Shown here: piece after piece, positions 1 to 64,000 of the stretch
Layout: each line of letters starts with the position of its first letter
Numbering within the stretch: the first letter of the stretch is position 1
Assembly: GCA_018669975.1 (NCBI GenBank)
Contig: JABHSK010000007.1
Span: 64,390 to 128,389, forward strand
Reading direction: 5' to 3'
Source: Candidatus Parcubacteria bacterium
Lineage (GTDB): Bacteria; Patescibacteriota; Patescibacteriia; UBA1558; GWA2-36-10
DNA: 64,000 nucleotides
The notes under the pieces: model-generated
Databases searched by the model: none
What the model saw: only the letters and a program-made list of their open reading frames with translations
What the model was told of the DNA's origin: nothing
Position numbers and translations under genes: made by a program

Positions 1-73
1 GTGGTTAATAAACATTTTTATAGTTGTTACTACACTTTTTTGTATCTTTTTCTATAAAATTTTTGTATATAAT

Positions 74-391
74 GTGGCTCTAGTGCCAAAGCTGGTTGTG
101 TATTATGAAATATGGAGTTATTCCGCGTATTCTTTAGTGTTAACCATGTTAATGTTGTCAGGAGTTATTGTTTTATTTTCTAAGTTAAAAAAATCTGAAA
201 GCGTATTTAAATTTCAACTTAAGTTAATTTTAGTAGCAGTTATTATGGGGACTATAGCTGGTAGTTATTTTAATTTATTTTTGATGTATTTTCATAATTG
301 TGATTATAACCATTTAGGTCCGTTGTTCACTTTATTAATGAATTTTGCAGTTTTTTATTTAATAATGTCTCCAAAAATTATTAAAGAATAA
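74..391 (+). CDS. small polytopic membrane protein; C-terminal motif (NHLGPLFTLLMNFAVFYLI) paralogous to the C-terminus of the next ORF; possible duplicated fragment of a 7TM sensor domain
   Basis: Hydrophobic ORF; shared C-terminal motif with ORF 394..1083 (NGLGPLFTVFMNAVVFYLIFS); no other homology recognised. Confidence 0.35.
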   Translation: MALVPKLVVYYEIWSYSAYSLVLTMLMLSGVIVLFSKLKKSESVFKFQLKLILVAVIMGTIAGSYFNLFLMYFHNCDYNHLGPLFTLLMNFAVFYLIMSPKIIKE

Positions 392-393
392 TT

Positions 394-1083
394 ATGAATC
401 CCAATTTACAAAATTATATTTTATTGATAGCAGGGCTGATTAACCTGATAATGAGTATTTTTATTATTTCCCGAGGTTGGAAGAACAAGGTAAATTTATA
501 TTTTAGCTTATTAACTTTTTTTAATTTTTTATGGGCTGGTGGGTTATTTATATCTAGGTCAACTGCTGATGTGGGTATAACCTCATTATTTAGTAGGAGT
601 ACGTATGTTTCAGCTATAGCAATTATAATTTCGCTCCTTTATTTTGTCATTTATTTTCCTTATAAGAGTAAAGAATTGCATAGTTGGCAAAAAATAATTA
701 TTTGGGTACCAGCCATGCTTTTGTCCGTTATAATTTTTACAAATTATTTTATAGTAGAATTTATAACCGCTTATAGTGAATATGAATTTATATCTGTATT
801 TTATAAACCAATATTTTTGATATACGTACTATATTTTGTATCATTAGCCTCATTCTCTATTTATTATTTGTTGGATAAATATAAGGGTGCTGTAATTACT
901 TTTAGAAAGCAGACAGGCTTATTATTAATAACCATAATTATTGGTTTAATATTTGGTGCATATTTTGATCTATTTTTGATATACATGGGAGATTTTAGGT
1001 TTAATGGTTTGGGTCCATTATTTACAGTTTTTATGAATGCAGTAGTATTTTATTTAATATTTTCATCTAAGAAAGAAAAGTAA
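394..1083 (+). CDS. standalone 7TM membrane protein resembling the N-terminal 7TM sensor domain of histidine kinases (HisKA_7TM-like), no kinase domain
   Basis: About 7 predicted TM helices; ISRGWKNKVNLYFSLLTFFNFLWAGGLF resembles FVKNRASLRNRIFGITSLMTAIWSIGFF at N-terminus of the HK at 7261; 2 nt after previous ORF. Confidence 0.5.
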   Translation: MNPNLQNYILLIAGLINLIMSIFIISRGWKNKVNLYFSLLTFFNFLWAGGLFISRSTADVGITSLFSRSTYVSAIAIIISLLYFVIYFPYKSKELHSWQKIIIWVPAMLLSVIIFTNYFIVEFITAYSEYEFISVFYKPIFLIYVLYFVSLASFSIYYLLDKYKGAVITFRKQTGLLLITIIIGLIFGAYFDLFLIYMGDFRFNGLGPLFTVFMNAVVFYLIFSSKKEK

Positions 1084-1091
1084 TTTAATTC

Positions 1092-2078
1092 ATGTCTAAG
1101 GAAAAGAAAAAAATTGTTGTATTGTTTGCCGGCGGCACTTGTTTACTTGATAAACAAGGGCATATTTTGACTATAAAAGAAAAAACAGATATAGATAGTT
1201 GGCTGCAACAAATGCCAGAATTAAATATTTTAGCTGACATCAAGCCTATTTTAATATCTGGAGAAGATGAGATCATCACGTCGCAGATTTGGGAAAAACT
1301 AGCCTTAACTATCTTGGATAATTTTGTTGAAGCAGACGGTTTTGTAGTAGTTACCAAGATTGATCAATTGATTGAAACCTCTTTGGCCTTAGATTTTATG
1401 CTGCAGCATTTTCAAAAAACTATCATTACCACTTCTTCTTATGTTAGTGGTACTAGTTTTGTGGATAAAAAAGAGACAATCAATACTCTTAAATCTAAAT
1501 TTGGTGGTTTAGGGCTAAGAGCTAACTTAATTAATGCTTTGCAGGTAGCCGATCAACCATTGCCTGGACCAGCTTTGATGTTTGGCTCTCGTTTGATTCC
1601 GGCTATTACAACAATTTATCAGCAACCAGGAGATATTAATTTTTTTAGTAGCCTAGATGGTGTATATTGGGGTAAGGTAGATTTTGGTGTTAATGTAAAA
1701 TCTGGTTTATCCTATTCTAGTCATAAGTCCAAGATTTATAGAAAAATAGCAGCAGACGTCCTGGTGCTAGACGATATACCAGGGGTACCTTGGAATTTTG
1801 CTAAAGAGCAAGCGGTAAAATATAAAGCTATATTTATCAAAGTAAAACCATTTCAAGCCCTAGATACCGACAAGCAAAAGCAAATTGGCCAGTGGAAACA
1901 GCCAGTAGTATTGTATAATCAACAAACTGTCATGGACGCTAAAGGTGTGGTGGCTATTTCAGGTTGTACAGAGCAAGCGGCTATAGTCAAAACTATGTGG
2001 GCAGTTGCTCATCATGCCAAATTGGCAGACTTCAAAGTAGTGATGCAGCAAAATATAATTGGAGAGTTCATAAATTAA
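1092..2078 (+). CDS. L-asparaginase-fold family protein (asparaginase/glutaminase-like)
   Basis: N-terminal VVLFAGGT motif similar to asparaginase TGGTIAG; DGFVVVTKIDQLIETSLALDFML resembles the hDGiVVtHGTDTmeETA region but without a clean HGTDT. Confidence 0.45.
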   Translation: MSKEKKKIVVLFAGGTCLLDKQGHILTIKEKTDIDSWLQQMPELNILADIKPILISGEDEIITSQIWEKLALTILDNFVEADGFVVVTKIDQLIETSLALDFMLQHFQKTIITTSSYVSGTSFVDKKETINTLKSKFGGLGLRANLINALQVADQPLPGPALMFGSRLIPAITTIYQQPGDINFFSSLDGVYWGKVDFGVNVKSGLSYSSHKSKIYRKIAADVLVLDDIPGVPWNFAKEQAVKYKAIFIKVKPFQALDTDKQKQIGQWKQPVVLYNQQTVMDAKGVVAISGCTEQAAIVKTMWAVAHHAKLADFKVVMQQNIIGEFIN

Positions 2079-2089
2079 TTTGGTCCAAC

Positions 2090-2674
2090 ATGAAGATTTA
2101 TTTTTATTCAAGTAATGCCGAACAGGGTAACGATAGTAAACAAATTGTTTCTTGGTTGAAGAAGTCGGGCGTAAAAGTCATAGACCATTCTTTTGTAAGT
2201 GCAAAATCTCAGTCTAGTAGCAGTGATCAATCTTTATCAAAGGTTGATGCTTTAGTTGTACATGGTAGTAAAATGGATGCTAAAAGTGGCTATTGGACAG
2301 CTCTGGCCTTGTCACAAAATAAAGATGTTCTATGTTTATTACCCCAAGGATCAAAGGTTGACGAAGCGCTTAGTGGTTTGCAGACAGATAGTAATTTTGC
2401 CAAAAAATTACATGTTATCTTCTATCAACCAGCAGATTTGCAGGAAAAAATATTAAATTTTTTACGTTTGTTGGATCAGGATAATCTACGAGACCTTTTT
2501 AATATTAAATATACTTTGAGGGTATCACGTAAAATTAATGATTATCTTAATTGGAAGGCGGATAAATTAAGTGTGCGTAAGGCAGACTGGCTTAGAGATA
2601 GGATTCAGGATATAATAAAGGATGATAGTGGTTATCAAAAACACCTGGCAGAGAAGTATAAATTAAACAAGTAG
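2090..2674 (+). CDS. hypothetical protein (start moved to ATG at 2090 immediately after stop of upstream gene)
   Basis: Track ORF 1964..2674 overlaps upstream CDS in another frame; internal Met (MKIYFYSS) at 2090 follows upstream TAA; no family recognised. Confidence 0.4.
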   Translation: MKIYFYSSNAEQGNDSKQIVSWLKKSGVKVIDHSFVSAKSQSSSSDQSLSKVDALVVHGSKMDAKSGYWTALALSQNKDVLCLLPQGSKVDEALSGLQTDSNFAKKLHVIFYQPADLQEKILNFLRLLDQDNLRDLFNIKYTLRVSRKINDYLNWKADKLSVRKADWLRDRIQDIIKDDSGYQKHLAEKYKLNK

Positions 2675-2676
2675 CT

Positions 2677-3480
2677 ATGGTAAAAAAAGAGTGGCGACGA
2701 GATTTTAAAGTTATTCCTGGAGTAGCTGATAGGGCTCAGCCTTTTGAGATTATTACTGGTGACAAGCATGAGACGTTAGTTGTTATGGTCCATGGTTTTA
2801 CTGGTTCACCCTATATAATGAAGCATTTAGCAGAATTCTTAGCAGAAGCTGGCTTAGATGTCAAAGCAATTCTTTTGGCTGGCCACGGTAGAAGTCCGCA
2901 GGCTCTAGGTAAGACCAACCACCAAGATTGGTATCAGTCAGTGGATGAAGTGGTGACTGCCAATATAGATAAATATGAAAATATATTTTTAGTGGGGCAT
3001 TCTTTTGGGGCTAACATGTCTATTCATGCTGCTATAAAGTATCCAAAGATAAAAGGAATAATATCTTTAGGGGTGTCTATTAGTATTATTGATGAAATAT
3101 GGATTAGACTACTTTTGCCTCTAGCTAGAATTTTTAAAAAGCAGTATAAAAAAAGGTGGATTAAAAAAGAAACCGCAGAACGTTTGCATGCCACTGGTAG
3201 GTATACACATATTCCAATTAGAAATATCGTTCAGTTCTATAGTTTTATAGATAATTTCACTAAAAAAGAAATCCCCAAACTTAAGTGTCCTATTTTGGTG
3301 ATGCATTCACGTGAAGATGAGGTGTCACATCCTCGTGGTTCAGAATTTTTATTTAAGAGATTAACGATGGAGGATAAAGAGTTGTTTATCTTGGACAAGA
3401 ATAATCATGGACTATTACACAAGACTAGGCGTGATTTTGTTTTTAATAAAATTGTAAGATTTATTGAAAAACGTAGCTAG
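2677..3480 (+). CDS. alpha/beta-fold hydrolase (carboxylesterase/thioesterase-like)
   Basis: GHSFG nucleophile elbow (GxSxG), HGFTGSP oxyanion region, conserved His near C-terminus (NHGLLH). Confidence 0.7.
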   Translation: MVKKEWRRDFKVIPGVADRAQPFEIITGDKHETLVVMVHGFTGSPYIMKHLAEFLAEAGLDVKAILLAGHGRSPQALGKTNHQDWYQSVDEVVTANIDKYENIFLVGHSFGANMSIHAAIKYPKIKGIISLGVSISIIDEIWIRLLLPLARIFKKQYKKRWIKKETAERLHATGRYTHIPIRNIVQFYSFIDNFTKKEIPKLKCPILVMHSREDEVSHPRGSEFLFKRLTMEDKELFILDKNNHGLLHKTRRDFVFNKIVRFIEKRS

Positions 3481-3523
3481 GGTATTTGGTCTTGATATTT
3501 TATCTAAAAAATGGTGTGGTTTG

Positions 3524-3552
3524 TTGTAGCACTGTTTTTTTTATGGTAAAAT
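3524..3552 (+). promoter_or_regulatory. putative sigma70-type promoter (TTGTAG-17-TGgTAAAAT) upstream of acyl-CoA ligase operon
   Basis: -35 TTGTAG 3524-3529, 17-nt spacer, extended -10 TGgTAAAAT ending 3552; 90-bp gap between genes. Confidence 0.3.
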
Positions 3553-3570
3553 TAAGCATATCTGTAATTT

Positions 3571-5277
3571 ATGCAAAAAACAGTTTTAGCTAAGTTTAGA
3601 AGAATTGTGGAGGGACATGGAGACAGCACAGCGCTGGCCTTTTTGGATAGAGGAAAATATAAAGAAATCAGCTATCAAGAGCTAGATCAGTACCGCAATA
3701 AGCTAGCTAGTTGGATGAAACAACATGGCTGGCAAAAGGGTGATAAATTTGCCTTGATGCTTGGCAATGGTCCAGAGTGGATTATAGCCGATTTAGCTGC
3801 CGCTAGTCTTGGTTTGGTAATAGTGCCAATCCATACAACATATAATGCAGAATATATTCGTAAGATAGTGGCGCATGCAGAGCTTAAATATTTGATTATT
3901 GATAGTGAATTATTTACTAAACATGAGGTAGTAATTGGTAGCTTGGATTTTCAGCAGATAGTTATTATCGGTCAGCATGATAAAGAGAACACTAAAGTTG
4001 TTTCCTGGCCAGACTTGGATAACATTGGTTCAGATACGGACGTAGAAGATGAGGTGTTAGAGGATGATTTACATACTATTATTTATACTTCTGGTACTAC
4101 TGGAGACCCCAAAGGTGTGATGTTGTCACATAAGAACTTAATGAGTAATGCAGAATCTGCCAAACATAATGTAACAATTACAGCAGAGGATAGATTCTTT
4201 TCTTTTTTACCCTTATCACATGCCTTTGAGCGTATGGCCGGCTATTATGCACCAATTATTACTGGGTCCAGCATTTATTTTGCCCAGAGTACCAAGACTA
4301 TTGTAGATGATATCAAATTAGCCAAGCCGACTATTATGTCTTCTGTGCCGCGTATTTTTGAAAGAATTTATGGAAAAGTTTTTGATAATATAGAAAATAG
4401 TAGTAAATTTAAGAAAAAATTGTTTTTCAAGGGGCTACAGCTAGCAGTACTGAAGCGTAAGGATTTGTTAAAATTTTGGCAGTGGGGTCAGTGGAAATTG
4501 TTGGATATGGTAGTTTTGAAAAAAGTACGGCAGGTATTGGGGGGAGATTTGCGCCTGGCTATATCGGGTGGGGCTTCGTTGGACCTCAAGGTGATTAAAT
4601 TTTTTGATAATTTAGGTGTCAAAGTTATCGAGGGTTATGGTATGACCGAGACATCGCCGATTATTGCAGTTAATAAAACAGATGATTATCGCTATGGCAC
4701 AGTAGGTTTTCCTGTTGATTGTAATGAAATAATTATTGATGAGCACAAGGAAATATTGGTTCGTGGAGAGAATGTTATGATGGGGTATTATAATAATCCA
4801 GACACGACTAAAGAAGTAATAGATAATAATGGTTGGCTACATACTGGTGACTTAGGGTTTATCGATAGAGAGGGCTTTCTTACTATTGTTGGTCGAGCTA
4901 AAGATGTAATAATATTATCAACTGGTAAGAATATATTTCCTGAGCAGATTGAGAATGTCCTTAATGAGAGTCGTTATATTACGCAAAGTATGATTTATGG
5001 CGATAAGGACAAGCATATCTCAGCTTTAATAGTGCCAAATTTTGAGCAAATTAAAAGATGGTGTGCTAAGTATGGGCTACCCTTTGATTTAACAAATGAG
5101 AAAATATTAAATTTTTATCAGGATAAGATTGGGAGTAGATTAAAACATTTTGCCAAAGTAGAGCAAATAGATAATTTTACTTTGATAGATGAAGAATTTA
5201 GTCAGGAAAATGGTTTGTTAACCCCAACTTTAAAATTAAAGAGAAAAAAAATATTAAGTAGATATAAAATAGTATAG
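3571..5277 (+). CDS. long-chain-fatty-acid--CoA ligase (AMP-binding enzyme)
   Basis: AMP-binding signature YTSGTTGDPKGVMLSH; GYGMTE; C-terminal GWLHTGDLG...LKLKRKK typical of FACS/FadD. Confidence 0.85.
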   Translation: MQKTVLAKFRRIVEGHGDSTALAFLDRGKYKEISYQELDQYRNKLASWMKQHGWQKGDKFALMLGNGPEWIIADLAAASLGLVIVPIHTTYNAEYIRKIVAHAELKYLIIDSELFTKHEVVIGSLDFQQIVIIGQHDKENTKVVSWPDLDNIGSDTDVEDEVLEDDLHTIIYTSGTTGDPKGVMLSHKNLMSNAESAKHNVTITAEDRFFSFLPLSHAFERMAGYYAPIITGSSIYFAQSTKTIVDDIKLAKPTIMSSVPRIFERIYGKVFDNIENSSKFKKKLFFKGLQLAVLKRKDLLKFWQWGQWKLLDMVVLKKVRQVLGGDLRLAISGGASLDLKVIKFFDNLGVKVIEGYGMTETSPIIAVNKTDDYRYGTVGFPVDCNEIIIDEHKEILVRGENVMMGYYNNPDTTKEVIDNNGWLHTGDLGFIDREGFLTIVGRAKDVIILSTGKNIFPEQIENVLNESRYITQSMIYGDKDKHISALIVPNFEQIKRWCAKYGLPFDLTNEKILNFYQDKIGSRLKHFAKVEQIDNFTLIDEEFSQENGLLTPTLKLKRKKILSRYKIV

Positions 5278-5278
5278 T

Positions 5279-6487
5279 ATGGAAGAAATTAGAAGAATAC
5301 TTGAATATTTGGAAAAACATAACCTCTATCCAGATATGAGAATTATTCAGGGTGGTGCAGAACCTGAGGTAATAGTAGACGGTAAAAAAGTATTGATGTT
5401 TTCATCTAATAATTATTTGGGCTTAGCCACTCATCCAAAAGTGGTTAATGCTGCTATAGAGGCAACCAAGAAATATGGTGTAGGTGCAGATGGTTCACGA
5501 TTGTTGTCAGGAAATTTACAGGTTCATAGGGACTTCGAAATTGCTATAGCAAAATTTAAAGGTGGCGAGGATGCTATAGTTTGGCCTACGGGATATTCTG
5601 CTAATTTGGGTGTTATTACTGCAATAATGAATCCCCCAAAAATTGGACCGTTGGATTTTTTTAGACGTAAGGGTGTTATTTTAAGTGACTCATTAAATCA
5701 TGCTAGTATTGTTGATGCGTGTAAAATGAGTGGTCAAAAAGTTGTTGTTTATAAACATTGTAATACTGCTGATCTAGAGAAAAAATTAAAAAAATATAGC
5801 AAGAGAAAGAAGTTGGTTGTAACTGATGGCGTATTTAGTATGGATGGTGATGTTGCACCTCTTGATAAAATCACCCTCTTATGTAAGCGGTATGATGCTA
5901 TGTTGATGATTGATGAGGCTCATTCAACTGGGATGCAGGGTGAAAACGGTCATGGTACAGCAGAGCGTTTTGGCTTGGAGGCAGTTAAGGATATTGATAT
6001 TATCCTTGGAACATGTAGTAAGGCACTGGCTGCTACAGGTGGTTTTGTTGTGGGTAGTAAAGAGTTAATTAAATATCTTCGAATTGCGAGTCGTTCATAT
6101 ATTTTTTCAACCGCTATGACTCCTGCAGCCTCAGCTTCATTAATAGCCTCATTAAAAATTATTGAGAGTGAACCAGGAATTAGAGAAAAAATGTGGCAGA
6201 ATACAGAGTGCCTTAGGGCGGGTTTTAATAGTTTAGGATTTGATACATTATCTAGTGAAACTCAAATAATTCCAGTTTTAATTGGTCCTGATGATAAGGC
6301 TGTAGAATTCTCTCGTCGATTATTTAAAAGAGGGGTATATGCACCATGTGTTCGTTGGCCAGCTGTTGAAAAGGGAAAAGCGCGGATAAGATTTACGGTT
6401 ATGGCAACACACACGGTTGAACAAATTAATTTCTTACTTAAGACATGTGAGTCGATTGGTAGTGAGTTGAATTTACTAGTGAAATGA
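5279..6487 (+). CDS. alpha-oxoamine synthase family PLP enzyme (8-amino-7-oxononanoate synthase / serine palmitoyltransferase / CqsA-like acyl-CoA:amino acid C-acyltransferase)
   Basis: Class-II aminotransferase fold; PLP-lysine motif GTCSKALAATGGFV; SDSLNHASI; FSMDGD; translationally coupled (1-nt gap) to acyl-CoA ligase. Confidence 0.8.
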   Translation: MEEIRRILEYLEKHNLYPDMRIIQGGAEPEVIVDGKKVLMFSSNNYLGLATHPKVVNAAIEATKKYGVGADGSRLLSGNLQVHRDFEIAIAKFKGGEDAIVWPTGYSANLGVITAIMNPPKIGPLDFFRRKGVILSDSLNHASIVDACKMSGQKVVVYKHCNTADLEKKLKKYSKRKKLVVTDGVFSMDGDVAPLDKITLLCKRYDAMLMIDEAHSTGMQGENGHGTAERFGLEAVKDIDIILGTCSKALAATGGFVVGSKELIKYLRIASRSYIFSTAMTPAASASLIASLKIIESEPGIREKMWQNTECLRAGFNSLGFDTLSSETQIIPVLIGPDDKAVEFSRRLFKRGVYAPCVRWPAVEKGKARIRFTVMATHTVEQINFLLKTCESIGSELNLLVK

Positions 6488-6504
6488 TTGTTGGTTAAAT
6501 AAAT

Positions 6505-7254
6505 ATGTTTATGTTAGACATCAATAATTATAATTATAATGGTAAAAATTTAAAATCACCGTTAACGTATAATAAACTTAAGGGGATAATGTTTTTTTTA
6601 CCAATTTCATATTCTCGTGCCTCTGATATAATAAGTGGGTTAGAGGTCGTGCCAATTCGTATTTTACCACAAAAAGCTTTGCTTGGTTTGACGGTTTTTG
6701 ATTTTATCGATTCTCCTGTGGGACCATATAGGGAGTTGGCGTTAACAATACCGGTAGCATTAAACAATTTGTATAAACCGAATATTATCCCTTTACTTTT
6801 TCCAAAAGCACTTAGTAAGCATTTTGCTTTATATACAATTATGTTAGGGATGAATACGTTACATGGGCAGAAACATGCAAGTGAGATTTTTGGATACCCT
6901 GTATATAAAAATTTGTTAGATATTGATTTTAATTTCGACGGTGGTGTTGTAAGTGTAAAAATTAAGGATAATGGTAGTGATGTGTTAATTTTTAAAATTA
7001 ACGTAAACAAAAATTTTAAGGAGCATGAAAGAGTTTATCAGACTATTTTTCGAGTTGGCGAGGATACTAGATTGGTAGATTTATCTGCTTCAACAGTTGA
7101 ATCTGCAACCTATATGGACCGTTTAAATAATCTTCAACTTGGTAAGTCTTCTATTGCAAATAAAATCAATAATCTAGAACCATCAATGTTTAGTTTGCAA
7201 ACAAGTTTTTATAAAAATGCCATTGAAACACTAACTAATTCAGAGAATATATAA
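6505..7254 (+). CDS. acetoacetate decarboxylase (ADC)-like family protein
   Basis: Motif IDSPVGPYRELALTIPV resembles ADC HDTSGLGCYTESGQAIPV (D-S-x-x-G-x-Y-x-E-x4-IPV); ~250 aa consistent with ADC beta-cone fold; recalled alignment, not computed. Confidence 0.4.
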   Translation: MFMLDINNYNYNGKNLKSPLTYNKLKGIMFFLPISYSRASDIISGLEVVPIRILPQKALLGLTVFDFIDSPVGPYRELALTIPVALNNLYKPNIIPLLFPKALSKHFALYTIMLGMNTLHGQKHASEIFGYPVYKNLLDIDFNFDGGVVSVKIKDNGSDVLIFKINVNKNFKEHERVYQTIFRVGEDTRLVDLSASTVESATYMDRLNNLQLGKSSIANKINNLEPSMFSLQTSFYKNAIETLTNSENI

Positions 7255-7260
7255 AATATA

Positions 7261-10092
7261 ATGGGAATTGTTGTTTATTTTAAAATCGCCTTCATACTTG
7301 GAAGTATCCTATCATTGGGAATTTGGTGGCTTTTATTTGTTAAAAATAGAGCAAGTTTACGTAATAGGATTTTTGGTATCACTTCTTTAATGACCGCCAT
7401 ATGGAGTATTGGTTTTTTTGGATTAACAAGTGCTAACTCGTTAATCTCAGCAAGTTTATCACGGTGGTTTATGGAGGCTGGTTCAATTTTTATACCTGCA
7501 CTCTGGTACCATTTTATTTTTACACATTTAAACTTAAATAAGGAGCATTTCAAGAGAATACGTTTAATGTATGCTATTAGCGCAGTATTATGGGTATTAA
7601 ATATTCTAGATTTATTTATACCGGGATTATTTTCTAGTGGCATGTATCAGAAGCTATTTTTTCAATATTATCCAGGCGGTGGATTAGGATATTATCTTTT
7701 CTTTATCTATTTTGCGTTTGTTGCAGTGTACACAGTTTTTTATTTGCACAGGTATTTAAAGAGAAGGTCAGGGATGCAAAAAGAACAAATACGTTTTATT
7801 CTATTAGCCGCTTATTTTGGATTTGGTGGTGGAGGAATGACATTTTTAGTAACCTTTGGAATAGAAATACCACCATTCGGAATTTTTTTCTTTGCATTTT
7901 ATCCTATTGTTATTGCTTATGCAATTGTGAAGTATAGATTAATGAATATCCGGCTACTTATTACGCGTAGTATTTTATACGCAGTTTTAGTTGGTGCAGT
8001 AGCTAGTTTTTTCGCCCTATCAGTATTTGTGGTTGGTAATACTATTGGTGGTAATACTCAAACAAGTAAAATATTTACATATATTATCACCTCACTTATA
8101 GTGGTGGTATTTTTAGAGCCAGTCAAACGCACTTGGGCCAAAGTGACGGACAAGATTTTTTACAAAGATAAGATTGATTATCAAGAAGTCTTACAAGAGG
8201 TTGGCCTCGTAGTGGCTAGGGAAATCGATTTAGAAAAATTATTACAAAATTCTATTATTCTTTTGGCCGAGAAGTTAAAGATAAAAGAGGTCTCTGTTCT
8301 AGTGCCGACAAATAATCATTTTAATTTATTGACTAGCTCTCAACAAGGTAAGAGCAATTCTTCTTTGTCACAGGAGTTTATAGATTATCTACATTCAAAT
8401 AAAGACTTTGTTATAATAGAAGAATTGAATAGAAATAATGATAATGTACAAGAAAAGAAGTTAAGGTGTAAAATAGAGAGGTTTATCAAAGAGGCGGAGA
8501 TGCTAAATGCGGAAATGGTTATTCCGGTTATAGAGCAGGGAGAGTTAACAGCGGTGTTCTTATTTACCTCTAAGAGCTCCGGAGATTTATACGGTGATCA
8601 AGATATAGATTTCTTTAGAGTATTAATGCCACAGATAGCTACAGCTATCGAAAAATCTAAGCTCTATGAAGAAGTTGAAGAATTTAACCGTGAACTGCAA
8701 GCTAAAGTAGGGGAGAGAACTAAGAGTTTGCAGGAGGTTAATGCAACTCTGGAGGAGCGCAATAGATTTTTGACTACTATGCAAGCAGTGACTAATATGA
8801 TTAGTCGTACGCTAGATTTAAAGAAAGTCAATCAGATGATAGCCAATAGTATTGCCAGTGAGTTGGGATACGTAGGTGGTATCTTGAGCTTTATTGATTT
8901 TGAAGCCAACGTGCTTAGGGTTGGTGCTATTACTGACAATAAGGCTAACAGAAAATTGCTGAGTTTACTACCACAAGATCCTCATGAATATGAAACTAAA
9001 TTAGAACCAGGATTTAATAAGGGAGCTCAGACAGTTTTATTAGGTAAAATTAATTTCTCTGATAGAATGTCTGACTTTTTGTCACCGCCAGTAGATAAAG
9101 AAATAATGGATAAAATACAAGAAGAAGCGGGTGTTAAAACTATGGTGGGTGTGCCGATATTTTCGGAAGCCAAAATCATTGGTATTATCCATTTTTTATT
9201 ACAGGTAAAGCAAAAAAGAATTTCTTCTATGGACATCGAGATGATGGGAGCGCTGACTAATCAGGTTGGTATCGTGTCTCGTAACCTTAAATTGTATAAT
9301 AATTTACAGAAAGCAAATCTAGACATGCAAGAAGCAAATGTCCGTTTGCGTGAGTTAGATAAAGCTAAATCAGAATTTCTTTCTATTGCTTCCCATCAAC
9401 TTAGAACACCAATTTCAGCCATTAAAGGTTATTTGTCCATGATTATCGATGGAGATTTTGGTAAGGTGTCGCCGAATATTACTAAGGTGATTAAAGACTT
9501 GTTTGAGAGTGCTTCTAGATTGGCTAGATTAATCAATATTTTATTGAATGTATCTAGAATTGAATCTGGTCGACTTAAATTAGAAAAAAAGCCTATTCAA
9601 ATCAGTGATATGATTGATAGTGTAATAGTTGAGTTGATAAACCAAGCTACTCAAAAAGGTTTGAAATTGACTTATAAAAAACCAAAAGGAAATATTCCAA
9701 AGATTTTTGCTGACAGTGATAAGTTGAGGGAGGTGGTGCTTAATTTGGTAGATAATGCTATCAAGTATACACCAAAAGGTAAGGTGGAAATATCTCTAGA
9801 GTTTAATAAAGAACACATGACCTTTATGACCAAGGATTCTGGTATTGGTATTGATCCTAAAGAGGTTAAGAGTTTGTTTAGAAAATTTGTACGTGGTTCA
9901 GGTGTAGCACAGATCCATACTGGTGGTTCAGGTTTAGGTCTATTCATTGCTCAAAAGATTATCAAAGAACACAATGGGAAAGTTTGGGCAGAGAGCGAGG
10001 GTACAGGTAAGGGTTCAACATTTAAGTTTGTAGTGCCTTTGTATGATGAGTCAATGTTGAGTGATGGTGTTGATGAACACAAAGATAAATAA
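7261..10092 (+). CDS. sensor histidine kinase: N-terminal 7TM domain, GAF-like region(s), HisKA (SHQLRTPISAIKGY), HATPase_c (DNAIKYT...GGSGLGLFIAQKII); no receiver domain
   Basis: Clear H-box, N, G1 (DSGIGI), G2 (GGSGLGL) boxes; 6-nt gap from upstream gene. Confidence 0.85.
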   Translation: MGIVVYFKIAFILGSILSLGIWWLLFVKNRASLRNRIFGITSLMTAIWSIGFFGLTSANSLISASLSRWFMEAGSIFIPALWYHFIFTHLNLNKEHFKRIRLMYAISAVLWVLNILDLFIPGLFSSGMYQKLFFQYYPGGGLGYYLFFIYFAFVAVYTVFYLHRYLKRRSGMQKEQIRFILLAAYFGFGGGGMTFLVTFGIEIPPFGIFFFAFYPIVIAYAIVKYRLMNIRLLITRSILYAVLVGAVASFFALSVFVVGNTIGGNTQTSKIFTYIITSLIVVVFLEPVKRTWAKVTDKIFYKDKIDYQEVLQEVGLVVAREIDLEKLLQNSIILLAEKLKIKEVSVLVPTNNHFNLLTSSQQGKSNSSLSQEFIDYLHSNKDFVIIEELNRNNDNVQEKKLRCKIERFIKEAEMLNAEMVIPVIEQGELTAVFLFTSKSSGDLYGDQDIDFFRVLMPQIATAIEKSKLYEEVEEFNRELQAKVGERTKSLQEVNATLEERNRFLTTMQAVTNMISRTLDLKKVNQMIANSIASELGYVGGILSFIDFEANVLRVGAITDNKANRKLLSLLPQDPHEYETKLEPGFNKGAQTVLLGKINFSDRMSDFLSPPVDKEIMDKIQEEAGVKTMVGVPIFSEAKIIGIIHFLLQVKQKRISSMDIEMMGALTNQVGIVSRNLKLYNNLQKANLDMQEANVRLRELDKAKSEFLSIASHQLRTPISAIKGYLSMIIDGDFGKVSPNITKVIKDLFESASRLARLINILLNVSRIESGRLKLEKKPIQISDMIDSVIVELINQATQKGLKLTYKKPKGNIPKIFADSDKLREVVLNLVDNAIKYTPKGKVEISLEFNKEHMTFMTKDSGIGIDPKEVKSLFRKFVRGSGVAQIHTGGSGLGLFIAQKIIKEHNGKVWAESEGTGKGSTFKFVVPLYDESMLSDGVDEHKDK

Positions 10093-10093
10093 T

Positions 10094-10504
10094 ATGATAA
10101 AAAGAGTTAGAGCAGTTATTATAAAAGATAACAAAATACTTTTAATAAAAAGGGTGAAGCCCGAAGATAAATATTGGGCTGCACCAGGAGGAGGTGTTGA
10201 TCCAGGTGAGTCTGATAAACAGGCTTTGATCAGGGAGTGTCAGGAAGAGTTGGGCGTAAACGTAGAAGTATGTGAGTTATTTTTAGATATTATATCTGAA
10301 AAGCCAGCTACCAAAGGTCAGTTGGAATTTTTTTATGAATGCAAAATATTGTCTGGGAAGGTGGGTACAGGAGATGGTCCTGAGTATCAACCAGACTCAG
10401 GTTACATAGGCAGCTATCAGCCTGAATGGAGGGCTTTAGATGAATTATCATCTTTAGAATTACGCCCCCGACAACTTAAGGAAAAATTACTTATACACAA
10501 ATAA
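10094..10504 (+). CDS. NUDIX hydrolase
   Basis: Nudix box GGGVDPGESDKQALIRECQEELGV (Gx5Ex7REUxEExGU); start chosen at ATG 10094 overlapping HK stop. Confidence 0.8.
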   Translation: MIKRVRAVIIKDNKILLIKRVKPEDKYWAAPGGGVDPGESDKQALIRECQEELGVNVEVCELFLDIISEKPATKGQLEFFYECKILSGKVGTGDGPEYQPDSGYIGSYQPEWRALDELSSLELRPRQLKEKLLIHK

Positions 10505-10506
10505 TT

Positions 10507-10989
10507 TTGACAAAGATATTTATTTTTTTAACAGAGACTATTAAGCGTTTCTATCCTGAAAAAAGAGGTGATATACAAATTTCATTTGCTGGTGGAGACA
10601 CAGAGGAGCAAAGAAGAAGTATAGAATCTATTCATAAGATGTATAATCCGTTAGCGACTTCTGATAACCCAATATATAAAGAAAAAGCTGTAGTTATTTG
10701 TGACAAACCAATAGATCAGAAAGCAGAGAGTAAGTTAGAGGAATTTAAAAAAGGCTATCCTTATCTAGTAGAAAATAATCAATTATTTGAATTAGAAGCT
10801 ACTAGCTTAGAAGAATATTATCCAGAGGAGTGGAAGAAGACTTATGCAGAATCTAGGGAACTTGGTAAAAAAGGTGAAAAGACCACTTATGCCGAAGAAG
10901 TTGCAAGTCAGATAACAAAAGAACAGTTTGAGAAGGAAATGCCGATTTTGCATGAAGCATTAAACAGATGTTGGGAACTTTCATATTAG
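10507..10989 (+). CDS. hypothetical protein (TTG/alternative start in track)
   Basis: ORF only; acidic, no recognised motifs. Confidence 0.35.
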   Translation: MTKIFIFLTETIKRFYPEKRGDIQISFAGGDTEEQRRSIESIHKMYNPLATSDNPIYKEKAVVICDKPIDQKAESKLEEFKKGYPYLVENNQLFELEATSLEEYYPEEWKKTYAESRELGKKGEKTTYAEEVASQITKEQFEKEMPILHEALNRCWELSY

Positions 10990-11065
10990 GGTATGAAAGC
11001 TTTAATCAGTCAAACTAGCTCTTTAAGGTTATTATAAATCTTTTTAATCTGAGATTGAAGAATTT

Positions 11066-11287
11066 GTGCATAGAATAATGGATAGTCATAAAAGTGCTAT
11101 TGATGTTTTTGGTATCAGACAAAGGCCGGGAAAGGATATCAAGTCTTTAGGATCTATATTACAAAATATTAAGAATCCCAGAAAATATAAAGGGTATAAG
11201 AACCTTTTTGAGATAAAAGATATAGCTGCTATAACAGTCATTTGTCATTTTGCAGTAGTTTGTATAAAAGAAAAGGATAAAATATAA
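11066..11287 (+). pseudogene. truncated RelA/SpoT-type (small alarmone synthetase-like) nucleotidyltransferase fragment, 73 aa, GTG start
   Basis: GIRQRPGKDIKSLGSILQNIK...YKNLFEIKDIAAITVICHF matches the RelA_SpoT synthetase core (hisGRvKsiySi..K......DiaGiRvvc) but ORF ends ~20 aa later, lacking the C-terminal half of the domain; in-frame stop 9 nt upstream. Confidence 0.35.
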
Positions 11288-11303
11288 TCTCTAAGCCTAT
11301 AAA

Positions 11304-11334
11304 ATAACCACCAAATCTGGTGGTTATTTTTATT
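11304..11334 (+). terminator. rho-independent terminator (ATAACCACCA-aatc-TGGTGGTTAT + T-run)
   Basis: Perfect 10-bp inverted repeat followed by TTTTTATTT. Confidence 0.7.
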
Positions 11335-11362
11335 TCCAAAAACCTTTTAAAAATGTTATAAT
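11333..11362 (+). promoter_or_regulatory. putative promoter with extended -10 (TGtTATAAT) for the glycolytic operon
   Basis: TATAAT 11357-11362 with TG at -15/-14; weak -35 (TTTCCA). Confidence 0.3.
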
Positions 11363-11413
11363 ACTCACATAGAAAGCCCCCCAACAGGGGCCAGAATTAA
11401 GTAATTATAAAAT

Positions 11414-11782
11414 ATGAAAACAAGTTATTCCATAGCCTTTTTTATAGTCCTGTTAATAGTAGTATCGGGTCTAGTAGTTTTTTATGAAAAAGAGGATGAA
11501 GGTAAATCTAAAGTGCTATTGCAAACCTTAGAATGTCATTCAGATAAAATAGATAGCTCTGTGTCGGACTTAGACTCCGATACTAGCCTGATTGGCGCCA
11601 TGATTAGCTTCAAGGCAGTGCCCATAGATGAAGATACTAAAAATAAATTAACTGAACTACAAATAGTCCTAGACGAACATTCTTGGATTTTTGATTATGT
11701 AGTGGCTAAGATTCCTACTGATAGTTTATGTGAATTGACTAGCCAAGAGCAGGTGACTAGAGTATTTATACCAGAATTATAG
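11414..11782 (+). CDS. hypothetical membrane-anchored protein (N-terminal TM, acidic ectodomain)
   Basis: ORF with N-terminal hydrophobic helix; 4 nt upstream of pgk. Confidence 0.45.
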   Translation: MKTSYSIAFFIVLLIVVSGLVVFYEKEDEGKSKVLLQTLECHSDKIDSSVSDLDSDTSLIGAMISFKAVPIDEDTKNKLTELQIVLDEHSWIFDYVVAKIPTDSLCELTSQEQVTRVFIPEL

Positions 11783-11785
11783 AAT

Positions 11786-12946
11786 ATGAAGTTAAAAGAT
11801 ATTAAACAAATAAAAAATTTAACTGGTAAGCGAGTTTTATTGCGTCTTGATTTGAATGTGCCCATTGAAAAGGGTGAGGTGCCCAATAGTGGTACCTGGA
11901 GACTAGAGCGAGCTATTCCAACTATTAAATATTTAACTCGTAAAAAAGCGCGAGTGATTATTGTTGCTCATTTAGGAAGACCTGAAGGCAAGGTGATGTC
12001 CGAATTTACTATGCAGCCGGTATGTGAAAAATTGTCTCAGATGCTAGGGAAGACAATTGAGTTTTGGGCTGATGACTTTAGTGGTTATATTCAAGATAGT
12101 GAGGAAATGAGCAATGGCAGTGTGGCGATGATAGAAAACATCCGTTTTTATCGGGAAAAGAAAAATTGTAAACGTCTAGCTACTAGACTTAGTAAGTTGG
12201 CCGATATTTATGTCAATGATGCATTTGGCAATGTTCACCGTCAAGATGCTTCTATGCATGCTATTACCTATTATCTACCTAGTTATGCTGGATTATTGAT
12301 GACAGACGAAGTAAATTATTTATCCAAAGTATTAAAAACCAAGAAAGGCTTGTCAGTGATATTGGGTGGAGCTAAAGTGGCTACCAAAATAAAATTGATA
12401 GAGAAGTTTAGTAAAATGGCTGACCATGTTTGTTTGGGTGGTATTTTGGCTAATACTATGCTCAAGGCCTTGGATTATAAGGTTGGTAAATCAGTCTATG
12501 ATAAGGACTTCTTAGCTTTGGCCAAGCGTGCCTATAACGCCAAAAAGGTCCATTTACCGGAGGATTTGGTAGTTTGTAAAAACAAGAAATCAAAAAATTG
12601 TCAGACAGTAGAGATGGATAAGATCCCAGCTGGTATGATGTCTTTAGATCTGGGTCCTAAGACTATTAAAAAATATTTAGCCGAAATTAAGGCAGCCAAA
12701 TTGATTGTTTGGAATGGACCATTTGGATATTTTGAGAACAAACTTTTTGTACAGGGTTCAAAGAGCATGATGAAGGGTTTGGTTAAACTGCCAGCCAAGG
12801 TTATTATTGGTGGCGGGGAGACTGTTGAGCTGGCCAATCAACTTAAATTGAGCAAAGAATTTACTTTTGTGTCAACTGGTGGCGGTGCTATGTTGGCTTT
12901 TTTGCAGGGTAATAAATTACCGTCTTTAGAAAGATTGAAAAAATAA
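11786..12946 (+). CDS. pgk: phosphoglycerate kinase
   Basis: N-terminal RVLLRLDLNVP motif, GGGA...hinge motifs, length 386 aa. Confidence 0.95.
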   Translation: MKLKDIKQIKNLTGKRVLLRLDLNVPIEKGEVPNSGTWRLERAIPTIKYLTRKKARVIIVAHLGRPEGKVMSEFTMQPVCEKLSQMLGKTIEFWADDFSGYIQDSEEMSNGSVAMIENIRFYREKKNCKRLATRLSKLADIYVNDAFGNVHRQDASMHAITYYLPSYAGLLMTDEVNYLSKVLKTKKGLSVILGGAKVATKIKLIEKFSKMADHVCLGGILANTMLKALDYKVGKSVYDKDFLALAKRAYNAKKVHLPEDLVVCKNKKSKNCQTVEMDKIPAGMMSLDLGPKTIKKYLAEIKAAKLIVWNGPFGYFENKLFVQGSKSMMKGLVKLPAKVIIGGGETVELANQLKLSKEFTFVSTGGGAMLAFLQGNKLPSLERLKK

Positions 12947-12962
12947 TTTTTAAATAATAGAC

Positions 12963-14237
12963 ATGCCAGATAAAATAAAAAAAATAAGCGCCCTTGAGAT
13001 TTTAGACTCTCGTGGTAATCCAACAGTGCAGGTTAATATAGAGTTGTCCAATGGTACCATTGGTTCTGCTTCTGTGCCTTCAGGCGCCTCAACTGGACGT
13101 TTTGAAGCCTATGAGCTTAGAGATGGAGATACGCATAGATACGATGGTAAAGGGGTGCTCAAAGCAGTGGCCAATGTAAATACTGTTTTAAATGATGAAC
13201 TGCAAGGCATGCAGATTACAGAGCAAACCAAGATAGATGAGTTGATGATCAAGCTAGACGGCACTAAAAATAAAAGTAAGTTGGGTGCCAATGCTATTTT
13301 GGGTGTATCTTTAGCTGCTGCATCCACAGCTGCTAAGTCAACTGGCAAGCCATTGTATGAATATTTACGTAGCCTATACAATCCTAAATTAAAGAAAATG
13401 AAACTACCAACGCCAGTAGTTAATGTCATTAATGGTGGGGCTCATGGTAGTACCAATATAAATATTCAGGAATTTTGGATAGTTCCTATTAAAGCTAAAA
13501 CTTTTGCGGAAAAAATACGCCAAGCTAGCGAAATTTTCCATGAATTAGGTGATTTACTGCACGCTACTGGTTTAGATACTGACCTAGGTAATGAAGGCGG
13601 TTATTCACCAATGGTAAAATCACACAAGCAGGTGTTTGAATTCTTGATGCACGCTGTAGAAAAAAGTGGCTATGTGCCAGGTAAGGATATTGTTTTTGGT
13701 ATTGATGCCGGAGCCTCTGAATTTTATGATCAAGACAAAGAGGTTTACCAACTTAAATTGGAAGGACACGATTTTAATGCCGAGGAGTTGATTGATTATT
13801 ACCTTGATACTATGGAAATTTATCCATTGAGGTTTTTGGAAGATCCACTAGATCAAGAAGACTGGCATGCTTGGCAGCAATTTAGCAAGGAGCATTATAT
13901 CAAAGACAATGATGTTAAAATTATTGGCGATGATTTATTTGTCACCAATCAGACTAGATTAAAAAAAGGTATCGATATGGAGGTAGCCAATACCATCTTG
14001 ATTAAACCAAATCAGATTGGTACTTTAACCGAGACCATTGATACTATTAAGTTAGCGCAGGCTAATAAATACCAAATTGTAGTTTCTCACCGTAGTGGTG
14101 AGACTGCTGATACAACCATTGCTGATTTATCTGTGGCGGTTAATGCAGATTATATTAAGACTGGGTCAACTTCTAGAGGAGAGAGGACAGCCAAGTATAA
14201 TCGCTTATTAAACATTGAACAAGAATTAAGTAAATAA
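12963..14237 (+). CDS. eno: enolase (phosphopyruvate hydratase)
   Basis: ILDSRGNPTVQV N-terminus; IKxNQIGTLTET; SHRSGETxD motifs. Confidence 0.95.
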   Translation: MPDKIKKISALEILDSRGNPTVQVNIELSNGTIGSASVPSGASTGRFEAYELRDGDTHRYDGKGVLKAVANVNTVLNDELQGMQITEQTKIDELMIKLDGTKNKSKLGANAILGVSLAAASTAAKSTGKPLYEYLRSLYNPKLKKMKLPTPVVNVINGGAHGSTNINIQEFWIVPIKAKTFAEKIRQASEIFHELGDLLHATGLDTDLGNEGGYSPMVKSHKQVFEFLMHAVEKSGYVPGKDIVFGIDAGASEFYDQDKEVYQLKLEGHDFNAEELIDYYLDTMEIYPLRFLEDPLDQEDWHAWQQFSKEHYIKDNDVKIIGDDLFVTNQTRLKKGIDMEVANTILIKPNQIGTLTETIDTIKLAQANKYQIVVSHRSGETADTTIADLSVAVNADYIKTGSTSRGERTAKYNRLLNIEQELSK

Positions 14238-14257
14238 TAATATAGACAATATATATT

Positions 14258-15853
14258 ATGCCTATTTCAGCACCAATTACAGCTAAAGGGAAGAATCAAA
14301 TAAATAAGGGGGCACTACCGCTTGTTTTGGTGGTTTTGGATGGCTGGGGTCTCAACCCGACCAAAGAAGGTAATGCTATCGCTGAAGCCAACACCCCAGT
14401 AATGGATAGTCTTTATGAACAGTATCCAAATATGAAGCTGAATGCTTCCTCAAGCTATGTTGGCTTACCCAAGGGGCAGCCTGGTAATTCTGAGGCTGGT
14501 CATATGAATATTGGAGCTGGTAGAGTAGTAGAGCAAGATGCGGTATTGATTTCCAGGAGTATTAGTAATGGTACTTTTTTTAAGAATCCAGCTTTTTTGC
14601 AGGCCGCTCATCACGCCATCAAGAATAAATCTGATGTTCATCTAATGGGCTTGCTGGTAGACGGATCTAGTCCGCATTCTGATAATGATCACTTGTTATC
14701 ACTGATTAGTTTTTTTATTAGCTCTACCAAACGAGATATCTATCTACATCTGTTTACTGATGGTCGTGATAGTCCCAAGTTTGCAGCCCTTAAAGTTTTG
14801 GGGCAATATAAAAATATTTTCAATACTCCACGTATAAAAGTTGCCACTATCATGGGTCGTTTTTATTCTATGGATAGGAAGAAATCGTGGCAGCACACTA
14901 AAATGGCCTACGATTGTTTAGTTTCTGGCAAGGGGCACGCAGCCAGTACCCCCTTGGATGCAGTTAGTCAGGCCTACAATAGAGGAGAGAGTGACGAATT
15001 TATGACCCCATCCGTAATAGTAAAAAATGGCAAGCCAATTGGATCAATAAATGGAAAAGACTCTGTAGTATTTTTCAATTTGCGATCTGACCGAGCCAGG
15101 CAACTGGCCAAAGCGTTTACTCAAGATGATTTTGAGAAAAAAAACGGCGGTAATTTCAAGCGTGATAAAATAGTAGATGATCTATTGTTTGTGGCTTTGA
15201 CTGATTTTGGGCCAGATCTAGACAATATACTGACGGCTTATCCTGGTATTGATGTTCCTGATACACTACCTATGGCCATGCGTGAATTAAGTCAGGAATA
15301 TATAGCAGAGACAGAAAAATACGCTCACGTCACTTATTTTTTTAACGGTGGTTATGCTCATACTGTGGTTGGAGAAAAAAGAGTCAATATACCATCCAAA
15401 AATATTCCGTCCTATGATAAGATGCCAGAGATGAGTACTTTTGAAGTTGCTGATGCTGTGCTTAAAGCAGTTAGAGGAGGTAAGTCAGATTTTATTACTG
15501 TTAATTTTGCTGCACCAGATATGATTGGGCATACTGGTAATATAGAAGCAGCTGTCCAGGCAATTGAAGCTGTCGACAAGGCTTTGGGTAGCATTGTCAA
15601 AGCAGTTAAAAGTAAACAGGGAACAGTCGTGGTGCTTTCCGACCACGGTAATGCTGACGAGATGTTAAACTTGAAAACAGGAGAAGTTGTTACACAACAT
15701 TCAAAGTATTTGGTGCCTTTTATCTTAGTATCTGATAAAAAATATAATTTAGTTACAAAAGGTAAGTTGGGTAATGTGGCACCGACTATATTAGAAATTT
15801 TAAATATTACTAAACCGAAATTAATGACTTGTAAGTCTTTAATAAAAAAATAA
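14258..15853 (+). CDS. gpmI: 2,3-bisphosphoglycerate-independent phosphoglycerate mutase (copy 1)
   Basis: LVVLDGWG, GNSEAGHMNIGAGR (phospho-Ser motif), AHVTYFFNGG, DHGNADEM. Confidence 0.9.
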   Translation: MPISAPITAKGKNQINKGALPLVLVVLDGWGLNPTKEGNAIAEANTPVMDSLYEQYPNMKLNASSSYVGLPKGQPGNSEAGHMNIGAGRVVEQDAVLISRSISNGTFFKNPAFLQAAHHAIKNKSDVHLMGLLVDGSSPHSDNDHLLSLISFFISSTKRDIYLHLFTDGRDSPKFAALKVLGQYKNIFNTPRIKVATIMGRFYSMDRKKSWQHTKMAYDCLVSGKGHAASTPLDAVSQAYNRGESDEFMTPSVIVKNGKPIGSINGKDSVVFFNLRSDRARQLAKAFTQDDFEKKNGGNFKRDKIVDDLLFVALTDFGPDLDNILTAYPGIDVPDTLPMAMRELSQEYIAETEKYAHVTYFFNGGYAHTVVGEKRVNIPSKNIPSYDKMPEMSTFEVADAVLKAVRGGKSDFITVNFAAPDMIGHTGNIEAAVQAIEAVDKALGSIVKAVKSKQGTVVVLSDHGNADEMLNLKTGEVVTQHSKYLVPFILVSDKKYNLVTKGKLGNVAPTILEILNITKPKLMTCKSLIKK

Positions 15854-17431
15854 ATGCAGAGACCAAAACCAGTAGTACTAATAATTTTAGATGGATTCGG
15901 CATAGCTCCACCTTCACGAGCCAATGCTATTTCTTTGGCTAAAACGCCAAATTTTGATAAGTATGCCTCCAATTATCCAATTATGCCAGTATCAGCTAGC
16001 GGTGAAGCCGTTGGTTTGTCCTGGGGTGAAATGGGTAATTCACAGGTAGGTCATTTATCTTTAGGCTCAGGTATTATTCCTTATCAACTATTGCCTAGGA
16101 TTACCAAATCAGTTACCGATGGAGATTTCTATGAAAATGAAGCTTTTTTGAAGGCTTGTAAGCATGCCAAAAAGAATGACAGTGCCCTTCATATAATGGG
16201 CCTAGTTAGTAATGGAGGTATTCATAGTTATAATGAACATCTTTATGCTTTGGTAGAATTGGCACATAAGCAAAAAGTAAATAGGCTTTATATACATGCT
16301 TTTTTGGATGGTCGTGATACCCCGTACAATAGTGGTTTGACTTTTATTACCAAATTACAAGACAAGCTAAAAATCATTGGTATTGGTGCTATTGCTACTT
16401 TAGCAGGCCGTTTTCATGCTATGGATAGAGATAACCGTTGGGATAGAACTGAGGGAGCTTTTAGAGCTATAGTTGATGGTGTTTCAGCTAAGCAGTTTAA
16501 AGATCCTCTAGAAGCTATACAGAAATCATATGATGACAAAGTTTATGATGAGGAATTTATACCAACCGTGATTGTGGATGATGTTAATCAACCGCGTGGT
16601 AAAGTTAGCGATGGTGATGCAGTTATATTTTTTAATTTTAGGTCAGATAGAGCTAGGCAGCTAACCAAGGCTTTGGTGTTGCCCGGGTTTGAAAAATTTA
16701 AAAGAGAATACTTTAAAAATTTATACATGGCTACTATGGCCGAGTATGAAAAAGATTTGCCGGTTATTGTAGCTTTTCCACCACTGACCATTGAGATGCC
16801 TCTGGCTAGAGTGATCTCTGAAGCAGGATTGAAACAATTGCATATAGCTGAGACAGAGAAGTATGCCCATGTTACTTATTTTTTCAATGGCGGTAAAGAA
16901 ATTATTTATGAAGGAGAAGATAGAATATTAGTGCCATCGCCAGCAGTAACCTCCTATGATCAAAAACCAGCTATGTCTGCTCGTGAAATGACTGCCAAGA
17001 CTACACAGGCTATCAAAGAGGGAAAGTATGATTTTATAGTCATGAATTTTGCCAATGCGGATATGGTAGGACACACTGGTAATATGCAAGCGGCCATAGA
17101 GTCTATAGAAATTTTAGATCAGGTGGTTGCGGAAATTGTAGAAACTGCCTTATCATATGATGGCGTTTGCCTAATCACTTCTGATCACGGCAATGTAGAG
17201 GCTATGCATGATCCTCAAACTGGCGTGATAGATAAGGAGCATACAAATAATCCAGTACCTTTGTTTATTATAGGAAATGAATTTGCTGGAAAAAGTGTTT
17301 TGACTGGCGTGACAGGCACAGACCTTAGTCATGTTACACCAGTGGGTGTTTTGTCAGATATTTCCCCGACAGTTTTGAAAATTTTAGGAATAAAAAGACC
17401 ACCGGAGATGACCGGTAGCTCTTTAGTTTAA
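15854..17431 (+). CDS. gpmI: 2,3-bisphosphoglycerate-independent phosphoglycerate mutase paralog (copy 2, divergent)
   Basis: VVLIILDGFG, GNSQVGHLSLGSG, AHVTYFFNGG, DHGNVEAM; starts 1 nt after copy 1 stop. Confidence 0.85.
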   Translation: MQRPKPVVLIILDGFGIAPPSRANAISLAKTPNFDKYASNYPIMPVSASGEAVGLSWGEMGNSQVGHLSLGSGIIPYQLLPRITKSVTDGDFYENEAFLKACKHAKKNDSALHIMGLVSNGGIHSYNEHLYALVELAHKQKVNRLYIHAFLDGRDTPYNSGLTFITKLQDKLKIIGIGAIATLAGRFHAMDRDNRWDRTEGAFRAIVDGVSAKQFKDPLEAIQKSYDDKVYDEEFIPTVIVDDVNQPRGKVSDGDAVIFFNFRSDRARQLTKALVLPGFEKFKREYFKNLYMATMAEYEKDLPVIVAFPPLTIEMPLARVISEAGLKQLHIAETEKYAHVTYFFNGGKEIIYEGEDRILVPSPAVTSYDQKPAMSAREMTAKTTQAIKEGKYDFIVMNFANADMVGHTGNMQAAIESIEILDQVVAEIVETALSYDGVCLITSDHGNVEAMHDPQTGVIDKEHTNNPVPLFIIGNEFAGKSVLTGVTGTDLSHVTPVGVLSDISPTVLKILGIKRPPEMTGSSLV

Positions 17432-17439
17432 AGTTTAAA

Positions 17440-17871
17440 TTAAGACCAGATCATTATAGCGGCCATTGTCAGCACCAAGCTGATTAGGGATCCAACTATA
17501 ATTTCGATATTTTTATGACCGAAGCGCTCGTTTAGTACAGGAAATTTATATTCCTGCTTATCAGGCAGTTCTTTAATTAGCTTGTTGAGAATTTGTCCGT
17601 GAGTACCTAAATGCCAACGAATACCAGAGGCATCACGAATAGTAAATAGGGTGATAATGATAGCAATAGCAAATTCTGGAGAATCCATACCTTGGTAATA
17701 GCCCATGACTGTGGCCAGAGATACTACTAGAGCTGCATGACTAGAGGGCATACCGCCATAACTAAGTATAGATGGTAATGAAAAATTTCCCTTTAGTATT
17801 TCTATAATAACTTTAATTCCTTGGTTAATGATCATTATTGCCAAGGGTATGATAAATAATTTGTATTCCAT
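17440..17871 (-). CDS. divergent PAP2-family (acid phosphatase/vanadium haloperoxidase-related, DUF212-like) membrane protein
   Basis: GGMPSSHAALV motif and 4 TM helices typical of divergent PAP2 family. Confidence 0.55.
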   Translation of the reverse strand: MEYKLFIIPLAIMIINQGIKVIIEILKGNFSLPSILSYGGMPSSHAALVVSLATVMGYYQGMDSPEFAIAIIITLFTIRDASGIRWHLGTHGQILNKLIKELPDKQEYKFPVLNERFGHKNIEIIVGSLISLVLTMAAIMIWS

Positions 17872-17928
17872 AAGACGAATATATAATAATTATATACAAT
17901 CATTATAACAAAAATTAAGTAAAAGACA

Positions 17929-18681
17929 ATGAATATAATAGAAATTTCTTTTTTAGGGGTTGTTCAGGGTATAACAGAGTGGTTACCTGTTTCTAGCTCA
18001 GGGCACCTAGTATTATTTACACAATGGCTTAATATACAAGATTCTTCGTTGGCTTTTGATATATTTTTGCATGTAGCGAGTTTGGCGGTGATTATATTTT
18101 TCTTTAGAAAGCAAATCATCGAGGCTATTGAAAATTCTCTCAACAAAAGACATAAAAATAAAGACAAGAAAGACTGGTTGTGGTATATAGCTCTCAGTAG
18201 TTTAGTGACAGCAGTGGTTGGGTTGATATTTTATAGATACATGGGTGCTTTCCGAAATAGTGCTTCAGTATCAGATTGGTTACTGGTCACTTCTATTTTG
18301 TTGTTAGCTACAAAATTTAGTAAGGAGCATAAAAATATTGGTTGGGGACACGCCTTGGTACTTGGTTTAGCACAGGGTTTTGGTGTGTTGCCAGGCTTGT
18401 CTAGGAGTGGAGTGGTGATAGCAGTGGCTTTGATTATGGGTGTAAAGAAGAAACAAGCCTTTGAATATGCTTTTATTATGGCCATCCCAGCTATTCTAGG
18501 ATCATTTATCCTGTCACTAGGTGATTTTAACTGGCAATGGGTATATTTGATTGGTTTTGCTTTGACAGTAGTTGTTAGTTATTTAACTTTAAATTTATTA
18601 CGTATAATTATAAATAGGAATTATTTTTATTTATTTTTTATTTATACTTTACTTTTAGCATTAATCATTAAAACTCTCTAA
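17929..18681 (+). CDS. uppP: undecaprenyl-diphosphate phosphatase
   Basis: BacA/UppP N-terminus VVQGITEWLPVSSSGHL; GLSRSG motif; 8 TM. Confidence 0.9.
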   Translation: MNIIEISFLGVVQGITEWLPVSSSGHLVLFTQWLNIQDSSLAFDIFLHVASLAVIIFFFRKQIIEAIENSLNKRHKNKDKKDWLWYIALSSLVTAVVGLIFYRYMGAFRNSASVSDWLLVTSILLLATKFSKEHKNIGWGHALVLGLAQGFGVLPGLSRSGVVIAVALIMGVKKKQAFEYAFIMAIPAILGSFILSLGDFNWQWVYLIGFALTVVVSYLTLNLLRIIINRNYFYLFFIYTLLLALIIKTL

Positions 18682-19736
18682 TGCTTTATCCAGTTATTCT
18701 AGCAGGGGGGATAGGCAGTAGGCTGTGGCCGATATCAAATAGTAATCAGCCAAAACAGTTTAGAGCCTTGCTCAACGATAAAACTTTACTGCAAAATACA
18801 TATCAGAGGATTATTCAGGGCTTTGATCCAAAGTCAGTTTTTGTGACTACCAATTCAAATATGGCAGAGACTGTCATAGAGCAACTTGGTATTAAGCAGC
18901 AACAGTTGTTTGTTGAACCAATAGCCAAAGGTACAGCTATCGCTATTGGCTTGGCAGCTTTGCGTTTAACACAAATAGACAAAGAGGCAATCTTAGTTAC
19001 CATCAACAGTGATCACTACATTAAAGATGAGAAGGCCTATATAAAAACCATTAAACAGGCTGGTAAATTAGTTGAGAAGAACCCTGATAAAATGGTTTTG
19101 GTTGGAATAAAACCAGAATACCCTGAAACCGGTTATGGCTATATCGAACTTGGTAAAAAACAGCCTGGCCAGGTATATAATGTTGATTCATTTAGAGAGA
19201 AGCCAAATGTAAAAACTGCTCAACAGTACATCGAAGCTGGAAATTATCTTTGGAATCCAGCTATTTTTGTATGTCGAGCCAAACAACTATTAGCTTGGTA
19301 TAAACAATTTTTGCCAGAGATATACCAGGCTTTGATGGATATTAAAAAGCAAAAAACAATAGCCGCAATAAAGAAAATATATGAACAAGTTAAAAATGTC
19401 AGCATTGACATAGGCTTGTTAGAAAAGATGTCAGATATGTTGGTAATACCAGCAGATTTTGGTTGGGCTGATATTGGACACTGGCGCAGCTTGCGTGATG
19501 TGCAGTTGGTCAACAAGGGTGATGGTAATGTCACTAACAGTCAAACGGTGCTACTTGAAAGTAATAATAATTTGTTGTACAGTTTTAGTGGCAAGCTGGT
19601 GACTACCATTGGCGTACACGATATGATATTGGTAGAAACTGAGGATGTATTATTTCTCTGTCCAGCCGATAGGGTTCATGAGATTAAAGAATTATCAGCT
19701 GAAATTAAATCAAACAATTTAGATAAATACTTATGA
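18681..19736 (+). CDS. mannose-1-phosphate guanylyltransferase-like nucleotidyltransferase
   Basis: VILAGGIGSRLWPIS N-terminal NTP-transferase motif; ~350 aa ManC-like architecture. Confidence 0.75.
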   Translation: MLYPVILAGGIGSRLWPISNSNQPKQFRALLNDKTLLQNTYQRIIQGFDPKSVFVTTNSNMAETVIEQLGIKQQQLFVEPIAKGTAIAIGLAALRLTQIDKEAILVTINSDHYIKDEKAYIKTIKQAGKLVEKNPDKMVLVGIKPEYPETGYGYIELGKKQPGQVYNVDSFREKPNVKTAQQYIEAGNYLWNPAIFVCRAKQLLAWYKQFLPEIYQALMDIKKQKTIAAIKKIYEQVKNVSIDIGLLEKMSDMLVIPADFGWADIGHWRSLRDVQLVNKGDGNVTNSQTVLLESNNNLLYSFSGKLVTTIGVHDMILVETEDVLFLCPADRVHEIKELSAEIKSNNLDKYL

Positions 19737-20728
19737 TTCAAGTTATTATAAAATTTATTTTATTAGTGGGTGTGGTTATTTCCTTATGGTTTTTGACTGT
19801 GGTTATTTCTGGCAATGATCTAAATGAGCAAGATTCTTTTGTTATTGAAAGTGGTCAGGGAGTTAATCAGATCAGTGAAAACCTGCATAAAGAAAGTCTT
19901 ATAAAAAATAAATTTGTATTTGAAACTTGGCTATGGTTGAAAAAATCAGAGAGCAGAGTAGTGGCTGGCGTATATTCTCTACCAGATAATCTTTCTATTC
20001 GTCAATTGGCCAACATGTTGGTAGCTGGACCTGAAAAGGCACAGGGGTCTATCACGTTACTAGAAGGCTGGAGTAGACCTTTTATGGCTGAGGCAGTTGA
20101 TAAAATTGGTTTGTCTGAGCAGAAATTTTTGAGATTAACCAATAGTAAGTTAGACTGGGTGGACGATTATGATTTTTTAAATGATGCACCAAATAGCGCT
20201 ACCCTAGAGGGTTATATTTTTCCAGATACTTATTATATAGACGAGTATACTAATGAGGGTGATATAATTGTTAAATGTTTGAATAATTTTGATAGGAAGA
20301 TGACAGATAAGCTTCGGGATGAGGCTGACAGGCAAGGTAAGAGCATTTTTGAGGTTATTACCCTAGCTTCTATTATTGAGCGTGAAGTTCCAGTTTATGC
20401 AGATAAAAAAATGATTGCTGATATTTTTCTCAAACGTTTAGATGTTGATATGGGTCTACAGTCAGATGCTACTATTAATTTTATCACTGGTAAAAAAGAC
20501 CCTACCCCGTCACTGGATGATTTACAGGTAGATTCCCCATATAATACTTATAAGTATCGTGGTTTGACTCCAGGGCCGATTTCTAGTCCAGGGATAGATA
20601 GCATTGAGGCCGTTTTATACCCTAGCTCCAATGCCTATTATTATTTTTTAACTACCCCAGAAGGGGATGTAATCTATAGTGTAGATCATGATGAGCATGT
20701 AGCTAACAAGAATAAATATCTTAAGTAG
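19733..20728 (+). CDS. mltG: endolytic murein transglycosylase MltG (YceG family)
   Basis: N-terminal TM, YceG-like domain with LTPGPISSPG motif. Confidence 0.85.
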   Translation: MIQVIIKFILLVGVVISLWFLTVVISGNDLNEQDSFVIESGQGVNQISENLHKESLIKNKFVFETWLWLKKSESRVVAGVYSLPDNLSIRQLANMLVAGPEKAQGSITLLEGWSRPFMAEAVDKIGLSEQKFLRLTNSKLDWVDDYDFLNDAPNSATLEGYIFPDTYYIDEYTNEGDIIVKCLNNFDRKMTDKLRDEADRQGKSIFEVITLASIIEREVPVYADKKMIADIFLKRLDVDMGLQSDATINFITGKKDPTPSLDDLQVDSPYNTYKYRGLTPGPISSPGIDSIEAVLYPSSNAYYYFLTTPEGDVIYSVDHDEHVANKNKYLK

Positions 20729-20736
20729 AATTTCAG

Positions 20737-20765
20737 TTGACACTTTTTCATAGATAGTATATAAT
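20737..20765 (+). promoter_or_regulatory. consensus sigma70 promoter TTGACA-17-TATAAT for rplJL
   Basis: TTGACA 20737-20742, 17-nt spacer, TATAAT 20760-20765. Confidence 0.6.
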
Positions 20766-20771
20766 ATTTTC

Positions 20772-20912
20772 ATCAATCAAATATTGATACCGCAGACAGT
20801 GGGTTATTTAGCTAGTATTAGCTAAGTTATAAATCCTACCGAGGTGCCAAAAAGTAATTTTTAGGTAGTCTGCGGCTCTAATTCGCAGATTTTTTGTTTA
20901 AATAACAAATAT
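20772..20912 (+). ncRNA. ribosomal protein L10 (rplJ) leader-like structured 5'UTR with attenuator hairpin
   Basis: Long-range stem CCGCAGAC (20789-20796)/GTCTGCGG (20868-20875) enclosing ~70 nt, followed by hairpin TCTGCG-N9-CGCAGA + T6 immediately upstream of rplJ start. Confidence 0.5.
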
Positions 20913-21434
20913 ATGGCTAAAACTAAAGAACAAAAAAAGAAAATTTTGGACGTCTTGAAGGATAAGATAGCCAAGAGTAAGTCAGTTGTTTTTAGTTCTG
21001 ACAATGGTGCTACTGTACAATCAGTGGAATCTTTGAGAAAAGAACTAAGAGATAATGGTGCAGAGTACTTAGTTACCAAAAAGACTTTACTTAAATTAGC
21101 TACCAAAGACGTAGAGGGCGAAAATCAAGTCGAAGATTTAAGCGGTTCAGTTGGCTTAACATTATCCTATGAGGATGAAGCCACTGGAGCCAATGTGGTT
21201 AATAAATTTGCTAAGAAACAGGAGTCATTTGAGTTGTCAGGTGGTATCTTGGAAGGTGGATTTATTTTACCAGAAAAGATCAAAGTATTGGCTACTTTGC
21301 CAAGCAGAGAACAATTGCTAGCTAAATTGGTTGGTTCAATTCAATCACCAATTACAGGTATGGTTAGAGTTTTGAGCGGCAATACACGTGATTTAGTAGG
21401 TGTATTAAATGCTATCAAAGAAAAAAAGAGTTAA
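20913..21434 (+). CDS. rplJ: 50S ribosomal protein L10
   Basis: MAKTKEQKKKILDVLKDKI... typical L10 N-terminus and length. Confidence 0.95.
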   Translation: MAKTKEQKKKILDVLKDKIAKSKSVVFSSDNGATVQSVESLRKELRDNGAEYLVTKKTLLKLATKDVEGENQVEDLSGSVGLTLSYEDEATGANVVNKFAKKQESFELSGGILEGGFILPEKIKVLATLPSREQLLAKLVGSIQSPITGMVRVLSGNTRDLVGVLNAIKEKKS

Positions 21435-21467
21435 CATATAATTAATAATCAATAATAAATAAATATT

Positions 21468-21887
21468 ATGTCAGAAGAAAAAAAGACTGAAGAGAAAAAG
21501 GACGTAGCAGTACCTGCTAAATTCAAAGGTATTGTCGAGGAAATCGAAAAAATGTCAGTACTCGATTTATCAGAATTAGTTTCTCTTTTAGAAGACAAAT
21601 TTGGTGTTAGCGCTGCTGCTCCAGTAGCTATGGCTGCTGCTCCAGCTGGTGATGCCGGTGAAGCTGCTGAAGAAAAAACAAGCTTCAATGTTGAATTGAC
21701 TAGCACTGGTGACAACAAGATTGGTGTCATTAAAGCTATTAGAGAGATTACACAAATTGGATTAAAGGAAGCTAAGGACATGGCTGATGGTGCTCCAGTT
21801 ATTGTTAAAGAAGGTGTAGCTAAAGAAGAAGCCGAAGAACTTAAGAAAAAACTTGAGGAAGCCGGTGGTAGTGTTACCCTAAAATAA
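21468..21887 (+). CDS. rplL: 50S ribosomal protein L7/L12
   Basis: Ala-rich hinge and C-terminal [42 protein letters not shown]. Confidence 0.95.
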
Positions 21888-21903
21888 ATTACTCAATTAA
21901 AAA

Positions 21904-21937
21904 ACACCCTCGCAATGCGAGGGTGTTTTTGTTTTTA
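21904..21937. terminator. bidirectional intrinsic terminator (ACACCCTCGCAaTGCGAGGGTGT + T-run) shared by rplL (+) and the convergent minus-strand gene
   Basis: 11-bp inverted repeat followed by TTTTTGTTTTT; A-rich on other side. Confidence 0.75.
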
Positions 21938-24076
21938 GTTTATAGCCAAGAGGTATAGGTGATTGCCATTTAGTAAATAGATGGCTTTTTCTTCTGGGTC
22001 AACTGCCAGATCAGTTAGATTGTCAAATTTTTGAGAAGTATACTGGTCTTTTATGTTGCCCTCTTTATCCAAAACTATAATACGCATATTTTGTGGATCT
22101 ATAATATATAGATAGTCAGAATCGCGGAAAGTTTTAATGGTAGCCCCAGCACCTATAACTGGTCTAGGTTGATGGTAGTCAAAATCTTCTTCCTGACCCT
22201 TGAGGAAATTTCGGATATCGCCGTTGTTTTCAATAGTATAAATACTGCCATCGACAGTTAGGCTATTTGCCTGGGATATTTCTAACTCTTCTTTAAGCCA
22301 AATAGAACCGCCACCAAAGCTATTACCACGTTCAGGGTATTTGAATATTTGATTATTGGCAGCATCTAAAACATATAAGTTATTTCCATATATGGTTAGG
22401 TCAGTCACTTCAGTGTTGTTACTAACAGGCTTGAAGACCTCCAATGATTCTTTGTTAGCTAGATCAAATGTAAAATAGTTTAATTCGTTATCGGTACCGA
22501 GAGAACTCATAACTACCTTATCTTTTTCAGGCCAATCAGTCATAGAATTTACCACGACATCAGTAAAATTATCCAATGAAGTGAAAGTCTCATCTTTGAT
22601 CATGAAAATTTGATTGTCTGCTAGTAGATAGAAACTTCCATCTTTTTGGACAATATTTTGACTAGATAATATAGAGTCTACAGGGATAATGATTTCTACA
22701 GGGGAGGGCACGACGTGAATATGACGTACTTTATTTAGCTCATGGAAAGCTTTTTCTTTTATGTCGTCTATCTCAGCTTGTTGTTCAGGTGAATTAATAG
22801 GTGTATTATTGATAACTTCATTAATGGCTAAAATTATTTCTTCGGCTGCCTCTTCATCATTATAGATTAACTTAGCCTCTACTTCATTAAATTTATTATT
22901 TATTTCTTGTAGATTGTTATTAAAAGTTTCATCTTTTTGTTCGGTGTCTTTTTTTTGAGTTAAAAACACTAAACTCTGTAAAAATACAAGCAATATAATG
23001 AATAGGGCTATGATAGCTATTTTCTTTTTTGTGGTTAATTTTTGGAACCAGCCGTATTTTTTGTCTGTCATATTTTTAAGGCTGTCCAAAGTTTCCGCTT
23101 CTTTATTGCGTCTATATTTTCCAGAAAATACAAATAAAAGGCCATTTTTTATTTTTTGGTAGATATAAATAAGCATTTTCCAGATAGTTGCAAAGAATAA
23201 CCCAACTAGGCCAAAGAATTTTCCAATAAAGTGTAATGATTTTACATTTTTGAATCCCTTAGGGTCGATTACTAGTTTGGTGCGGGCAGCTGGAGCCTTG
23301 GATTTGGAAGAACGATAGTCTTGAGCTGATTTATCAGGTGTTAGTAGTGTCTTCTCATCTTCTGGATATATATCTTCAATGTTTTCTTCTTTAGCTTTGA
23401 TGTCGTCGGCAGTAATTTCAATATCAGCAGAGGTAGAGCTTTTTATAAGTAGTGAGTTGAAAGTGACGAAATCGGGTACAGTTTCTAGGAGTTCATTTAT
23501 CTTTAAAGCAGCACCTCTAGGTGTATAACGTTTGACTAGTTGTTTTATTTTTTCTCTAGAAATGTAATCAAAGAGTGAGTTAGTGGAGACCATCAGTACA
23601 TCCCGAGCATCTAATTGTCCACTGACTATGTCAGCAAAGATTTTAGTGGGATTAATGTCAGTGTTTTTTTCTAAAATAGGTGTTACTTGTCCATGGTGTA
23701 TTAATAAAGCATTGATATTACCAATGCTAGCCACGTAGACACTATCTCGATGGAAAATTCCCACAGCTAAATCAATAGTAGATAACCAATTTCTAATTTT
23801 TATAGAAGCACCTAAATTAGGTAATAATTGATTTAGTTCTTGTAAGATTTCTTCTAGTAGTATTTCAGGGTCTTCTTGGTTGCTGGTTTCGAAATAAGTA
23901 CTAGCTTGATTGATTATTTCATCAAGGGCTGACTGTTGATCTATCTTATGTTTGGGTAATTCTAGGATAAGAAACAAACGACCACGATCAGTGGGGTCGC
24001 TAATATATAGTTCAGAGAGTTCACGAGAATTGATGTGGTCGTGGGTGAATATTTTATTGTATTTTAGTTCAGCCAT
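21935..24076 (-). CDS. large single-pass membrane protein: N-terminal cytoplasmic degenerate PP2C-like domain, central TM helix, C-terminal extracytoplasmic beta-propeller-like (NHL/YVTN-like) repeats
   Basis: VYVASIGNINALLI and VLMVSTNSLFDYIS resemble PP2C motifs (xANVGDSRxxL, LLCSDGL) but lack the metal-binding Asp residues; TM IAIIALFIILLVFLQSLVFL; repeated NxxYVLD/NHLYLL motifs. Confidence 0.55.
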   Translation of the reverse strand: MAELKYNKIFTHDHINSRELSELYISDPTDRGRLFLILELPKHKIDQQSALDEIINQASTYFETSNQEDPEILLEEILQELNQLLPNLGASIKIRNWLSTIDLAVGIFHRDSVYVASIGNINALLIHHGQVTPILEKNTDINPTKIFADIVSGQLDARDVLMVSTNSLFDYISREKIKQLVKRYTPRGAALKINELLETVPDFVTFNSLLIKSSTSADIEITADDIKAKEENIEDIYPEDEKTLLTPDKSAQDYRSSKSKAPAARTKLVIDPKGFKNVKSLHFIGKFFGLVGLFFATIWKMLIYIYQKIKNGLLFVFSGKYRRNKEAETLDSLKNMTDKKYGWFQKLTTKKKIAIIALFIILLVFLQSLVFLTQKKDTEQKDETFNNNLQEINNKFNEVEAKLIYNDEEAAEEIILAINEVINNTPINSPEQQAEIDDIKEKAFHELNKVRHIHVVPSPVEIIIPVDSILSSQNIVQKDGSFYLLADNQIFMIKDETFTSLDNFTDVVVNSMTDWPEKDKVVMSSLGTDNELNYFTFDLANKESLEVFKPVSNNTEVTDLTIYGNNLYVLDAANNQIFKYPERGNSFGGGSIWLKEELEISQANSLTVDGSIYTIENNGDIRNFLKGQEEDFDYHQPRPVIGAGATIKTFRDSDYLYIIDPQNMRIIVLDKEGNIKDQYTSQKFDNLTDLAVDPEEKAIYLLNGNHLYLLAIN

Positions 24077-24147
24077 TTTACATTTGTTTCAAATAATATT
24101 ATACTATATTTAAAGGTTTTAGTAAATAAATCTCAAATCATTTATTT

Positions 24148-24765
24148 ATGCTTGAGCAAATTTTTAGTTCAGTAGCCAGAACCAAGATTTTAAAGCTTTT
24201 TTGTGTCCATGCCCAAGAAAAGTTTTTTATACGGGAATTAGCTCGTCGTTTGGACTTACAATTAAATTCTATTCGTAGAGAATTGAGTAATTTAGAGGAT
24301 TTTGGTATTCTGACTTCAGAGGAATCACAAGGTAAAAAGTATTATTTTACAAATCTTGATTTTGCTTTGTTTCCTGAAATAAAAAATTTGGTTTTTAAAT
24401 CTCTAGCCCTGGAAGAAATGGATATTGCTGATAAAATGTCTAAGATTCCAGGTTTAAAATTGTTAGTTTTTTCTGGAGTGTTAACTGAATCACCAGCAGC
24501 CACCGATGTATTGATAGTAGGTAAGGTAAATAAAACTAAGTTTGATCGTTATCTACGTAAAATATCCGAAGGATTGCCTGAAGATTTACGGTACACTTTT
24601 TTGTCTCTAAGTGATTATCTGTATCGTTTAGAAATAACCGATAAGTTTATTTATGATATTTGGTCAAACTCTAAGGTTATTGTGGTAGATAAAATATCTA
24701 AAGACATGAAGCAGCCGCAAATGATGGATTTTAATTTCAAGCATTTCAAAACAGATAAGAAATAA
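24148..24765 (+). CDS. winged-helix transcriptional regulator-like protein
   Basis: N-terminal RTKILKLFCV...FIRELARRLDLQLNSIRRELSNLEDFGIL (ArsR/MarR-like wHTH). Confidence 0.45.
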   Translation: MLEQIFSSVARTKILKLFCVHAQEKFFIRELARRLDLQLNSIRRELSNLEDFGILTSEESQGKKYYFTNLDFALFPEIKNLVFKSLALEEMDIADKMSKIPGLKLLVFSGVLTESPAATDVLIVGKVNKTKFDRYLRKISEGLPEDLRYTFLSLSDYLYRLEITDKFIYDIWSNSKVIVVDKISKDMKQPQMMDFNFKHFKTDKK

Positions 24766-25215
24766 TTATAGAGTTTATCAATGTTTATTATTAGATTTTT
24801 AGCTGCGCTAGCATTATTATCAGCTGGAGCCATACATACTTTTCCTGCTTTATGGTTAGCCTGGGATAGGCAAATGCAAGAAACGCCGCATCTTCATAAT
24901 ACCATAGGGCTGATTGCTTTTAGTTTAGGTATTTTAAATTTACTTTTATTATTTTATAAACCAAAAAAAAATTATTAATAAAAACAAAACTATGCCTAAA
25001 AAAACAAACAAGGAGCATAAGCCTAGAAAAAAAGAAGAGGGATTTGGTTTTCACACCGTGATTCTGATTACTATCTTTCTTTTTGTGATTGTCACTTTTG
25101 TAGTAATAGTTCTCTGGCTTCAGATGGAGTTCATTATAAGTGATATAGAGCAATTACGTAATAATTGTGAAACAGCTGGTCAATTTTTGAAGAATCTAGC
25201 ATAGAATAATTTATT

Positions 25216-25647
25216 ATGGCAAAGAATAATTTTGGATTTACTCTAGTAGAGTTATTAGTGGTTATAGCTATCATTGGCATTTTATCTTCTGTAGCTGTAT
25301 CGCAATTAAACATAGCTCGTAAAAAAGCTATGGTAGCAGCCGTAGAGGAATCCCTGGTTTCTTTAAAGTCAGCTGTTATACTTTGTTATGAGGAGGGTTT
25401 TTATTTAGCGGCTGATAATAGTGCTAGTAATATGTGTGAGGGATCAGAAAATCCTATAGCAGGGCTTAAGATATGTGGGGCTATTTTTGCGCCAACTTGG
25501 CCACATTTGCCAGATGGTTGGAGTTATGTTGATAATTGTTTAGGTGATCTTGGTCGTATGGCTATTTATGAGTTTCGTTATGCGGCTATGGACACCGACG
25601 GTAATAGAGTGGATTGTAATCACAATGGTTGTATTACTACACCTTAA
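25216..25647 (+). CDS. type IV pilin / pseudopilin (prepilin-type N-terminal cleavage/methylation domain)
   Basis: GFTLVELLVVIAIIGIL class III signal peptide; C-terminal Cys pair. Confidence 0.8.
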   Translation: MAKNNFGFTLVELLVVIAIIGILSSVAVSQLNIARKKAMVAAVEESLVSLKSAVILCYEEGFYLAADNSASNMCEGSENPIAGLKICGAIFAPTWPHLPDGWSYVDNCLGDLGRMAIYEFRYAAMDTDGNRVDCNHNGCITTP

Positions 25648-25655
25648 TTTTTTTT

Positions 25656-26084
25656 ATGATTTTAGCCTTACACGTTAAAGATAACAACAATGCCCAGTGG
25701 CTACTGATTGAAGATGGAAACATTGAATTTAGCCATGATTTTTCTATGGGAGTAGGTGAGGATAAAACCCTGGCTAGCTTAGATGATATTTTAAAAGAAA
25801 ATAAATTAGCCTTAGCTGATATTAAAGGTATGGTATTAGCGATTCGTGAGGCCAGTTTAACCCAGGTCAAATTATATACGGCCACTATTAATGCTTTGGG
25901 GTGGCAACATAGTTTACCAGTAATAGGTGAGTTCTATTTCACAGGAGAGTTTGATGTCTTATTACCCAAGTTATTAGATCGATTAGCTCAACAGTCAAAA
26001 TTTGAGCAACTAAAGGTTAAATATCAAAGGGGACCAGACATTACTATTAGTAAGAAACAACCCAAGTACAAGATATCCCAGTAG
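25656..26084 (+). CDS. TsaB/YeaZ-like protein (tRNA t6A biosynthesis partner), short form
   Basis: ILALHV...WLLIED N-terminus and ...LADIKGMVLAIREASLTQVKLYTATINALGWQHSLPVIG resemble TsaB (LALDTSTE...; GPGSFTGVRIG...PLIGV); start moved to ATG 25656. Confidence 0.3.
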   Translation: MILALHVKDNNNAQWLLIEDGNIEFSHDFSMGVGEDKTLASLDDILKENKLALADIKGMVLAIREASLTQVKLYTATINALGWQHSLPVIGEFYFTGEFDVLLPKLLDRLAQQSKFEQLKVKYQRGPDITISKKQPKYKISQ

Positions 26085-26115
26085 CTCTTAATAAGGTTTA
26101 TATTGGAATACATAG

Positions 26116-26150
26116 GCACTACTTGCATTAAAGTAGTGTTTTATGTTTTA
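26116..26150 (+). terminator. intrinsic terminator (GCACTACTT-gcatta-AAGTAGTGt + T-run)
   Basis: 9-bp inverted repeat followed by TTTTATGTTTT. Confidence 0.6.
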
Positions 26151-26160
26151 GTTTTGCACA

Positions 26161-26188
26161 AAGCCTGTGGATAAATGCAGGCTTTTTA
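26161..26188 (+). terminator. second intrinsic terminator (AAGCCTG-N10-CAGGCTT + T5)
   Basis: 7-bp inverted repeat + TTTTT. Confidence 0.5.
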
Positions 26189-26192
26189 TACA

Positions 26193-26260
26193 TTGACATT
26201 TTGGCGAACGGTGGGGTATAATGTATCTACGAACCACAAAAGTGGAAAAAAGTGGGGAAT
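26193..26260 (+). promoter_or_regulatory. dcw-cluster promoter (TTGACA-18-TATAAT) with MraZ-box-like GTGG(G) direct repeats at 10-nt spacing
   Basis: TTGACA 26193-26198, TATAAT 26217-26222; GTGGGG 26211-26216, GTGG 26242-26245, GTGGGG 26252-26257. Confidence 0.55.
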
Positions 26261-26284
26261 TTATAAAGCTATCTGTGGATAACT

Positions 26285-26716
26285 ATGTTTATTGGCGAGT
26301 ATAAATATAATTTAGATACAAAGAATCGCTTGGCTATGCCAAGTAAGTTTCGCAATTTGTTTAAAGACGGGGCAGTTATTACTAAAGGTTTAGATAATTG
26401 TCTTTTTGTTTATACTACTAAAGAATGGAAGAAATTAGCCGACAAGTTAGCCAACCTACCTTTTTCTCAGGCTAAGTCCCGTGCTTTTTCCCGTATGATG
26501 TTGGCTGGAGCTATGGATGTAAAGATAGATAAATTGGGTCGAGTTATCCTACCAGATTATTTGAAGCAATTTGCTAGCTTAAATAAAAAGGTGGTTTTAG
26601 CTGGTTTGTATAATCGTTTAGAGGTTTGGGATGAAAAGATGTGGAATAAGTATCAACGTACTTCTGAAAAAGATAGCAATGAGATAGCTGAAGGATTGGT
26701 AGATTTAGGTATTTAA
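26285..26716 (+). CDS. mraZ: transcriptional regulator MraZ
   Basis: MFIGEYKYNLDTKNRLAMPSKFR N-terminus; duplicated DXXXR motifs; 143 aa. Confidence 0.9.
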   Translation: MFIGEYKYNLDTKNRLAMPSKFRNLFKDGAVITKGLDNCLFVYTTKEWKKLADKLANLPFSQAKSRAFSRMMLAGAMDVKIDKLGRVILPDYLKQFASLNKKVVLAGLYNRLEVWDEKMWNKYQRTSEKDSNEIAEGLVDLGI

Positions 26717-26717
26717 T

Positions 26718-27692
26718 ATGCCAGTTGAATATCAGCATATTAGCGTGCTCAAACAGGAGATATTGGAGCTTATGAAACCTCAGCCAGGGCAACACTTTAT
26801 AGATGGTACTTTGGGTGGTGGAGGACATACAGAGAGCATATTAGAGCAAACATCACCAGATGGAAAAGTATTAGCTTTTGAGCTCGACGATAGAGCCATT
26901 AAAGCTGCTAAGAAAAGATTAAAGAAATATCAGGAAAGATTAATAATAGTTCATAAAAGTTACGTTCATTTAAAGCAGGAATTTAAAAAACATACAAAGG
27001 AATTTAAAAAGCCTTCAGGCATTATACTTGATTTGGGATTATCATCAGATCAACTTGACCGAGCCGATCGTGGTTTTTCTTTCAAGGATCATGGATCACT
27101 GGACATGAGATTTGATAAGAAAGGTCAAACATTAACCGCATCAGATATTATTTTGACGTGGCCTGAAGATAAATTGATCAAAATCTTCCGTGAGTATGGC
27201 GAGGTGAAACAGTCAAAACGACTGGCCAAGGGATTTATTCTCTGGCGTCAAACTTTAGTTAAACAAAAACAAAAAATGCTAAAGACTTCCATGCTTGTCT
27301 ACGTCATACTCCGGATTTTGAATATAAAACCCGATAGTGTAAAGAGGTTTAGAAAACATCCAGCTACCCAAGTATTTCAGAGTTTACGTATCGCTGTAAA
27401 CGGTGAGCTAGATAATTTACAATCAGTTTTACCACAAGCTATCGAAGTGTTACCAACGGGAGGCCGCTTGGCGGTCATCAGTTTTCATTCCCTTGAAGAT
27501 CGAATAGTAAAGCGTTATTTTAAAAAATTAGCCCAGAACTGTATCTGTCCACCAACCAATCCGATTTGTAATTGTGACAATGAAGCACAGGTTAAACTGG
27601 TTAATAAGCGGGCTATCAAGCCTAGTCAGGCAGAAATAACTAGCAATCCGCGAAGTCGTAGCGCTATTCTTAGAGTGATAGAGAAAGTATAA
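26718..27692 (+). CDS. rsmH: 16S rRNA (cytosine1402-N4)-methyltransferase RsmH (MraW)
   Basis: HISVL...FIDGTLGGGGHTE SAM-binding motif; gene order after mraZ. Confidence 0.9.
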   Translation: MPVEYQHISVLKQEILELMKPQPGQHFIDGTLGGGGHTESILEQTSPDGKVLAFELDDRAIKAAKKRLKKYQERLIIVHKSYVHLKQEFKKHTKEFKKPSGIILDLGLSSDQLDRADRGFSFKDHGSLDMRFDKKGQTLTASDIILTWPEDKLIKIFREYGEVKQSKRLAKGFILWRQTLVKQKQKMLKTSMLVYVILRILNIKPDSVKRFRKHPATQVFQSLRIAVNGELDNLQSVLPQAIEVLPTGGRLAVISFHSLEDRIVKRYFKKLAQNCICPPTNPICNCDNEAQVKLVNKRAIKPSQAEITSNPRSRSAILRVIEKV

Positions 27693-27715
27693 TATAAAAT
27701 AAAATAATAATTCCC

Positions 27716-28036
27716 ATGCAAAAATCACCAAAAGTTACAAATTTTTGGCACGGAGTAAAAAAATACAACACTCCAATAGTATTTTTTATTATCTTGTTCT
27801 GGACTATGATGCTGGTATCCAGTAATTATGCCAATAGTCAGAATTTAGAGAGAAACGATCTCACTAAGAATATTAGAGTGATTGAAGATGAAATTAGGTT
27901 GCTCAATACTACGGTTGGTGAATTACAGACTACGGAGAGGTTAGAAAATGAAAGCCAAAGATTAGACTTGGTGAAAATACAAACAAAAGACATTTATTAT
28001 ATTGATCAGACAAACGAAAAAGTTGCTTTAAAATAA
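27716..28036 (+). CDS. ftsL: cell division protein FtsL/DivIC-like
   Basis: Short bitopic protein (TM IVFFIILFWTMMLVS) with coiled-coil; conserved position between rsmH and ftsI. Confidence 0.5.
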   Translation: MQKSPKVTNFWHGVKKYNTPIVFFIILFWTMMLVSSNYANSQNLERNDLTKNIRVIEDEIRLLNTTVGELQTTERLENESQRLDLVKIQTKDIYYIDQTNEKVALK

Positions 28037-28054
28037 TAACGATTGTGATATAGT

Positions 28055-29863
28055 ATGCACTTTTCCCGAAGTAATAATTACCAGATATCTACTGTTAGAA
28101 TAAATATCCTGCAAGGGGGTATTTTTTTCTTGATGCTCTTAATGATTGGGCGTTTATTTTATGTGCAGATTATTCAAAATGATTATTATGCTGGATTAGG
28201 AGCGGAGCAACGTTCAGTTATTAAAAATATTCAACCAGAAAGAGGACGTATTTTTTCTTTAGTAGATAGTGCTAGCGCTATTGATGACTTGTATCCTTTA
28301 GCAGTTAATAAGGTTTATTATGAAATTGGTGTTGCACCTGCTAAAATTAGTCGTCCACAAAATGTGACGGATATCTTCGTCGAAGTATTGGAGCTAGAAG
28401 AGGAGGAGGTGCTAGCTAAAGTTAAAAAAGATTCTAGGCGTTACGAGGTTTTAGCTAGGGAGGCTCCTAGAGAAAAAGCTGAGCAGTTGCAGGTTAAACT
28501 AGAAGAACTTAGGTTTGATATTAATAAAGATAAGTCAGAGGAAGAACAAGTGCAGAGCCTGGAGGACATGGGAATAAGTTTTACCAAGAACATATTACGT
28601 TTTTATCCTGACAAAGAAATTGGTGCGCATATTTTGGGATTTTTAGGCTATGGCAATGATGGTTATTCTAGGGTTGGTAAATATGGCTTGGAAGGGTATT
28701 TCGAAAGTGATTTAGCTGGATATTTTGGACAGGTGATAGGTGAGGCAGATGTGGCTGGTCGTTTATTAGCTGACAATGATGGTAAACCAGTCCAAAACGG
28801 AGCAGATTTAGTATTAACCATTGATCGTACGGTTCAATACTCCACTTGTAAGGCTCTAGAAAAGGCTGTAGCTCGCTATGAGGCTGAAAGTGGTACAGTT
28901 ATTATCATGGACACTGAAACGGGCGCTATTCGAGCTATGTGTAATTATCCTAGTTTTGATCCTAATCAATATAATCAAGTAGAGACCGCAGAGGTCTTTA
29001 ATAATAATGCCGTTTATCATGTATATGAGCCAGGGTCAGTAATGAAGTCTATAGCCATGGCTATAGCAGTGGATCAGGGTAAAGTATCTCCGAGTACTAC
29101 TTATAATGATGAGGGTGAAATAAAATTTGCCGGAGGACAAGTGATCAGGAATGCCGGTAATAAAAAATATGGCTGGGTAGACATGAAGGAAGTACTGGCA
29201 GCTTCTATTAATACTGGTATCATTGAAGCCACCTCTGATATAAACAATAAGATTTTTGAGGACTACATGAAAAAGTTTGGTTTTGGTGAAAAGGTTGGTA
29301 TTAATATTAGCCAGGATAGTATGGGGGATATATCTTCTTTATCTAAAAAGGGGGATATATATAAAGCCACTGGATCCTATGGTCAAGGTTTGACGGTTAC
29401 TCCTTTACAGATGCTTAGTGCTATAAACGCCATAGCTAATCGTGGTAAACTGGTACAGCCTTATATGGTTAGTCAGATTATGTATAGTGATGAGATTATA
29501 GAGGACGTAGAACCCAAGGTGATCAGAGAGGTTATATCTAGTGGTTCGGCTGCACAGATATCAGCTATGATGGTGAATGTAGTTGATAGTGGACACGCCA
29601 GTAAGGCAGCTGTAGAGGGGTATTATGTGGCTGGCAAGACTGGTACTGCACAAGTTGCTAATCCAGAAACTGGTAAATATTTTGCAGATAAAACTATACA
29701 TAATTTTGTTGGTTTTGCACCAAATGAAAACCCTAAGTTTACTATGATTACTAAACTTGACTATCCTAGCGCAGCGCGCTATTCTGCCGATACTGCTGCT
29801 CCATTGTTTGGCGAGATAGCTAAATTTCTGTTAGAATATTATCAAATACCACCCAATAGATAA
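28055..29863 (+). CDS. ftsI: peptidoglycan D,D-transpeptidase FtsI (class B PBP)
   Basis: N-terminal TM; SxxK (SVMK), SxN (SINTG), KTG (GKTGTAQV) motifs. Confidence 0.9.
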   Translation: MHFSRSNNYQISTVRINILQGGIFFLMLLMIGRLFYVQIIQNDYYAGLGAEQRSVIKNIQPERGRIFSLVDSASAIDDLYPLAVNKVYYEIGVAPAKISRPQNVTDIFVEVLELEEEEVLAKVKKDSRRYEVLAREAPREKAEQLQVKLEELRFDINKDKSEEEQVQSLEDMGISFTKNILRFYPDKEIGAHILGFLGYGNDGYSRVGKYGLEGYFESDLAGYFGQVIGEADVAGRLLADNDGKPVQNGADLVLTIDRTVQYSTCKALEKAVARYEAESGTVIIMDTETGAIRAMCNYPSFDPNQYNQVETAEVFNNNAVYHVYEPGSVMKSIAMAIAVDQGKVSPSTTYNDEGEIKFAGGQVIRNAGNKKYGWVDMKEVLAASINTGIIEATSDINNKIFEDYMKKFGFGEKVGINISQDSMGDISSLSKKGDIYKATGSYGQGLTVTPLQMLSAINAIANRGKLVQPYMVSQIMYSDEIIEDVEPKVIREVISSGSAAQISAMMVNVVDSGHASKAAVEGYYVAGKTGTAQVANPETGKYFADKTIHNFVGFAPNENPKFTMITKLDYPSAARYSADTAAPLFGEIAKFLLEYYQIPPNR

Positions 29864-29874
29864 AAGTAAAGAAA

Positions 29875-31140
29875 ATGAAGAAAGTTCTACATTTTATATT
29901 AAAAATATTAGCTAAATTGGTGATTAGAAAATATCAACCAAAGGTTGTTGGTATTACGGGTAGTGTGGGAAAGACCTCTGCTAAAGAGGCTGTTTATTGT
30001 GTATTAAAAGATAATTTTAAGACACGTCGTAGTGTCAAAAATTATAATAATGAAATTGGCACACCATTGACTATTTTAGGTTGGAGTAACTCACCTGGTA
30101 AGAATTTATTTAGGTGGTTAGTTTTACTTGTGCGTTCCATAAAGTTAATTGTTCGTAAAGATACAAATTATCCGGAAGTCTTAATTTTAGAAATGGGAGC
30201 AGATCGTCCAGGAGACATCAAATATTTGATTTCTATTGCCAAGCCAAATATAGCAGTGATGACTGCCATTGGTCCTAGTCATATTGAGTATTTTGGTAGT
30301 CTTAAAAAAATTGTTAAAGAAAAAAGTAGCATTTTGAAAGATCTAAAGGATAAGGATTGGGCTATTATCAATCGAGATGATCCCGAGTTAAGTGGAGTAA
30401 TTGATGATATTAAAAATAATTTACTGACTTTTGGACAAAGAGAGGATAGTGATATTCATTTAATGGATGTGAAAATCACCAAGAGGGATGAAAAGTATGG
30501 CACTAGTTTTAAATTGAGAAATAAGGGTTCAGAGGTGCCAATGTTTTTACCAGCAGTGCTAGGTTGGCAACATGCTCAGGCAGCGGCCACTGCTTGTGCG
30601 GTAGGGGTAGCATTGGGGTTAAATATGGTAGAAATAAGCAAGAGCCTAAGTGAGTACGAACCAGCTCGTGGGCGTACTAATCTTATTTCAGGAGTAAAAT
30701 ATAGTCAGATTATTGATGATACCTATAATGCCTCACCGCAGTCTTCAAAAGTTGCTCTTAATATTTTGGCAGAGTTTCCTTCGGAGGGTAGAAAGATAGC
30801 AGTTTTTGGTGATATGTTGGAGCTAGGTGAAATGAGTGAAGAAGGGCATCGTGAAGTTGGCCGGGATCTAGTTAAGTTAGGAGTTGATTATTTATTTGTA
30901 ATAGGCGAAAGAGCTAGAGATATATCTAGAGCCGCTAAAGAATCTGGTATGCCAGAAGACAAAATTTTTCATTTCCCCTTTACTATGGAGGCAGGAGTAT
31001 TTTTGCAGGAAAGAATAAAGCCAGGTGATGTTATCCTGGTCAAGGGTTCTCGTGGTTCTAAAATGGAGCAAATGGTTTATGAAATTATGGCTAAGCCTTG
31101 GGAATCTAGAGAGTTATTAGTTGGACCAGTTATCAAATAA
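29875..31140 (+). CDS. murF: UDP-N-acetylmuramoyl-tripeptide--D-alanyl-D-alanine ligase MurF
   Basis: Mur ligase P-loop ITGSVGKTSAKE and MurF-typical NYNNEIGTPLTIL. Confidence 0.8.
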   Translation: MKKVLHFILKILAKLVIRKYQPKVVGITGSVGKTSAKEAVYCVLKDNFKTRRSVKNYNNEIGTPLTILGWSNSPGKNLFRWLVLLVRSIKLIVRKDTNYPEVLILEMGADRPGDIKYLISIAKPNIAVMTAIGPSHIEYFGSLKKIVKEKSSILKDLKDKDWAIINRDDPELSGVIDDIKNNLLTFGQREDSDIHLMDVKITKRDEKYGTSFKLRNKGSEVPMFLPAVLGWQHAQAAATACAVGVALGLNMVEISKSLSEYEPARGRTNLISGVKYSQIIDDTYNASPQSSKVALNILAEFPSEGRKIAVFGDMLELGEMSEEGHREVGRDLVKLGVDYLFVIGERARDISRAAKESGMPEDKIFHFPFTMEAGVFLQERIKPGDVILVKGSRGSKMEQMVYEIMAKPWESRELLVGPVIK

Positions 31141-31186
31141 GATTGACCTTTATCTGATTTTCTGTTAAAAATATACTTGTTTTTAT

Positions 31187-31261
31187 GGCCCCATCGTCTA
31201 GTGGCTAGGACGCCAGGTTCTCATCCTGGTAACCGGAGTTCGATTCTCCGTGGGGTCACCA
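31187..31261 (+). tRNA. tRNA-Glu (anticodon CUC), CCA encoded
   Basis: Cloverleaf: acceptor GGCCCCA/TGGGGTC, D-arm GTC-TAGTGGCTAG-GAC, anticodon arm CCAGG-TTCTCAT-CCTGG (anticodon CTC, U33, A37), T-arm CGGAG-TTCGATT-CTCCG, discriminator A, CCA. Confidence 0.8.
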
Positions 31262-31706
31262 CCACAAAAACACTTCTAATTTAGGGGTGATTTTTTGATA
31301 ATAAAAAAAGGCCCGTCAAAGCCTTTGTGTAGAATTAGGACTGATATGACGGGCTGGGTTTCGGGCATTTTGGGCACCCCTTTGGTCGTGAGTACACGAT
31401 TTTCAGGAATCTGTACCTTTCATGCACGGGCTGTTTCGAAACAACCCTATCGAACAGCACATATAGATTAGCATATATTGGTAATTTTGTCAATAGCTAT
31501 AGGGTTTTGGTAGTTAATTTGACATAAATAGTACATTATGTTATAAATAAAATACAATTAATAAATATTATGAATTTACACAGAATTGCCCAATTTAATA
31601 TGTACTGGTGTGATGTCACCAAGTCTAAATCAGGGAACCCAAAGCAACTGGGGCAATTTTTGTATGTTATGAAAAAGTAAGTATTTTTTGAATCGTGATA
31701 TAGAAA

Positions 31707-31732
31707 AACTGCCTCAGTCCGAGGCAGTTTTT
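31707..31732 (+). terminator. intrinsic terminator (CTGCCTC-agtcc-GAGGCAG + T6) upstream of GNAT gene
   Basis: 7-bp perfect inverted repeat + TTTTTT; implies a transcribed non-coding segment between tRNA and this point. Confidence 0.5.
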
Positions 31733-31762
31733 TGTTGGTTCTTTCAAAGAAAGAGGAGTGTC

Positions 31763-32335
31763 ATGAGTGATAGAGTGATTTTTCTCAAAGGTAAAAAGGT
31801 TATTATGCGGCCCATGAATCAGGAAACTGATATGGCTGATTTTCAGCGCTGGATCAATGATCCTGAAATCAGGCGGTTTTTGACCGGTTGCATGCCTATT
31901 TCTATGCAGCAGGAGGAAAAATGGTTTGATGCCTTGCCAGATCGTCATGGACATATTGCTTTAGCAATTGAGACCATCGAAGATGGTGTTTTGATTGGCA
32001 ATATGGCTTTGCATAATATTAATTGGATTTCTGGGACAGCAGTCACCGGTGCTTTGATTGGTAATATTGAGTATCAAGGCAGAGGGTATGGTACTGACGC
32101 CAAGATGACCTTGTTGAATTATGCCTTCAATACTTTGGGCTTGCGAAAGGTGTGCTCAGAAGTATTGGATTTTAATGGACGTAGCTTGCGTTACGCTGCT
32201 AAATGCGGGTATAAGGAAGAGGGTAGGTTGGTCCAACACAACTTGTTTAATGGAAAGTATTATGACAATGTTTTGTTGGCAGTTTTCAGAGAAGATTGGT
32301 TGCCTTTGTGGGAAAAATATCAGTTGCAAGATTAA
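31763..32335 (+). CDS. GNAT-family N-acetyltransferase (RimJ/RimL-like)
   Basis: GNAT fold motifs (IGNIEYQGRGYGTDA...LNYAF...L); strong SD AAGAGGAG 5 nt upstream of ATG 31763; elevated GC. Confidence 0.7.
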   Translation: MSDRVIFLKGKKVIMRPMNQETDMADFQRWINDPEIRRFLTGCMPISMQQEEKWFDALPDRHGHIALAIETIEDGVLIGNMALHNINWISGTAVTGALIGNIEYQGRGYGTDAKMTLLNYAFNTLGLRKVCSEVLDFNGRSLRYAAKCGYKEEGRLVQHNLFNGKYYDNVLLAVFREDWLPLWEKYQLQD

Positions 32336-32342
32336 GCTTGTT

Positions 32343-32376
32343 AGCCCTACGTCAGTTTGACGTGGGGCTTTATTTT
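32343..32376 (+). terminator. intrinsic terminator after GNAT gene
   Basis: AGCCCTACGTCA-gttt-GACGTGGGGCT + TTTATTTT. Confidence 0.6.
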
Positions 32377-32429
32377 AGTATAAGATAAATACAGCCAGCA
32401 CCAAGCCCTTTAAACCAGGAGGAAAATCC

Positions 32430-32609
32430 ATGGCCACTAAGAATAAAGGGCCTCGGAAGAGGTCTCCGTATGGTTTGGGCAAAAGACCGCCCAAAAGTTT
32501 CCGTAAATGGTTGAGAAGTTTATCCCGCTCAGAAATTCGTGAGCTTCGTGAAGAGATGTATTTGAGGAGACAAGAAAGGAGAGTTAAACTTGATAGCTAT
32601 GAACCATGA
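32430..32609 (+). CDS. 58-aa highly basic small protein (MATKNKGPRKRSPYGLGKRPPKSFRKWLRS...), not in ORF track
   Basis: ATG preceded by perfect SD AGGAGG (7-nt spacing); followed by strong terminator; K/R-rich (nucleic-acid-binding-like); manual translation. Confidence 0.45.
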   Translation: MATKNKGPRKRSPYGLGKRPPKSFRKWLRSLSRSEIRELREEMYLRRQERRVKLDSYEP

Positions 32610-32615
32610 TTCTCT

Positions 32616-32646
32616 ACCCTGTTAATTCAACAGGGTATTTTTTTTT
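32616..32646 (+). terminator. intrinsic terminator (ACCCTGTT-aattc-AACAGGGT + T10)
   Basis: 8-bp perfect inverted repeat followed by 10 T. Confidence 0.75.
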
Positions 32647-32648
32647 GC

Positions 32649-32715
32649 AAAAAAAAATCCGTCGGATGCCTAAGTTGGTTAACTGTTTGTATTGGCATTA
32701 TAAACATCCGACGGA
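32649..32715 (-). terminator. convergent terminator for minus-strand ORF (TCCGTCGGATG...CATCCGACGGA, T9 on minus strand)
   Basis: 11-bp inverted repeat with long loop; on minus strand followed by TTTTTTTTT. Confidence 0.4.
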
Positions 32716-32721
32716 CGCGTC

Positions 32722-33195
32722 CTAATTACTAGCTACAGTTTCTTCCTTTTTACGGGATTTTTGTTTGATAGGAGACGTCACTTGACGTCGGCTCTTGGTC
32801 GTTCCTGGTTGATCCACGGTAGCCGTGGTTTGACCACAAGATCCACTACCATTGACGCAGTGCTTGAGTTCCACCTTAATTTCGGCGAAATATTGATGCT
32901 TGAGCATCGCATTGGTCGGACTGGTGTAGAGTTGGTGAACGAGTTTTCGAGCCAGAATAAACTGATCGGGGTGATCTCTGAGGCGTCTCAGATCATTAAG
33001 AATGCTTGGCATGGAATGGTATACCAGGTTCAGGCATTTGTGATCTGCACTCCAAAGAGCGCGAATTACCTTGGCGATCGGAGCGATATCAGCTTGTGTG
33101 CGTGGGTATTTTTTTGCCCCCAGTAGACTGATCATGCCTCTCCAAATTGCGCTAGGTAACTGCCCCGTTGTGGGGTTTTGAGTTTCTCGTGCCAC
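32722..33195 (-). CDS. hypothetical protein, GC-rich (~50% GC), GTG start with GGGGGA RBS
   Basis: Longest ORF in a compositionally distinct segment; own RBS and terminator; no family recognised; overlapping + ORF 32761..33126 considered less likely. Confidence 0.4.
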   Translation of the reverse strand: MARETQNPTTGQLPSAIWRGMISLLGAKKYPRTQADIAPIAKVIRALWSADHKCLNLVYHSMPSILNDLRRLRDHPDQFILARKLVHQLYTSPTNAMLKHQYFAEIKVELKHCVNGSGSCGQTTATVDQPGTTKSRRQVTSPIKQKSRKKEETVASN

Positions 33196-33384
33196 GTTTC
33201 CCCCAGACTTAGTCTAGTTTTGTAATTTATGTTGACTGGTTAGAGTCAACGCTCCTCCTTGAGACAGTTTACAAACCACCCCCTTTCAATAGCTAGGTGT
33301 TATAAAGGACGCTTAATATAATTAATGAATAATATATTATAACACTGATTTAGTCAATATTTGTAAATATGCTATAATTAAAAC

Positions 33385-34122
33385 ATGAAAAAAGCTTTTA
33401 TTTTTGTAGTTTCTTTATTTTTGATGATACCTATTTGGTCACAAGCGCAGACTTTTGAGGATGCTGATCATGATGGTTTATCTAATATTGAAGAGATTGA
33501 GAGGTACCACACTGATCCATATAACGAAGATACAGATGGTGATGGTTATGTGGATAGTTTAGAGGTGTCTAATGGTTATTCTCCTAGGCATGGAGACTCT
33601 CAACGTTTGATTAGTGTGGATTCTGATAAGGATTACCTCAATGATGCTTGGGAATTAGTATTGGGTACAGGTCTGATGAATCCAGATTCAGATGGAGATT
33701 TGTATTTAGATGGCACAGAGGTTGCTGCTAGTTATGATCCTTTGAATGCTCAGCCAGTGAAATTAGACAAACTTATTAAAGTTAGCTTAGATGAACAGCG
33801 CTTAGAGTATTTTTTTGGTGGAAAGTTATTGGATTCATTTTTAATATCCAGTGGTTTAGATAGTATGCCAACGCCAGTAGGAGAGTTTAAAATATTAGAT
33901 AAAGTACCAGTCAAGCATTATGGTGGTGGTGATTATGATTATCCTAATACTAAATGGAATCTACATTTTACTACACAACGTTATAGATATTATATACACG
34001 GTGCCTATTGGCATGATAATTTTGGTGAACAGATGAGCCATGGCTGTGTTAATGTGGATTATGAACACATGGAGCCACTTTATTGGTGGTCTCAATATAA
34101 TACTAAAATTATTATTGAATAG
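33385..34122 (+). CDS. secreted L,D-transpeptidase (YkuD domain) with N-terminal thrombospondin-type-3-like Ca-binding repeats
   Basis: Signal peptide; repeats DADHDGLSNIEE / DTDGDGYVDSLE / DSDGDLYLDGTE; catalytic YIHGAYWHDNFGEQMSHGCVNV (LDT His...SHGC motif). Confidence 0.7.
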   Translation: MKKAFIFVVSLFLMIPIWSQAQTFEDADHDGLSNIEEIERYHTDPYNEDTDGDGYVDSLEVSNGYSPRHGDSQRLISVDSDKDYLNDAWELVLGTGLMNPDSDGDLYLDGTEVAASYDPLNAQPVKLDKLIKVSLDEQRLEYFFGGKLLDSFLISSGLDSMPTPVGEFKILDKVPVKHYGGGDYDYPNTKWNLHFTTQRYRYYIHGAYWHDNFGEQMSHGCVNVDYEHMEPLYWWSQYNTKIIIE

Positions 34123-34125
34123 AGC

Positions 34126-34437
34126 ATGAGATTTATTGTAGTATTTGTAACTTTATTTTTTTTAGCTAATATTCCTAATGTTTTAGCTGCTCCTGATTTT
34201 TCAGTAGAAACAGAACTTTGTAAGAGCACAGCGGGCATGGTTGATGTGGAATACAAGGTAGGCTTTAGATGTATCTGTCCAGAAAAATATAAGTGGTTTG
34301 ATGGCTTGGGTTGTTTGACTTCAAGTTCGGGTGTTGTTGATTATAGTAGTCATTATAATTTGATTGTATTATTAGCTGTAATTGGAATATTAATGTCAGT
34401 ATTCTTATACATATTTTTGATGTATAGAAAACAATAG
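34126..34437 (+). CDS. small Cys-containing secreted/membrane-anchored protein
   Basis: N-terminal signal peptide, C-terminal TM; no family recognised. Confidence 0.4.
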   Translation: MRFIVVFVTLFFLANIPNVLAAPDFSVETELCKSTAGMVDVEYKVGFRCICPEKYKWFDGLGCLTSSSGVVDYSSHYNLIVLLAVIGILMSVFLYIFLMYRKQ

Positions 34438-34464
34438 TTTAATTAATGATTAACAAATAAATAT

Positions 34465-34686
34465 ATGAAAAAATTATCATGTTCCGCTATGGGTGGTGGT
34501 GATAAATGTCAGGAGATTTTTGAGGGTGAAACAGCCGAAGAACTCCTGGAAAAGGCTACTAAGCATGTAATGGAGGCTCCAATTCATGAAGATTTAAGAC
34601 AAGAGATGGCTAGTCAAGATGAAGCAGGAAAAGCTAAATGGATGGAATCTTATAATAAGCTTTGGGAGGAGACTCTAGAAGTATAA
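34465..34686 (+). CDS. DUF1059-like small protein
   Basis: 73 aa with CxxxGxxC...ELLEKATKH...H pattern reminiscent of DUF1059. Confidence 0.4.
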   Translation: MKKLSCSAMGGGDKCQEIFEGETAEELLEKATKHVMEAPIHEDLRQEMASQDEAGKAKWMESYNKLWEETLEV

Positions 34687-34694
34687 AAAAATAT

Positions 34695-34730
34695 CCGCGT
34701 CCTGAGCGTAGTCGAGGGGCGCGGTTTTTT
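34695..34730. terminator. bidirectional intrinsic terminator between convergent genes
   Basis: CCGCGTCC...GGGCGCGG stem flanked by A-run and TTTTTT. Confidence 0.55.
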
Positions 34731-34740
34731 AATTAAAATT

Positions 34741-35049
34741 TTATTTTTTTTTACGGAAAGGCAATTCAGCTTGTTTGCCTAATAGCCCTAGGGTTATTTT
34801 TTTTCCCTTGGGCGTGAGTTTTATGTGTCTAATAAATAATTTATGTTGAGTTTTTTCTCCAAAGCCTACTAACAACCCTTTGTCAATTAGTCTTTCTATA
34901 CTTTTGGTAATAATATTAGCACGAATTTTTTTGGCTGGAGCTTTTTTAATATTACTATAAAATTTTTCCAGCACAACACGAGATATTTTAGCCCTATTGC
35001 TTTGCAAGGTTTGTTTGAGAATATATTTTTGTAGGCTGGATAATTTCAT
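34741..35049 (-). CDS. hypothetical basic protein (possible DNA-binding)
   Basis: ORF only; K/R-rich C-terminus. Confidence 0.4.
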   Translation of the reverse strand: MKLSSLQKYILKQTLQSNRAKISRVVLEKFYSNIKKAPAKKIRANIITKSIERLIDKGLLVGFGEKTQHKLFIRHIKLTPKGKKITLGLLGKQAELPFRKKK

Positions 35050-35050
35050 A

Positions 35051-35284
35051 TTATTTCATAACTATGGTTGGTTTTTTTAGTTTTTGACCAAAGTTTGATT
35101 TGTTCCACAGTCTCTCATGCAGATAATATAGAAACGCTTTTAGTATTTGCACCATAACTGCTTCTGTTAAACCAATACGCCAATCTTTATTGAGGATGGT
35201 TAAGATAGTAAAGGTGGTTATAAAAGCCAGGATAAACCAGGTTGTTGATTTTAGGAAACTACGAGAGTGATGTTCATGAAACAT
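35051..35284 (-). CDS. small membrane protein (DUF2061-like)
   Basis: Two predicted TM helices; 1-nt spacing to downstream gene. Confidence 0.35.
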   Translation of the reverse strand: MFHEHHSRSFLKSTTWFILAFITTFTILTILNKDWRIGLTEAVMVQILKAFLYYLHERLWNKSNFGQKLKKPTIVMK

Positions 35285-35375
35285 ATTTTTATTTTAGTAT
35301 TTTATGTTTATATTATTACACTATTTGCAGGATATGGCAAAATGATTTATAATTAATTCAGTTTACAATTTAATA

Positions 35376-35520
35376 AAAATTATCAAGAGTGCGGTGAGAG
35401 ATTTGGCTCGACGACCCGTCAGCAACCTGTCCTATTTTGGATAAGGTGCTAAGTCCAACCCTATGCAGGGAAAGATGGTGTATTTATCATTGACTTCCTT
35501 GCCGTGGAAGTTTTTTAATT
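35376..35520 (+). ncRNA. SAM-I (S-box) riboswitch with terminator expression platform, upstream of metK
   Basis: TATCAAGAGTGCGGTGAGAGATTTGGCTCGACGACCCGTCAGCAACC ... GGTGCTAAGTCC...GCAGGGAAAGATGGTG matches S-box consensus (yUAUCAAGAGnGGnGGAGGGAnnGGCCCnAUGAAnCCCnGCAACC...GGUGCUAAUUCCnGCAG...GAAAGAUGAG); terminator CTTCC-N8-GGAAG + T6 at 35494-35516. Confidence 0.85.
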
Positions 35521-35536
35521 ATTAAGTGTTAAGAAA

Positions 35537-36547
35537 ATGTTAAAAACAGCAGAAAATGTTAGCTTTGGTCACCCAGATAAGGTTTGTGATCAGATATCAG
35601 ATGCTATTTTAGATGAATGTCTAAAGCAGGACCCTCGTAGTCGAGTGGCAGTGGAGGCATTGGGTGGTCATGGTAAATTAAGTATTATGGGTGAGGTGAC
35701 TACCAATGCAAAGTTTGATGCCGCTGAGATTGCTAGGAAAATTTATCAGGAGATTGGTTACGAAGATAATCTAGACATTTTAGTAAACATTACTACCCAA
35801 AGTTCAGACATTGCTATGGGAGTAGATACTGGTGGCGCCGGTGACCAGGGTATTATGGTTGGTTATGCTTGTGATGAGACAGAAGAACTTTTACCATTAG
35901 AGCATGTGTTAGCAACTCGTTTAATTCGCAAATTGGAAGATGTGCGTTTAGCTGGTCAGTCTGAATTGGCTAAGTATCTTTTGCCAGACAGTAAAGCGCA
36001 AGTTACCTTAGATGGAAAGCAGGTAGACACAGTCGTTGTATCTACTCAACATCAGGATGATGTAGATTTTGACAAGTTGAAGAAGTTGGTTGAAGAAGAG
36101 GTTGTTAGACCAATTGTTCCTCAAGCTAATAATATTTATGTTAATCCAACTGGTCTTTTTGTTCAAGGTGGTTTTGAGGCAGATACTGGATTGACCGGGC
36201 GCAAGATTACAGCAGATAATTATGGTCCACAGGTTCCAGTAGGTGGAGGAGCGTTTTCTGGTAAAGATGCCACCAAGGTAGATAGATCAGCTGCTTACAT
36301 GGCACGTTATTTAGCTACTGAATATTTAAAGAAATATAATGCTAAAGAAGTAATTGTAAAATTAGCCTACGCCATTGGTAGACCGCAGCCAGTCATGGCT
36401 ACGGCTAATGTTGATGGGAAAAATGTAGAAATTAATGGTTATGATTTAAGTCCGGCTGGTATTATAGAAAAACTTAATTTAAGAAAACCACAATTTAGAG
36501 ACCGAGCTAGGTTTGGTTTCTTTTTGGACTTTGATATTGAGAATTAA
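35537..36547 (+). CDS. metK: S-adenosylmethionine synthetase, short form (336 aa)
   Basis: N-terminal SFGHPDKVCDQISDAILD (MetK GHPDK motif), GGGAFSGKD P-loop-like motif. Confidence 0.85.
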   Translation: MLKTAENVSFGHPDKVCDQISDAILDECLKQDPRSRVAVEALGGHGKLSIMGEVTTNAKFDAAEIARKIYQEIGYEDNLDILVNITTQSSDIAMGVDTGGAGDQGIMVGYACDETEELLPLEHVLATRLIRKLEDVRLAGQSELAKYLLPDSKAQVTLDGKQVDTVVVSTQHQDDVDFDKLKKLVEEEVVRPIVPQANNIYVNPTGLFVQGGFEADTGLTGRKITADNYGPQVPVGGGAFSGKDATKVDRSAAYMARYLATEYLKKYNAKEVIVKLAYAIGRPQPVMATANVDGKNVEINGYDLSPAGIIEKLNLRKPQFRDRARFGFFLDFDIEN

Positions 36548-36789
36548 GAGTTTGACCGCATTTGTGGGTTATGTAGTGAATAGGTGGGTCATCATTTATG
36601 GTGGCTCACTTATTTTTATTTTACACCTTAAACATTGTTATTTTAGGTGTTTTTTGTAAACAGGAAGTTGACATCTTTAATGAAGTGTGTATATCTAAAA
36701 CATGATTTATCCCTAATTTACTTAACAAAACTTAATAAATGTGTTATATTTCTAATTGATTTAATTAATAAATAATAAATATTAAATTT

Positions 36790-37071
36790 ATGGCAAAATT
36801 AACAAAATCTCAATTGCTTAATGTACTAGCTGAAAAGACTGGTATGAGCAAAAAAGAAGTCACCGCTTTTATGGAGACTTTTGCTGACTTAGCTTATAGC
36901 GAAGTCCAAGGAAGTGGAGAATTTGTCATCCCTGGTATTGGCAAATTAGTTAAAAAGGATAGAGCTGCTCGCATGGGTCGTAACCCAGCCACTGGCGAGA
37001 GCATTCACATTCCTGCTAAGACAGTTGTAAAATTCCGTGTAGCTAAAGCTGCTAAAGATGCTGTATTATAA
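36790..37071 (+). CDS. hup: DNA-binding protein HU
   Basis: MAKLTKSQLLNVLAEKTGMSKKEV...GRNPATGESIHIPAKTVVKFR classic HU/IHF fold. Confidence 0.9.
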   Translation: MAKLTKSQLLNVLAEKTGMSKKEVTAFMETFADLAYSEVQGSGEFVIPGIGKLVKKDRAARMGRNPATGESIHIPAKTVVKFRVAKAAKDAVL

Positions 37072-37149
37072 GCAAGATTAGAAAATATTATAAAAAAGGG
37101 CTTTCCGTAAAAAGAAGGCTCTTTTTTTATTTTATGATATTTAGTCTTA

Positions 37150-39255
37150 CTACCTTTTATACACAAAGATGGTAGTGACTCCATTGTCGATGAGTATTTT
37201 CTCATCAGCAGTTAGAGTGGCTTGATTGATGGCTTGTTTGGCACTGTGCCAATAATTATTTACTACAAAATATAATTGATCTACCTCAGCCTTGTCCATG
37301 GCATTGATAGCCTCTTCACGACTAGCATTTGTTTCAATCATGTTGAGATAATTTTGGTAAATATTATCTACTCCCAGGGGCATAGAGTAGTAGAAGTTGT
37401 CATTATAATAATTTGCAAAGCCAAATTCTGAGATAGCTGCCACACCAATCATTTGGTTAGCTAGAACTATATAGGGAGTCTCGCTGGCGTGTTCGTCTAT
37501 CAGGTTGACTGCCTTGATGTCACTCTGAGTAACATTTATACTTTTGGTGTTACTGTGTCGATCATATGTTGGGTAGGCAAAATATAAACTGACTGATATT
37601 ACAATTACAGTGATTACCATAATCCAGATTTTTTGAAAGATGCTTTTTTCTTTGTTGAGAGAGTCTTTGAATAAAAAGTAAATGCTAGTTAGAAATATTG
37701 GCAACAGAGTCAAAGCAATTAAATATATAATTCTGTTTATATAATCAAATTTTTGATAGTCAATTTGTAGATTGAATGACAAGAATATTTTGGCTAATAA
37801 ATAATTGATTAACAGTACACCAGTAAAGAGTAAGTGGCGTCTAAAGAATATGAATTTATGCTCTTTAAAGATGAAGAGGAGGCCAATTAGGACCATTAGT
37901 AAATATAACCAAACCATATTACCACCTATATTGTGAACCATGTCTAGCGGAAAGCTAAAGCTGCTATGCCAAGTAATAGTTGGTATATCAAACAATGGCC
38001 AAATTTGGAAAGAGAATATTTGTGACCAGGAAAATCCATTTATTTTCTGGTACACAGCAAGTAATAGTGGTAGAGCGACACTGGATAATAATAAAGTTAT
38101 CACATAGGCCAGGTTTCTTAACCAGGGCTTTTTTTTGATACGCAGCACAGATAACATAGCTGCTAGTGATAGTAGTGGTATACCACTGAGCGGATGTATA
38201 GTTAGTGTCATGGCTGCTACAGTCCAAAGAAAATAAAGACTAATTTTTTTACGGTTGATCTCAGGTAAAATAAAAATAGTAAAAGCTACCAATAAATAGG
38301 AAAAACTTTGAGGAGTAGTCATGATAGCAAAGCCTATACCCACAAAAGTGCTCCACAGGGTGCTGATGTAGCTAGCCTTGAATGACCATTTAAATCCATA
38401 ACGCAAGCCATAGAAGATACTACTAGGCCAAAGTAGACTAAAGAATAACGGGAGTAGTATTTTATTGGCAGTAGATAGGTCGATTTGTGAGATTTGATGA
38501 AAGAAAATACTAATTCCATATTGCCCTGTATATAGCCATAGACGTGGTTGGATAGTGCCAGTGTCATTTATTATATTTAAAGCAGTTTGGTGAATGAATG
38601 AATCATAGCCATAGCCTATTTTATATAGGATAATAGCTATGCTGCTCATCAGTAGAAAATGCCAACTGATTAACATGATATTTTTGGCAGTTTTTTTGTG
38701 TAGAAGGGAGATAATTAATAGTATATTGCTTAGAATAAATAAAGCCCAGAATTTATAATTAAGTATTTCCCATGGTGAGCGTATTAAGCCCAAACTAGCC
38801 TTTTTGAATAAAGCTATAAAGAGTACAGCGTCAATTAAAAAAACAACCGTTGGTAGAATAATGTTACGGAGATTATTCAGGCCTAATTTACTAAGATCAA
38901 GTCCAGTGAGATAGTAGTGTTGACTATGTAATTTTAAAGAGAGGAGTTCTATGATAATTGGTATGGACAGTAGCAAAAATAAAAATACCCAGAGATTTAC
39001 TTGGTAAACATGATAAATCAATGTATAGGCTAGACTGATGTAGGAAGATATTAGTATTAAACCCAAAGCATTTTTTAATCCTTTGTGTATTTGTGGGTAG
39101 AAAATATCGGCTAGTTTTTTGCTATTTAGCCATAAATATAAAACAGTAAAAATAGCCCCAAGGATTGGGGAGTGCAACCAGTAGGCGTTGGCTGAGATAA
39201 CCAAAACAAGAATAATTTGCACGATAATATTCTGTTGTCTGCTAAAAGTAATCAT
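37150..39255 (-). CDS. large polytopic membrane protein, putative GT-C-type glycosyltransferase (YfhO/ArnT/PMT-like) with C-terminal extracytoplasmic domain
   Basis: >12 predicted TM helices over ~560 aa then ~140-aa soluble C-terminal domain; architecture only, no catalytic motif verified. Confidence 0.5.
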   Translation of the reverse strand: MITFSRQQNIIVQIILVLVISANAYWLHSPILGAIFTVLYLWLNSKKLADIFYPQIHKGLKNALGLILISSYISLAYTLIYHVYQVNLWVFLFLLLSIPIIIELLSLKLHSQHYYLTGLDLSKLGLNNLRNIILPTVVFLIDAVLFIALFKKASLGLIRSPWEILNYKFWALFILSNILLIISLLHKKTAKNIMLISWHFLLMSSIAIILYKIGYGYDSFIHQTALNIINDTGTIQPRLWLYTGQYGISIFFHQISQIDLSTANKILLPLFFSLLWPSSIFYGLRYGFKWSFKASYISTLWSTFVGIGFAIMTTPQSFSYLLVAFTIFILPEINRKKISLYFLWTVAAMTLTIHPLSGIPLLSLAAMLSVLRIKKKPWLRNLAYVITLLLSSVALPLLLAVYQKINGFSWSQIFSFQIWPLFDIPTITWHSSFSFPLDMVHNIGGNMVWLYLLMVLIGLLFIFKEHKFIFFRRHLLFTGVLLINYLLAKIFLSFNLQIDYQKFDYINRIIYLIALTLLPIFLTSIYFLFKDSLNKEKSIFQKIWIMVITVIVISVSLYFAYPTYDRHSNTKSINVTQSDIKAVNLIDEHASETPYIVLANQMIGVAAISEFGFANYYNDNFYYSMPLGVDNIYQNYLNMIETNASREEAINAMDKAEVDQLYFVVNNYWHSAKQAINQATLTADEKILIDNGVTTIFVYKR

Positions 39256-39332
39256 AAAGACGCATCTATTGTAGCATAATTTAATACTTTTTTACACTTC
39301 TGTAAATAGCCAAGTTCTGCTACAATATAGGT

Positions 39333-39839
39333 ATGATAAAAGCTAATAAAATTAGTGTTATTATTATTTTTCGATATATCTGGTTGATTGTTGCGACATC
39401 TATTATTATATATATATTGGGCCAGGCAATTGTTACTACTAGAGAGATTGTTTATCAGATTGATAACAGTGATTCAATTACTAGAGATATTACTGGCTGG
39501 TATCCAGAACAACGTTTAGTTTTTGCTACAGAGGATCAGACCTTGAGAATAGTGGCTGAGCCTTTATATCTTCAAGCTTATATACCAGTTGATTTTAAAA
39601 CTTTAACTGTTGCGGGTGATATTTATTTTGGTGCTGAAACAATTAGGTTGGGTTTAAAACAAGCTGACGGCACATGGTCATATAGAGACATAGATGAAAA
39701 TAGTTTTAATTTTGAATATGATTTATCTCAGGCACAGGTTAAAAAAAATAAATTAGAAATGATTTTATCTATTCCCGATTTAACAGCCACCTCAACAGTG
39801 GTATTGGGTAATAATTGGTCTTTATTTTTAAACAGATGA
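39333..39839 (+). CDS. hypothetical membrane-anchored protein
   Basis: ORF with N-terminal TM helix. Confidence 0.4.
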   Translation: MIKANKISVIIIFRYIWLIVATSIIIYILGQAIVTTREIVYQIDNSDSITRDITGWYPEQRLVFATEDQTLRIVAEPLYLQAYIPVDFKTLTVAGDIYFGAETIRLGLKQADGTWSYRDIDENSFNFEYDLSQAQVKKNKLEMILSIPDLTATSTVVLGNNWSLFLNR

Positions 39840-40078
39840 GAATACTTTTTAGCTTAGTAAAAGATTTTTTTAATATAGCTCTAGGCACCTGGTTAATTTT
39901 GGTAGCATTTGAATTGGCTAAGCCAGGCATGGTGCAACGTTTTATAAATTTGGAGTATTGGCTTTATGCTTTAGTTCTGATTTATATTATGTATATAATT
40001 TTACGCCGTTGAGGTCTTTTATGGTATAATGTATATAGATTAGAAGAGCGTGATATCTAATATTCAATATTAGAAACA

Positions 40079-41425
40079 ATGACAAAACAAAAACAAAAAA
40101 TGCATGTAGTGGCAGTTGATATGGGCTATGGACACCAACGGGCGGCCTATCCATTTCTAGACAGTGCCTATAGAGACGTTATTAACGCCAACCACTACCA
40201 AGGTATCAGTAAGGCAGAACAAAATTCTTGGGAAAGTGGACGTAAATGGTATGAAATCATTTCCCGTTTTAAAGGGTTACCTTTTGTTGGTGAGGCGGCT
40301 TTTGCTATTATGGATCATTTTCAAAAGATTGATCCATTTTATCCTAAACGTGATCTCAGTAAACCATCTCAACAATTAAAGTATTTTCAAAAACAGATCA
40401 AGCGTGGCATGGGTAAGGACCTGATAGACGATCTCAATAAACGTATACCAAAAGGACACAAAACACCGTTACCATTTTTGGCTACTTTTTTTGTGCCAGC
40501 ATATTTTGCGGAATACTATGGCTATAAAGGTAAAATATATTGTGTGGTTTGTGATGCTGATGTAGCTCGTGCTTGGGCACCTTATTATTCTAAGACTAGT
40601 AAGATTGTTTATTTGGCTCCAAATAAGCGAACTAAATCTAGGCTGCAACTTTATGGTGTTAAATCTAGTAATATTCATGTGACAGGGTTTCCTTTACCCA
40701 AAGAGAATATAGGTGGTCCCAGTCAAAGGGTGGTCAAGGCTGATTTAAGAGATAGATTGTATAATTTAGATCCTAAAGGAGTCTATCGTAAAAAATATGC
40801 CAAACACATTGAAGATTATCTTTGTCCAACTAAAAACATTAAGAAGCCAAAGCGTCCATTGACTATTACTTTTGCAGTTGGTGGCGCTGGTGCCCAAAGA
40901 GAGTTGGGTATTACTTTGCTTAAGCGACTTCATAAGGATCTCAAGAAAAATAATATCCGTCTTAATTTGGTAGCTGGTGTACGTAATGATGTTTATCTTT
41001 ATTTTCAAAAGGCTCTCAAAGAATATTGTCTAGATAATTGTGGTGCTGTCAGGGTCATTTATGCAGAGGATAAAATGTCTTATTTTAAAGTGTTTAATAA
41101 AATATTGCGTAAAACTGATATTTTGTGGACCAAGCCATCTGAACTTACTTTCTATAGTGGTTTGGGTATTCCTATTATCATGTCAGAACCAATTGGATAT
41201 CAGGAAAGATATAATCGTGGTTGGCTATTTGCCATTGGTGCTGGTGTAGATAGTTTGAATCCAGAATATGTAGATGAGTGGTTATTTGATTGGTTAGATT
41301 CCGGTTGGTTAGCTGAAGCAGCTATGGAGGGATTCTTAGATGCTCCGAGAATGGGTGCTTATAATATTGAGAATATTGTCTTGCGTAATAAGATTAGTGA
41401 AATAGAAGATGTCCACTTGTTATAA
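40079..41425 (+). CDS. GT28 / MGDG-synthase-like glycosyltransferase (UgtP/diglucosyl-diacylglycerol synthase-like)
   Basis: N-terminal VDMGYGHQRAA (GxGH motif of MGDG_synth/MurG family); C-terminal TKPSELTFYSGLGIPIIMSEPIGYQERYNRGW parallels UgtP [34 protein letters not shown]. Confidence 0.55.
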   Translation: MTKQKQKMHVVAVDMGYGHQRAAYPFLDSAYRDVINANHYQGISKAEQNSWESGRKWYEIISRFKGLPFVGEAAFAIMDHFQKIDPFYPKRDLSKPSQQLKYFQKQIKRGMGKDLIDDLNKRIPKGHKTPLPFLATFFVPAYFAEYYGYKGKIYCVVCDADVARAWAPYYSKTSKIVYLAPNKRTKSRLQLYGVKSSNIHVTGFPLPKENIGGPSQRVVKADLRDRLYNLDPKGVYRKKYAKHIEDYLCPTKNIKKPKRPLTITFAVGGAGAQRELGITLLKRLHKDLKKNNIRLNLVAGVRNDVYLYFQKALKEYCLDNCGAVRVIYAEDKMSYFKVFNKILRKTDILWTKPSELTFYSGLGIPIIMSEPIGYQERYNRGWLFAIGAGVDSLNPEYVDEWLFDWLDSGWLAEAAMEGFLDAPRMGAYNIENIVLRNKISEIEDVHLL

Positions 41426-41428
41426 TCT

Positions 41429-42760
41429 ATGATAATAAAAAATCTTAAAATAAATTTTTACAAGAGCATCAAACAATCGATGGATCTTAGTTTGGATAGG
41501 GTCAATATTTTTATTGGTCAAAATAATAGTGGTAAGAGTAATATCTTGGATGCCATTGAATTTACTTTGAGTGAACACTCAGAGGACCACACTTTGTATT
41601 ATGAAAAATCAGATATAGATATCACGATTGAATTTACTGATCAAACACAAGCCAAATATAAATTACCGGGCAAGGAGGGAGTGCTCAGTCTTAAGGGTCA
41701 GCAAAAGCATCTTAATTTTCCAGGTGCTACTTTGCCAGACAACAAGGCTTTAACTCATATGCTGAGCACGCATTTTAAGAGACTAGATACAGAGGCTTTT
41801 ACAGACTTTGAGCAAATAGAAGAAGATTTTCAGGATCTATTTAATTATCCAAGTCAGTTGGATAGATTTAAAGAAATACTTAAACATCATTTTCCCAAGA
41901 TTTCTGCTACCAAAAATGCATTAGATATTCGTTATGAAAACGAGGGTTTATATGAAGGCAAGAGAAGAGTGACTATCGATAGGCTTGGTTCTGGCTTTCA
42001 GCGCATTTTCACAATGCTTTTGTATATTTTTCATCCTAAATATTCAATAGTGATGATTGGCGAGCCAGAAATTCATTTGCATCCAGCTATTGCCAAAAAA
42101 CTTCTTTGGGCTATGCAGAATAGCAATGCTGGTCAGATATTATTTACTACACATTCACCATTGTTTATTACACCGATGACTTTGCCACAGGTAGTAAGAG
42201 TGACTAAACATGAAAATACTACGCAGGCTTTTGCACTTTCGCAGGTTAAATATAACTACAAACGTCTAATACAAGAACTTAATGCAGACAATCTAGAGAT
42301 GTTTTTTACTGATGAGGTTGTTTTGGTGGAAGGTGTATCAGATAAATTATTGATTCGTGGTTTGATAGATAAGTTTTATCAAGGAGATAGAGCTATTAAA
42401 GTGATTCAAGCTCACGGTAAGGGTAATGTTAAAATATATGCAGATTTGTTAAAAATTTTTAAAATTTCTTTTACTGTTGTTTTGGATAAAGATGCTATAA
42501 AAAGTAATCATCTAAGAGAGTTGTTGCGGCATCTAGATATCCATATGCCACCGTTGAACACGGAAGATTTAATTGAGCAGCTCAAGAAGTATAGTATTTT
42601 TATTCTACCCAATGGAGATTTGGAGGCTAATTATCCACGCAAGTATCAGTTGGGAGATAGTAAATCACTCAATGCTTTGCATGCCGCTAATTTAGTTAGT
42701 GAAAAGGATTTTAATTCCAAGGTCATGGAAAATTTAAAAGCAATAATAGATAACTTATAA
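41429..42760 (+). CDS. OLD-family ATP-dependent endonuclease (ABC-type ATPase N-domain + C-terminal Toprim)
   Basis: Walker A GQNNSGKSN; Walker B/D-loop IVMIGEPEIHLHP; H-loop FTTHSPLF; Toprim-like EVVLVEGVSDKLLIRGL ... VVLDKDA; 3 nt after upstream gene. Confidence 0.6.
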   Translation: MIIKNLKINFYKSIKQSMDLSLDRVNIFIGQNNSGKSNILDAIEFTLSEHSEDHTLYYEKSDIDITIEFTDQTQAKYKLPGKEGVLSLKGQQKHLNFPGATLPDNKALTHMLSTHFKRLDTEAFTDFEQIEEDFQDLFNYPSQLDRFKEILKHHFPKISATKNALDIRYENEGLYEGKRRVTIDRLGSGFQRIFTMLLYIFHPKYSIVMIGEPEIHLHPAIAKKLLWAMQNSNAGQILFTTHSPLFITPMTLPQVVRVTKHENTTQAFALSQVKYNYKRLIQELNADNLEMFFTDEVVLVEGVSDKLLIRGLIDKFYQGDRAIKVIQAHGKGNVKIYADLLKIFKISFTVVLDKDAIKSNHLRELLRHLDIHMPPLNTEDLIEQLKKYSIFILPNGDLEANYPRKYQLGDSKSLNALHAANLVSEKDFNSKVMENLKAIIDNL

Positions 42761-42764
42761 AAAT

Positions 42765-43706
42765 ATGTCTTGGTTATTAGTAGCAGTTATAGCTTATTCT
42801 ATTTTAGCCGTTGTTAATGTAGCGGATAAATTTATGCTGGAAAAAGTTATTCCAGCGGCTAAGACCTACGCTTTTTTGGTAGGTGTTACTGGTTTACTTG
42901 TTTTTGTAGTTGCTCCATGGTTTTTGGAGTGGCCAGGCTTTAATTTATTTTTGTTAAATATAATTACGGGTGTGTTTTTTGCTGGTGGTTTATTGTTCTT
43001 GTATACAGCGCTTAGAGATGCAGAGGTGACCAAGATATTTACCTTGACTGGGGGGGCAGTACCGGTATTTATTATTTGGTTGTCTATTATATTTTTTCAC
43101 GAACGTTTTAGTCCGTGGCAATGGTTGGCAGTGTGCTTTTTGATTGCGGGTACAGTTATGATTTCCTGGGTTTCTGGGGAGCACGGAGTCTGGACTAGAA
43201 TTAAAGAATGGTTGCACATAAAGCATGATAAAAAAATACGCAGTATACTATTTGCAGTTCTAGCTGCTGCATGTTTTGCTATATTTTGGGTAGGCACCAA
43301 GTATGCTTACAACACTCAAGCATTTGTCAGTGCGTTTTTGTGGATTAGGCTGGGTACATTTTTGGCAGTAATTTTGATGTTGGTAAACGGAAATAGTCGT
43401 CGGGAAATTTTTGATGATTTGCAGCAATCAAATACTAATAAAGATAATAAGTTTATTTTTATGGGTGTTCAGGGCTTGGGAGCCATCGGGTCAGTTTTAC
43501 AAAATTATGCAGTCTCACTTGGCTCAGTAGCTTTAGTGACATCTTTGCAGGGTTTGCAGTATGCATTACTTTTGGTGATGAGTGCCATTGTGACCGCTTT
43601 CTTACCAAACATCATCAAGGAGTATAATCCTAGGAGAATTATTATTCAAAAGATTGTGGCAGTATTGATAATTGGTCTGGGGTTGTATTTTTTGGCTATT
43701 TATTAG
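42765..43706 (+). CDS. DMT-superfamily (EamA-like) permease
   Basis: ~10 TM helices in two repeated halves. Confidence 0.5.
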   Translation: MSWLLVAVIAYSILAVVNVADKFMLEKVIPAAKTYAFLVGVTGLLVFVVAPWFLEWPGFNLFLLNIITGVFFAGGLLFLYTALRDAEVTKIFTLTGGAVPVFIIWLSIIFFHERFSPWQWLAVCFLIAGTVMISWVSGEHGVWTRIKEWLHIKHDKKIRSILFAVLAAACFAIFWVGTKYAYNTQAFVSAFLWIRLGTFLAVILMLVNGNSRREIFDDLQQSNTNKDNKFIFMGVQGLGAIGSVLQNYAVSLGSVALVTSLQGLQYALLLVMSAIVTAFLPNIIKEYNPRRIIIQKIVAVLIIGLGLYFLAIY

Positions 43707-43710
43707 GAAC

Positions 43711-44721
43711 ATGAGGTTTAAAAAGAAAAAGAAACTAGTTATTTGGTTTATCATAATACTAATTGGTATTTGGTATTTTAAATTTGCCAGCCATCATCCA
43801 CATAAAATAGACCTGCAAGCCAAGGATGATTTTTGGGGTGTGACTTACTCACCTAAGTTTGCCTATGAGCTTGGTTTGGATTGGGAAGAGACTTATTTAG
43901 CCATGATTGATGATATTAAAGTAAGAAATGTTCGTCTACCTATCTATTGGGATCAAATAGAGGTCGAAGAAGGGCAATATGATTTTAGTGTTTATGATTA
44001 TATTCTTGATGAGGGTGCCAAACGAGATGTAGAGTTTGTAGTCAATGTCGGTTGGAGATTGCCGCGTTGGCCAGAATGTCATACGCCCCAGTGGGCAAAA
44101 GGAGAGGATTTAGATATTATCAAGGCCAAGTCTCTGTCTATGATTAAATTGGTTGTAGAAAGATATAAAGATAGACCCGAGATAGTAGCTTGGCAAGTAG
44201 AGAACGAGCCCTTGTTAGATTGGTTTGGAGAGTGTCCAGAGGGTGATGAAGATTTACTCAAGCAAGAAGTAGCGTTTGTGAAAGATATGGATGATAGGCC
44301 AATTATAATTTCTGCTTCCGGAGAATTAAGTGGTTGGCATAAGGAAGTGGAGATTGCGGATACTTTTGCTACTACCATGTATCGCGTAGTTTGGAATCCT
44401 TGGTTTAAATATTTTAGGTACCCTTTGCCAGCTTGGTTTTATAAATTAAAATTAGACTTAGCTGGTGCTAGCCCAGAACAGGCTATTGTCAGTGAGTTGC
44501 AGGCAGAGCCTTGGGTGCCCAATGGAACGTTAGATAATATTACTTTTGATGAATATGATAAATCATTTAGTCCAGAACAATTTAAGGCCAATTTGCAATT
44601 TGCTATTAATGTAGATTTCAAACAAACTTATCTATGGGGCATAGAATGGTGGTATCTACAAAAAGAAAAGGGTGATACTAGATATTGGGACATTGCCAGA
44701 GATATTTTTGCTAGGCAATAA
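43711..44721 (+). CDS. membrane-anchored glycoside hydrolase, clan GH-A (GH5/GH113-like)
   Basis: N-terminal TM; WQVENEP catalytic acid/base NEP motif typical of clan GH-A; start set to ATG 43711 after upstream stop. Confidence 0.5.
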   Translation: MRFKKKKKLVIWFIIILIGIWYFKFASHHPHKIDLQAKDDFWGVTYSPKFAYELGLDWEETYLAMIDDIKVRNVRLPIYWDQIEVEEGQYDFSVYDYILDEGAKRDVEFVVNVGWRLPRWPECHTPQWAKGEDLDIIKAKSLSMIKLVVERYKDRPEIVAWQVENEPLLDWFGECPEGDEDLLKQEVAFVKDMDDRPIIISASGELSGWHKEVEIADTFATTMYRVVWNPWFKYFRYPLPAWFYKLKLDLAGASPEQAIVSELQAEPWVPNGTLDNITFDEYDKSFSPEQFKANLQFAINVDFKQTYLWGIEWWYLQKEKGDTRYWDIARDIFARQ

Positions 44722-44778
44722 AAATATTGACATTTTACTTATTTAAAGGATAATAAACAAATAATTATATTTATTTAT

Positions 44779-46140
44779 ATGAGTTTTGAAAACACAGGAA
44801 AATCAAGCAAAAGGCAGGAGCCAAATACTTCAGCTGACAGTCCAGAAGCAGAACTTTCTGCAGAAACAGTAGAGGCTTTAATGGAGGCAGCTATTATTCA
44901 TGGTCAGAAGCATAATGAGGGTCAGAATGCTGTTATTTTTAGAGTACAGGTAAGCAAGTTGCCCGAAGAAGCTTTGCATCAAATTTTTACTGCCCAAGGT
45001 AAAGAGGTGCCAACTGGAAAGTTAGCTAGTAAAGTAATTAAGGTTTATGTTAGTGCGGCAGCATTAAACGAAGCCAATAATCATCAGGAGATATTTGACT
45101 TGGTGCAGGGACAAGATGATCAGGAGGGTATGGCTATAGTGCCAGAGCCACACGTCAATGCAGAACTAGCTATCAGGACAGATACCATGAAAGAAAGGTT
45201 GGTAGAAGCTGGCATTAGTGTCCAGCGCGATAAAGTTGGTGTGATGATGATGGATTTTGTTAAAGGAATTGATTTGATGACACATATTTACAGAGGGATT
45301 ATCAAGAATTTACCCGAAGAAGATTTTAAGATGATTTATCCGGATGCTAACATAATCAAGAAAGAGTTGGAGGAGAATCCAGACGCAGTAGATTTTGCTA
45401 GACTTGAAGAAGCTATTGTTTTTGCTTTAGCTATTCAGGGTTCTGATGCTGGTGAGAGTACAGAGGATAGGATTAGGCGTGACTTAGGAAATAGAAGTAG
45501 GGTATTTGATTCTTTCCAAAAGCTAGGTTTGACTATCAATCCAGAAATTTTAGCTAGAGTTAGAAAGACAGTGTCATTATTAAATAGTAATAATATATAT
45601 CATAATGATTTGCATGAACGAAACATTATGATAGAGACAGATGATGAGGGTGAATTAGTAGATGTATTTTTAATTGATTTTGACAAGGTCTCTGGCACCA
45701 AGGATGAATCTTGGGGTGGAGATATGGGTGTGGTGTCTGAATATGGTAAGTTAACAAAAACAAAGGAAGAGCTTGTACAAGAGAAAAAGGATAAAGAAAT
45801 ACAAGATGCAATTGATTTTGTTGAAAAGGTTAAGAAGCACAGGAAAAAAGAATGGGAGGAGTTTGAAGAAAGTATTAGGGATTTGATAGGTAAGAAATAT
45901 CCGAAGATATTAGAGTACTTAGATAAAGATATTCAACATTTTGCTAATACCCATGGTAATATTTCTCCAGAACAATTGGCAGCTGGTATTATTTTAGAGC
46001 TATCCAAAACAGAGCCAAAATTAGCTAGAGATTTTATTGAATATAAGCGTAGTAATCCAGGTGGAGGAGGAAGGCCGTTTATAAATTTATTAATTAAACT
46101 TTTGCCACATATCGAGGTTGAAGATGAGGCAGAAGAATAG
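44779..46140 (+). CDS. atypical protein-kinase-like (PKL/APH-like) domain protein
   Basis: KVIKVYV (beta3 Lys), catalytic-loop-like HNDLHERNIMI (HxDLHxxN), LIDFDKV (DFG-equivalent); no signal peptide; acidic termini. Confidence 0.45.
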   Translation: MSFENTGKSSKRQEPNTSADSPEAELSAETVEALMEAAIIHGQKHNEGQNAVIFRVQVSKLPEEALHQIFTAQGKEVPTGKLASKVIKVYVSAAALNEANNHQEIFDLVQGQDDQEGMAIVPEPHVNAELAIRTDTMKERLVEAGISVQRDKVGVMMMDFVKGIDLMTHIYRGIIKNLPEEDFKMIYPDANIIKKELEENPDAVDFARLEEAIVFALAIQGSDAGESTEDRIRRDLGNRSRVFDSFQKLGLTINPEILARVRKTVSLLNSNNIYHNDLHERNIMIETDDEGELVDVFLIDFDKVSGTKDESWGGDMGVVSEYGKLTKTKEELVQEKKDKEIQDAIDFVEKVKKHRKKEWEEFEESIRDLIGKKYPKILEYLDKDIQHFANTHGNISPEQLAAGIILELSKTEPKLARDFIEYKRSNPGGGGRPFINLLIKLLPHIEVEDEAEE

Positions 46141-46144
46141 ACTA

Positions 46145-46173
46145 TTGACAAATCTAATATTTATGTGTATAAT
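46145..46173 (+). promoter_or_regulatory. perfect consensus promoter TTGACA-17-TATAAT
   Basis: TTGACA 46145-46150, spacer 17, TATAAT 46168-46173. Confidence 0.55.
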
Positions 46174-46242
46174 AGCACATCCTAAAGTTATCAATTTTTT
46201 ATTAGTCCACCCAATAGCCATACAACAAAAGGAGAACCGTTT

Positions 46243-46416
46243 ATGATTGTATTGAGTGCTGACATAAAAAAATCATTCAGAGAGTCCTTCGAAGTAAGAG
46301 GGTACACAGTTGAATTCAAGGATGATCATGTCTTGGTGACTAAGGATGGTAAACCTGAAAAGATTACCAATAAAAAGGTGATGCAATACATCGAAGCCTT
46401 CAGTCCAGAGGATTGA
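46243..46416 (+). CDS. 57-aa small protein (MIVLSADIKKSFRESFEVRGYTVEFKDDHVLVTKDGKPEKITNKKVMQYIEAFSPED), not in ORF track
   Basis: ATG with GGAG RBS 7 nt upstream, downstream of consensus promoter; manual translation; no family recognised. Confidence 0.35.
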   Translation: MIVLSADIKKSFRESFEVRGYTVEFKDDHVLVTKDGKPEKITNKKVMQYIEAFSPED

Positions 46417-46514
46417 GATACACACAATGTGATCAAAAAAACTTCGAATAGCACGCCGTTTCTGTCTCTTTTGAGTCAGATTTGCCTCGTTGGCTTGTCC
46501 AGCGGGGTTTTTTC

Positions 46515-46543
46515 TTGTTTTTGGTAGCGATTTTTGGTATAAT
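46515..46543 (+). promoter_or_regulatory. putative promoter (TTGTTT-17-TGgTATAAT) for subtilase gene
   Basis: Extended -10 TGGTATAAT ending 46543; -35 TTGTTT. Confidence 0.4.
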
Positions 46544-46572
46544 TTAAGCAAATTATTAAGGTAAAAACCATT

Positions 46573-48591
46573 GTGAAACGCAACAAAAAAATAGCCTTGT
46601 TGGGTGTATTTTTACTACTGTTTGCCAACAACACGCAGGCCTTTAGTCAGGATTACACACCACGTGATGCGCATTTGAAATATCAAAGTTATTTTAACTT
46701 GATAAACATTGAACCAAGTTGGTCCAATGATTTGGAGGTGAATAAAGAAGTGGTAGTGGCAGTTTTGGATTCCGGAGTCGATATAGATCATCCGGACCTA
46801 AGCGACAACATTTGGGTAAATAGTGGTGAAATACCAGATGATGGCATTGATAATGATGGTAATAGTTATATTGATGATGTGCATGGTTGGGATTTTGTAG
46901 AGAGTAATAATGATCCAAATCCAACATTGGGAGCAGATTATAATCCAGTGGCTATTAATCATGGTACAGTTGTAGCTGGTATTATTGCAGCTGTGGCTAA
47001 TCAGGAGGGTATTATTGGTATTGCTCCTAACGCTAAGATTATGCCGCTTAAGATATTAAATGAAAAAGGTTCAGGCAATACCATGCTTTTATCTCAGGCA
47101 ATTGATTATGCTGTAGAAAATGGAGCAGATATCATTAATCTTAGTTTAGTAGGTGATTTTTACGATGATTTTTTACAAGATTCTGTAGAGAATGCCTATA
47201 AGAGCGGGGTATTAGTAGTAGCTGCTTCGGGCAATGAAGATGATGAAGGTATTGATTTAGATATAGAGCCACATTATCCGGTTTGTGATATCGATGAGAT
47301 TGACAGGGTGGCTGGTGTAGCAGCTGTGTCTGCTAGCAGGAGACTCACTCCTTTTTCAAATTATGGTCAAGGATGTATTGATATTTCTGCGCCAGGAGTT
47401 CGTTTTTATACTACTACATATTTTAATGCTGATATTCCAGAGTTTGCCAAACTGTATAGCAATGGTTGGTCTGGTACTTCAGTCGCAGCGCCAGTTGTGG
47501 CTGCTACAGCTGCTTTGCTTAAAAGTCATTATGCAGATTTAAGGCCATATGACATTATGACTATTTTGAATGCCACTGCGCAGGATTTGGAAGAAGATAA
47601 TCCAGAACTTTATCGTGATATGGGTAGTGGTTTGATAGATGTAGGTGCAGCTATAAATTATGCTGAAGATTACTACAATCAATATGTAAAAATATTATTA
47701 GCACCAAAGGCTGGTCTGCCACCGGAGATTTTGATAATGGATAACGAGGGAGATTTAGAAAGCGTCTTTTTGGCTTACGGAGCCAAGTTTAAGGGTGGTG
47801 TTAATATAGCAGTTGGTGATGTTAACGATGACGGTGCTACTGAAATTATTACTGCACCGATGGCTGGTGGAGGACCACATATCCGCGTTTTTGATATGAG
47901 TGGAGGATTGGTTTCTGAATTTTTTGCCTATCAACATGATTTTTATGGCGGTGTTAATATAGCAGTTGGTGATGTTAATAAAGATGGTATTGATGAAATT
48001 ATTACTGCACCGATGGCTGGTGGAGGACCACACGTTAGAGTTTTTGATATGAGTGGCGCTTTAATTTCAGAATTTTTTCCTTATGAGCATGATTTCTACG
48101 GCGGTGTTAATATAGCAGTTGGTGATGTTAATAAAGATGGCGCTGATGAAATTATTACTGCACCGATGAGTAAACACGTGCCAGAGATTAAGGTTTACAC
48201 TTACAATAATAGAAGAAAGAGTAGTTTTTTTGCCTATGGTGTAGATATGACTAATGGTGTTAAAGTAACTGTGGCAGATGTTAATAATGATACTTGGCCA
48301 GAGATAGTAACTGTGCCCGCCAAAGGTAGGTCACCAGAGGTAAAGATGTTTAGTATTAGAGGTAGACTTAAAGGTCAATTTACAGCTTATAGCAAAAGCT
48401 TAACGTCCGGTATTAGTATTTTAGCTCGTGATATATCAGGAGATAAAATGCCGGAGATTTTAACTCTACCAAGTAAAGGTTCAGCAGCTTTATTGGAGTC
48501 CTACGATTCCAAGGGTTTAGAGAAAGATAGTTTTTATCTACGAGATCCAGAAGATAAAAATGGTTATAATTTTGAAATATTGTCCAAATAA
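46573..48591 (+). CDS. secreted S8-family serine peptidase (subtilisin-like) with C-terminal tandem FG-GAP/VCBS-like repeats
   Basis: Catalytic triad motifs VAVLDSGVD (Asp), HGTVVAGIIAA (His), GTSVAAPVVAATAALL (Ser); signal peptide; 5 repeats of ~51 aa (F.AY...GGVNIAVGDVNxDG.DEIITAPMAGGGPH.RVFD); GTG start. Confidence 0.85.
   Translation: MKRNKKIALLGVFLLLFANNTQAFSQDYTPRDAHLKYQSYFNLINIEPSWSNDLEVNKEVVVAVLDSGVDIDHPDLSDNIWVNSGEIPDDGIDNDGNSYIDDVHGWDFVESNNDPNPTLGADYNPVAINHGTVVAGIIAAVANQEGIIGIAPNAKIMPLKILNEKGSGNTMLLSQAIDYAVENGADIINLSLVGDFYDDFLQDSVENAYKSGVLVVAASGNEDDEGIDLDIEPHYPVCDIDEIDRVAGVAAVSASRRLTPFSNYGQGCIDISAPGVRFYTTTYFNADIPEFAKLYSNGWSGTSVAAPVVAATAALLKSHYADLRPYDIMTILNATAQDLEEDNPELYRDMGSGLIDVGAAINYAEDYYNQYVKILLAPKAGLPPEILIMDNEGDLESVFLAYGAKFKGGVNIAVGDVNDDGATEIITAPMAGGGPHIRVFDMSGGLVSEFFAYQHDFYGGVNIAVGDVNKDGIDEIITAPMAGGGPHVRVFDMSGALISEFFPYEHDFYGGVNIAVGDVNKDGADEIITAPMSKHVPEIKVYTYNNRRKSSFFAYGVDMTNGVKVTVADVNNDTWPEIVTVPAKGRSPEVKMFSIRGRLKGQFTAYSKSLTSGISILARDISGDKMPEILTLPSKGSAALLESYDSKGLEKDSFYLRDPEDKNGYNFEILSK
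47794..48252 (+). repeat. three near-identical 153-bp tandem DNA repeats inside the subtilase gene (encode FG-GAP-like repeats)
   Basis: Repeat units begin ~47794, 47947, 48100 (ggyggtgttaatatagcagttggtgatgttaa...); period 153 nt. Confidence 0.8.
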
Positions 48592-48600
48592 TTTACAGAC

Positions 48601-49299
48601 ATGCAAATTAGTGTAATTATTCCCGCTTACAATGAAGAAGGTGTTATAGCTGATACTATCAAGGAAATCAGAGGATTTTTGCAGGATAATTTTGAGAGTT
48701 TTGAAATTGTGGTAGTTGATGACAAATCGACTGATAGCACTTTAAATATAATCCAATCACTGGCAGATGTTAGAGCGGTAAAAAATATAAAAAATCATGG
48801 CAAAGGATATTCTGTAGCCAAGGGTGTTAAAGTAGCCAAGGGTGATCTAATTTTATTTATGGATGCTGATAATTCTACTCGGATAGTAGAACTGCAAAAG
48901 TTTTTACCACAAATAAAAGATTATCCAATTGTAATTGGCTCTAGGGGACTCAAAGACTCAGATGTGCAGATTAAGCAAAATTTTATCAAAGCTTTTTTGG
49001 GAAAAGCTGGTAATATGTTGATACGCATATTAGTGGCGCCTAGGATTAGTGATACACAGTGTGGATTTAAGTTGTTTACAAAGGAATCAAAATATTTGTT
49101 TGATAAGTTGACCATAGAGCGTTGGGGATTTGATTTTGAGTTGATTTTTTTGGCTAGAAAATATAGTTTAAAGATTAAAGAAGTGCCAGTAGTTTGGCGG
49201 AACAACTTTGATTCAAAGGTGACCTGGTTGGGTTATGTTTCAACTCTGTTGCAGGTATTCAAGGTTCGTTTGAATAATATTTTAGGAAAATATAATTAA
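48601..49299 (+). CDS. GT2 glycosyltransferase (polyprenyl-phosphate sugar synthase, DPM1/GtrB-like)
   Basis: ISVIIPAYNEEG, VVVDDKSTD (DxD region), GT-A fold length 232 aa. Confidence 0.75.
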   Translation: MQISVIIPAYNEEGVIADTIKEIRGFLQDNFESFEIVVVDDKSTDSTLNIIQSLADVRAVKNIKNHGKGYSVAKGVKVAKGDLILFMDADNSTRIVELQKFLPQIKDYPIVIGSRGLKDSDVQIKQNFIKAFLGKAGNMLIRILVAPRISDTQCGFKLFTKESKYLFDKLTIERWGFDFELIFLARKYSLKIKEVPVVWRNNFDSKVTWLGYVSTLLQVFKVRLNNILGKYN

Positions 49300-49318
49300 A
49301 ATAAAATAATTTAAAAAT

Positions 49319-50353
49319 ATGGCAATAAAAGTTTACTTTGAAAAAAAGAATATATTGATATTAGGTGGAGCTGGATTTATTGGTTCACACTTGTGTGAAC
49401 ATTTAGTAAAGGCAGGGGGCAATGTCATTTGTGTAGATAATTTTGTTTCCAGTGATGTTGATAACATTCGAGCTTTATTAGAATATCCAAACTTTGAATT
49501 CGTGAAACATGATATCACTGAAGATATAGATTATGGCACTCTACCAGGATTGAAAAAGTTTGAAGTAGAGGTGCAAGGATTTCAAGAGATATATAACTTG
49601 GCTTGTCCGACTGCACCAAAAGATTATACTAAATTTCCGATTAAGACTGCTATAGCAAATTCGGTTGGTGTAGTTAAAAGTTTAGAGTTAGCGAAGCAAT
49701 ATAAATCTAGATATTTATTAGCTTCAACCTCAGCGGTTTATGGTAAACCACCAGAGAATGGAAAAGCGGTTAAAGAGGATTACTATGGTCTGTTAGATTT
49801 TCTTGGTCCTCGTGCTTGTTATAACGAAGGTAAACGTTTTGCGGAGACCTTGGTGATGACTTATAGGGATACTTATCAACTTAATACTAGTATAGCTAGA
49901 ATCTTTAGTACTTATGGTCCGAGGATGTTACAACAGAGCGGACGACAGGTGCCAGATTTCATTAGGTCTGCTGTAAAGAACGAGAATGTGATGGTTGCTG
50001 GCGATGAAAAATCACTTTTAAGTTTTTGTTATGTTAAGGATGTGGTTGAGGGTATGATATCTTTGATGGCTTCTGAGATTAGCGAGCCAATTAATTTTGG
50101 CAGTGGTAGTCCGCAAACTTTATCTGAGGTTGCTAAAAAAGTAATTGAAATTATTAATTCAAGTTCAGAGGTGAAGTATACCCAGAAGTATGCCTATACA
50201 ATGCAACCTGCTATTCCTGATATTAATAAAGCTAAAAATGAATTGAATTGGTTTCCATTGGTTTCCATTGATGAAGGTCTTAAGTTGGCAGTCGATTATT
50301 TTAAGGGTACAGCTTTTTTACACAGACCAACAATACAATCACAAGAAGAATAA
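49319..50353 (+). CDS. UDP-glucuronate decarboxylase (UDP-xylose synthase, UXS/ArnA-decarboxylase-like SDR)
   Basis: ILILGGAGFIGSHLCEHL...VICVDNFVSSDVDNI...FEFVKHDITE closely parallels UXS; YNEGKRFAETL catalytic YxxxK. Confidence 0.7.
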   Translation: MAIKVYFEKKNILILGGAGFIGSHLCEHLVKAGGNVICVDNFVSSDVDNIRALLEYPNFEFVKHDITEDIDYGTLPGLKKFEVEVQGFQEIYNLACPTAPKDYTKFPIKTAIANSVGVVKSLELAKQYKSRYLLASTSAVYGKPPENGKAVKEDYYGLLDFLGPRACYNEGKRFAETLVMTYRDTYQLNTSIARIFSTYGPRMLQQSGRQVPDFIRSAVKNENVMVAGDEKSLLSFCYVKDVVEGMISLMASEISEPINFGSGSPQTLSEVAKKVIEIINSSSEVKYTQKYAYTMQPAIPDINKAKNELNWFPLVSIDEGLKLAVDYFKGTAFLHRPTIQSQEE

Positions 50354-50359
50354 TTTTTT

Positions 50360-51022
50360 ATGAAAATTTTTGTTGTTATACCAGCCTGGAATGAAGCCAA
50401 AAGAATCAGACAAGTTTTACAAAGTCTGATTTCTTTGCCTTATGAGGTGGTAGTAGTTGATGATGCGTCTACCGATGAGACAGCAGAAATAGTTAGGGAG
50501 TTTCCAGTTTATTTATTGAGACACAGACTCAATCGTGATCAGGGAGCAGCCTTACAAACAGGTAATGATTTTGCATTAAGCCATGGGGCTGATGTGATAG
50601 TGCATTTTGATGCCGACGGGCAATTTTTAGTAGAAGAGATAAAAGATTTAGCACAGCCAGTCATTGACGGAGTTTGTGATGTAGTATTTGGCTCTAGATT
50701 TTTGGAAAAGAAGTCAAAGATGCCTTGGTTCAAAAAGAATATTATGTTTCCCATAGCCAGGTTAGTTAATCGAATTCTCCTGGGTATCAAATTGACTGAT
50801 CCACAAAGTGGTTTTAGAGTGTTGTCTAGACAGGTAGCCGAGGCTATTATCATCGAGCAAGATGGTAAAGCACATTGTAGTGAAATTGCTGCTAAAGTTT
50901 TTGAACATAAGTTTAAAGTCAAGGAAGTACCAATGACAGTTATTTACCATGAGTTTGGTCAAGGTTTAAGCGGTGGTATTAAAATAGTGAAGGATTTAAT
51001 ATTTAGTAAGTTATTAAAATGA
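50360..51022 (+). CDS. GT2 glycosyltransferase (polyprenyl-phosphate sugar synthase-like)
   Basis: IFVVIPAWNEAKRI, VVVDDASTDET, HFDADGQ (DxD). Confidence 0.75.
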   Translation: MKIFVVIPAWNEAKRIRQVLQSLISLPYEVVVVDDASTDETAEIVREFPVYLLRHRLNRDQGAALQTGNDFALSHGADVIVHFDADGQFLVEEIKDLAQPVIDGVCDVVFGSRFLEKKSKMPWFKKNIMFPIARLVNRILLGIKLTDPQSGFRVLSRQVAEAIIIEQDGKAHCSEIAAKVFEHKFKVKEVPMTVIYHEFGQGLSGGIKIVKDLIFSKLLK

Positions 51023-51351
51023 TTTTTTTACAAAGTGTAGTCACCTTATTTATTATTGTAATTCTGTTCAAATTATTTAGACAGCGACAGAGTGGAAAAT
51101 TATCCCTGGGAGCGTTTATTTTTTGGTTTATATTATGGTTATTGGTAGCGGTTGTTTTTTGGCAACCAGAGACAACCTCTTACATGGCAAATCGTTTAGG
51201 GATAGGCCGAGGAGCTGACTTAGCTGTTTATTTGTCTATATTGGCAATATTTTACCTGTTGTTTAGAATTTTTGTCCGTCTCAACAAGATTGATGCGGAA
51301 ATTACTAAAGTAGTCAGAAAGGACGCCATTAAAAATGTTGAAAAAAAATAA
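51019..51351 (+). CDS. small 3-TM membrane protein (DUF2304-like, typical partner of polyprenyl-P GT2 enzymes)
   Basis: 110 aa, three hydrophobic helices, overlaps flanking genes by 4 and 17 nt. Confidence 0.45.
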   Translation: MIFLQSVVTLFIIVILFKLFRQRQSGKLSLGAFIFWFILWLLVAVVFWQPETTSYMANRLGIGRGADLAVYLSILAIFYLLFRIFVRLNKIDAEITKVVRKDAIKNVEKK

Positions 51352-52387
51352 AGTCATAATTATTATAGCTAGTTATAACGGTCAAAATTATTGGCCTGGA
51401 TTGATGCCTTTGCTGAGTCAGGAAAAGTATCATGATTTTGATTTAGAAATATTAGTAGTAGATAATAATTCTAGTGATCAATCGGTAGCTTATTTGAGGG
51501 AAAATTATCCAGAAGTTAAGTTAATCGTTAATAAGGAAAATACTGGCTTCGTCGGTGCTAATAATATCGGCTATCAATATGCTGTTCAGCAGAAGGCCGA
51601 TTTTATTTATTTATTAAATCAAGATACCGTGATAGAGTCCGGGTTTTTACAACCTCTTTATGATTTTGCTAAGCAAAATAAGTTTGGTTCCTTGCAATCA
51701 AAACTTAGACTGTGGGATAAGCAGGATAGGATTAATACTATTGGTAACGCTATCCATTTTTTAGGTTTTGGCTTTAGTAAGAAATCAGGGCAGGTAGATG
51801 ATAATAAACAAAAAATAAGTCAGATAAACTATGCTTCTGGTGCAGGTGTATTCATTTCCATGGCAGCTCTGCGAGATTTGGGAGGGTTATTTGATGAAAC
51901 CATGTTCATGTATTTAGAGGACCTTGATTTGGGTTGGTCTTTGCAACTATTGGGTTATGATAATTATTTGATACCAGAGAGTATCATTTATCATAAGTAT
52001 GAATTTAGTCGTGGCATGAAGCATTTACACTGGTTTGAGAGAAATAGAATATGGACCATGTTAAAAAATTATAAGTTGCCCACCTTGATTATGATATTAC
52101 CGGCTTGTTTAATTATGGAAATTGGTCAATTATTTTTTGCTTTAATGAATAAAAGGTTTTGGCAAAAAATTCGTGCGTATTCTTTTTTATTATCACCACG
52201 GCAATTGCGTGTTTTATTAAAGAAAAGAAAATATATTCAAGCTAAACGTAAACGTAGTGATAGACAGGTCGTTTATAAATTTTCTGGTAGGATATTATTT
52301 CAACCACTTGATTCAGTTTTATTAAAGATATCAAATTTTGTTTTTGGTTTTTATTGGCTCCTAATTAAGAATTTTATTTTTTGGTAA
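51335..52387 (+). CDS. GT2 glycosyltransferase with C-terminal membrane segment
   Basis: IIIIASYNGQNY, VVDNNSSDQS, GT-A fold motifs; hydrophobic C-terminus. Confidence 0.65.
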   Translation: MLKKNKVIIIIASYNGQNYWPGLMPLLSQEKYHDFDLEILVVDNNSSDQSVAYLRENYPEVKLIVNKENTGFVGANNIGYQYAVQQKADFIYLLNQDTVIESGFLQPLYDFAKQNKFGSLQSKLRLWDKQDRINTIGNAIHFLGFGFSKKSGQVDDNKQKISQINYASGAGVFISMAALRDLGGLFDETMFMYLEDLDLGWSLQLLGYDNYLIPESIIYHKYEFSRGMKHLHWFERNRIWTMLKNYKLPTLIMILPACLIMEIGQLFFALMNKRFWQKIRAYSFLLSPRQLRVLLKKRKYIQAKRKRSDRQVVYKFSGRILFQPLDSVLLKISNFVFGFYWLLIKNFIFW

Positions 52388-53535
52388 TGAAAATAGCAGA
52401 AGTCTGTTCAACTTTTCCACCCTACAAAGGAGGCATGGGTAATGTGGCATATTACAATGCCTGGTCTTTGTCTACCCTTGGTCATGAGGTGACAGTTTTT
52501 ACACCTCGCTACAAAGAGGACAAACAGCACGCTGATGAATATCCCTTTAAGGTGCAACGTCTTCGTCCTTGGTTTAAATATGGTAATGCAGGCATCTTGC
52601 CACAATTAATGTGGAAATTATTGAAATTTGATGTTATTCATCTCCATTATCCATTTTTTGGTGGTTCAGAAATTATTTATTTTTTAGATAAATTTAAAGA
52701 TTTAAAATTAGTGGTTACCTATCATATGGATGTGGTAGGTAAGGGTAAGTTGTTGTCAAAGTTTTTTAACTGGCATAGTAATCATGTTTTGCCACGTATA
52801 TTAGATTGTGCTGATAAAGTAATAGTAACATCTTGGGATTATGCAGAATCTTCAAGTCTTAAGGATAGATTGAAAACAGAGCCTGAAAAATTTACTGCAA
52901 TTCCTTGTGGGGTTAATCATTTACTTTTTAAACCTAGATTTAGAGATAAGAATATTTTGAATAAGTACGGCCTAGGTGATAAAAAGGTAATTTTGTTTGT
53001 TGGCGCTTTAGATAAGGCACATTATTTTAAGGGTGTTAATATTTTATTGCAGGCCGTTAATAAGCTAGCTGATAGTGATGATTTTAGATTGGTAATTGTT
53101 GGTGATGGTGATTTACGAGGTAGTTATGAAAGCTTGGTAGATAGTTTAGGTTTGAACAATAAAGTTATTTTTGCTGGTTTTATACCAGATAATCTCTTGC
53201 CAAAATATTATAGTGTGGCTGATATATTTGTTTTGCCATCTATAGATAAATCAGAAGCCTTTGGTATTGTTTCTTTGGAGGCTATGTCTTCTGGTGTGCC
53301 AGTAATTGCAGCTGACTTGCCAGGAGTTCGTTCAGTGGTAGATAAGAAAGAGACTGGCCTATTGGTAAAACCGGGCAGTGTAGATAACCTAGCAGATATG
53401 ATAAAGTATTTACTTAAGAATCCAAAGATCGCTAAGAGCTTAGGTAAAGCTGGTCGAGCTAAAGTTTTGGAGCTATATACCTGGGAAAAAATAGGGTATA
53501 AATTAGATAATATATTTAGGAGTATTGAAAAATGA
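52381..53535 (+). CDS. GT4 (GT-B) glycosyltransferase
   Basis: EAFGIVSLEAMSSGVPVIAADLPGVRSVV (E-x7-E GT4 motif). Confidence 0.8.
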   Translation: MVMKIAEVCSTFPPYKGGMGNVAYYNAWSLSTLGHEVTVFTPRYKEDKQHADEYPFKVQRLRPWFKYGNAGILPQLMWKLLKFDVIHLHYPFFGGSEIIYFLDKFKDLKLVVTYHMDVVGKGKLLSKFFNWHSNHVLPRILDCADKVIVTSWDYAESSSLKDRLKTEPEKFTAIPCGVNHLLFKPRFRDKNILNKYGLGDKKVILFVGALDKAHYFKGVNILLQAVNKLADSDDFRLVIVGDGDLRGSYESLVDSLGLNNKVIFAGFIPDNLLPKYYSVADIFVLPSIDKSEAFGIVSLEAMSSGVPVIAADLPGVRSVVDKKETGLLVKPGSVDNLADMIKYLLKNPKIAKSLGKAGRAKVLELYTWEKIGYKLDNIFRSIEK

Positions 53536-54752
53536 AGATAGGTATTATTTCCAATTTATATCCACCGTTTATTAGGGGTGGTGCAGAAGTTATTGCTGCA
53601 GCTGAGGCTGAAGGTTTAAAAAAAGCCTGGCAGCATGTTTTTGTAATTTCTAGTCGACCCAAGAACATTAGAGTACGTGGTGGTCGATTAATGGGATCCA
53701 AATCTATAACTCAAGACGAAATTAATGAGGTGTCTGTTTTTCGTTTTAATCCTATTAATATTTATTATTACCTAAACGATTTTAAATATCCTGGTTTTGT
53801 GCGTCTACTATGGCACTTGTTTGATATGTTTAATATTTTTTCTTATTTTAGTGTTAAAAAAATATTGAAGGAAGAAAAACCAGATTTAGTAATCACGCAT
53901 AATTTGATGGGTTTGGGTTTTTTAATACCTAGATTACTGCGTCAATTAAAAATCAAACATATACACACTATTCATGATGTGCAATTGGTGACGCCGTCCG
54001 GTTTGATTATTAAAGATAAGGAGCAAGCCTGGCAGCATAAGCTTTTTACTTTTATAGGTTACGTTAAGGTAATGCGTTGGTTAATGGGTTCGCCAGAAAT
54101 TATTATTTCGCCATCTAAGTTTTTATTAAACTATTATAAACAGAGTAATTTTTTTGCTAAGTCAAAAAAAGTTTATTTACCCAATCCGGTTAAAGGAGCG
54201 ATTGATATAAAAAAAGAAAGTAGTCAAAATTTAGAGTTATTGTATTTAGGGCAGGTGCATAAAGCTAAAGGGGTTTTAGATTTAGTTAAGCATTTTGAAA
54301 AAATAAAATTGCCACATATTCGATTGCATGTAGTTGGTGTAGGGCAAGATATGTCCAAGGCTAAAAAATTGGCCAAAGACGATAAAAGGATTCATTTTCA
54401 TGGTTGGATGCAACACAGCTCTTTGATGCCGCTATTGTCCAAGATGGACACCTTAATTGTACCATCTATGTGTTATGAAAATTCGCCAGCTGTGATTTAC
54501 GAAGCACTGAGTATGGGATTGCCAGTTATGGCAGCTGATATAGGTGGTGTGCCAGAGTTAATAATTGAGGGAAAAAATGGCTGGATATTTACTGCTGGAA
54601 ATTTTGATGAATTAAATAAAAAAATAATTAGTTTATACAAGCAACGTGATAAGATAAAACTGATGTCTGAAAATTGTCGGCGTAGTGTTGCTAAATATAA
54701 TATAGATAATTATACAGAGAAAATTTTAGAGTTAGCCAATGAAACTAAGTAA
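53532..54752 (+). CDS. GT4 (GT-B) glycosyltransferase
   Basis: CYENSPAVIYEALSMGLPVMAADIGGVPELI GT4 motif. Confidence 0.8.
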   Translation: MKIGIISNLYPPFIRGGAEVIAAAEAEGLKKAWQHVFVISSRPKNIRVRGGRLMGSKSITQDEINEVSVFRFNPINIYYYLNDFKYPGFVRLLWHLFDMFNIFSYFSVKKILKEEKPDLVITHNLMGLGFLIPRLLRQLKIKHIHTIHDVQLVTPSGLIIKDKEQAWQHKLFTFIGYVKVMRWLMGSPEIIISPSKFLLNYYKQSNFFAKSKKVYLPNPVKGAIDIKKESSQNLELLYLGQVHKAKGVLDLVKHFEKIKLPHIRLHVVGVGQDMSKAKKLAKDDKRIHFHGWMQHSSLMPLLSKMDTLIVPSMCYENSPAVIYEALSMGLPVMAADIGGVPELIIEGKNGWIFTAGNFDELNKKIISLYKQRDKIKLMSENCRRSVAKYNIDNYTEKILELANETK

Positions 54753-56370
54753 AGAAAAAAAATATAATATAATCCTACTTTTTTTGTGCGTGTTATTTTT
54801 TGTATTGTATAGTTTTACAGTAGTAGCTGCTTGGCTGCCGCAATGGCTAAACCTCAAGCACCTAATCTTTAATTGGCCTGACGCCAATGCCAATTATTTT
54901 TTTGCTAAATTATTTGCTGAACAGGGAGTGTTGTCCTGGCACGAGCCATTTAATAGTATTACTGATAATTTGTTGCACACTAGAAGTATTAATGTTGTCG
55001 ATGCTAATTTAGTACCGATGACTTTTTTACCAGTATTAATACTTTTTGGTTTAGCGGCTAAGCTATTTGGTCCTTTTGGAATTTTATTTTTAACGCCGCT
55101 ACTGGCTACTTTGACAGTTTATATTATTTATTGTTTATCTTTTTATATATTTAAAGATTTAGATTTATCATTTTTGATTGCTTTGTTATTTTTCCCTTTG
55201 GCGCCTTGGTTATATTTCTCTAACATTGTGATGTTGCCGACTGTGTTATTCATCTTTTTAGTTAGTGGTGGTTGGTTGGCGATAGCTAAGAGTTTGGCCA
55301 CAAAAAATAATATTTGGTGGATAATAGGTGCCTTATTTTTGTCGTTAGCTGTGGTGGTGCGTCCTACAGAGGTGTTATGGTTAGCTTTAGTTTGGGTTTT
55401 TGTGATTTATATAAACAGAAAAAGACTTAAGTATCAAAGGTGTTTAGTGGGAGTGTTAATTTTTCTAGCAGTATTTATAACGTTTTTGTCTTTTAATAAA
55501 TTGATCTACGGTGGATACCTCAGCTTTGGTTATTTAAATCTGCAATCGGGTACGCTACCTACAGAATTTAGTGGGCAACAGAGTCGCAATGTATTTGATT
55601 CCGTTAAATTACTATTAATGCCTTTTGGTTTTGATTTTTTATTGATAGTTAAAAATTTTGTAAAATATTTTGTAAATATTATTTGGTATCATGTATTATT
55701 TGCCGCAGCTGGATTTATTTTACTATCGACCAACAAAAAACTTAGTTTAACTTGGAAGAAATATTTTTTACTGACGCCTTTTGTGTTCATATTAATTTTG
55801 TTGTTTTATGGCTCATGGGATTTAGCAGATCCTCTAGTAAAAGAATTAAACACCATCAGCATTTCTTATGTGCGTTATTTTATGCCATTGTATATTTGGT
55901 TGTTGCCTTTGTCAGCCTATGCCATTAAGAAATTATTTAGCAGTAAAGATAAAACTAATCAATTAGCTTATTATGTAATTATCTTCGCGTTAGCTATTTT
56001 ATCTATTAAGGTAGCTTTTTATGCTAAACATGATGGTTTATTTAAAAATAAAGAAAATTTACTAAACTATAGCCAGCAGTACGAGGGAGTGTATGAACTT
56101 GTACCAGAAGATGCTATTATTATTACTGACAGAAGTGACAAGGTGTTTTTCCCGCAATATCAGGTAATTGTGCCACAGGGTGATTTGCCTTTGTGGCCGA
56201 GGATTTCTAAGATTGTTGATAATCAAAATATTTACTATTTTACTGATAAATCTGAGCAGGAGATTGATAATCAACGTGTAGTGGCTAATTCAAATGGTGT
56301 TGCCATTGGTAATTTAGTTGAGATTGATAAAAAATTTAAATTATATAAAATAATTAGAATAACAAGATAA
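54739..56370 (+). CDS. polytopic membrane protein, putative GT-C glycosyltransferase (ArnT/PMT-like) with C-terminal soluble domain
   Basis: ~12 TM helices followed by ~120-aa hydrophilic C-terminus; architecture only. Confidence 0.5.
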   Translation: MKLSKEKKYNIILLFLCVLFFVLYSFTVVAAWLPQWLNLKHLIFNWPDANANYFFAKLFAEQGVLSWHEPFNSITDNLLHTRSINVVDANLVPMTFLPVLILFGLAAKLFGPFGILFLTPLLATLTVYIIYCLSFYIFKDLDLSFLIALLFFPLAPWLYFSNIVMLPTVLFIFLVSGGWLAIAKSLATKNNIWWIIGALFLSLAVVVRPTEVLWLALVWVFVIYINRKRLKYQRCLVGVLIFLAVFITFLSFNKLIYGGYLSFGYLNLQSGTLPTEFSGQQSRNVFDSVKLLLMPFGFDFLLIVKNFVKYFVNIIWYHVLFAAAGFILLSTNKKLSLTWKKYFLLTPFVFILILLFYGSWDLADPLVKELNTISISYVRYFMPLYIWLLPLSAYAIKKLFSSKDKTNQLAYYVIIFALAILSIKVAFYAKHDGLFKNKENLLNYSQQYEGVYELVPEDAIIITDRSDKVFFPQYQVIVPQGDLPLWPRISKIVDNQNIYYFTDKSEQEIDNQRVVANSNGVAIGNLVEIDKKFKLYKIIRITR

Positions 56371-56374
56371 AAAA

Positions 56375-56782
56375 ATGGATTGTCTATTTTGTAAAATCGT
56401 TAATAAGGAATTGCCTAGCAAGGTTCTTTATGAGGATGATAAGTTTGTGTGTTTCATGGATATAAATCCACACACTAAAGGGCATTGTTTAGTTATACCA
56501 AAGGAGCACGCAGAAAATTTTACTGCTTTGGATAATGACACTGTTGGTGAATTTGCTAAATTAGTGCACCGCATTGCACCACAAGTAGCTGGTATGATGA
56601 AAGCCGATGCATACAATGTGGGTATGAATAATGGAGCTGCCGCCGGACAGGTAATTGGTCATGTGCATTGGCACATTATTCCACGTTATCGAAATGATGG
56701 TTTAGAGTATTGGGGTATTAATGAGGAGGAAGTAAGTAAGTTGGATGAAAGGTTTACCGAATTAGACGGCAAGATAAAATAA
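56375..56782 (+). CDS. HIT-family (histidine triad) hydrolase
   Basis: HVHWHIIPR histidine triad, CxxC N-terminal region; 135 aa. Confidence 0.85.
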   Translation: MDCLFCKIVNKELPSKVLYEDDKFVCFMDINPHTKGHCLVIPKEHAENFTALDNDTVGEFAKLVHRIAPQVAGMMKADAYNVGMNNGAAAGQVIGHVHWHIIPRYRNDGLEYWGINEEEVSKLDERFTELDGKIK

Positions 56783-56785
56783 AGT

Positions 56786-57724
56786 ATGAATTTATTAGTG
56801 ACAGGAGGAGCTGGTTTTATTGGCTCCAACTTTATTCATTACATTTTAAATAAATATCCTGACTATCAGGTTGTTAATTTAGATATTTTGACTTACGCTG
56901 GTGATTTAGAGAATTTGAAAGAAATTTCAAATCATTCAAGCTATACTTTTGTTAAAGGTGATATCAATGATTATCAATTAGTAACAAAGATAGTTAAAGA
57001 GCATCAAATTGATGTAATAGTGCATTTAGCTGCTGAAAGTCATGTGGATAGGTCTATTATTGGGCCAGATGTTTTTTTGCAGACTAATATTCTTGGTACT
57101 GCTAATTTACTTAAGGTGGCTTTGGAAAATAACAAGCTGAGGTTTCATCACGTATCTACTGACGAAGTGTTCGGTAGTCTTGGTCAGACAGGAAAGTTTG
57201 ATGAGGGCACTGCCTATGATCCACGTAGTCCCTATTCAGCATCTAAGGCGGCTTCTGATCATTTAGTGAGAACTTATTATCATACTTATGATTTGCCAAT
57301 CACTATCAGTAATTGTTCAAATAATTATGGTCCACGTCAGCACTCAGAAAAGTTGATTCCTTTATTTATAAATAATTTATTGCAAGATAAAAAAGTGCCC
57401 TTATATGGCAAAGGGGATAATGTTAGAGATTGGTTATATGTAGATGATCATTGTAGTGCTTTGGATTTAATTATCCATCAGGGTAAAATTGGTGATACTT
57501 ATTGTATTGGCGGTGATAGTGAGCAAACTAATCAGCAGATAGCAGATGTATTGTTGCAAAAATTAGGCAAGGGAAAAGATTTAATTGAATATGTGACAGA
57601 TAGGCCTGGGCATGATTTTAGATACGCTATAGATTTTTCTAAGATAGAAAAAGAATTAGGTTGGCAGCCAAGCGTGAGCTTTGAAGAGGGTATAGATAAG
57701 ACTATTGAATGGTATAAAAAATGA
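56786..57724 (+). CDS. rfbB: dTDP-glucose 4,6-dehydratase
   Basis: MNLLVTGGAGFIGSNF, catalytic YSASKAASDHLV (YxxxK), TDEV. Confidence 0.85.
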   Translation: MNLLVTGGAGFIGSNFIHYILNKYPDYQVVNLDILTYAGDLENLKEISNHSSYTFVKGDINDYQLVTKIVKEHQIDVIVHLAAESHVDRSIIGPDVFLQTNILGTANLLKVALENNKLRFHHVSTDEVFGSLGQTGKFDEGTAYDPRSPYSASKAASDHLVRTYYHTYDLPITISNCSNNYGPRQHSEKLIPLFINNLLQDKKVPLYGKGDNVRDWLYVDDHCSALDLIIHQGKIGDTYCIGGDSEQTNQQIADVLLQKLGKGKDLIEYVTDRPGHDFRYAIDFSKIEKELGWQPSVSFEEGIDKTIEWYKK

Positions 57725-58554
57725 AAATATTAATTTTAGGTAAAGGATATATTGGTCGGCGTTGTGCTGATACTTGGAACGATGCAGTTATTTCTGATAA
57801 GTTCATTAAAAGTACGGAAGATGTTTTGCAGTTATTAGATAAACACAGTCCAGACGTCGTGCTTAATGCTGCTGGCGTTGTTGGTAAACCAAACGTTGAT
57901 TGGTGTGAGACTCACCAGCTAGAAACCATAGAAGGCAATACTGTTTTACCACTCTTGATTGCCAAGGCTTGCCAAGCTAGAAATGTGTACTTGTTGCATA
58001 TTGGCACTGGTTGTATTTTTTACGGTGAAGCTCCAGATGGTGAAGCTTGGACAGAGGATGATTATGCTAATCCAGTGGCAGTTTATACTCGTTGTAAGTA
58101 TGCGGCTGATTTAGCATTAGCTACCATGGATAATGTTGGAATTGGTAGAATTCGTATGCCCATAGATCACATTCCTCATAAAGCCAATTTAATAGATAAG
58201 GTAGCTTCTTTTAAACGAGTGATAGATGTGGATAACAGCGTTACTATTATAGAAGATATGATGCAGGTTTTTCATCAATTATTAGAAAAAAGGGCTAGTG
58301 GTGTTTTTCATGTTACTAATCCTGGATCCATTAAACATAAAGAAATTCTATCATTGTATGAGAAATATGTTGATTCCCAACACAATAATGAGTGGATTAC
58401 AGAGGAGCAATTAGTTAGTCAGGGATTGGCAGATAAAAAAAGATCAAATAACATTATGGTGTCTCATAATTTAGCTAAAGTAGGTATTAGCATGAGACCA
58501 ATTATGGAGGCTATGGAAGATACCATGAAAAAATACGCTAAATATAAAAAATGA
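57721..58554 (+). CDS. dTDP-4-keto-6-deoxyhexose reductase-like SDR (RfbD-like)
   Basis: MKILILGKGYIGRR Rossmann start; YTRCKYAADL (YxxxK); position between rfbB and rfbA; 4-nt overlaps. Confidence 0.5.
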   Translation: MKILILGKGYIGRRCADTWNDAVISDKFIKSTEDVLQLLDKHSPDVVLNAAGVVGKPNVDWCETHQLETIEGNTVLPLLIAKACQARNVYLLHIGTGCIFYGEAPDGEAWTEDDYANPVAVYTRCKYAADLALATMDNVGIGRIRMPIDHIPHKANLIDKVASFKRVIDVDNSVTIIEDMMQVFHQLLEKRASGVFHVTNPGSIKHKEILSLYEKYVDSQHNNEWITEEQLVSQGLADKKRSNNIMVSHNLAKVGISMRPIMEAMEDTMKKYAKYKK

Positions 58555-58555
58555 T

Positions 58556-59275
58556 ATGAAAGGAATTATATTAGCTGGTGGAGCTGGCAGTAGATTACAT
58601 CCTCTAACTAGAGTAACAAGTAAACAATTGTTGCCAGTTTATGATAAACCGATGATTTTCTACCCCATGCAAACTTTAATTGATGGGGGCATAGAAGATA
58701 TTTTAATTATTTCAGATCCACATAATATTGGTAATTTTGTTAAATTATTTGGTTCTGGTCGTGATTTCGGAGTTAAAATAACCTATGAGGTGCAGGATAG
58801 ACCAGAGGGCTTGGCGCAGGCATTTATACTAGGTAAAAATTTTATTGGTGATGATAATGTCACTATGATTTTAGGAGATAACCTTTTTGTTGGCGATGAT
58901 GATTTTCTTAAGGCGGCTATCAAGAATTTTGAAAAAGGCGGCAGAGTCTTTGCTAAAGAGGTTAAAGATCCGCATAGATTTGGTGTGGTAGAGTTCGATG
59001 CTCAGCAAAATGTACTTAGTATCGAAGAGAAGCCTGATAAACCAAAAAGTAATTTTGCAGTGACAGGATTATATATTTATGATAACAGTGTCATTAATAA
59101 AGCTGAAAACTTAAAACCATCTGCTAGAGGAGAGCTAGAGATTACAGATCTTAATAATTTGTATCTTAAAGAAGGAAATTTAGATGTAAAAATTTATGAT
59201 CATTATTGGTTAGATACCGGAACCTTTGATTCGTTACTGGAAGCTGGCAATAAGATCGCGGCATTAAAAAAATAA
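58556..59275 (+). CDS. rfbA: glucose-1-phosphate thymidylyltransferase
   Basis: MKGIILAGGAGSRLHPLT; GLAQAF; sugar-nucleotidyltransferase fold. Confidence 0.8.
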   Translation: MKGIILAGGAGSRLHPLTRVTSKQLLPVYDKPMIFYPMQTLIDGGIEDILIISDPHNIGNFVKLFGSGRDFGVKITYEVQDRPEGLAQAFILGKNFIGDDNVTMILGDNLFVGDDDFLKAAIKNFEKGGRVFAKEVKDPHRFGVVEFDAQQNVLSIEEKPDKPKSNFAVTGLYIYDNSVINKAENLKPSARGELEITDLNNLYLKEGNLDVKIYDHYWLDTGTFDSLLEAGNKIAALKK

Positions 59276-59276
59276 T

Positions 59277-59501
59277 ATGGAAGATAAAATAAATAAAATA
59301 TTAGATAAGGTGCGGCCGGCATTAGAGCGTGACGGTGGTGACTTGGAACTAGTAGAGTACGACAAAAAAAATAAAGTCGTAAAAGTTAGATTACAAGGCG
59401 CATGCGCGCATTGTCCGTTGGCCGATGTTACTCTCAAAAATATTATTGAGCAGGAGATTAGGGTGGCTATTCCAGAAATAAAAGAAGTAATAGCAGTTTA
59501 A
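59277..59501 (+). CDS. NifU-like (Nfu) Fe-S cluster carrier domain protein
   Basis: VRPALERDGGDLELVEYD...GACAHCP (CxxC) typical Nfu/NifU C-terminal domain. Confidence 0.75.
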   Translation: MEDKINKILDKVRPALERDGGDLELVEYDKKNKVVKVRLQGACAHCPLADVTLKNIIEQEIRVAIPEIKEVIAV

Positions 59502-59510
59502 TATAAACAT

Positions 59511-59732
59511 ATGAAAAAATTAATTAAGACCCAATTTTTTGTTTTACTTTTGGGTACAGTTTTTGCTTGGGGAAATTTTGGAGTTGAGCTTAACAATTGG
59601 TTAAATGATAAGGCTTGTACTACTGGCTGTGCGGTGGGCGCCAATCCATTTGTTACTCCATGTTTTTTTGGAGCTTTATTTTTTACGCTAGCTTTTGTAC
59701 TGAGTATTAAGATGCTTAAAAAGAGTAAATAA
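59511..59732 (+). CDS. small 2-TM membrane protein
   Basis: ORF with two hydrophobic helices and Cys cluster. Confidence 0.35.
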   Translation: MKKLIKTQFFVLLLGTVFAWGNFGVELNNWLNDKACTTGCAVGANPFVTPCFFGALFFTLAFVLSIKMLKKSK

Positions 59733-59736
59733 AAAA

Positions 59737-59757
59737 CCCGCTGTTTTGGCCAGCGGG
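59737..59757. terminator. bidirectional hairpin (CCCGCTG-ttttggc-CAGCGGG) flanked by A7 / (minus) T7
   Basis: 7-bp inverted repeat; T-run on minus strand side. Confidence 0.5.
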
Positions 59758-59776
59758 CGCGCCATTGTTGTTAGTC

Positions 59777-60133
59777 CTATGGTTTTTCTTCCTCTTCCGA
59801 GGGGAGGAAGGTCTGTTGATGGTCGATTGCTATGGGCGCTATGCGTTCACGCTGGAGATGCTGGAGATGCACCTGGGCATCAGTTTGATTGGCACAGATG
59901 CCGTGGTGGGCATCGGTCAGCATGTTGGCATAGACGGTCTGGCGATGACCATGCGGATTATTGACGAATATCTTGAGTCCACTAGGACCACCATCATCCA
60001 GAAATGAAATAATCTGGAAAGGTCCGAGAACATCGGTGGGACCTTCGGGGTCCTGCCAGAGGATGGTCCAAAAAGTGGAGCCTTCCGGGAATGTAACTTG
60101 AAGTTCCTGGGGATCGGTGATTACTTTCACCAT
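59777..60133 (-). CDS. hypothetical protein encoded in a GC-rich (~52% GC) islet
   Basis: ATG preceded by strong SD GGAGG (7 nt); composition far above window average; no family recognised. Confidence 0.5.
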   Translation of the reverse strand: MVKVITDPQELQVTFPEGSTFWTILWQDPEGPTDVLGPFQIISFLDDGGPSGLKIFVNNPHGHRQTVYANMLTDAHHGICANQTDAQVHLQHLQRERIAPIAIDHQQTFLPSEEEEKP

Positions 60134-60302
60134 GATTGCGCCTCCTGCTAGAGTTTCGGACTTTTAACGATTTTATGGGCTTAAAAAGAGCTTTAGTATA
60201 ATTAGAAATACTTATTATAATATCATATTTTGGTGTTTTTGTCAACACCAATAAAAGTTGACTTTATAACCAGAAATTGCTGTAATTTAGCAGTAGTTTT
60301 TT

Positions 60303-60704
60303 TTGTTTAAATATGGTAAAATTGCTGTACACATAAATATGGAATTATTAAGAAAAGCAAAGGTTTTTTATAGAGACCGGCTAGTTTTTTGGCTATTGAA
60401 TTTCTCAATTCTCTTTATTCTAGGTACTTGGGCACTTTTTTTAATTAAAAAAATAGAGCAGGGACCACTAACAGTACTGCACTATAATATTTATGTTGGT
60501 ATTGATATGTTTGGCCATTCTAAATGGCTGTATATAGTTCCGGGCATTGTTTTAGCTTTTACCTTACTCAACATTTATCTAGCCGTCCTACTTTGGACGA
60601 AGCAGAGGATAATGAGCTATTTCTTATTAGTATCGTCTTTATTAGTGAATAGTATAATATTTATTTATATTTTTAATATCCTTAATCGTAATTTAAATGC
60701 CTGA
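60303..60704 (+). CDS. small polytopic membrane protein
   Basis: 3-4 hydrophobic helices; overlaps mraY start by 8 nt. Confidence 0.4.
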   Translation: MFKYGKIAVHINMELLRKAKVFYRDRLVFWLLNFSILFILGTWALFLIKKIEQGPLTVLHYNIYVGIDMFGHSKWLYIVPGIVLAFTLLNIYLAVLLWTKQRIMSYFLLVSSLLVNSIIFIYIFNILNRNLNA

Positions 60705-61749
60705 TACAGAGATAATTAAAATTCTTGCTTTAACTAGTATTAGTTTTTTTCTAGCCATTATTATGACACCGGCTTGGACTCATTTTTTGTATAAATACAA
60801 ACTGGTAAAAAATATTCGCAGTGACGGACAGACACCACTTTTTTCTAAAATGCACAAAACTAAAGCTGGAACACCTACCATGGGTGGAGTATTGATTTGG
60901 ATGACGGTTTTAGTGTTAGCAATTGTCTTCTTTTGGTTTAGTAAGTTATGGCCAAATACTCTGATAGGTTCATTCAATTTTCTCAGTCGAGGTGAAACTT
61001 ATTTACCATTGGGCGCTTTGGTGGCTTCAGCCTTAGTTGGTTTGCTCGATGATTGGTTTAATGTCACTAGACAGGGTGGCGGCAAAGGCGGTGGATTAAC
61101 AGTTAAGCATAGACTGTTGATTTATGCTTTAATTGCTATCTTTGGAGCCTGGTGGTTTTATTTTAAATTAGATTGGGAAACAGTACGCGTACCTTTTATA
61201 GGTACATTTGAACTTGGTTGGTGGTTTATTCCATTTTTTATATTTATTATTGTTGGCACAGCTTTTTCTGTAAACGAAGCAGATGGTTTAGATGGTTTGG
61301 CAGCCGGTATAGTTTTAGCCGCCTTTGCCGCCTATGGTACGATTGCTTTTGTCCAAGGACAATATAATTTGGCTACTTTTTGTGGAGTTATTGCTGGTGC
61401 CTTGCTTTCCTTTCTCTGGTTTAATATTAATCCAGCGCGATTTTTTATGGGGGATACGGGTGCAATGTCTCTTGGTGTTGCCTTGGGTATAGTGGCAATG
61501 CTGACGGGATACCCTTTGTTGTTGCCAATTATTGGCTTTTTGTTGATGTTAGAAACTTTGTCAGTAATTATTCAACTCGCATCAAAAAAGATTCGCAAGA
61601 AAAAAGTATTTTTGTCAGCACCAATACATCATCATTTTGAGGCCAAGGGTTGGCCAGAGACTAAGGTTGTTATGAGGTTTTGGATTATTGCTGGAGTGTT
61701 GGCAGTATTAGGTTTGATCATAGCAGTGATTGATTTGCGTTTATGGTAG
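60697..61749 (+). CDS. mraY: phospho-N-acetylmuramoyl-pentapeptide transferase
   Basis: GTPTMGGVLIW, DDWFNV, NEADGLDGLAAG, FFMGDTGAMSLG signature motifs. Confidence 0.95.
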   Translation: MPDTEIIKILALTSISFFLAIIMTPAWTHFLYKYKLVKNIRSDGQTPLFSKMHKTKAGTPTMGGVLIWMTVLVLAIVFFWFSKLWPNTLIGSFNFLSRGETYLPLGALVASALVGLLDDWFNVTRQGGGKGGGLTVKHRLLIYALIAIFGAWWFYFKLDWETVRVPFIGTFELGWWFIPFFIFIIVGTAFSVNEADGLDGLAAGIVLAAFAAYGTIAFVQGQYNLATFCGVIAGALLSFLWFNINPARFFMGDTGAMSLGVALGIVAMLTGYPLLLPIIGFLLMLETLSVIIQLASKKIRKKKVFLSAPIHHHFEAKGWPETKVVMRFWIIAGVLAVLGLIIAVIDLRLW

Positions 61750-63149
61750 GGAGCTTTAAAGACAAAAGAGTTTTGATTATGGGACTGGGACTGCACGGAG
61801 GTGCAGTGGCAGTGGTCAAATGGCTGCTTAAAAATAAGAGTAAATTGACTATTACGGATGTTAAAACTAAGCAAGAACTCAAAAATAGTTTAGACAAAAT
61901 TAAAACTAAACAGAAAATAAAATATACTCTAGGCGGACATGATATAAAAGATTTTGTAGATCAGGATTTGATTGTGCAAAATCCAGGTGTTCCAGCTGAT
62001 TCTAAATATTTAATTAAAGCTAGGCAAAACAAAATCCCGATTGTTAATGAAGCGGTGATGTTTTTTGGCTTGTATCCTGGTAAATCTATTGGCATTACTG
62101 GTACTAGAGGAAAGTCTACTACAGCCACTATTTTACATCATATTTTAAAGACAAAAATTAAGAGCAATGTAGTAGCTGGAAATATTGCCACCAACCCAAT
62201 GTTTACTGTTTTGGATAAAATAAAAAAGAACACTTGGCCGGTGTTAGAGTTGTCTAGTTGGCATCTAGAAAATATGGCAGAGTATAAGAAATCACCGCAT
62301 ATCGCCGTAGTTACAAATGTTTTAGTTGACCATCTTAATCGTTATAAAAATTTTGCAGCTTATAAAAAAGCCAAGTTGGCCATAGTAAAAAATCAAAACA
62401 AGGATGACATCGCAGTTTTGAATGCTGATAATGTGCATAGTTATGGTTTTGCTAAGCAGACCAAAGCCAAGAAGTTTTTCTTTTCTTTACACAAAAAGGT
62501 TCGTGGAGCGTATCTATGTAAGGATTGGATTTGTTTTTATGATGGCCAGAAAAAATCACGTATCATGCCGATTCAAGAGATTAAGCTTTTGGGTGAACAT
62601 AATTTAGCTAATATTTTAGCAGCCGTGACGGTAGCCAAGATTATTGGTGTGGGTAATAAAAATATTCGTCTAGCTGTTAGTAAATTCAAAGGGGTTGATT
62701 ATCGATTACAATATAAGGGACGAGTCAAGGGTATTGATATTTTTAATGACTCTACCTCTACTACACCTGATGCTACTCAAGCAGCATTGAGAGCCATGCA
62801 ATGTCGCCAGGTTGTTTTAATTGCTGGAGGTGAGGATAAACAACTTGATTATCGAGGACTAGCTAAAACTATTAAAGAGATTGCTAATTTTGTAATATTG
62901 TTATCTGGTACTGGCAGTGAAAAATTAATTAAGGAATTGACCAAGATAGATTATCCAGCGTATAAGTTAGTGACAGATATAAATAAATTAAAAAATGCTT
63001 GGCGCTTGTCACTTAAGCATGTTAATAAGCAAGCGGGCTGTATATTGTTTTCGCCAGCTGCAGCCAGTTTCAACATGTTTGATAATGAGTTCGATAGAGC
63101 TAAGCAATTTGATAAATTATTCGATGGTGAGAAGAAGACGAAAAAATAA
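61743..63149 (+). CDS. murD: UDP-N-acetylmuramoylalanine--D-glutamate ligase
   Basis: N-terminal Rossmann VLIMGLGLHGGAVAV; Mur ligase P-loop GITGTRGKSTTATIL; position after mraY. Confidence 0.8.
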   Translation: MVGSFKDKRVLIMGLGLHGGAVAVVKWLLKNKSKLTITDVKTKQELKNSLDKIKTKQKIKYTLGGHDIKDFVDQDLIVQNPGVPADSKYLIKARQNKIPIVNEAVMFFGLYPGKSIGITGTRGKSTTATILHHILKTKIKSNVVAGNIATNPMFTVLDKIKKNTWPVLELSSWHLENMAEYKKSPHIAVVTNVLVDHLNRYKNFAAYKKAKLAIVKNQNKDDIAVLNADNVHSYGFAKQTKAKKFFFSLHKKVRGAYLCKDWICFYDGQKKSRIMPIQEIKLLGEHNLANILAAVTVAKIIGVGNKNIRLAVSKFKGVDYRLQYKGRVKGIDIFNDSTSTTPDATQAALRAMQCRQVVLIAGGEDKQLDYRGLAKTIKEIANFVILLSGTGSEKLIKELTKIDYPAYKLVTDINKLKNAWRLSLKHVNKQAGCILFSPAAASFNMFDNEFDRAKQFDKLFDGEKKTKK

Positions 63150-64000
63150 TTTACTAAGCTGGTTGATTAAACCTTTTGTAGAAAAAGGTGGATCGGTTCA
63201 TCAGCCAGATATTGTTTTATTGATAGTAATTGGTTTACTATTATTTTTTGGACTATTCTTTTTATCATCCGCCTCTTCTAGTATAGCCTTTTTTCGTCAC
63301 GGTGATACTTATCGTTTTGTTAAACAACAAATAACCCATGGTTTATTGCCGGGAACTCTTTTGTTTTACGCAGCCTTACGAGTAGACTATAAATTTTATC
63401 GTAAGATTAGCTTAGTATTTTTGGCGCTATCTTTTTTATTTTTAGGCTTAGTGTTTATTCCTAGTTTAACAGGTGGTTTTGGTACAGCTCAGTCATGGGT
63501 GTCTCTCGGTAGTTTTTCATTTCAACCTAGTGAATTTGTAAAGTTATTTTTTATATTATTTTTAGCTGGATGGTTTGATCGTAAAGGTAAGGATATTAGA
63601 AGTCTAACAGCCTCCACTATTCCTTTTATAATTATTTTATTGTTGATTAGTGCCTTGTTAATTAAGCAGCCCGATATAGGTACTTTGAGTATTATTATTT
63701 TTACAGCGTTAATTATTTATTTTGCTGCAGGTGCTAGATGGACTCATTTTATATCTATTCTGGTTGCAGGTGCAATAGCTTTTGGGGCCATGATTAAAGC
63801 TGCTCCTTATCGCATGCATCGTTTTGTGGCTTGGATCAATCCAGAGGCTGATCCACAAGGGATCGGTTGGCAGATAAAACAATCTTTGATAGCGATTGGA
63901 TCAGGTGGATGGTTTGGTATGGGATTAGGAGCCTCTAGGCAAAAATCATATTTACCGATGCCAGCTAATGATTCTATTTTTGCAGTTATTGCTGAAGAAA
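63124..64000 (+). CDS. ftsW: SEDS-family peptidoglycan glycosyltransferase FtsW (partial, runs off window end)
   Basis: Manual translation from ATG 63124 (overlaps murD end): ...SLTGGFGTAQSWVSLGSFSFQPSEFVKLFFILFLAGW... conserved FtsW/RodA loop motif. Confidence 0.8.
   Translation, partial: MVRRRRKNNLLSWLIKPFVEKGGSVHQPDIVLLIVIGLLLFFGLFFLSSASSSIAFFRHGDTYRFVKQQITHGLLPGTLLFYAALRVDYKFYRKISLVFLALSFLFLGLVFIPSLTGGFGTAQSWVSLGSFSFQPSEFVKLFFILFLAGWFDRKGKDIRSLTASTIPFIIILLLISALLIKQPDIGTLSIIIFTALIIYFAAGARWTHFISILVAGAIAFGAMIKAAPYRMHRFVAWINPEADPQGIGWQIKQSLIAIGSGGWFGMGLGASRQKSYLPMPANDSIFAVIAEE

What the first reader, a model, noticed from the sequence alone, without database searches (positions are those of the whole stretch)
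3524..11334. Acyl-CoA ligase + alpha-oxoamine synthase + ADC-like enzyme co-transcribed with an orphan 7TM/GAF sensor kinase: candidate lipid-derived signal (CAI-1/LAI-1-like) or aminolipid module
Seen in sequence: one promoter-to-terminator unit (3524 to hairpin 11304-11334). Its tightly spaced + strand genes are an AMP-binding fatty-acyl-CoA ligase, an AOS-family PLP enzyme (1-nt gap), an acetoacetate-decarboxylase-like protein, a 943-aa 7TM/GAF/HisKA/HATPase_c kinase with no receiver domain (6-nt gap), and a NUDIX hydrolase. No response regulator is in the window. Established knowledge: AOS-family enzymes use acyl-CoA substrates both in sphingoid-base/aminolipid synthesis (SPT, capnine CapB) and in alpha-hydroxyketone autoinducer synthesis (Vibrio CqsA, Legionella LqsA), where they lie next to a multi-TM sensor kinase (CqsS/LqsS). 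Inference: the ligase would activate a fatty acid and the AOS condense it with an amino acid. The ADC-like enzyme could modify the 2-amino-3-keto product. The adjacent 7TM kinase, whose domain has two standalone paralogs at 74-1083, may sense the product. This would be unusual for a reduced genome lacking fatty-acid synthesis.
Basis: partly seen in the sequence, partly recalled or inferred. Interest (0 to 1): 0.7.

Follow-up and report, generated by a model that had tools for sequence, protein, structure and literature searches.

The report
Aminoketone synthase wired to membrane sensor kinase
In this tiny-genome Parcubacteria (candidate phyla radiation) bacterium and many relatives, a PLP enzyme publicly labelled "biotin synthesis BioF" sits next to a membrane-embedded sensor kinase, usually with a lysine-less decarboxylase-fold protein between them, which looks like a cassette that makes and senses a fatty-acid-derived amine and has not been described for these bacteria.

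Summary
The source is a Candidatus Parcubacteria MAG, where NCBI calls the AOS "8-amino-7-oxononanoate synthase" and its neighbours "hypothetical".

The pairing is strongly conserved. In 17 of 19 distinct CPR loci, the AOS lies beside a HisKA_7TM histidine kinase.

The AOS is neither CqsA/LqsA nor a convincing BioF, KBL or SPT. It belongs to a CPR clade marked by an 11-15-residue insertion.

The "ADC-like" protein has the acetoacetate-decarboxylase fold (AF2 pLDDT 93; Foldseek finds only ADC-superfamily structures). Its whole AOS-linked subfamily has lost the Schiff-base lysine and gained conserved His124, Tyr236 and Glu241.

The kinase's 7TM sensor domain comes in two deeply divergent types. 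These track whether a tailoring gene lies between AOS and kinase. The kinase core and the AOS do not split this way. In a Spirochaetes MAG the same 7TM type is fused to GAF and HD-GYP next to an AOS.

Best reading: scavenged fatty acid is turned into a long-chain α-aminoketone, tailored, then sensed in the membrane. This is analogous to CqsA/CqsS, not homologous. A structural aminolipid with a homeostatic sensor remains a serious rival. No biochemistry exists.

The parts
74..391 (+). C-terminal part of a standalone HisKA_7TM membrane protein (227 aa in full; cut by the window start)
   Evidence: PF16927 weak hit. The full gene is seen in L001. It is 48.5% identical to the next paralog.
394..1083 (+). 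Standalone HisKA_7TM membrane protein (229 aa, about 7 TM helices, no output domain)
   Evidence: PF16927 at 49.9 bits, above the gathering score of 28.6. TM prediction. Standalone 7TM genes recur next to the AOS in L007, L152, L154, L159 and L160.
1092..2078 (+). Divergent type-I asparaginase-family protein (possible amidase or lysophospholipase-type hydrolase; function inferred only)
   Evidence: PF00710 at 64 bits. PDB type-I asparaginases at E = 6e-9. An ortholog sits in the same position in L154 (30% identity).
2090..2674 (+). Conserved 194-aa protein of unknown function
   Evidence: No Pfam, NCBIfam or PDB hit. A 37%-identical ortholog sits in the same position in L154.
2677..3480 (+). 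Alpha/beta-hydrolase (Hydrolase_4, the lysophospholipase/monoglyceride-lipase-type family); proposed fatty-acid-releasing step
   Evidence: PF12146 at 97.6 bits. An orthologous hydrolase-ligase pair occurs near the AOS in L159 and L161 (28% identity).
3571..5277 (+). AMP-forming long-chain-type fatty acyl-CoA ligase
   Evidence: PF00501 at 278 bits. Full-length alignment to the FadD11 model (290 bits, below its cutoff). NCBI name: long-chain fatty acid--CoA ligase. Orthologs lie next to or near the AOS in L013, L154, L159 and L161.
5279..6487 (+). Alpha-oxoamine synthase (PLP-dependent acyl-CoA:amino-acid C-acyltransferase) of a CPR-specific clade with an 11-15-residue insertion (about residues 117-131, NPPKIGPLDFFRRKG)
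   Evidence: NHASI, DEAH and SKA motifs conserved. (insertion present in all CPR members, absent from all references). (at least 120 CPR clusters at 60% identity or more).
6505..7254 (+). Lysine-less acetoacetate-decarboxylase-fold protein (tailoring enzyme or ligand-handling protein); soluble, no TM helices
   Evidence: AF2 pLDDT 92.9 and pTM 0.90. Foldseek finds only ADC-superfamily structures, E down to 2e-10. 45 of 60 profile hits match PF06314. The K115/K116 position reads V133/Y134. The subfamily signature is Y22, E77, H124, Y131, T180, Y236 and E241.
7261..10092 (+). Sensor histidine kinase: HisKA_7TM membrane domain (type A, about 9 TM helices in residues 1-290, short loops), two GAF regions, HisKA (H712 in SHQLRTP), HATPase_c; no receiver domain
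   Evidence: The 7TM type tracks the tailoring genes.
10094..10504 (+). NUDIX hydrolase (MutT-like); membership of the module is uncertain
   Evidence: PF00293 at 61 bits. 1-nt gap after the kinase. A NUDIX gene also lies immediately upstream of the AOS in L161. Absent from most other loci.
10507..10989 (+). 160-aa ORF of unknown function, co-directional, 2-nt gap
   Evidence: No family hits. Found only in same-species contigs L001-L005.
11066..11287 (+). Small ORF (69-73 aa) of unknown function, last before the hairpin
   Evidence: no family hits.
11301..11330 (+). Intrinsic-terminator-like hairpin (13-bp stem, 4-nt loop) followed by a U-rich tail
   Evidence: dG -16.1 kcal/mol and z = -5.72; 0 of 200 shuffles fold as well.

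Best explanation
This is one copy of a module that is widespread in Patescibacteria/CPR. Its invariant core is an alpha-oxoamine synthase (AOS) of a CPR-specific clade, encoded next to a membrane-embedded HisKA_7TM sensor histidine kinase.

The most likely mechanism runs as follows. Fatty acids are released from scavenged lipids by the alpha/beta-hydrolase (2677-3480), and perhaps by the asparaginase-family hydrolase. The ligase (3571-5277) activates them to acyl-CoA. The AOS (5279-6487) condenses them with an amino acid to give a hydrophobic long-chain alpha-aminoketone. The lysine-less ADC-fold protein (6505-7254) converts or handles this reactive product without the Schiff-base chemistry of true decarboxylases. 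The product partitions into the membrane and is recognised by the 7TM domain of the kinase (7261-10092). The kinase autophosphorylates on H712 and signals to a receiver encoded elsewhere.

The cassette therefore works like a synthase/tailoring-enzyme/receptor set. It is a functional analogue of CqsA/CqsS and LqsA/LqsS, not a member of those families.

Shown: domain identities, fold, loss of the catalytic lysine, conserved synteny, and co-variation of sensor type with tailoring genes.

Inferred: substrates, product, the sensing relationship, and whether the product acts between cells or only reports the cell's own membrane or lipid state.
For: 1. The AOS and the HisKA_7TM kinase are adjacent, or separated only by one or two tailoring genes, in 16 of 19 distinct CPR loci. 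In a 17th (L162) about 1.8 kb with three small genes separates the AOS from the ADC-like-kinase pair. AOS identity across these loci is 40-84%.

2. In a non-CPR Spirochaetes MAG (L017), an AOS is followed by the same 7TM domain fused to GAF and HD-GYP instead of a kinase. hmmsearch gives E = 5.9e-31, and the type-B profile scores 144.8 bits. The link is therefore to the sensor domain, not to the output domain.

3. The 7TM domains split into two types: 11 ADC-positive loci against 4 ADC-negative loci, bootstrap 100%. Identity is 0.42 and 0.38 within types and 0.20 between them. The kinase cores and the AOS enzymes of the same loci do not split (bootstrap 0%; between-group identity equals within-group identity).

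4. Out-of-sample tests. L162 has an ADC-like gene 2 nt upstream of a type-A kinase (282 bits against 32). L163 has a formyltransferase-like gene in the same slot and a type-A-like kinase (144 bits against 20).

5. The genes interposed between AOS and kinase vary: lysine-less ADC fold, ICMT-like methyltransferase, Formyl_trans_N protein, radical SAM. This is the pattern of product diversification.

6. ADC-positive loci L009 and L010 carry a second kinase whose 7TM is type-B-like.

7. The hydrolase-ligase pair recurs near the AOS.

8. The kinase has short loops and no extracytoplasmic domain, and keeps the H, N, G1 and G2 boxes.

9. In CqsA/CqsS, an AOS product made from acyl-CoA is itself sensed by a multi-TM kinase, and most lqsA/lqsS-type clusters contain only the synthase and the sensor (PMC3376566).
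Against: - There is no biochemical, genetic or expression evidence for any member.
- The AOS scores far below the CqsA/LqsA model (209 bits against 428). Its closest solved relatives are a broad-specificity Thermus AOS/KBL and a Sphingobacterium SPT. That fits lipid synthesis equally well.
- PlsC-type acyltransferases sit upstream of the AOS in L007, L010 and L012. A distant ADC-like member (L031) lies in a pure lipid-assembly cluster without a kinase: YegS-type lipid kinase, PlsC/OlsA-like acyltransferase and PIP-synthase-like transferase.
- The AOS is unusually conserved (60-84% identity across CPR classes), which is more typical of a housekeeping enzyme than of an autoinducer synthase.
- Sensor kinases also sit beside lipid-modifying genes for homeostasis (DesK/Des; my own knowledge).
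- The association of sensor type with the ADC-like gene is not perfect: L163 is type-A-like without an ADC-like gene.
- The sample is 17 loci, chosen through the AOS and ADC-like searches, and the loci are not phylogenetically independent.
- No response regulator lies in the window.
Confidence: 0.45

Rival explanations
1. The module makes a structural aminolipid under homeostatic control. The AOS acts as a serine-palmitoyltransferase-like enzyme and makes a sphingoid-type long-chain base from scavenged fatty acids. The ADC-fold protein, the PlsC-like acyltransferase and the ICMT-like methyltransferase elaborate it into a membrane lipid. The 7TM kinase is a DesK-like intramembrane sensor of membrane state that tunes the pathway.
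For: - Sphingobacterium SPT is as close as any solved relative (301 bits against 306 for Thermus AOS).
- In the NJ tree the CPR clade lies nearest the SPT/Bacteroidia group and away from KBL and E. coli BioF (no support values).
- PlsC-type acyltransferases sit upstream of the AOS in L007, L010 and L012.
- L031 reads AOS, ADC-like, YegS-type lipid kinase (159 bits, above the cutoff of 118.65), PlsC/OlsA-like acyltransferase, PIP-synthase-like CDP-alcohol transferase.
- ICMT/LmtA-like membrane methyltransferases occur in L030 and L154.
- The AOS is very highly conserved.
- A hydrolase-ligase pair suits lipid salvage in organisms thought to scavenge lipids.
Against: - No 3-ketosphinganine reductase (SDR) or ceramide-synthase-like gene accompanies the AOS in any CPR locus. 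The Bacteroidia homolog L019 has the classical PAP2-AOS-SDR layout.
- Many loci contain only 7TM, AOS and kinase genes (L160).
- The SPT models are not met (394 bits against 640; 330 against 500; 273 against 670).
- A homeostatic sensor would not be expected to change its sensor-domain type with the interposed tailoring gene while its kinase core does not.
- It would also not be expected to reappear with an HD-GYP output next to an AOS in another phylum.
Confidence: 0.3
2. The public annotation is right and this is ordinary housekeeping. The AOS is BioF (KAPA synthase, with the ligase acting as a pimeloyl-CoA synthetase) or KBL, and its adjacency to the kinase has no functional meaning.
For: - TIGR00858 (bioF) scores 426.6 bits against a cutoff of 426.45.
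- NCBI and JGI name the whole clade 8-amino-7-oxononanoate synthase.
- A ligase next to BioF recalls BioW-BioF (my own knowledge).
- The closest solved structure is the bifunctional Thermus AOS/KBL.
Against: - The bioF score exceeds the cutoff by only 0.15 bits.
- No bioA, bioB or bioD gene, and no tdh gene, lies in the 64-kb window or in any of the roughly 19 loci examined.
- The KBL models are not met (393 bits against 460; 338 against 493).
- The ligase is of the long-chain FadD type, not BioW.
- The clade carries a specific insertion absent from BioF, KBL and Thermus AOS.
- Adjacency to a 7TM sensor in 17 of 19 loci, and in a Spirochaetes MAG, is not explained by chance.
Confidence: 0.07
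3. The 7TM proteins are partners of the enzyme, not ligand sensors. HisKA_7TM domains, both standalone and kinase-fused, would anchor or regulate the soluble AOS and ADC-fold proteins at the membrane, in the way ORMDL regulates eukaryotic SPT, or would export the product. The kinase would report flux or occupancy, not a diffusible signal.
For: - One to three standalone HisKA_7TM genes without any output domain flank the AOS in the window, L007, L152, L154, L159 and L160.
- The ADC-like gene stays 2 nt from the kinase even when the AOS is 1.8 kb away (L162), which is compatible with a protein-protein pair.
- The CPR AOS has a clade-specific surface insertion that could be a docking element (inference).
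Against: - No interaction evidence exists, and no structure prediction of the 7TM domain or of complexes was possible here.
- The domain is classed as a sensor module of kinases in Pfam.
- The standalone copies are heterogeneous in type.
Confidence: 0.13

Closest known systems
CqsA/CqsS (Vibrio) and LqsA/LqsS (Legionella) alpha-hydroxyketone quorum-sensing pairs
   Same: An AOS-family PLP enzyme that uses acyl-CoA is encoded next to a multi-TM histidine kinase with no extracytoplasmic domain. In those systems the amino-ketone product itself is a ligand. Most homologous clusters contain just the synthase and the sensor (PMC3376566).
   Different: - The AOS is not in the CqsA/LqsA subfamily (209 bits against a cutoff of 428; 108 bits to CqsA structures against 301-306 for others).
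- The sensor domain is HisKA_7TM (PF16927) with about 9 TM helices, often followed by GAF.
- The kinase is not a hybrid kinase with a receiver.
- There are extra elements: a lysine-less ADC-fold protein, standalone 7TM paralogs, and a hydrolase-ligase feeder.
- The host is a CPR bacterium.
Bacterial serine palmitoyltransferase clusters (Bacteroidota SPT + 3-ketosphinganine reductase; Caulobacter/Sphingomonas ACP + acyl-ACP synthetase + SPT; the latter from my own knowledge)
   Same: An AOS-family enzyme close in sequence to Sphingobacterium SPT (301 bits). It is paired with an acyl-activating enzyme. Some relatives have lipid acyltransferase, lipid kinase and head-group transferase neighbours.
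   Different: - All SPT equivalog models are failed.
- No reductase or ceramide synthase is adjacent, in contrast with L019.
- A sensor kinase is the constant neighbour.
- The clade has a specific insertion.
Thermus thermophilus AOS/KBL (PDB 7poa, 8s1y) and the TIGR01825 BioF/Kbl-related subfamily
   Same: It is the best sequence match among solved structures (304-306 bits, near full length). All PLP-binding and catalytic motifs are shared.
   Different: TIGR01825 scores 424 bits against a cutoff of 535. The Thermus enzyme lacks the insertion. The Thermus enzyme's genomic context was not examined here.
Acetoacetate decarboxylase superfamily (CaADC 3bh2, CvADC 3bgt, MppR 4jmc, Sbi00515 4zbo/6eej, Swit_4259 5upb)
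   Same: The same beta-cone fold (Foldseek probability 1.0, TM 0.51-0.63) and the same length. The Tyr-x-Glu motif equivalent to CaADC Glu76 and the GYP motif are conserved.
   Different: The Schiff-base lysine (CaADC K115, shown as a covalent or Schiff-base adduct in the 4zbt and 6eej entry titles) is replaced by V, I, T, H, L, F, R or Q in all 42 AOS-linked members, while 30 of 35 canonical hits keep it. H124, Y236 and E241 are gained. Pfam PF06314 is below threshold for the window protein (17 bits against 29.8).
DesK-type intramembrane-sensing kinases next to a lipid-modifying gene (my own knowledge)
   Same: A kinase with only TM helices as its input, encoded beside a lipid-related enzyme gene.
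   Different: The TM domain family is different. Here the sensor type co-varies with tailoring enzymes and recurs with a non-kinase output.

Membership tests
Alpha-oxoamine synthase family (PLP fold-type I, class II aminotransferase-like) | PF00155 domain with the PLP-binding Lys, the stacking His, the Asp-x-x-His motif and the C-terminal Arg | tested here: met
   PF00155 at 221.7 bits. Alignment to 7poa, 3a2b and 3tqx shows NHASI, IDEAHS, GTCSKAL and KARIRF conserved.
BioF (8-amino-7-oxononanoate synthase) | Score above the TIGR00858 equivalog cutoff | tested here: inconclusive
   426.6 bits against a cutoff of 426.45, a margin of 0.15 bits. TIGR01825 scores almost the same (424.1).
BioF (8-amino-7-oxononanoate synthase) | Genomic association with bioA, bioD and bioB (or bioW) | tested here: not met
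   None in the 64-kb window or in about 19 related loci.
KBL (glycine C-acetyltransferase) | Score above the NF005394 or TIGR01822 cutoff; adjacency to tdh | tested here: not met
   392.9 bits against 460 and 337.6 against 493. No tdh gene in any locus. In the NJ tree the CPR clade lies outside the KBL clade.
Serine palmitoyltransferase (bacterial) | Score above the NF047600, NF047599 or NF047603 cutoff | tested here: not met
   393.9 bits against 640; 330.3 against 500; 273.3 against 670.
Serine palmitoyltransferase (bacterial) | Use of L-serine plus a long-chain acyl thioester; sphingolipid product | not testable with these tools
   Needs an enzyme assay and lipidomics.
CqsA/LqsA autoinducer synthase | Score above the NF005526 (PRK07179) cutoff, or closest similarity to CqsA structures | tested here: not met
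   209.4 bits against 428. CqsA chains score 108 bits against 301-306 for Thermus AOS and Sphingobacterium SPT.
CqsA/CqsS-like synthase-receptor pair (functional class) | The AOS gene is adjacent to a multi-TM sensor kinase, conserved across relatives | tested here: met
   17 of 19 CPR loci, plus a Spirochaetes AOS/7TM-GAF-HD-GYP pair.
CqsA/CqsS-like synthase-receptor pair (functional class) | The kinase responds to the synthase product | not testable with these tools
   Only indirect support: the sensor-domain type co-varies with the tailoring genes.
Acetoacetate decarboxylase family (PF06314) | Sequence score above the Pfam gathering threshold | tested here: not met
   17 bits against 29.8 for the window protein and 26 bits for the L009 ortholog. 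45 of 60 profile-search hits do match PF06314, the best at E = 1.3e-22.
Acetoacetate decarboxylase family (PF06314) | ADC beta-cone fold | tested here: met
   AF2 pLDDT 92.9 and pTM 0.90. All 22 Foldseek hits at E <= 1e-3 are ADC-superfamily structures.
Acetoacetate decarboxylase family (PF06314) | Catalytic Schiff-base lysine (CaADC K115) with the neighbouring K116 | tested here: not met
   CaADC YPKK aligns to the window's GYPVY (V133, Y134). No member of the 42-sequence AOS-linked subfamily has Lys there.
HisKA_7TM sensor histidine kinase | PF16927 N-terminal 7TM domain plus HisKA with the phospho-acceptor His plus HATPase_c | tested here: met
   43.4 bits (cutoff 28.6), 58 bits (26.9) and 96 bits (26.4). 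H712 lies in SHQLRTP, and the N, G1 and G2 boxes are present.
Long-chain fatty acyl-CoA ligase (FadD-type) | AMP-binding domain; equivalog-level match | tested here: inconclusive
   PF00501 at 278 bits is met. All NCBIfam equivalogs are below cutoff; the best are PRK06187 at 292 bits against 476 and FadD11 at 290 against 950, the latter aligned over the full length. Chain-length preference was not tested.

The most novel reading that the evidence does not exclude
Patescibacteria/CPR bacteria possess a phylum-wide, self-encoded chemical signalling system. A dedicated AOS clade makes fatty-acid-derived alpha-aminoketone signals. Interchangeable tailoring enzymes diversify them: a neofunctionalised lysine-less ADC fold, a formyltransferase-like protein, an ICMT-like methyltransferase. 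Matching variants of the HisKA_7TM domain read them out through kinase or HD-GYP outputs. This would be the first cell-cell or symbiont-host signalling circuit defined for these ultra-small episymbionts. It would also assign a ligand class to the orphan HisKA_7TM sensor domain and a new chemistry to the ADC fold.
Probability: 0.3. Interest if true: 0.85.

Novelty: new variant of a known kind. Interest (0 to 1): 0.7.

Why it matters
CPR/Patescibacteria make up a large share of bacterial diversity. They have minimal genomes and mostly live attached to hosts, yet almost nothing is known about how they sense or signal.

Here a gene annotated throughout the group as a biotin enzyme is instead the constant partner of an orphan membrane sensor domain. 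If the product is a signal, this is a testable quorum-sensing or host-sensing system for CPR. If it is a lipid, it is a route to sphingoid-type lipids from scavenged fatty acids in organisms that are thought to lack lipid synthesis.

Either way, the finding does four things:
- It corrects a systematic misannotation.
- It proposes a ligand class for HisKA_7TM.
- It defines a lysine-less branch of the acetoacetate-decarboxylase fold that needs a new mechanism.
- It gives four small soluble or membrane proteins that can be expressed and assayed directly.

Tried and rejected
- A single-sequence AF2 run on the ADC-like protein failed (pLDDT 33). It was replaced by a run on a 77-sequence alignment.
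- A GTDB genome scan with close-family peptide patterns found no relative. Alignments A3 and A5 were too diverse for the metagenome scan.
It yielded 120 loci, of which only L048 and L058 encode family members.
- The afdb50 fold library was unavailable.
- The promoter scan was uninformative (59 sites against 53 expected) and the terminator scan missed the real hairpin.
- The first bootstrap used a Kimura correction that broke at p > 0.85 and gave spuriously low support. It was redone with p-distances.
- Literature searches found nothing relevant for CPR/Patescibacteria with SPT, BioF, CqsA or LqsA, for AOS with ADC, or for the ADC superfamily. The two HisKA_7TM papers are domain censuses.
- I considered and rejected CqsA/LqsA membership, canonical ADC decarboxylase chemistry, and KBL/tdh threonine catabolism. 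BioF is held at low probability.
- The NUDIX gene as a CoA pyrophosphatase of the pathway was not pursued. It is MutT-like and recurs in only one other locus.
- PDB sequence searches for the 194-aa ORF found nothing.

Full report
**What is there**

The window has about 35% GC, strong GC skew, and nearly all genes on the + strand. It matches contigs of a Candidatus Parcubacteria MAG exactly, with a longest contig of 844 kb. In that record NCBI names the ligase "long-chain fatty acid--CoA ligase" and the AOS "8-amino-7-oxononanoate synthase". The ADC-like protein, the kinase, the 7TM proteins, the asparaginase-like protein and the 194-aa ORF are all "hypothetical".

- ligase, 3571-5277
- AOS, 5279-6487 (1-nt gap)
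- ADC-like, 6505-7254
- kinase, 7261-10092 (6-nt gap)
- NUDIX, 10094-10504 (1-nt gap)
- two small unannotated ORFs
- a strong hairpin with a U-tail at 11301-11330 (dG -16.1 kcal/mol, z = -5.7)

Pfam and NCBIfam confirm the domain calls. No receiver domain was found in the window.

The proposed promoter at 3524 cannot be supported. The genes upstream are two standalone HisKA_7TM proteins, an asparaginase-family protein, a 194-aa unknown and an alpha/beta-hydrolase. They are co-directional with gaps of 2-11 nt, and they recur in the same order in relatives. The unit is therefore wider than the finding's coordinates.

**The AOS**

The catalytic motifs are intact: NHASI, DEAH, the PLP lysine in SKA, and the C-terminal RIR.

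Classification is ambiguous at the equivalog level:

| Model | Score (bits) | Cutoff (bits) |
|---|---|---|
| bioF, TIGR00858 | 426.6 | 426.45 |
| TIGR01825 | 424 | 535 |
| CFB-type SPT | 394 | 640 |
| KBL | 393 | 460 |
| CqsA/LqsA | 209 | 428 |

Among solved structures, Thermus AOS/KBL (306 bits) and Sphingobacterium SPT (301 bits) tie. CqsA scores 108 bits.

More than 120 protein clusters at 60-84% identity exist, all from CPR, and all named BioF where a name is given.

All CPR members carry an 11-15-residue insertion between the TGYSAN and SDxLNHASI motifs. This includes a divergent member at 41% identity (L154). The insertion is absent from E. coli BioF and Kbl, Coxiella KBL, Thermus AOS, Sphingobacterium SPT and 15 non-CPR homologs.

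An NJ tree without support values places the clade outside KBL, far from E. coli BioF, and nearest the SPT/Bacteroidia group.

No biotin genes or tdh occur in the window or in any related locus examined.

**The ADC-like protein**

Direct Pfam evidence is sub-threshold at 17 bits. Other evidence is stronger:
- A profile search of 1.84 billion representatives found a small family: 191 hits at E <= 1e-3 and 47 at E <= 1e-10.
- Of the 60 aligned hits, 45 match PF06314, the best at E = 1.3e-22.
- AlphaFold2 with a 77-sequence alignment gave pLDDT 92.9 and pTM 0.90.
- All 22 significant Foldseek hits in the PDB are ADC-superfamily structures: MppR, Legionella, Chromobacterium and Clostridium ADC, Swit_4259 and Sbi00515, with TM 0.51-0.63.

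So the fold call is right.

The HMMER alignment to CaADC places the Schiff-base lysine pair (YPKK) opposite the window's GYPVY. Across 77 sequences the split is clean:
- All 42 AOS-linked members have a non-lysine residue there (V, I, T, H, L, F, R or Q). They share H124, Y236 and E241 in addition to Y22 and E77.
- Of 35 canonical ADC-superfamily hits, 30 keep the lysine. These lack H124 and E241.

This is a neofunctionalised, lysine-less branch. Canonical decarboxylase or aldolase chemistry is excluded. The conserved polar residues argue for a different catalytic or ligand-handling role.

**Conservation of the arrangement**

I examined loci reached in two ways: through the ADC-like protein and through the AOS. 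I compared them by tblastn and HMMs.

- **AOS and kinase.** In 17 of 19 distinct CPR loci the AOS is accompanied by a HisKA_7TM kinase. It is either directly adjacent (L013, L159, L160, L161) or has tailoring genes interposed.
- **ADC-like gene.** Where upstream sequence exists, it lies immediately downstream of an AOS in all loci except L010 and L162, where other genes intervene. In L162 the AOS is 1.8 kb away but the ADC-like gene remains 2 nt from the kinase.
- **Other interposed genes.** An ICMT/LmtA-like membrane methyltransferase (L030, L154). A Formyl_trans_N protein (L163). A radical-SAM/SPASM enzyme plus an unknown (L010).
- **Upstream of the AOS.** Either the long-chain ligase, often with the alpha/beta-hydrolase (window, L013, L154, L159, L161), or a PlsC/Aas-type acyltransferase (L007, L010, L012).
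- **Standalone 7TM genes.** They flank six loci.
- **Downstream of the kinase.** Single-domain receivers follow in L007 and L161. Second kinases follow in L009 and L010.
- **Exceptions.** L011 has the AOS alone. L031 reads AOS, a distant ADC-like member, a YegS-type lipid kinase, an acyltransferase and a PIP-synthase-like transferase, with no kinase.

**Evidence that the sensor domain is tied to the pathway product**

1. The 7TM domains of 15 kinases fall into two types that separate perfectly by presence (11) or absence (4) of the ADC-like gene. Bootstrap support is 100%. Identity is 0.42 and 0.38 within types and 0.20 between types. The kinase cores of the same proteins, and the AOS enzymes of the same loci, show no such split: bootstrap is 0%, and between-group identity (0.40 for the kinase cores, 0.63 for the AOS) equals within-group identity.

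2. Out-of-sample tests. L162, which has an ADC-like gene, carries a type-A kinase (282 bits against 32). L163 has no ADC-like gene but has a formyltransferase-like gene in the same slot. Its kinase is type-A-like (144 bits against 20). The association is therefore with a tailoring step, and it is not perfect with the ADC-like gene itself. As a table this is 12/0 against 1/4. My own hand calculation gives Fisher p of about 0.002, and the loci are not phylogenetically independent.

3. The second kinases of the ADC-positive loci L009 and L010 are type-B-like.

4. In a Spirochaetes MAG (L017), an AOS without the CPR insertion is followed by a type-B 7TM domain (144.8 bits) fused to GAF and HD-GYP instead of a kinase. 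In a Desantisbacteria MAG (L015), the AOS is fused to a PilZ domain.

The constant partner of the AOS is therefore the 7TM sensor module, whatever its output domain.

The window kinase has about nine TM helices with short loops, two GAF regions, H712 in SHQLRTP, and intact N, G1 and G2 boxes.

**Interpretation**

The most economical reading is a cassette of synthase, tailoring enzyme and receptor. The hydrolase releases fatty acid. The ligase makes acyl-CoA. The AOS makes a hydrophobic alpha-aminoketone. A variable tailoring step follows. The 7TM domain detects the product within the membrane.

This works like CqsA/CqsS and LqsA/LqsS. In those systems an AOS product made from acyl-CoA is the ligand of a multi-TM kinase, and most clusters contain only the synthase and the sensor (PMC3376566). 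Membership of those families was tested and is not met.

What the lysine-less ADC fold does is unknown. One inference is that it controls the fate of the reactive aminoketone, by deamination or hydrolysis toward a diketone or hydroxyketone, by cyclodimerisation, or by sequestration.

The main rival is a structural sphingoid-type aminolipid made from scavenged fatty acids, with a DesK-like homeostatic sensor. Supporting it are the PlsC-type neighbours, the L031 lipid-assembly cluster, the closeness to SPT and the very high conservation of the AOS. Against it are the absence of reductase and ceramide-synthase partners (compare L019: PAP2-AOS-SDR), the loci that contain only 7TM, AOS and kinase genes, and the domain-specific co-variation.

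BioF or KBL housekeeping is unlikely. A fourth possibility is that the 7TM proteins are membrane partners or exporters of the enzymes, not ligand sensors.

**Novelty and limits**

No paper in the searchable library links CPR/Patescibacteria with SPT, BioF, CqsA or LqsA, or links an AOS with an ADC-fold protein. I rate this a new variant of a known kind: an AOS plus a membrane sensor kinase.

The limits are as follows:
- There is no experimental evidence.
- The locus sample is small and not independent.
- The trees are NJ trees.
- The type-A and type-B HMMs were built from the same loci they first classified. Only L017, L162, L163 and the second kinases are out-of-sample.
- MAG taxonomic labels may be unreliable.
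- The whole genome could not be inspected for biotin, fatty-acid or receiver genes.

Noticed in passing
L017:99-3275 (Spirochaetes MAG JAHITG010000436.1): A non-CPR AOS (39% identity, no CPR insertion) is followed by a 652-aa protein made of a HisKA_7TM-like domain (type B, 144.8 bits), GAF and HD_5 (HD-GYP). The AOS-7TM link therefore exists outside CPR with a c-di-GMP-type output.
   Followed up: partly
L015:9551-11113 (Desantisbacteria MAG): The AOS is fused to an N-terminal PilZ domain (residues 3-76), suggesting c-di-GMP control of an AOS enzyme.
   Followed up: no
L031:1-4634 (GCA_041486755.1): The cluster reads AOS, distant lysine-less ADC-like protein (223 aa), YegS/BmrU-type lipid kinase, 580-aa PlsC/OlsA-like acyltransferase and PIP-synthase-like CDP-alcohol transferase, with no kinase. 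It looks like a phospho-aminolipid or inositol-lipid assembly line.
   Followed up: partly
L163:8203-9039: A Formyl_trans_N-domain protein occupies the slot between the AOS and the 7TM kinase where the ADC-like gene usually sits. This hints at N-formylation of the amine product.
   Followed up: partly
L010:11337-13462 and L014:13674-14348: A radical-SAM/SPASM enzyme (anaerobic-sulfatase-maturase-like) and a 261-aa unknown are inserted between the AOS and the ADC-like gene in L010. The 261-aa unknown recurs after the kinase in L014 (34% identity).
   Followed up: no
window 5279-6487, residues ~117-131: There is a CPR-clade-specific insertion (NPPKIGPLDFFRRKG) in the AOS between the TGYSAN and SDSLNHASI motifs. 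Its structural position and role are unknown.
   Followed up: partly
window 10094-10504 and L161:8446-8946: A NUDIX hydrolase is adjacent to the module in two otherwise different layouts: after the kinase in the window, before the AOS in L161. The two share only weak similarity (36% over 55 aa).
   Followed up: partly
window 14258-15853 and 15854-17431: Two tandem cofactor-independent phosphoglycerate mutase (iPGM) genes follow PGK and enolase.
   Followed up: no
window 35377-35481 and 35537-36547: A SAM riboswitch (65.4 bits) lies directly upstream of SAM synthetase (MetK).
   Followed up: no
window 40079-42760: An OLD-family ATPase/TOPRIM nuclease (PADLOC Old 125 bits, GajA 104 bits) lies next to a DUF6938 protein. 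This is a possible anti-phage defence pair. No GajB-like helicase was seen.
   Followed up: partly
window 21935-24076 (-) and 37150-39255 (-): Two of the few minus-strand genes encode large proteins (713 and 701 aa) with no significant Pfam or PADLOC match.
   Followed up: no
L160:17367-18626 (Buchananbacteria-type contig): A ketoacyl-synthase (FabB/F-type) gene lies 7 kb from the AOS-kinase pair. Not all CPR carrying the module lack every fatty-acid-synthesis gene.
   Followed up: no
window 20772-20905; 25216-25647; 48601-54752: A ribosomal L10 leader, a type-IV-pilin-like protein (N_methyl motif), and a cluster of five glycosyltransferases with a GDP-mannose-dehydratase-like epimerase. All ordinary.
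   Followed up: no

What the first reader, a model, noticed from the sequence alone, without database searches (positions are those of the whole stretch)
31262..33300. High-GC islet immediately downstream of tRNA-Glu with canonical SD sequences and its own terminators
From the tRNA 3' end to about 33300 the GC content rises from about one-third to roughly 45-50%. Genes here (GNAT acetyltransferase, a 58-aa basic protein, a 157-aa minus-strand ORF) have textbook Shine-Dalgarno sequences (AAGAGGAG, AGGAGG, GGGGGA) and strong hairpin terminators. Both features are atypical for the rest of the window. The tRNA-adjacent location is the classic site for horizontally acquired DNA, but no integrase is visible. 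The structured, GC-rich 31300-31470 segment between the tRNA and terminator 31707-31732 could encode a small RNA.
Basis: seen in the sequence. Interest (0 to 1): 0.55.

Follow-up and report, generated by a model that had tools for sequence, protein, structure and literature searches.

The report
Old accessory-gene slot with attenuator-controlled acetyltransferase
The GC-rich 2 kb after tRNA-Glu in this tiny marine Parcubacteria genome is not a freshly inserted island but an old, inherited cluster of four small self-contained genes, including a candidate small RNA and an acetyltransferase that appears to be switched on by a previously undescribed ribosome-sensing leader found across the whole phylum.

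Summary
31262-33300 is the GC-richest 2 kb of the window (41.7% vs 35.4%). It is patchy, with a 28% GC gap at 31471-31700. Its genes are GC3-rich and carry Shine-Dalgarno (SD) sites, whereas 66 of the other 68 ORFs lack them.

It is not a recent tRNA-targeted island. There is no integrase and no repeat of the tRNA end. Independent assemblies from many samples are at least 99.93% identical, and sister species 75-79% identical keep the same genes in the same place with the same high GC.

Four transcription units are present:
- a conserved candidate sRNA of about 160 nt on the minus strand (31300-31458);
- a SpeG/AAC(6')-like GNAT gene behind a translated 36-codon leader and a terminator/antiterminator switch;
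- a 59-aa basic protein;
- a fast-evolving 157-aa helical ORFan.

The "terminator" at 31707-31732 is the attenuator's switch. The same leader architecture precedes GNAT homologues in 53 of 53 terminator-bearing Patescibacteria loci. Covariation supports both alternative folds, and no Rfam family matches.

In related genomes the position after tRNA-Glu holds unrelated GC-rich, SD-led ORFans. An ancient lateral origin therefore remains plausible.

The parts
31187..31261 (+). tRNA-Glu (CTC), last gene of the conserved PBP-MurF-tRNA block. It is a synteny breakpoint relative to family-level relatives.
   Evidence: ARAGORN and Rfam tRNA at 59.5 bits. PBP-MurF-tRNA-Glu is conserved in L035-L039, L041 and L074. 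The downstream backbone of those relatives (rplU, recR, ybaB, dnaB) is absent from the window.
31300..31458 (-). Candidate small RNA gene of about 160 nt. Promoter: -35 TTGACA (31493-31488), 17-nt spacer, -10 TAATCT (31470-31465). Body: a 5' hairpin, a long central hairpin, and a terminator hairpin (31310-31355) followed by U7 (the A-run 31303-31309 on the + strand).
   Evidence: Read from the sequence. 84-90% identical in L115, where the adjacent GNAT gene is only 74% nt / 71% aa identical. The differences include 1-nt indels, so it is non-coding. All three stem substitutions keep pairing. Covariance model R1 finds a third copy in L122 (36.9 bits, E 3e-6), inverted relative to GNAT. No Rfam hit.
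31519..31547 (+). Promoter of the GNAT leader: TTGACA (31519-31524), 17 nt, TATAAA (31542-31547). It lies back to back with the sRNA promoter.
   Evidence: Read from the sequence. Conserved in L115, L122, L131, L139 and L116.
31570..31680 (+). Leader ORF of 36 codons (MNLHRIAQFNMYWCDVTKSKSGNPKQLGQFLYVMKK). AT-rich start with no SD. It contains region 1 (AATTGCCC, 31584-31591) and region 2 (CTGGGGCAATTTTTG, 31648-31662).
   Evidence: ORF list. 53 of 53 unique terminator-bearing GNAT leaders carry such an ORF, against 7.4 +/- 2.5 in shuffles and 7 on the reverse complement. A [QK][MLIF]N motif with Asn always AAT occurs in 33 unique leaders. The ATG is invariant in alignments A3 and A4.
31703..31733 (+). 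Intrinsic terminator of the attenuator (GAAAAACTGCCTCAG-TC-CGAGGCAGTTTTTT). Its 5' arm (31704-31717) can instead pair with region 2, forming the antiterminator.
   Evidence: Terminator scan: 13 pairs. P1 plus terminator: 85% of cells paired against 28-44% in slid controls, 13 of 16 pairs with changes on both sides, 0 of 500 shuffles reaching the observed values. Antiterminator: 88% against 18-45%, 7 of 11 pairs, 0 of 500 on four of five measures. RNAduplex z for the window: 1:2 -2.5, 2:3 -4.1 (row L120, which is 100% identical to the window).
31763..32335 (+). GNAT N-acetyltransferase of 190 aa (Acetyltransf_3; SpeG/AAC(6')/RimJ-like). SD AAGAGGAG at 31751-31758. Its own terminator lies at 32343-32369.
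   Evidence: Pfam PF13302, 80.5 bits against a cutoff of 25.4. NCBIfam gives only sub-threshold hits to PseH, SpeG, AAC(6') and RimJ/L. Closest solved structures are SpeG (1e-11) and AAC(6') (1e-10). The nearest named homologues are Patescibacteria. GC3 0.435.
32430..32609 (+). p59: a 59-aa, strongly basic protein of unknown family. SD AGGAGG at 32417-32422; terminator at 32615-32637.
   Evidence: ORF list. No family in Pfam, PHROGs, NCBIfam or PADLOC. Homologues occur only in sister lineages at 75-79%, plus the 67-aa ORF after GNAT in L116 (69% over 32 aa). Absent after GNAT in other clades.
32650..32715 (-). Terminator of p157 on the minus strand. Arms TCCGTCGGATG (32658-32668) and CATCCGACGGA (32705-32715), a 36-nt loop, then U8 (the A-run 32650-32657 on the + strand).
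   Evidence: Read from the sequence. The loop is too long for the scanner.
32722..33195 (-). p157: a 157-aa ORFan starting at GTG, with SD GGGGGA (33204-33199). Predicted six-helix bundle (residues 10-115) with a disordered basic C-terminal tail. Fast-evolving.
   Evidence: Substitutions by codon position 41/37/70, 38/34/59 and 43/31/61 indicate coding sequence. Only four homologue clusters were found among 5.8 and 1.8 billion proteins. 63-66% identical where the flanking LDT is 77-86%. AlphaFold pLDDT above 90 for the core. No fold match in PDB or BFVD. The same slot in L116 holds a non-homologous GC-rich 155-aa ORF.
33196..33384 (.). Divergent control region between p157 and LDT. p157 promoter on the minus strand: -35 at 33357-33352, -10 at 33334-33329. 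About 125 nt of GC-rich 5' UTR with the hairpin/palindrome GTTGACTGGTTAGAGTCAAC (33231-33250). LDT promoter TATAAT at 33373-33378, only 6 nt before ATG 33385, so the LDT mRNA is probably leaderless.
   Evidence: Promoter scan. 91% mean identity across lineages whose coding regions are 75-79% identical, with a compensatory U-A to C-G change in the hairpin in L031. The overall fold is not unusually stable (z +0.17).

Best explanation
The stretch is an old accessory-gene slot, not a fresh island. It lies between the core cell-wall operon (PBP-MurF-tRNA-Glu) and the LDT...metK block. It holds four small units, each with its own promoter-like site and terminator.

(1) A candidate sRNA of about 160 nt, transcribed leftward from a promoter that sits back to back with the GNAT promoter. 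Its target is unknown.

(2) A SpeG/AAC(6')-like GNAT acetyltransferase governed by a translated-leader transcription attenuator.
- Shown: a 36-codon leader ORF.
- Shown: region 1 (inside codons 5-8) pairs with region 2.
- Shown: region 2 can instead pair with the 5' arm of the terminator.
- Shown: all three helices covary across Patescibacteria.
- Inferred: without stalling, 1:2 and 3:4 form and transcription stops at about 31733.
- Inferred: a ribosome stalled around the conserved Gln-x-Asn codons (8-10) covers region 1. Region 2 then captures the terminator arm, RNA polymerase reads through, and the SD-led GNAT is made.
- Inferred: the enzyme acetylates a polycationic amine such as a polyamine or an aminoglycoside-like translation inhibitor.

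(3) A 59-aa basic protein.

(4) A 157-aa helical protein with a basic tail, behind a conserved 5' UTR hairpin.

High GC3 combined with a strong SD marks a small minority class of genes (5 of 73 ORFs) in a genome whose core genes have AT-rich, SD-less starts. The block has been inherited vertically since before the sister species split. Its composition looks maintained rather than decaying. An ancient lateral origin, within Patescibacteria for the GNAT cassette, is plausible but not demonstrated.
For: - Composition and SD dichotomy. The same two-class pattern occurs in relative L116 (r = -0.89).
- Vertical inheritance: identical order in sister lineages L029 and L031 and in the 559,896-bp contig, with LDT 77-86%, GNAT 86%, p59 79% and p157 63-66% identity. 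leader-GNAT-p67...LDT in L116. GNAT...LDT-like-p102-DUF2061-metK in L131, L138 and L139.
- High GC retained in relatives. No excess of GC-to-AT changes.
- No integrase and no att repeat.
- Near-clonal population with no empty site.
- Attenuator: conserved leader, terminator and SD architecture. ORF test 53 of 53 against 7.4 expected. Covariation for the terminated state and for the antiterminator. Duplex z-scores averaging -2.2 and -3.0 over 56 loci. No Rfam family.
- Non-coding 31280-31765 is more conserved (about 90%) than the GNAT coding sequence (74%).
- sRNA.
- GNAT relatives.
- The same logic is established for B. subtilis bmrCD, vmlR, tlrB and ytbDE (bioRxiv 10.1101/2025.01.13.632840).
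Against: - There are no expression data. The promoters, RNA ends, leader translation and stalling are all inferred from sequence.
- The leader has no run of one codon, as amino-acid attenuators do. The invariant AAT codon could reflect an RNA-level constraint rather than a peptide-level one, so a ligand- or protein-binding RNA is not excluded.
- The sRNA rests on three sequences with no fully compensatory pair.
- The 3-taxon parsimony test for amelioration is crude: the AT-rich control gene LDT gave an implausible AT-to-GC excess.
- The GC3/SD dichotomy, and the variable GC-rich ORFan slot after tRNA-Glu in relatives, are exactly what lateral transfer would produce. 'Not an island' therefore means 'not recent or recognisable', not 'not foreign'.
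- GNAT GC3 is above its neighbours in most Patescibacteria loci, which also fits repeated intra-phylum transfer.
Confidence: 0.6

Rival explanations
1. Recent tRNA-targeted genomic island. A mobile element from a GC-richer, SD-using donor integrated at the 3' end of tRNA-Glu and brought GNAT, p59 and p157 as cargo.
For: GC3 and SD differ sharply from the host genes. The block is adjacent to a tRNA. In relatives the same tRNA is followed by unrelated GC-rich ORFans.
Against: No integrase, recombinase or transposase. No repeat of the tRNA 3' end. Present in every strain sampled and in sister species at the same position, with divergence parallel to the flanks. GNAT-p59...LDT linkage exists in L116 without the tRNA. 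GNAT homologues and their leader are native to Patescibacteria. No phage or plasmid match.
Confidence: 0.07
2. No transfer at all. The genes are native, and their GC-richness and SD sites are functional adaptations. They would form a separately regulated, SD-dependent translation class, with structured RNAs and UTRs that need G+C. Composition is then held by selection.
For: High GC and SD are conserved across lineages diverged to 61-86% protein identity. No net GC-to-AT drift in p157. Non-coding parts (sRNA, leader, p157 UTR) are the most conserved sequences in the region. The GNAT cassette with its leader is phylum-wide.
Against: p157, p59, p118 and the 57-aa ORF are lineage-restricted ORFans. 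The p157 slot holds a non-homologous gene in L116. The slot after tRNA-Glu turns over between relatives. Selection for GC3 in weakly constrained ORFans is hard to justify.
Confidence: 0.25
3. The GNAT leader is a ligand- or protein-binding riboswitch-like RNA rather than a ribosome-sensing leader peptide. The open reading frame would be incidental.
For: Nucleotide-level conservation next to P1: CAA-ATG-AAT-AT, with Asn always AAT in 33 leaders, and a conserved 3' junction (ATTTTTGCTGGG). Covarying P1 with a terminator/antiterminator platform is typical of riboswitches.
Against: 53 of 53 leaders keep an ATG ORF of at least 27 codons, against about 7 expected. The ATG is invariant, and indels between the ATG and the motif are multiples of 3. 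The interior between the junctions is variable in sequence and length. No Rfam match.
Confidence: 0.12
4. Chimeric assembly: the GC-rich segment was mis-joined from another organism.
For: Many public contigs break at the tRNA (31198-31265) and inside p157 (32883-32917 and 33066-33093).
Against: Independent assemblies from different samples and assemblers span both junctions at 99.93-100% identity: L002, L004, L005, L011, L013 and L019 on the left; L001, L003, L011, L013, L028 and L034 on the right. The same order is found on 844-kb and 560-kb contigs.
Confidence: 0.01

Closest known systems
Leader-peptide (ribosome-mediated) transcription attenuators of antibiotic-resistance genes in Bacillus subtilis: bmrCD, vmlR, tlrB, ytbDE
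   Same: A short translated uORF, an anti-antiterminator hairpin overlapping the uORF, a mutually exclusive antiterminator and intrinsic terminator, and a downstream gene with its own SD.
   Different: The regulated gene is a SpeG/AAC(6')-like GNAT, not an ABC-F protein, exporter or methyltransferase. The leader peptides are unrelated and carry a conserved [QK]-[MLIF]-N(AAT) motif. The element is found in Patescibacteria. The inducer is unknown, and NusG-pause hairpins were not examined.
Amino-acid biosynthesis attenuators (trp, his, leu, phe leaders)
   Same: Four-segment 1:2 / 2:3 / 3:4 logic, with region 1 inside the leader ORF.
   Different: There are no tandem runs of one regulatory codon, and the downstream gene is not biosynthetic.
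tRNA-associated genomic islands and integrative elements
   Same: Location directly 3' of a tRNA gene, atypical GC3, accessory ORFans, and turnover of the same site in relatives.
   Different: No integrase, no att direct repeat and no presence/absence polymorphism. The content is inherited vertically across species.
SpeG spermidine N1-acetyltransferase, AAC(6') aminoglycoside acetyltransferases, and RimJ/RimL (GNAT, Pfam Acetyltransf_3)
   Same: The Pfam domain scores above threshold, and the best solved relatives are SpeG and AAC(6').
   Different: All NCBIfam equivalog scores are far below their cutoffs (for example SpeG 43.6 against 218, PseH 56.6 against 93.1). The substrate is therefore unknown.

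Membership tests
tRNA-targeted genomic island / integrative element | Site-specific recombinase (integrase) at one border | tested here: not met
   No recombinase-like ORF in 29000-36000. Pfam, PHROGs, NCBIfam and PADLOC give only GNAT.
tRNA-targeted genomic island / integrative element | Direct repeat of the tRNA 3' end at the distal border (attL/attR) | tested here: not met
   A 23-mer with up to 3 mismatches and a 14-mer with up to 2 mismatches each occur only in the tRNA itself. No relevant repeat family was found.
tRNA-targeted genomic island / integrative element | Presence/absence polymorphism among close relatives (an empty site) | tested here: not met
   All contigs of this species carry the islet. 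Sister species keep it in place.
tRNA-targeted genomic island / integrative element | Composition deviating from the host, next to a tRNA | tested here: met
   GC 41.7% against 35.4%. GC3 0.40-0.46 against 0.295 +/- 0.053. The tRNA-Glu ends at 31261.
Leader-peptide transcription attenuator | Short ORF between the promoter and the regulated gene, conserved as an open frame | tested here: met
   36 codons at 31570-31680. 53 of 53 homologous leaders have such an ORF, against 7.4 +/- 2.5 in shuffles.
Leader-peptide transcription attenuator | Intrinsic terminator directly upstream of the regulated gene | tested here: met
   31703-31733: 13 pairs plus a T-run. 8 of 10 terminator pairs covary.
Leader-peptide transcription attenuator | Mutually exclusive antiterminator, and an anti-antiterminator overlapping the leader ORF | tested here: met
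   Antiterminator: 88% of cells paired against 18-45% in slid controls, 7 of 11 pairs with compensatory changes. P1 (region 1 with region 2): 5 of 6 pairs with compensatory changes. Energy z-scores.
Leader-peptide transcription attenuator | Read-through that depends on ribosome stalling in the leader | not testable with these tools
   This needs toeprinting, reporter assays or Term-seq.
Riboswitch (known classes) | Match to a described aptamer family, with a conserved ligand-binding core | tested here: not met
   No Rfam hit at E up to 10 on 31100-33400, nor at the gathering score on six homologous leaders. The interior of P1 is variable.
GNAT, Acetyltransf_3 (RimJ/RimL/SpeG-like) | Pfam PF13302 above the gathering score | tested here: met
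   80.5 bits against 25.4, covering profile positions 2-138 of 138.
SpeG / RimJ / RimL / PseH / AAC(6') equivalogs | NCBIfam equivalog score above the curated cutoff | tested here: not met
   PseH 56.6 against 93.1; SpeG 43.6 against 218; RimJ 25.7 against 190; RimL 24.2 against 184; AAC(6') at most 32 against at least 250.
GNAT toxin-antitoxin (TacT/AtaT type) | Adjacent RHH/DUF1778 antitoxin gene and a TacT-type GNAT | tested here: not met
   No such domain in the neighbouring ORFs. The GNAT matches Acetyltransf_3 and SpeG-like families instead.
Known sRNA families (6S, SRP, tmRNA, RNase P and others) | Rfam covariance-model match | tested here: not met
   Nothing on 31296-31470 on either strand at E up to 10. 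ARAGORN finds no tmRNA.

The most novel reading that the evidence does not exclude
The GNAT leader is a new, phylum-wide class of ribosome-arrest sensor. Its conserved Gln-x-Asn(AAU) leader peptide would stall in response to a translation-perturbing polycation (a polyamine or an aminoglycoside-like antibiotic) and switch on a detoxifying acetyltransferase. The GC3-rich, SD-led genes would form a distinct translational class or gene pool in a Parcubacteria lineage whose core genes have abandoned SD-dependent initiation. The linked sRNA would feed into the same switch.
Probability: 0.25. Interest if true: 0.75.

Novelty: new variant of a known kind. Interest (0 to 1): 0.55.

Why it matters
Almost nothing is known about gene regulation in Patescibacteria (CPR), which are uncultured, tiny-genome episymbionts.

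- The leader-peptide attenuator is conserved and supported by covariation. It sits in front of one acetyltransferase family across the phylum. That gives a concrete, testable regulatory device, and it hints that these cells sense translational stress.
- The sharp split between SD-less, AT-rich core genes and a few GC3-rich, SD-led accessory genes gives a simple marker for accessory or laterally derived genes in such genomes. It also bears on whether Parcubacteria that lose the anti-SD motif (PMC9297842) still use SD-dependent initiation.
- For annotation, the case is a caution: "GC-rich next to a tRNA" does not by itself mean a recent island.

Tried and rejected
- Recent island: rejected. No integrase, no att repeat and no empty site.
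- Donor search: GNAT homologues are Patescibacteria. p157 and p59 have only sister-lineage homologues. Nothing in phages or plasmids.
- Viral-contig scan with a 16-mer from the sRNA: only chance 16-18-mers.
- Known RNA families: none.
- Trans pairing of the sRNA with the GNAT leader: RNAduplex is no better than shuffles (z -0.45; one search timed out). This was left open because the method is too permissive for long RNAs.
- p157 as a non-coding RNA or an antisense ORF: rejected by third-position excess.
- Homology between p157 and the positional counterpart p155 in L116: none.
- GNAT toxin-antitoxin system and defence system: no support.
- Amelioration test: no GC-to-AT excess, but the control gene behaved oddly, so this carries low weight.
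- p157 5' UTR as a stable global structure: not supported (z +0.17). Only the local hairpin is conserved.
- Literature: no description found of a GNAT leader-peptide attenuator, or of SD usage classes, in CPR.
Full report
**Organism and context.** The window is 35.4% GC and its genes lie mostly on the plus strand. Its MurF is 63-73% identical to MurF of Komeilibacteria/Parcubacteria MAGs. The same sequence lies on an 844,504-bp metagenome contig. Near-identical contigs (99.93% or more) come from several marine samples. The genome is therefore a small marine Patescibacteria (Parcubacteria) genome. The region of interest lies between the dcw-type operon (MraZ, RsmH, PBP, MurF) ending in tRNA-Glu(CTC) at 31187-31261 and an L,D-transpeptidase (LDT) gene at 33385. 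Small genes, a SAM riboswitch and metK follow.

**Checking the observation.**
- 31262-33300 is 41.7% GC. That is higher than any non-overlapping 2-kb window (maximum 39.3%; z about 3.7).
- The region is not uniform. GC by segment: 42.6% (31262-31470), 27.8% (31471-31700), 41.0% (GNAT), 43.9% (59-aa ORF), 48.1% (157-aa ORF). The "45-50%" figure applies only to the right-hand third.
- The SD claim holds strongly. Of 73 ORFs of at least 55 aa, only 7 have an anti-SD duplex energy of -5 kcal/mol or below (median +0.1).
- All five ORFs with GC3 of 0.40 or more are among those 7. They are GNAT, p59, p157, a 57-aa ORF at 46243-46416, and a 118-aa minus-strand ORF at 59777-60133.
- Terminator-like hairpins are enriched: 8 found against 2.2 expected.
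- Mis-assembly is excluded, because independent assemblies span both borders.

**Is it a tRNA-targeted island?**
- There is no integrase or any mobility gene.
- There is no repeat of the tRNA 3' end.
- No strain lacks the segment.
- Lineages 75-79% identical at the DNA level (L029, L031) keep GNAT, p59, p157(-) and LDT. Protein identities are 86% (GNAT), 79% (p59), 63-66% (p157) and 77-86% (LDT).
- A 559,896-bp contig of the L029-type species has MraZ...PBP-MurF, a 606-bp gap, then GNAT-p59-ORF(-)-LDT...metK. The window's corresponding gap is 623 bp.
- In those relatives the p157 gene is still about 51% GC overall, with 200-bp windows peaking at 52-54%, next to a 36-38% GC LDT gene.
- A more distant marine relative (L116; GNAT 61%, LDT 72%) has leader-GNAT, a p59 homologue, an inserted low-GC 508-aa gene, a non-homologous GC-rich 155-aa minus-strand ORF, then LDT. 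There is no tRNA upstream.
- L131, L138 and L139 keep GNAT...LDT-like-p102-DUF2061-metK.
- The closest named GNAT homologues (52-61% identity) are mostly Patescibacteria, with a few Zixibacteria and one Verrucomicrobiae.
- Phage and plasmid collections hold nothing similar.
- Substitutions polarised on three lineages show no excess of GC-to-AT changes in p157 (30 against 35 at third positions). The test is crude.

The block is therefore old and vertically inherited, and it is not visibly ameliorating.

**What keeps the lateral-transfer idea alive.**
- In family-level relatives (L035-L039, L074), PBP-MurF-tRNA-Glu(-tRNA-Val) is conserved.
- In those genomes it is followed directly by a variable slot of mutually non-homologous, mostly family-less genes. 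Many have high GC3 (0.42-0.96) and strong SD sites.
- The slot is followed by a conserved backbone of rplU, recR, ybaB and dnaB.
- That backbone is absent from the window, so the tRNA is also a synteny breakpoint.
- The two-class pattern (AT-rich and SD-less versus GC3-rich and SD-led) recurs in L116 (r = -0.89) and around GNAT in L139.
- GNAT itself tends to be GC3-richer than its neighbours across Patescibacteria.
- Published work reports that about half of Parcubacteria lack the anti-SD motif (PMC9297842). Whether this genome does cannot be read from the window.

**The segment between the tRNA and GNAT is the most conserved part.**
- 31280-31765 is about 90% identical to L115. The adjacent GNAT gene there is 74% identical in DNA and 71% in protein.
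- The segment contains two elements, described below.

**Element 1: a candidate sRNA on the minus strand.**
- The promoter is TTGACA (31493-31488), a 17-nt spacer, then TAATCT (31470-31465). About 160 nt of RNA follow.
- The RNA ends in the hairpin 31310-31355 followed by U7.
- Differences from L115 include single-nucleotide indels, so the segment is non-coding.
- The three substitutions in predicted stems all preserve pairing, and the loops carry the indels.
- A covariance model finds a third copy in L122 at E 3e-6. It has a conserved 5' domain and its own terminator, and it is inverted relative to GNAT. That argues for an independent gene whose linkage to GNAT is retained.
- No Rfam family matches.
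- No convincing pairing with the GNAT leader was found.
- The function is unknown. My best guess is a trans-acting regulator tied to the GNAT unit.

**Element 2: the GNAT leader.**
- The layout is: promoter (31519-31547); a 36-codon ORF with an AT-rich, SD-less start (31570-31680); a strong terminator (31703-31733); then SD and ATG (31751-31765).
- Region 1 (AATTGCCC, codons 5-8) pairs with region 2 (GGGCAATT, 31651-31658). Region 2 (CTGGGGCAATTTTT) can instead pair with the terminator's 5' arm (AAAAACTGCCTCAG).
- The same architecture precedes GNAT homologues from 47 to 85% identity.
- 53 of 53 unique terminator-bearing leaders carry an ATG ORF of at least 27 codons ending within 75 nt of the terminator. 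Shuffles give 7.4 +/- 2.5, and the reverse complement gives 7.
- 33 unique leader peptides share a [Q/K]-[M/L/I/F]-N motif at about codons 8-10, with Asn always AAT.
- Covariation was counted on a plain MAFFT alignment of 21 leaders.
  - Terminated state (P1 plus terminator): 85% of cells paired against 28-44% in slid controls, and 13 of 16 pairs changed on both sides.
  - Antiterminator: 88% against 18-45%, and 7 of 11 pairs changed on both sides.
  - No shuffle in 500 reached the observed values, except 2 of 500 on one antiterminator measure, the number of further pair types.
- Duplex energies across 56 loci give mean z of -2.2 for 1:2 and -3.0 for 2:3.
- No Rfam family covers the element.
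- This is the classical ribosome-mediated attenuator logic, as in B. subtilis bmrCD, vmlR, tlrB and ytbDE.

**The proteins.**
- GNAT matches Pfam Acetyltransf_3 (80.5 bits). Its closest solved relatives are SpeG spermidine acetyltransferases and AAC(6') enzymes. Every NCBIfam equivalog score is far below its cutoff, so the substrate is open. A polycationic amine that perturbs translation would fit the attenuator, but that is inference.
- p59 is very basic and restricted to this clade plus L116.
- p157 is coding, shown by third-position excess, and fast-evolving. Only four homologue clusters were found among billions of proteins.
- p157 is predicted to be a six-helix bundle with a disordered basic tail. 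It has no structural relative in PDB or BFVD.
- The 5' UTR and promoter region that p157 shares with LDT is 91% conserved. It contains a hairpin/palindrome with a compensatory change. It could be an RNA element or an operator.
- LDT appears to be leaderless.

**Verdict.** The anomaly is real, but the "islet" is an old accessory slot made of four self-contained units, not a recent integration.
- Its most interesting content is regulatory: a phylum-wide leader-peptide attenuator in front of a SpeG/AAC(6')-like acetyltransferase, and a linked candidate sRNA.
- Whether the GC3-rich, SD-led class marks ancient foreign DNA or a functional translational class remains open.
- The 16S 3' end and transcript data would decide it.

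My confidence by component:
- attenuator architecture: 0.85
- ribosome dependence of the attenuator: 0.7
- the sRNA: 0.65
- not a recent island: 0.85
- ancient lateral origin of at least part of the block: about 0.4

Noticed in passing
window 59735-60160: A second GC-rich module (48% GC). It holds a 118-aa minus-strand ORFan (59777-60133) with GC3 0.54 and SD AGGAGG (dG -10.3), and its own hairpin terminator at about 59735-59765. There is no Pfam family and no phage match. It has the same style as p157.
   Followed up: partly
window 46146-46520: A third module of the same class: promoter-like TTGACA...TATAAT, a long 5' UTR, SD AAAGGAG, a 57-aa ORFan (46243-46416, GC3 0.43), and a GC-rich 3' region with a terminator-like hairpin.
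   Followed up: partly
window 33373-33385: The LDT gene's TATAAT box ends 6 nt before its ATG, so the mRNA is probably leaderless. Most genes in the window have AT-rich upstream regions without SD (median duplex energy +0.1).
   Followed up: partly
window 32883-32917 and 33066-33093: Contigs from at least eight public assemblies end or start in these two short intervals inside p157. One contig (L007) carries a variant at 32908. This may reflect a population polymorphism or a coverage problem.
   Followed up: partly
window 35377-35481 and 20772-20905: A SAM riboswitch (65.4 bits) lies upstream of metK, and an L10 leader (49.8 bits) lies upstream of rplJ. Both are above the Rfam gathering scores.
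   Followed up: no
window 40079-42760: An adjacent pair: a 448-aa protein (weak DUF6938 hit) and a 443-aa AAA_15/AAA_21 plus OLD-like TOPRIM protein. This looks like an OLD-family nuclease defence-type module.
   Followed up: no
window 47767-48291: Three to four tandem copies of a 153-nt unit (61-100% identical) inside a 516-aa ORF (47041-48591).
   Followed up: no
L037 7584-8246 (-), L039 7684-9006 (-), L074 2215-4255: In related MAGs the genes directly after tRNA-Glu/Val are extreme compositional outliers, for example a 220-aa ORFan with GC3 0.96 in a genome with GC3 of about 0.3. They carry strong SD sites and mostly match no Pfam family.
   Followed up: partly
L116 2765-3130 (-), 4382-4675 (-), 7638-8105 (-): In the distant marine relative, every GC3-rich gene around GNAT is small, SD-led and without a Pfam family. 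The inserted 508-aa fn3-like gene has host-like low GC and no SD.
   Followed up: partly
window 15300-15382 and 16842-16924: An 83-nt direct repeat at 71% identity, 1542 nt apart. It suggests two adjacent paralogous genes (531 and 525 aa).
   Followed up: no
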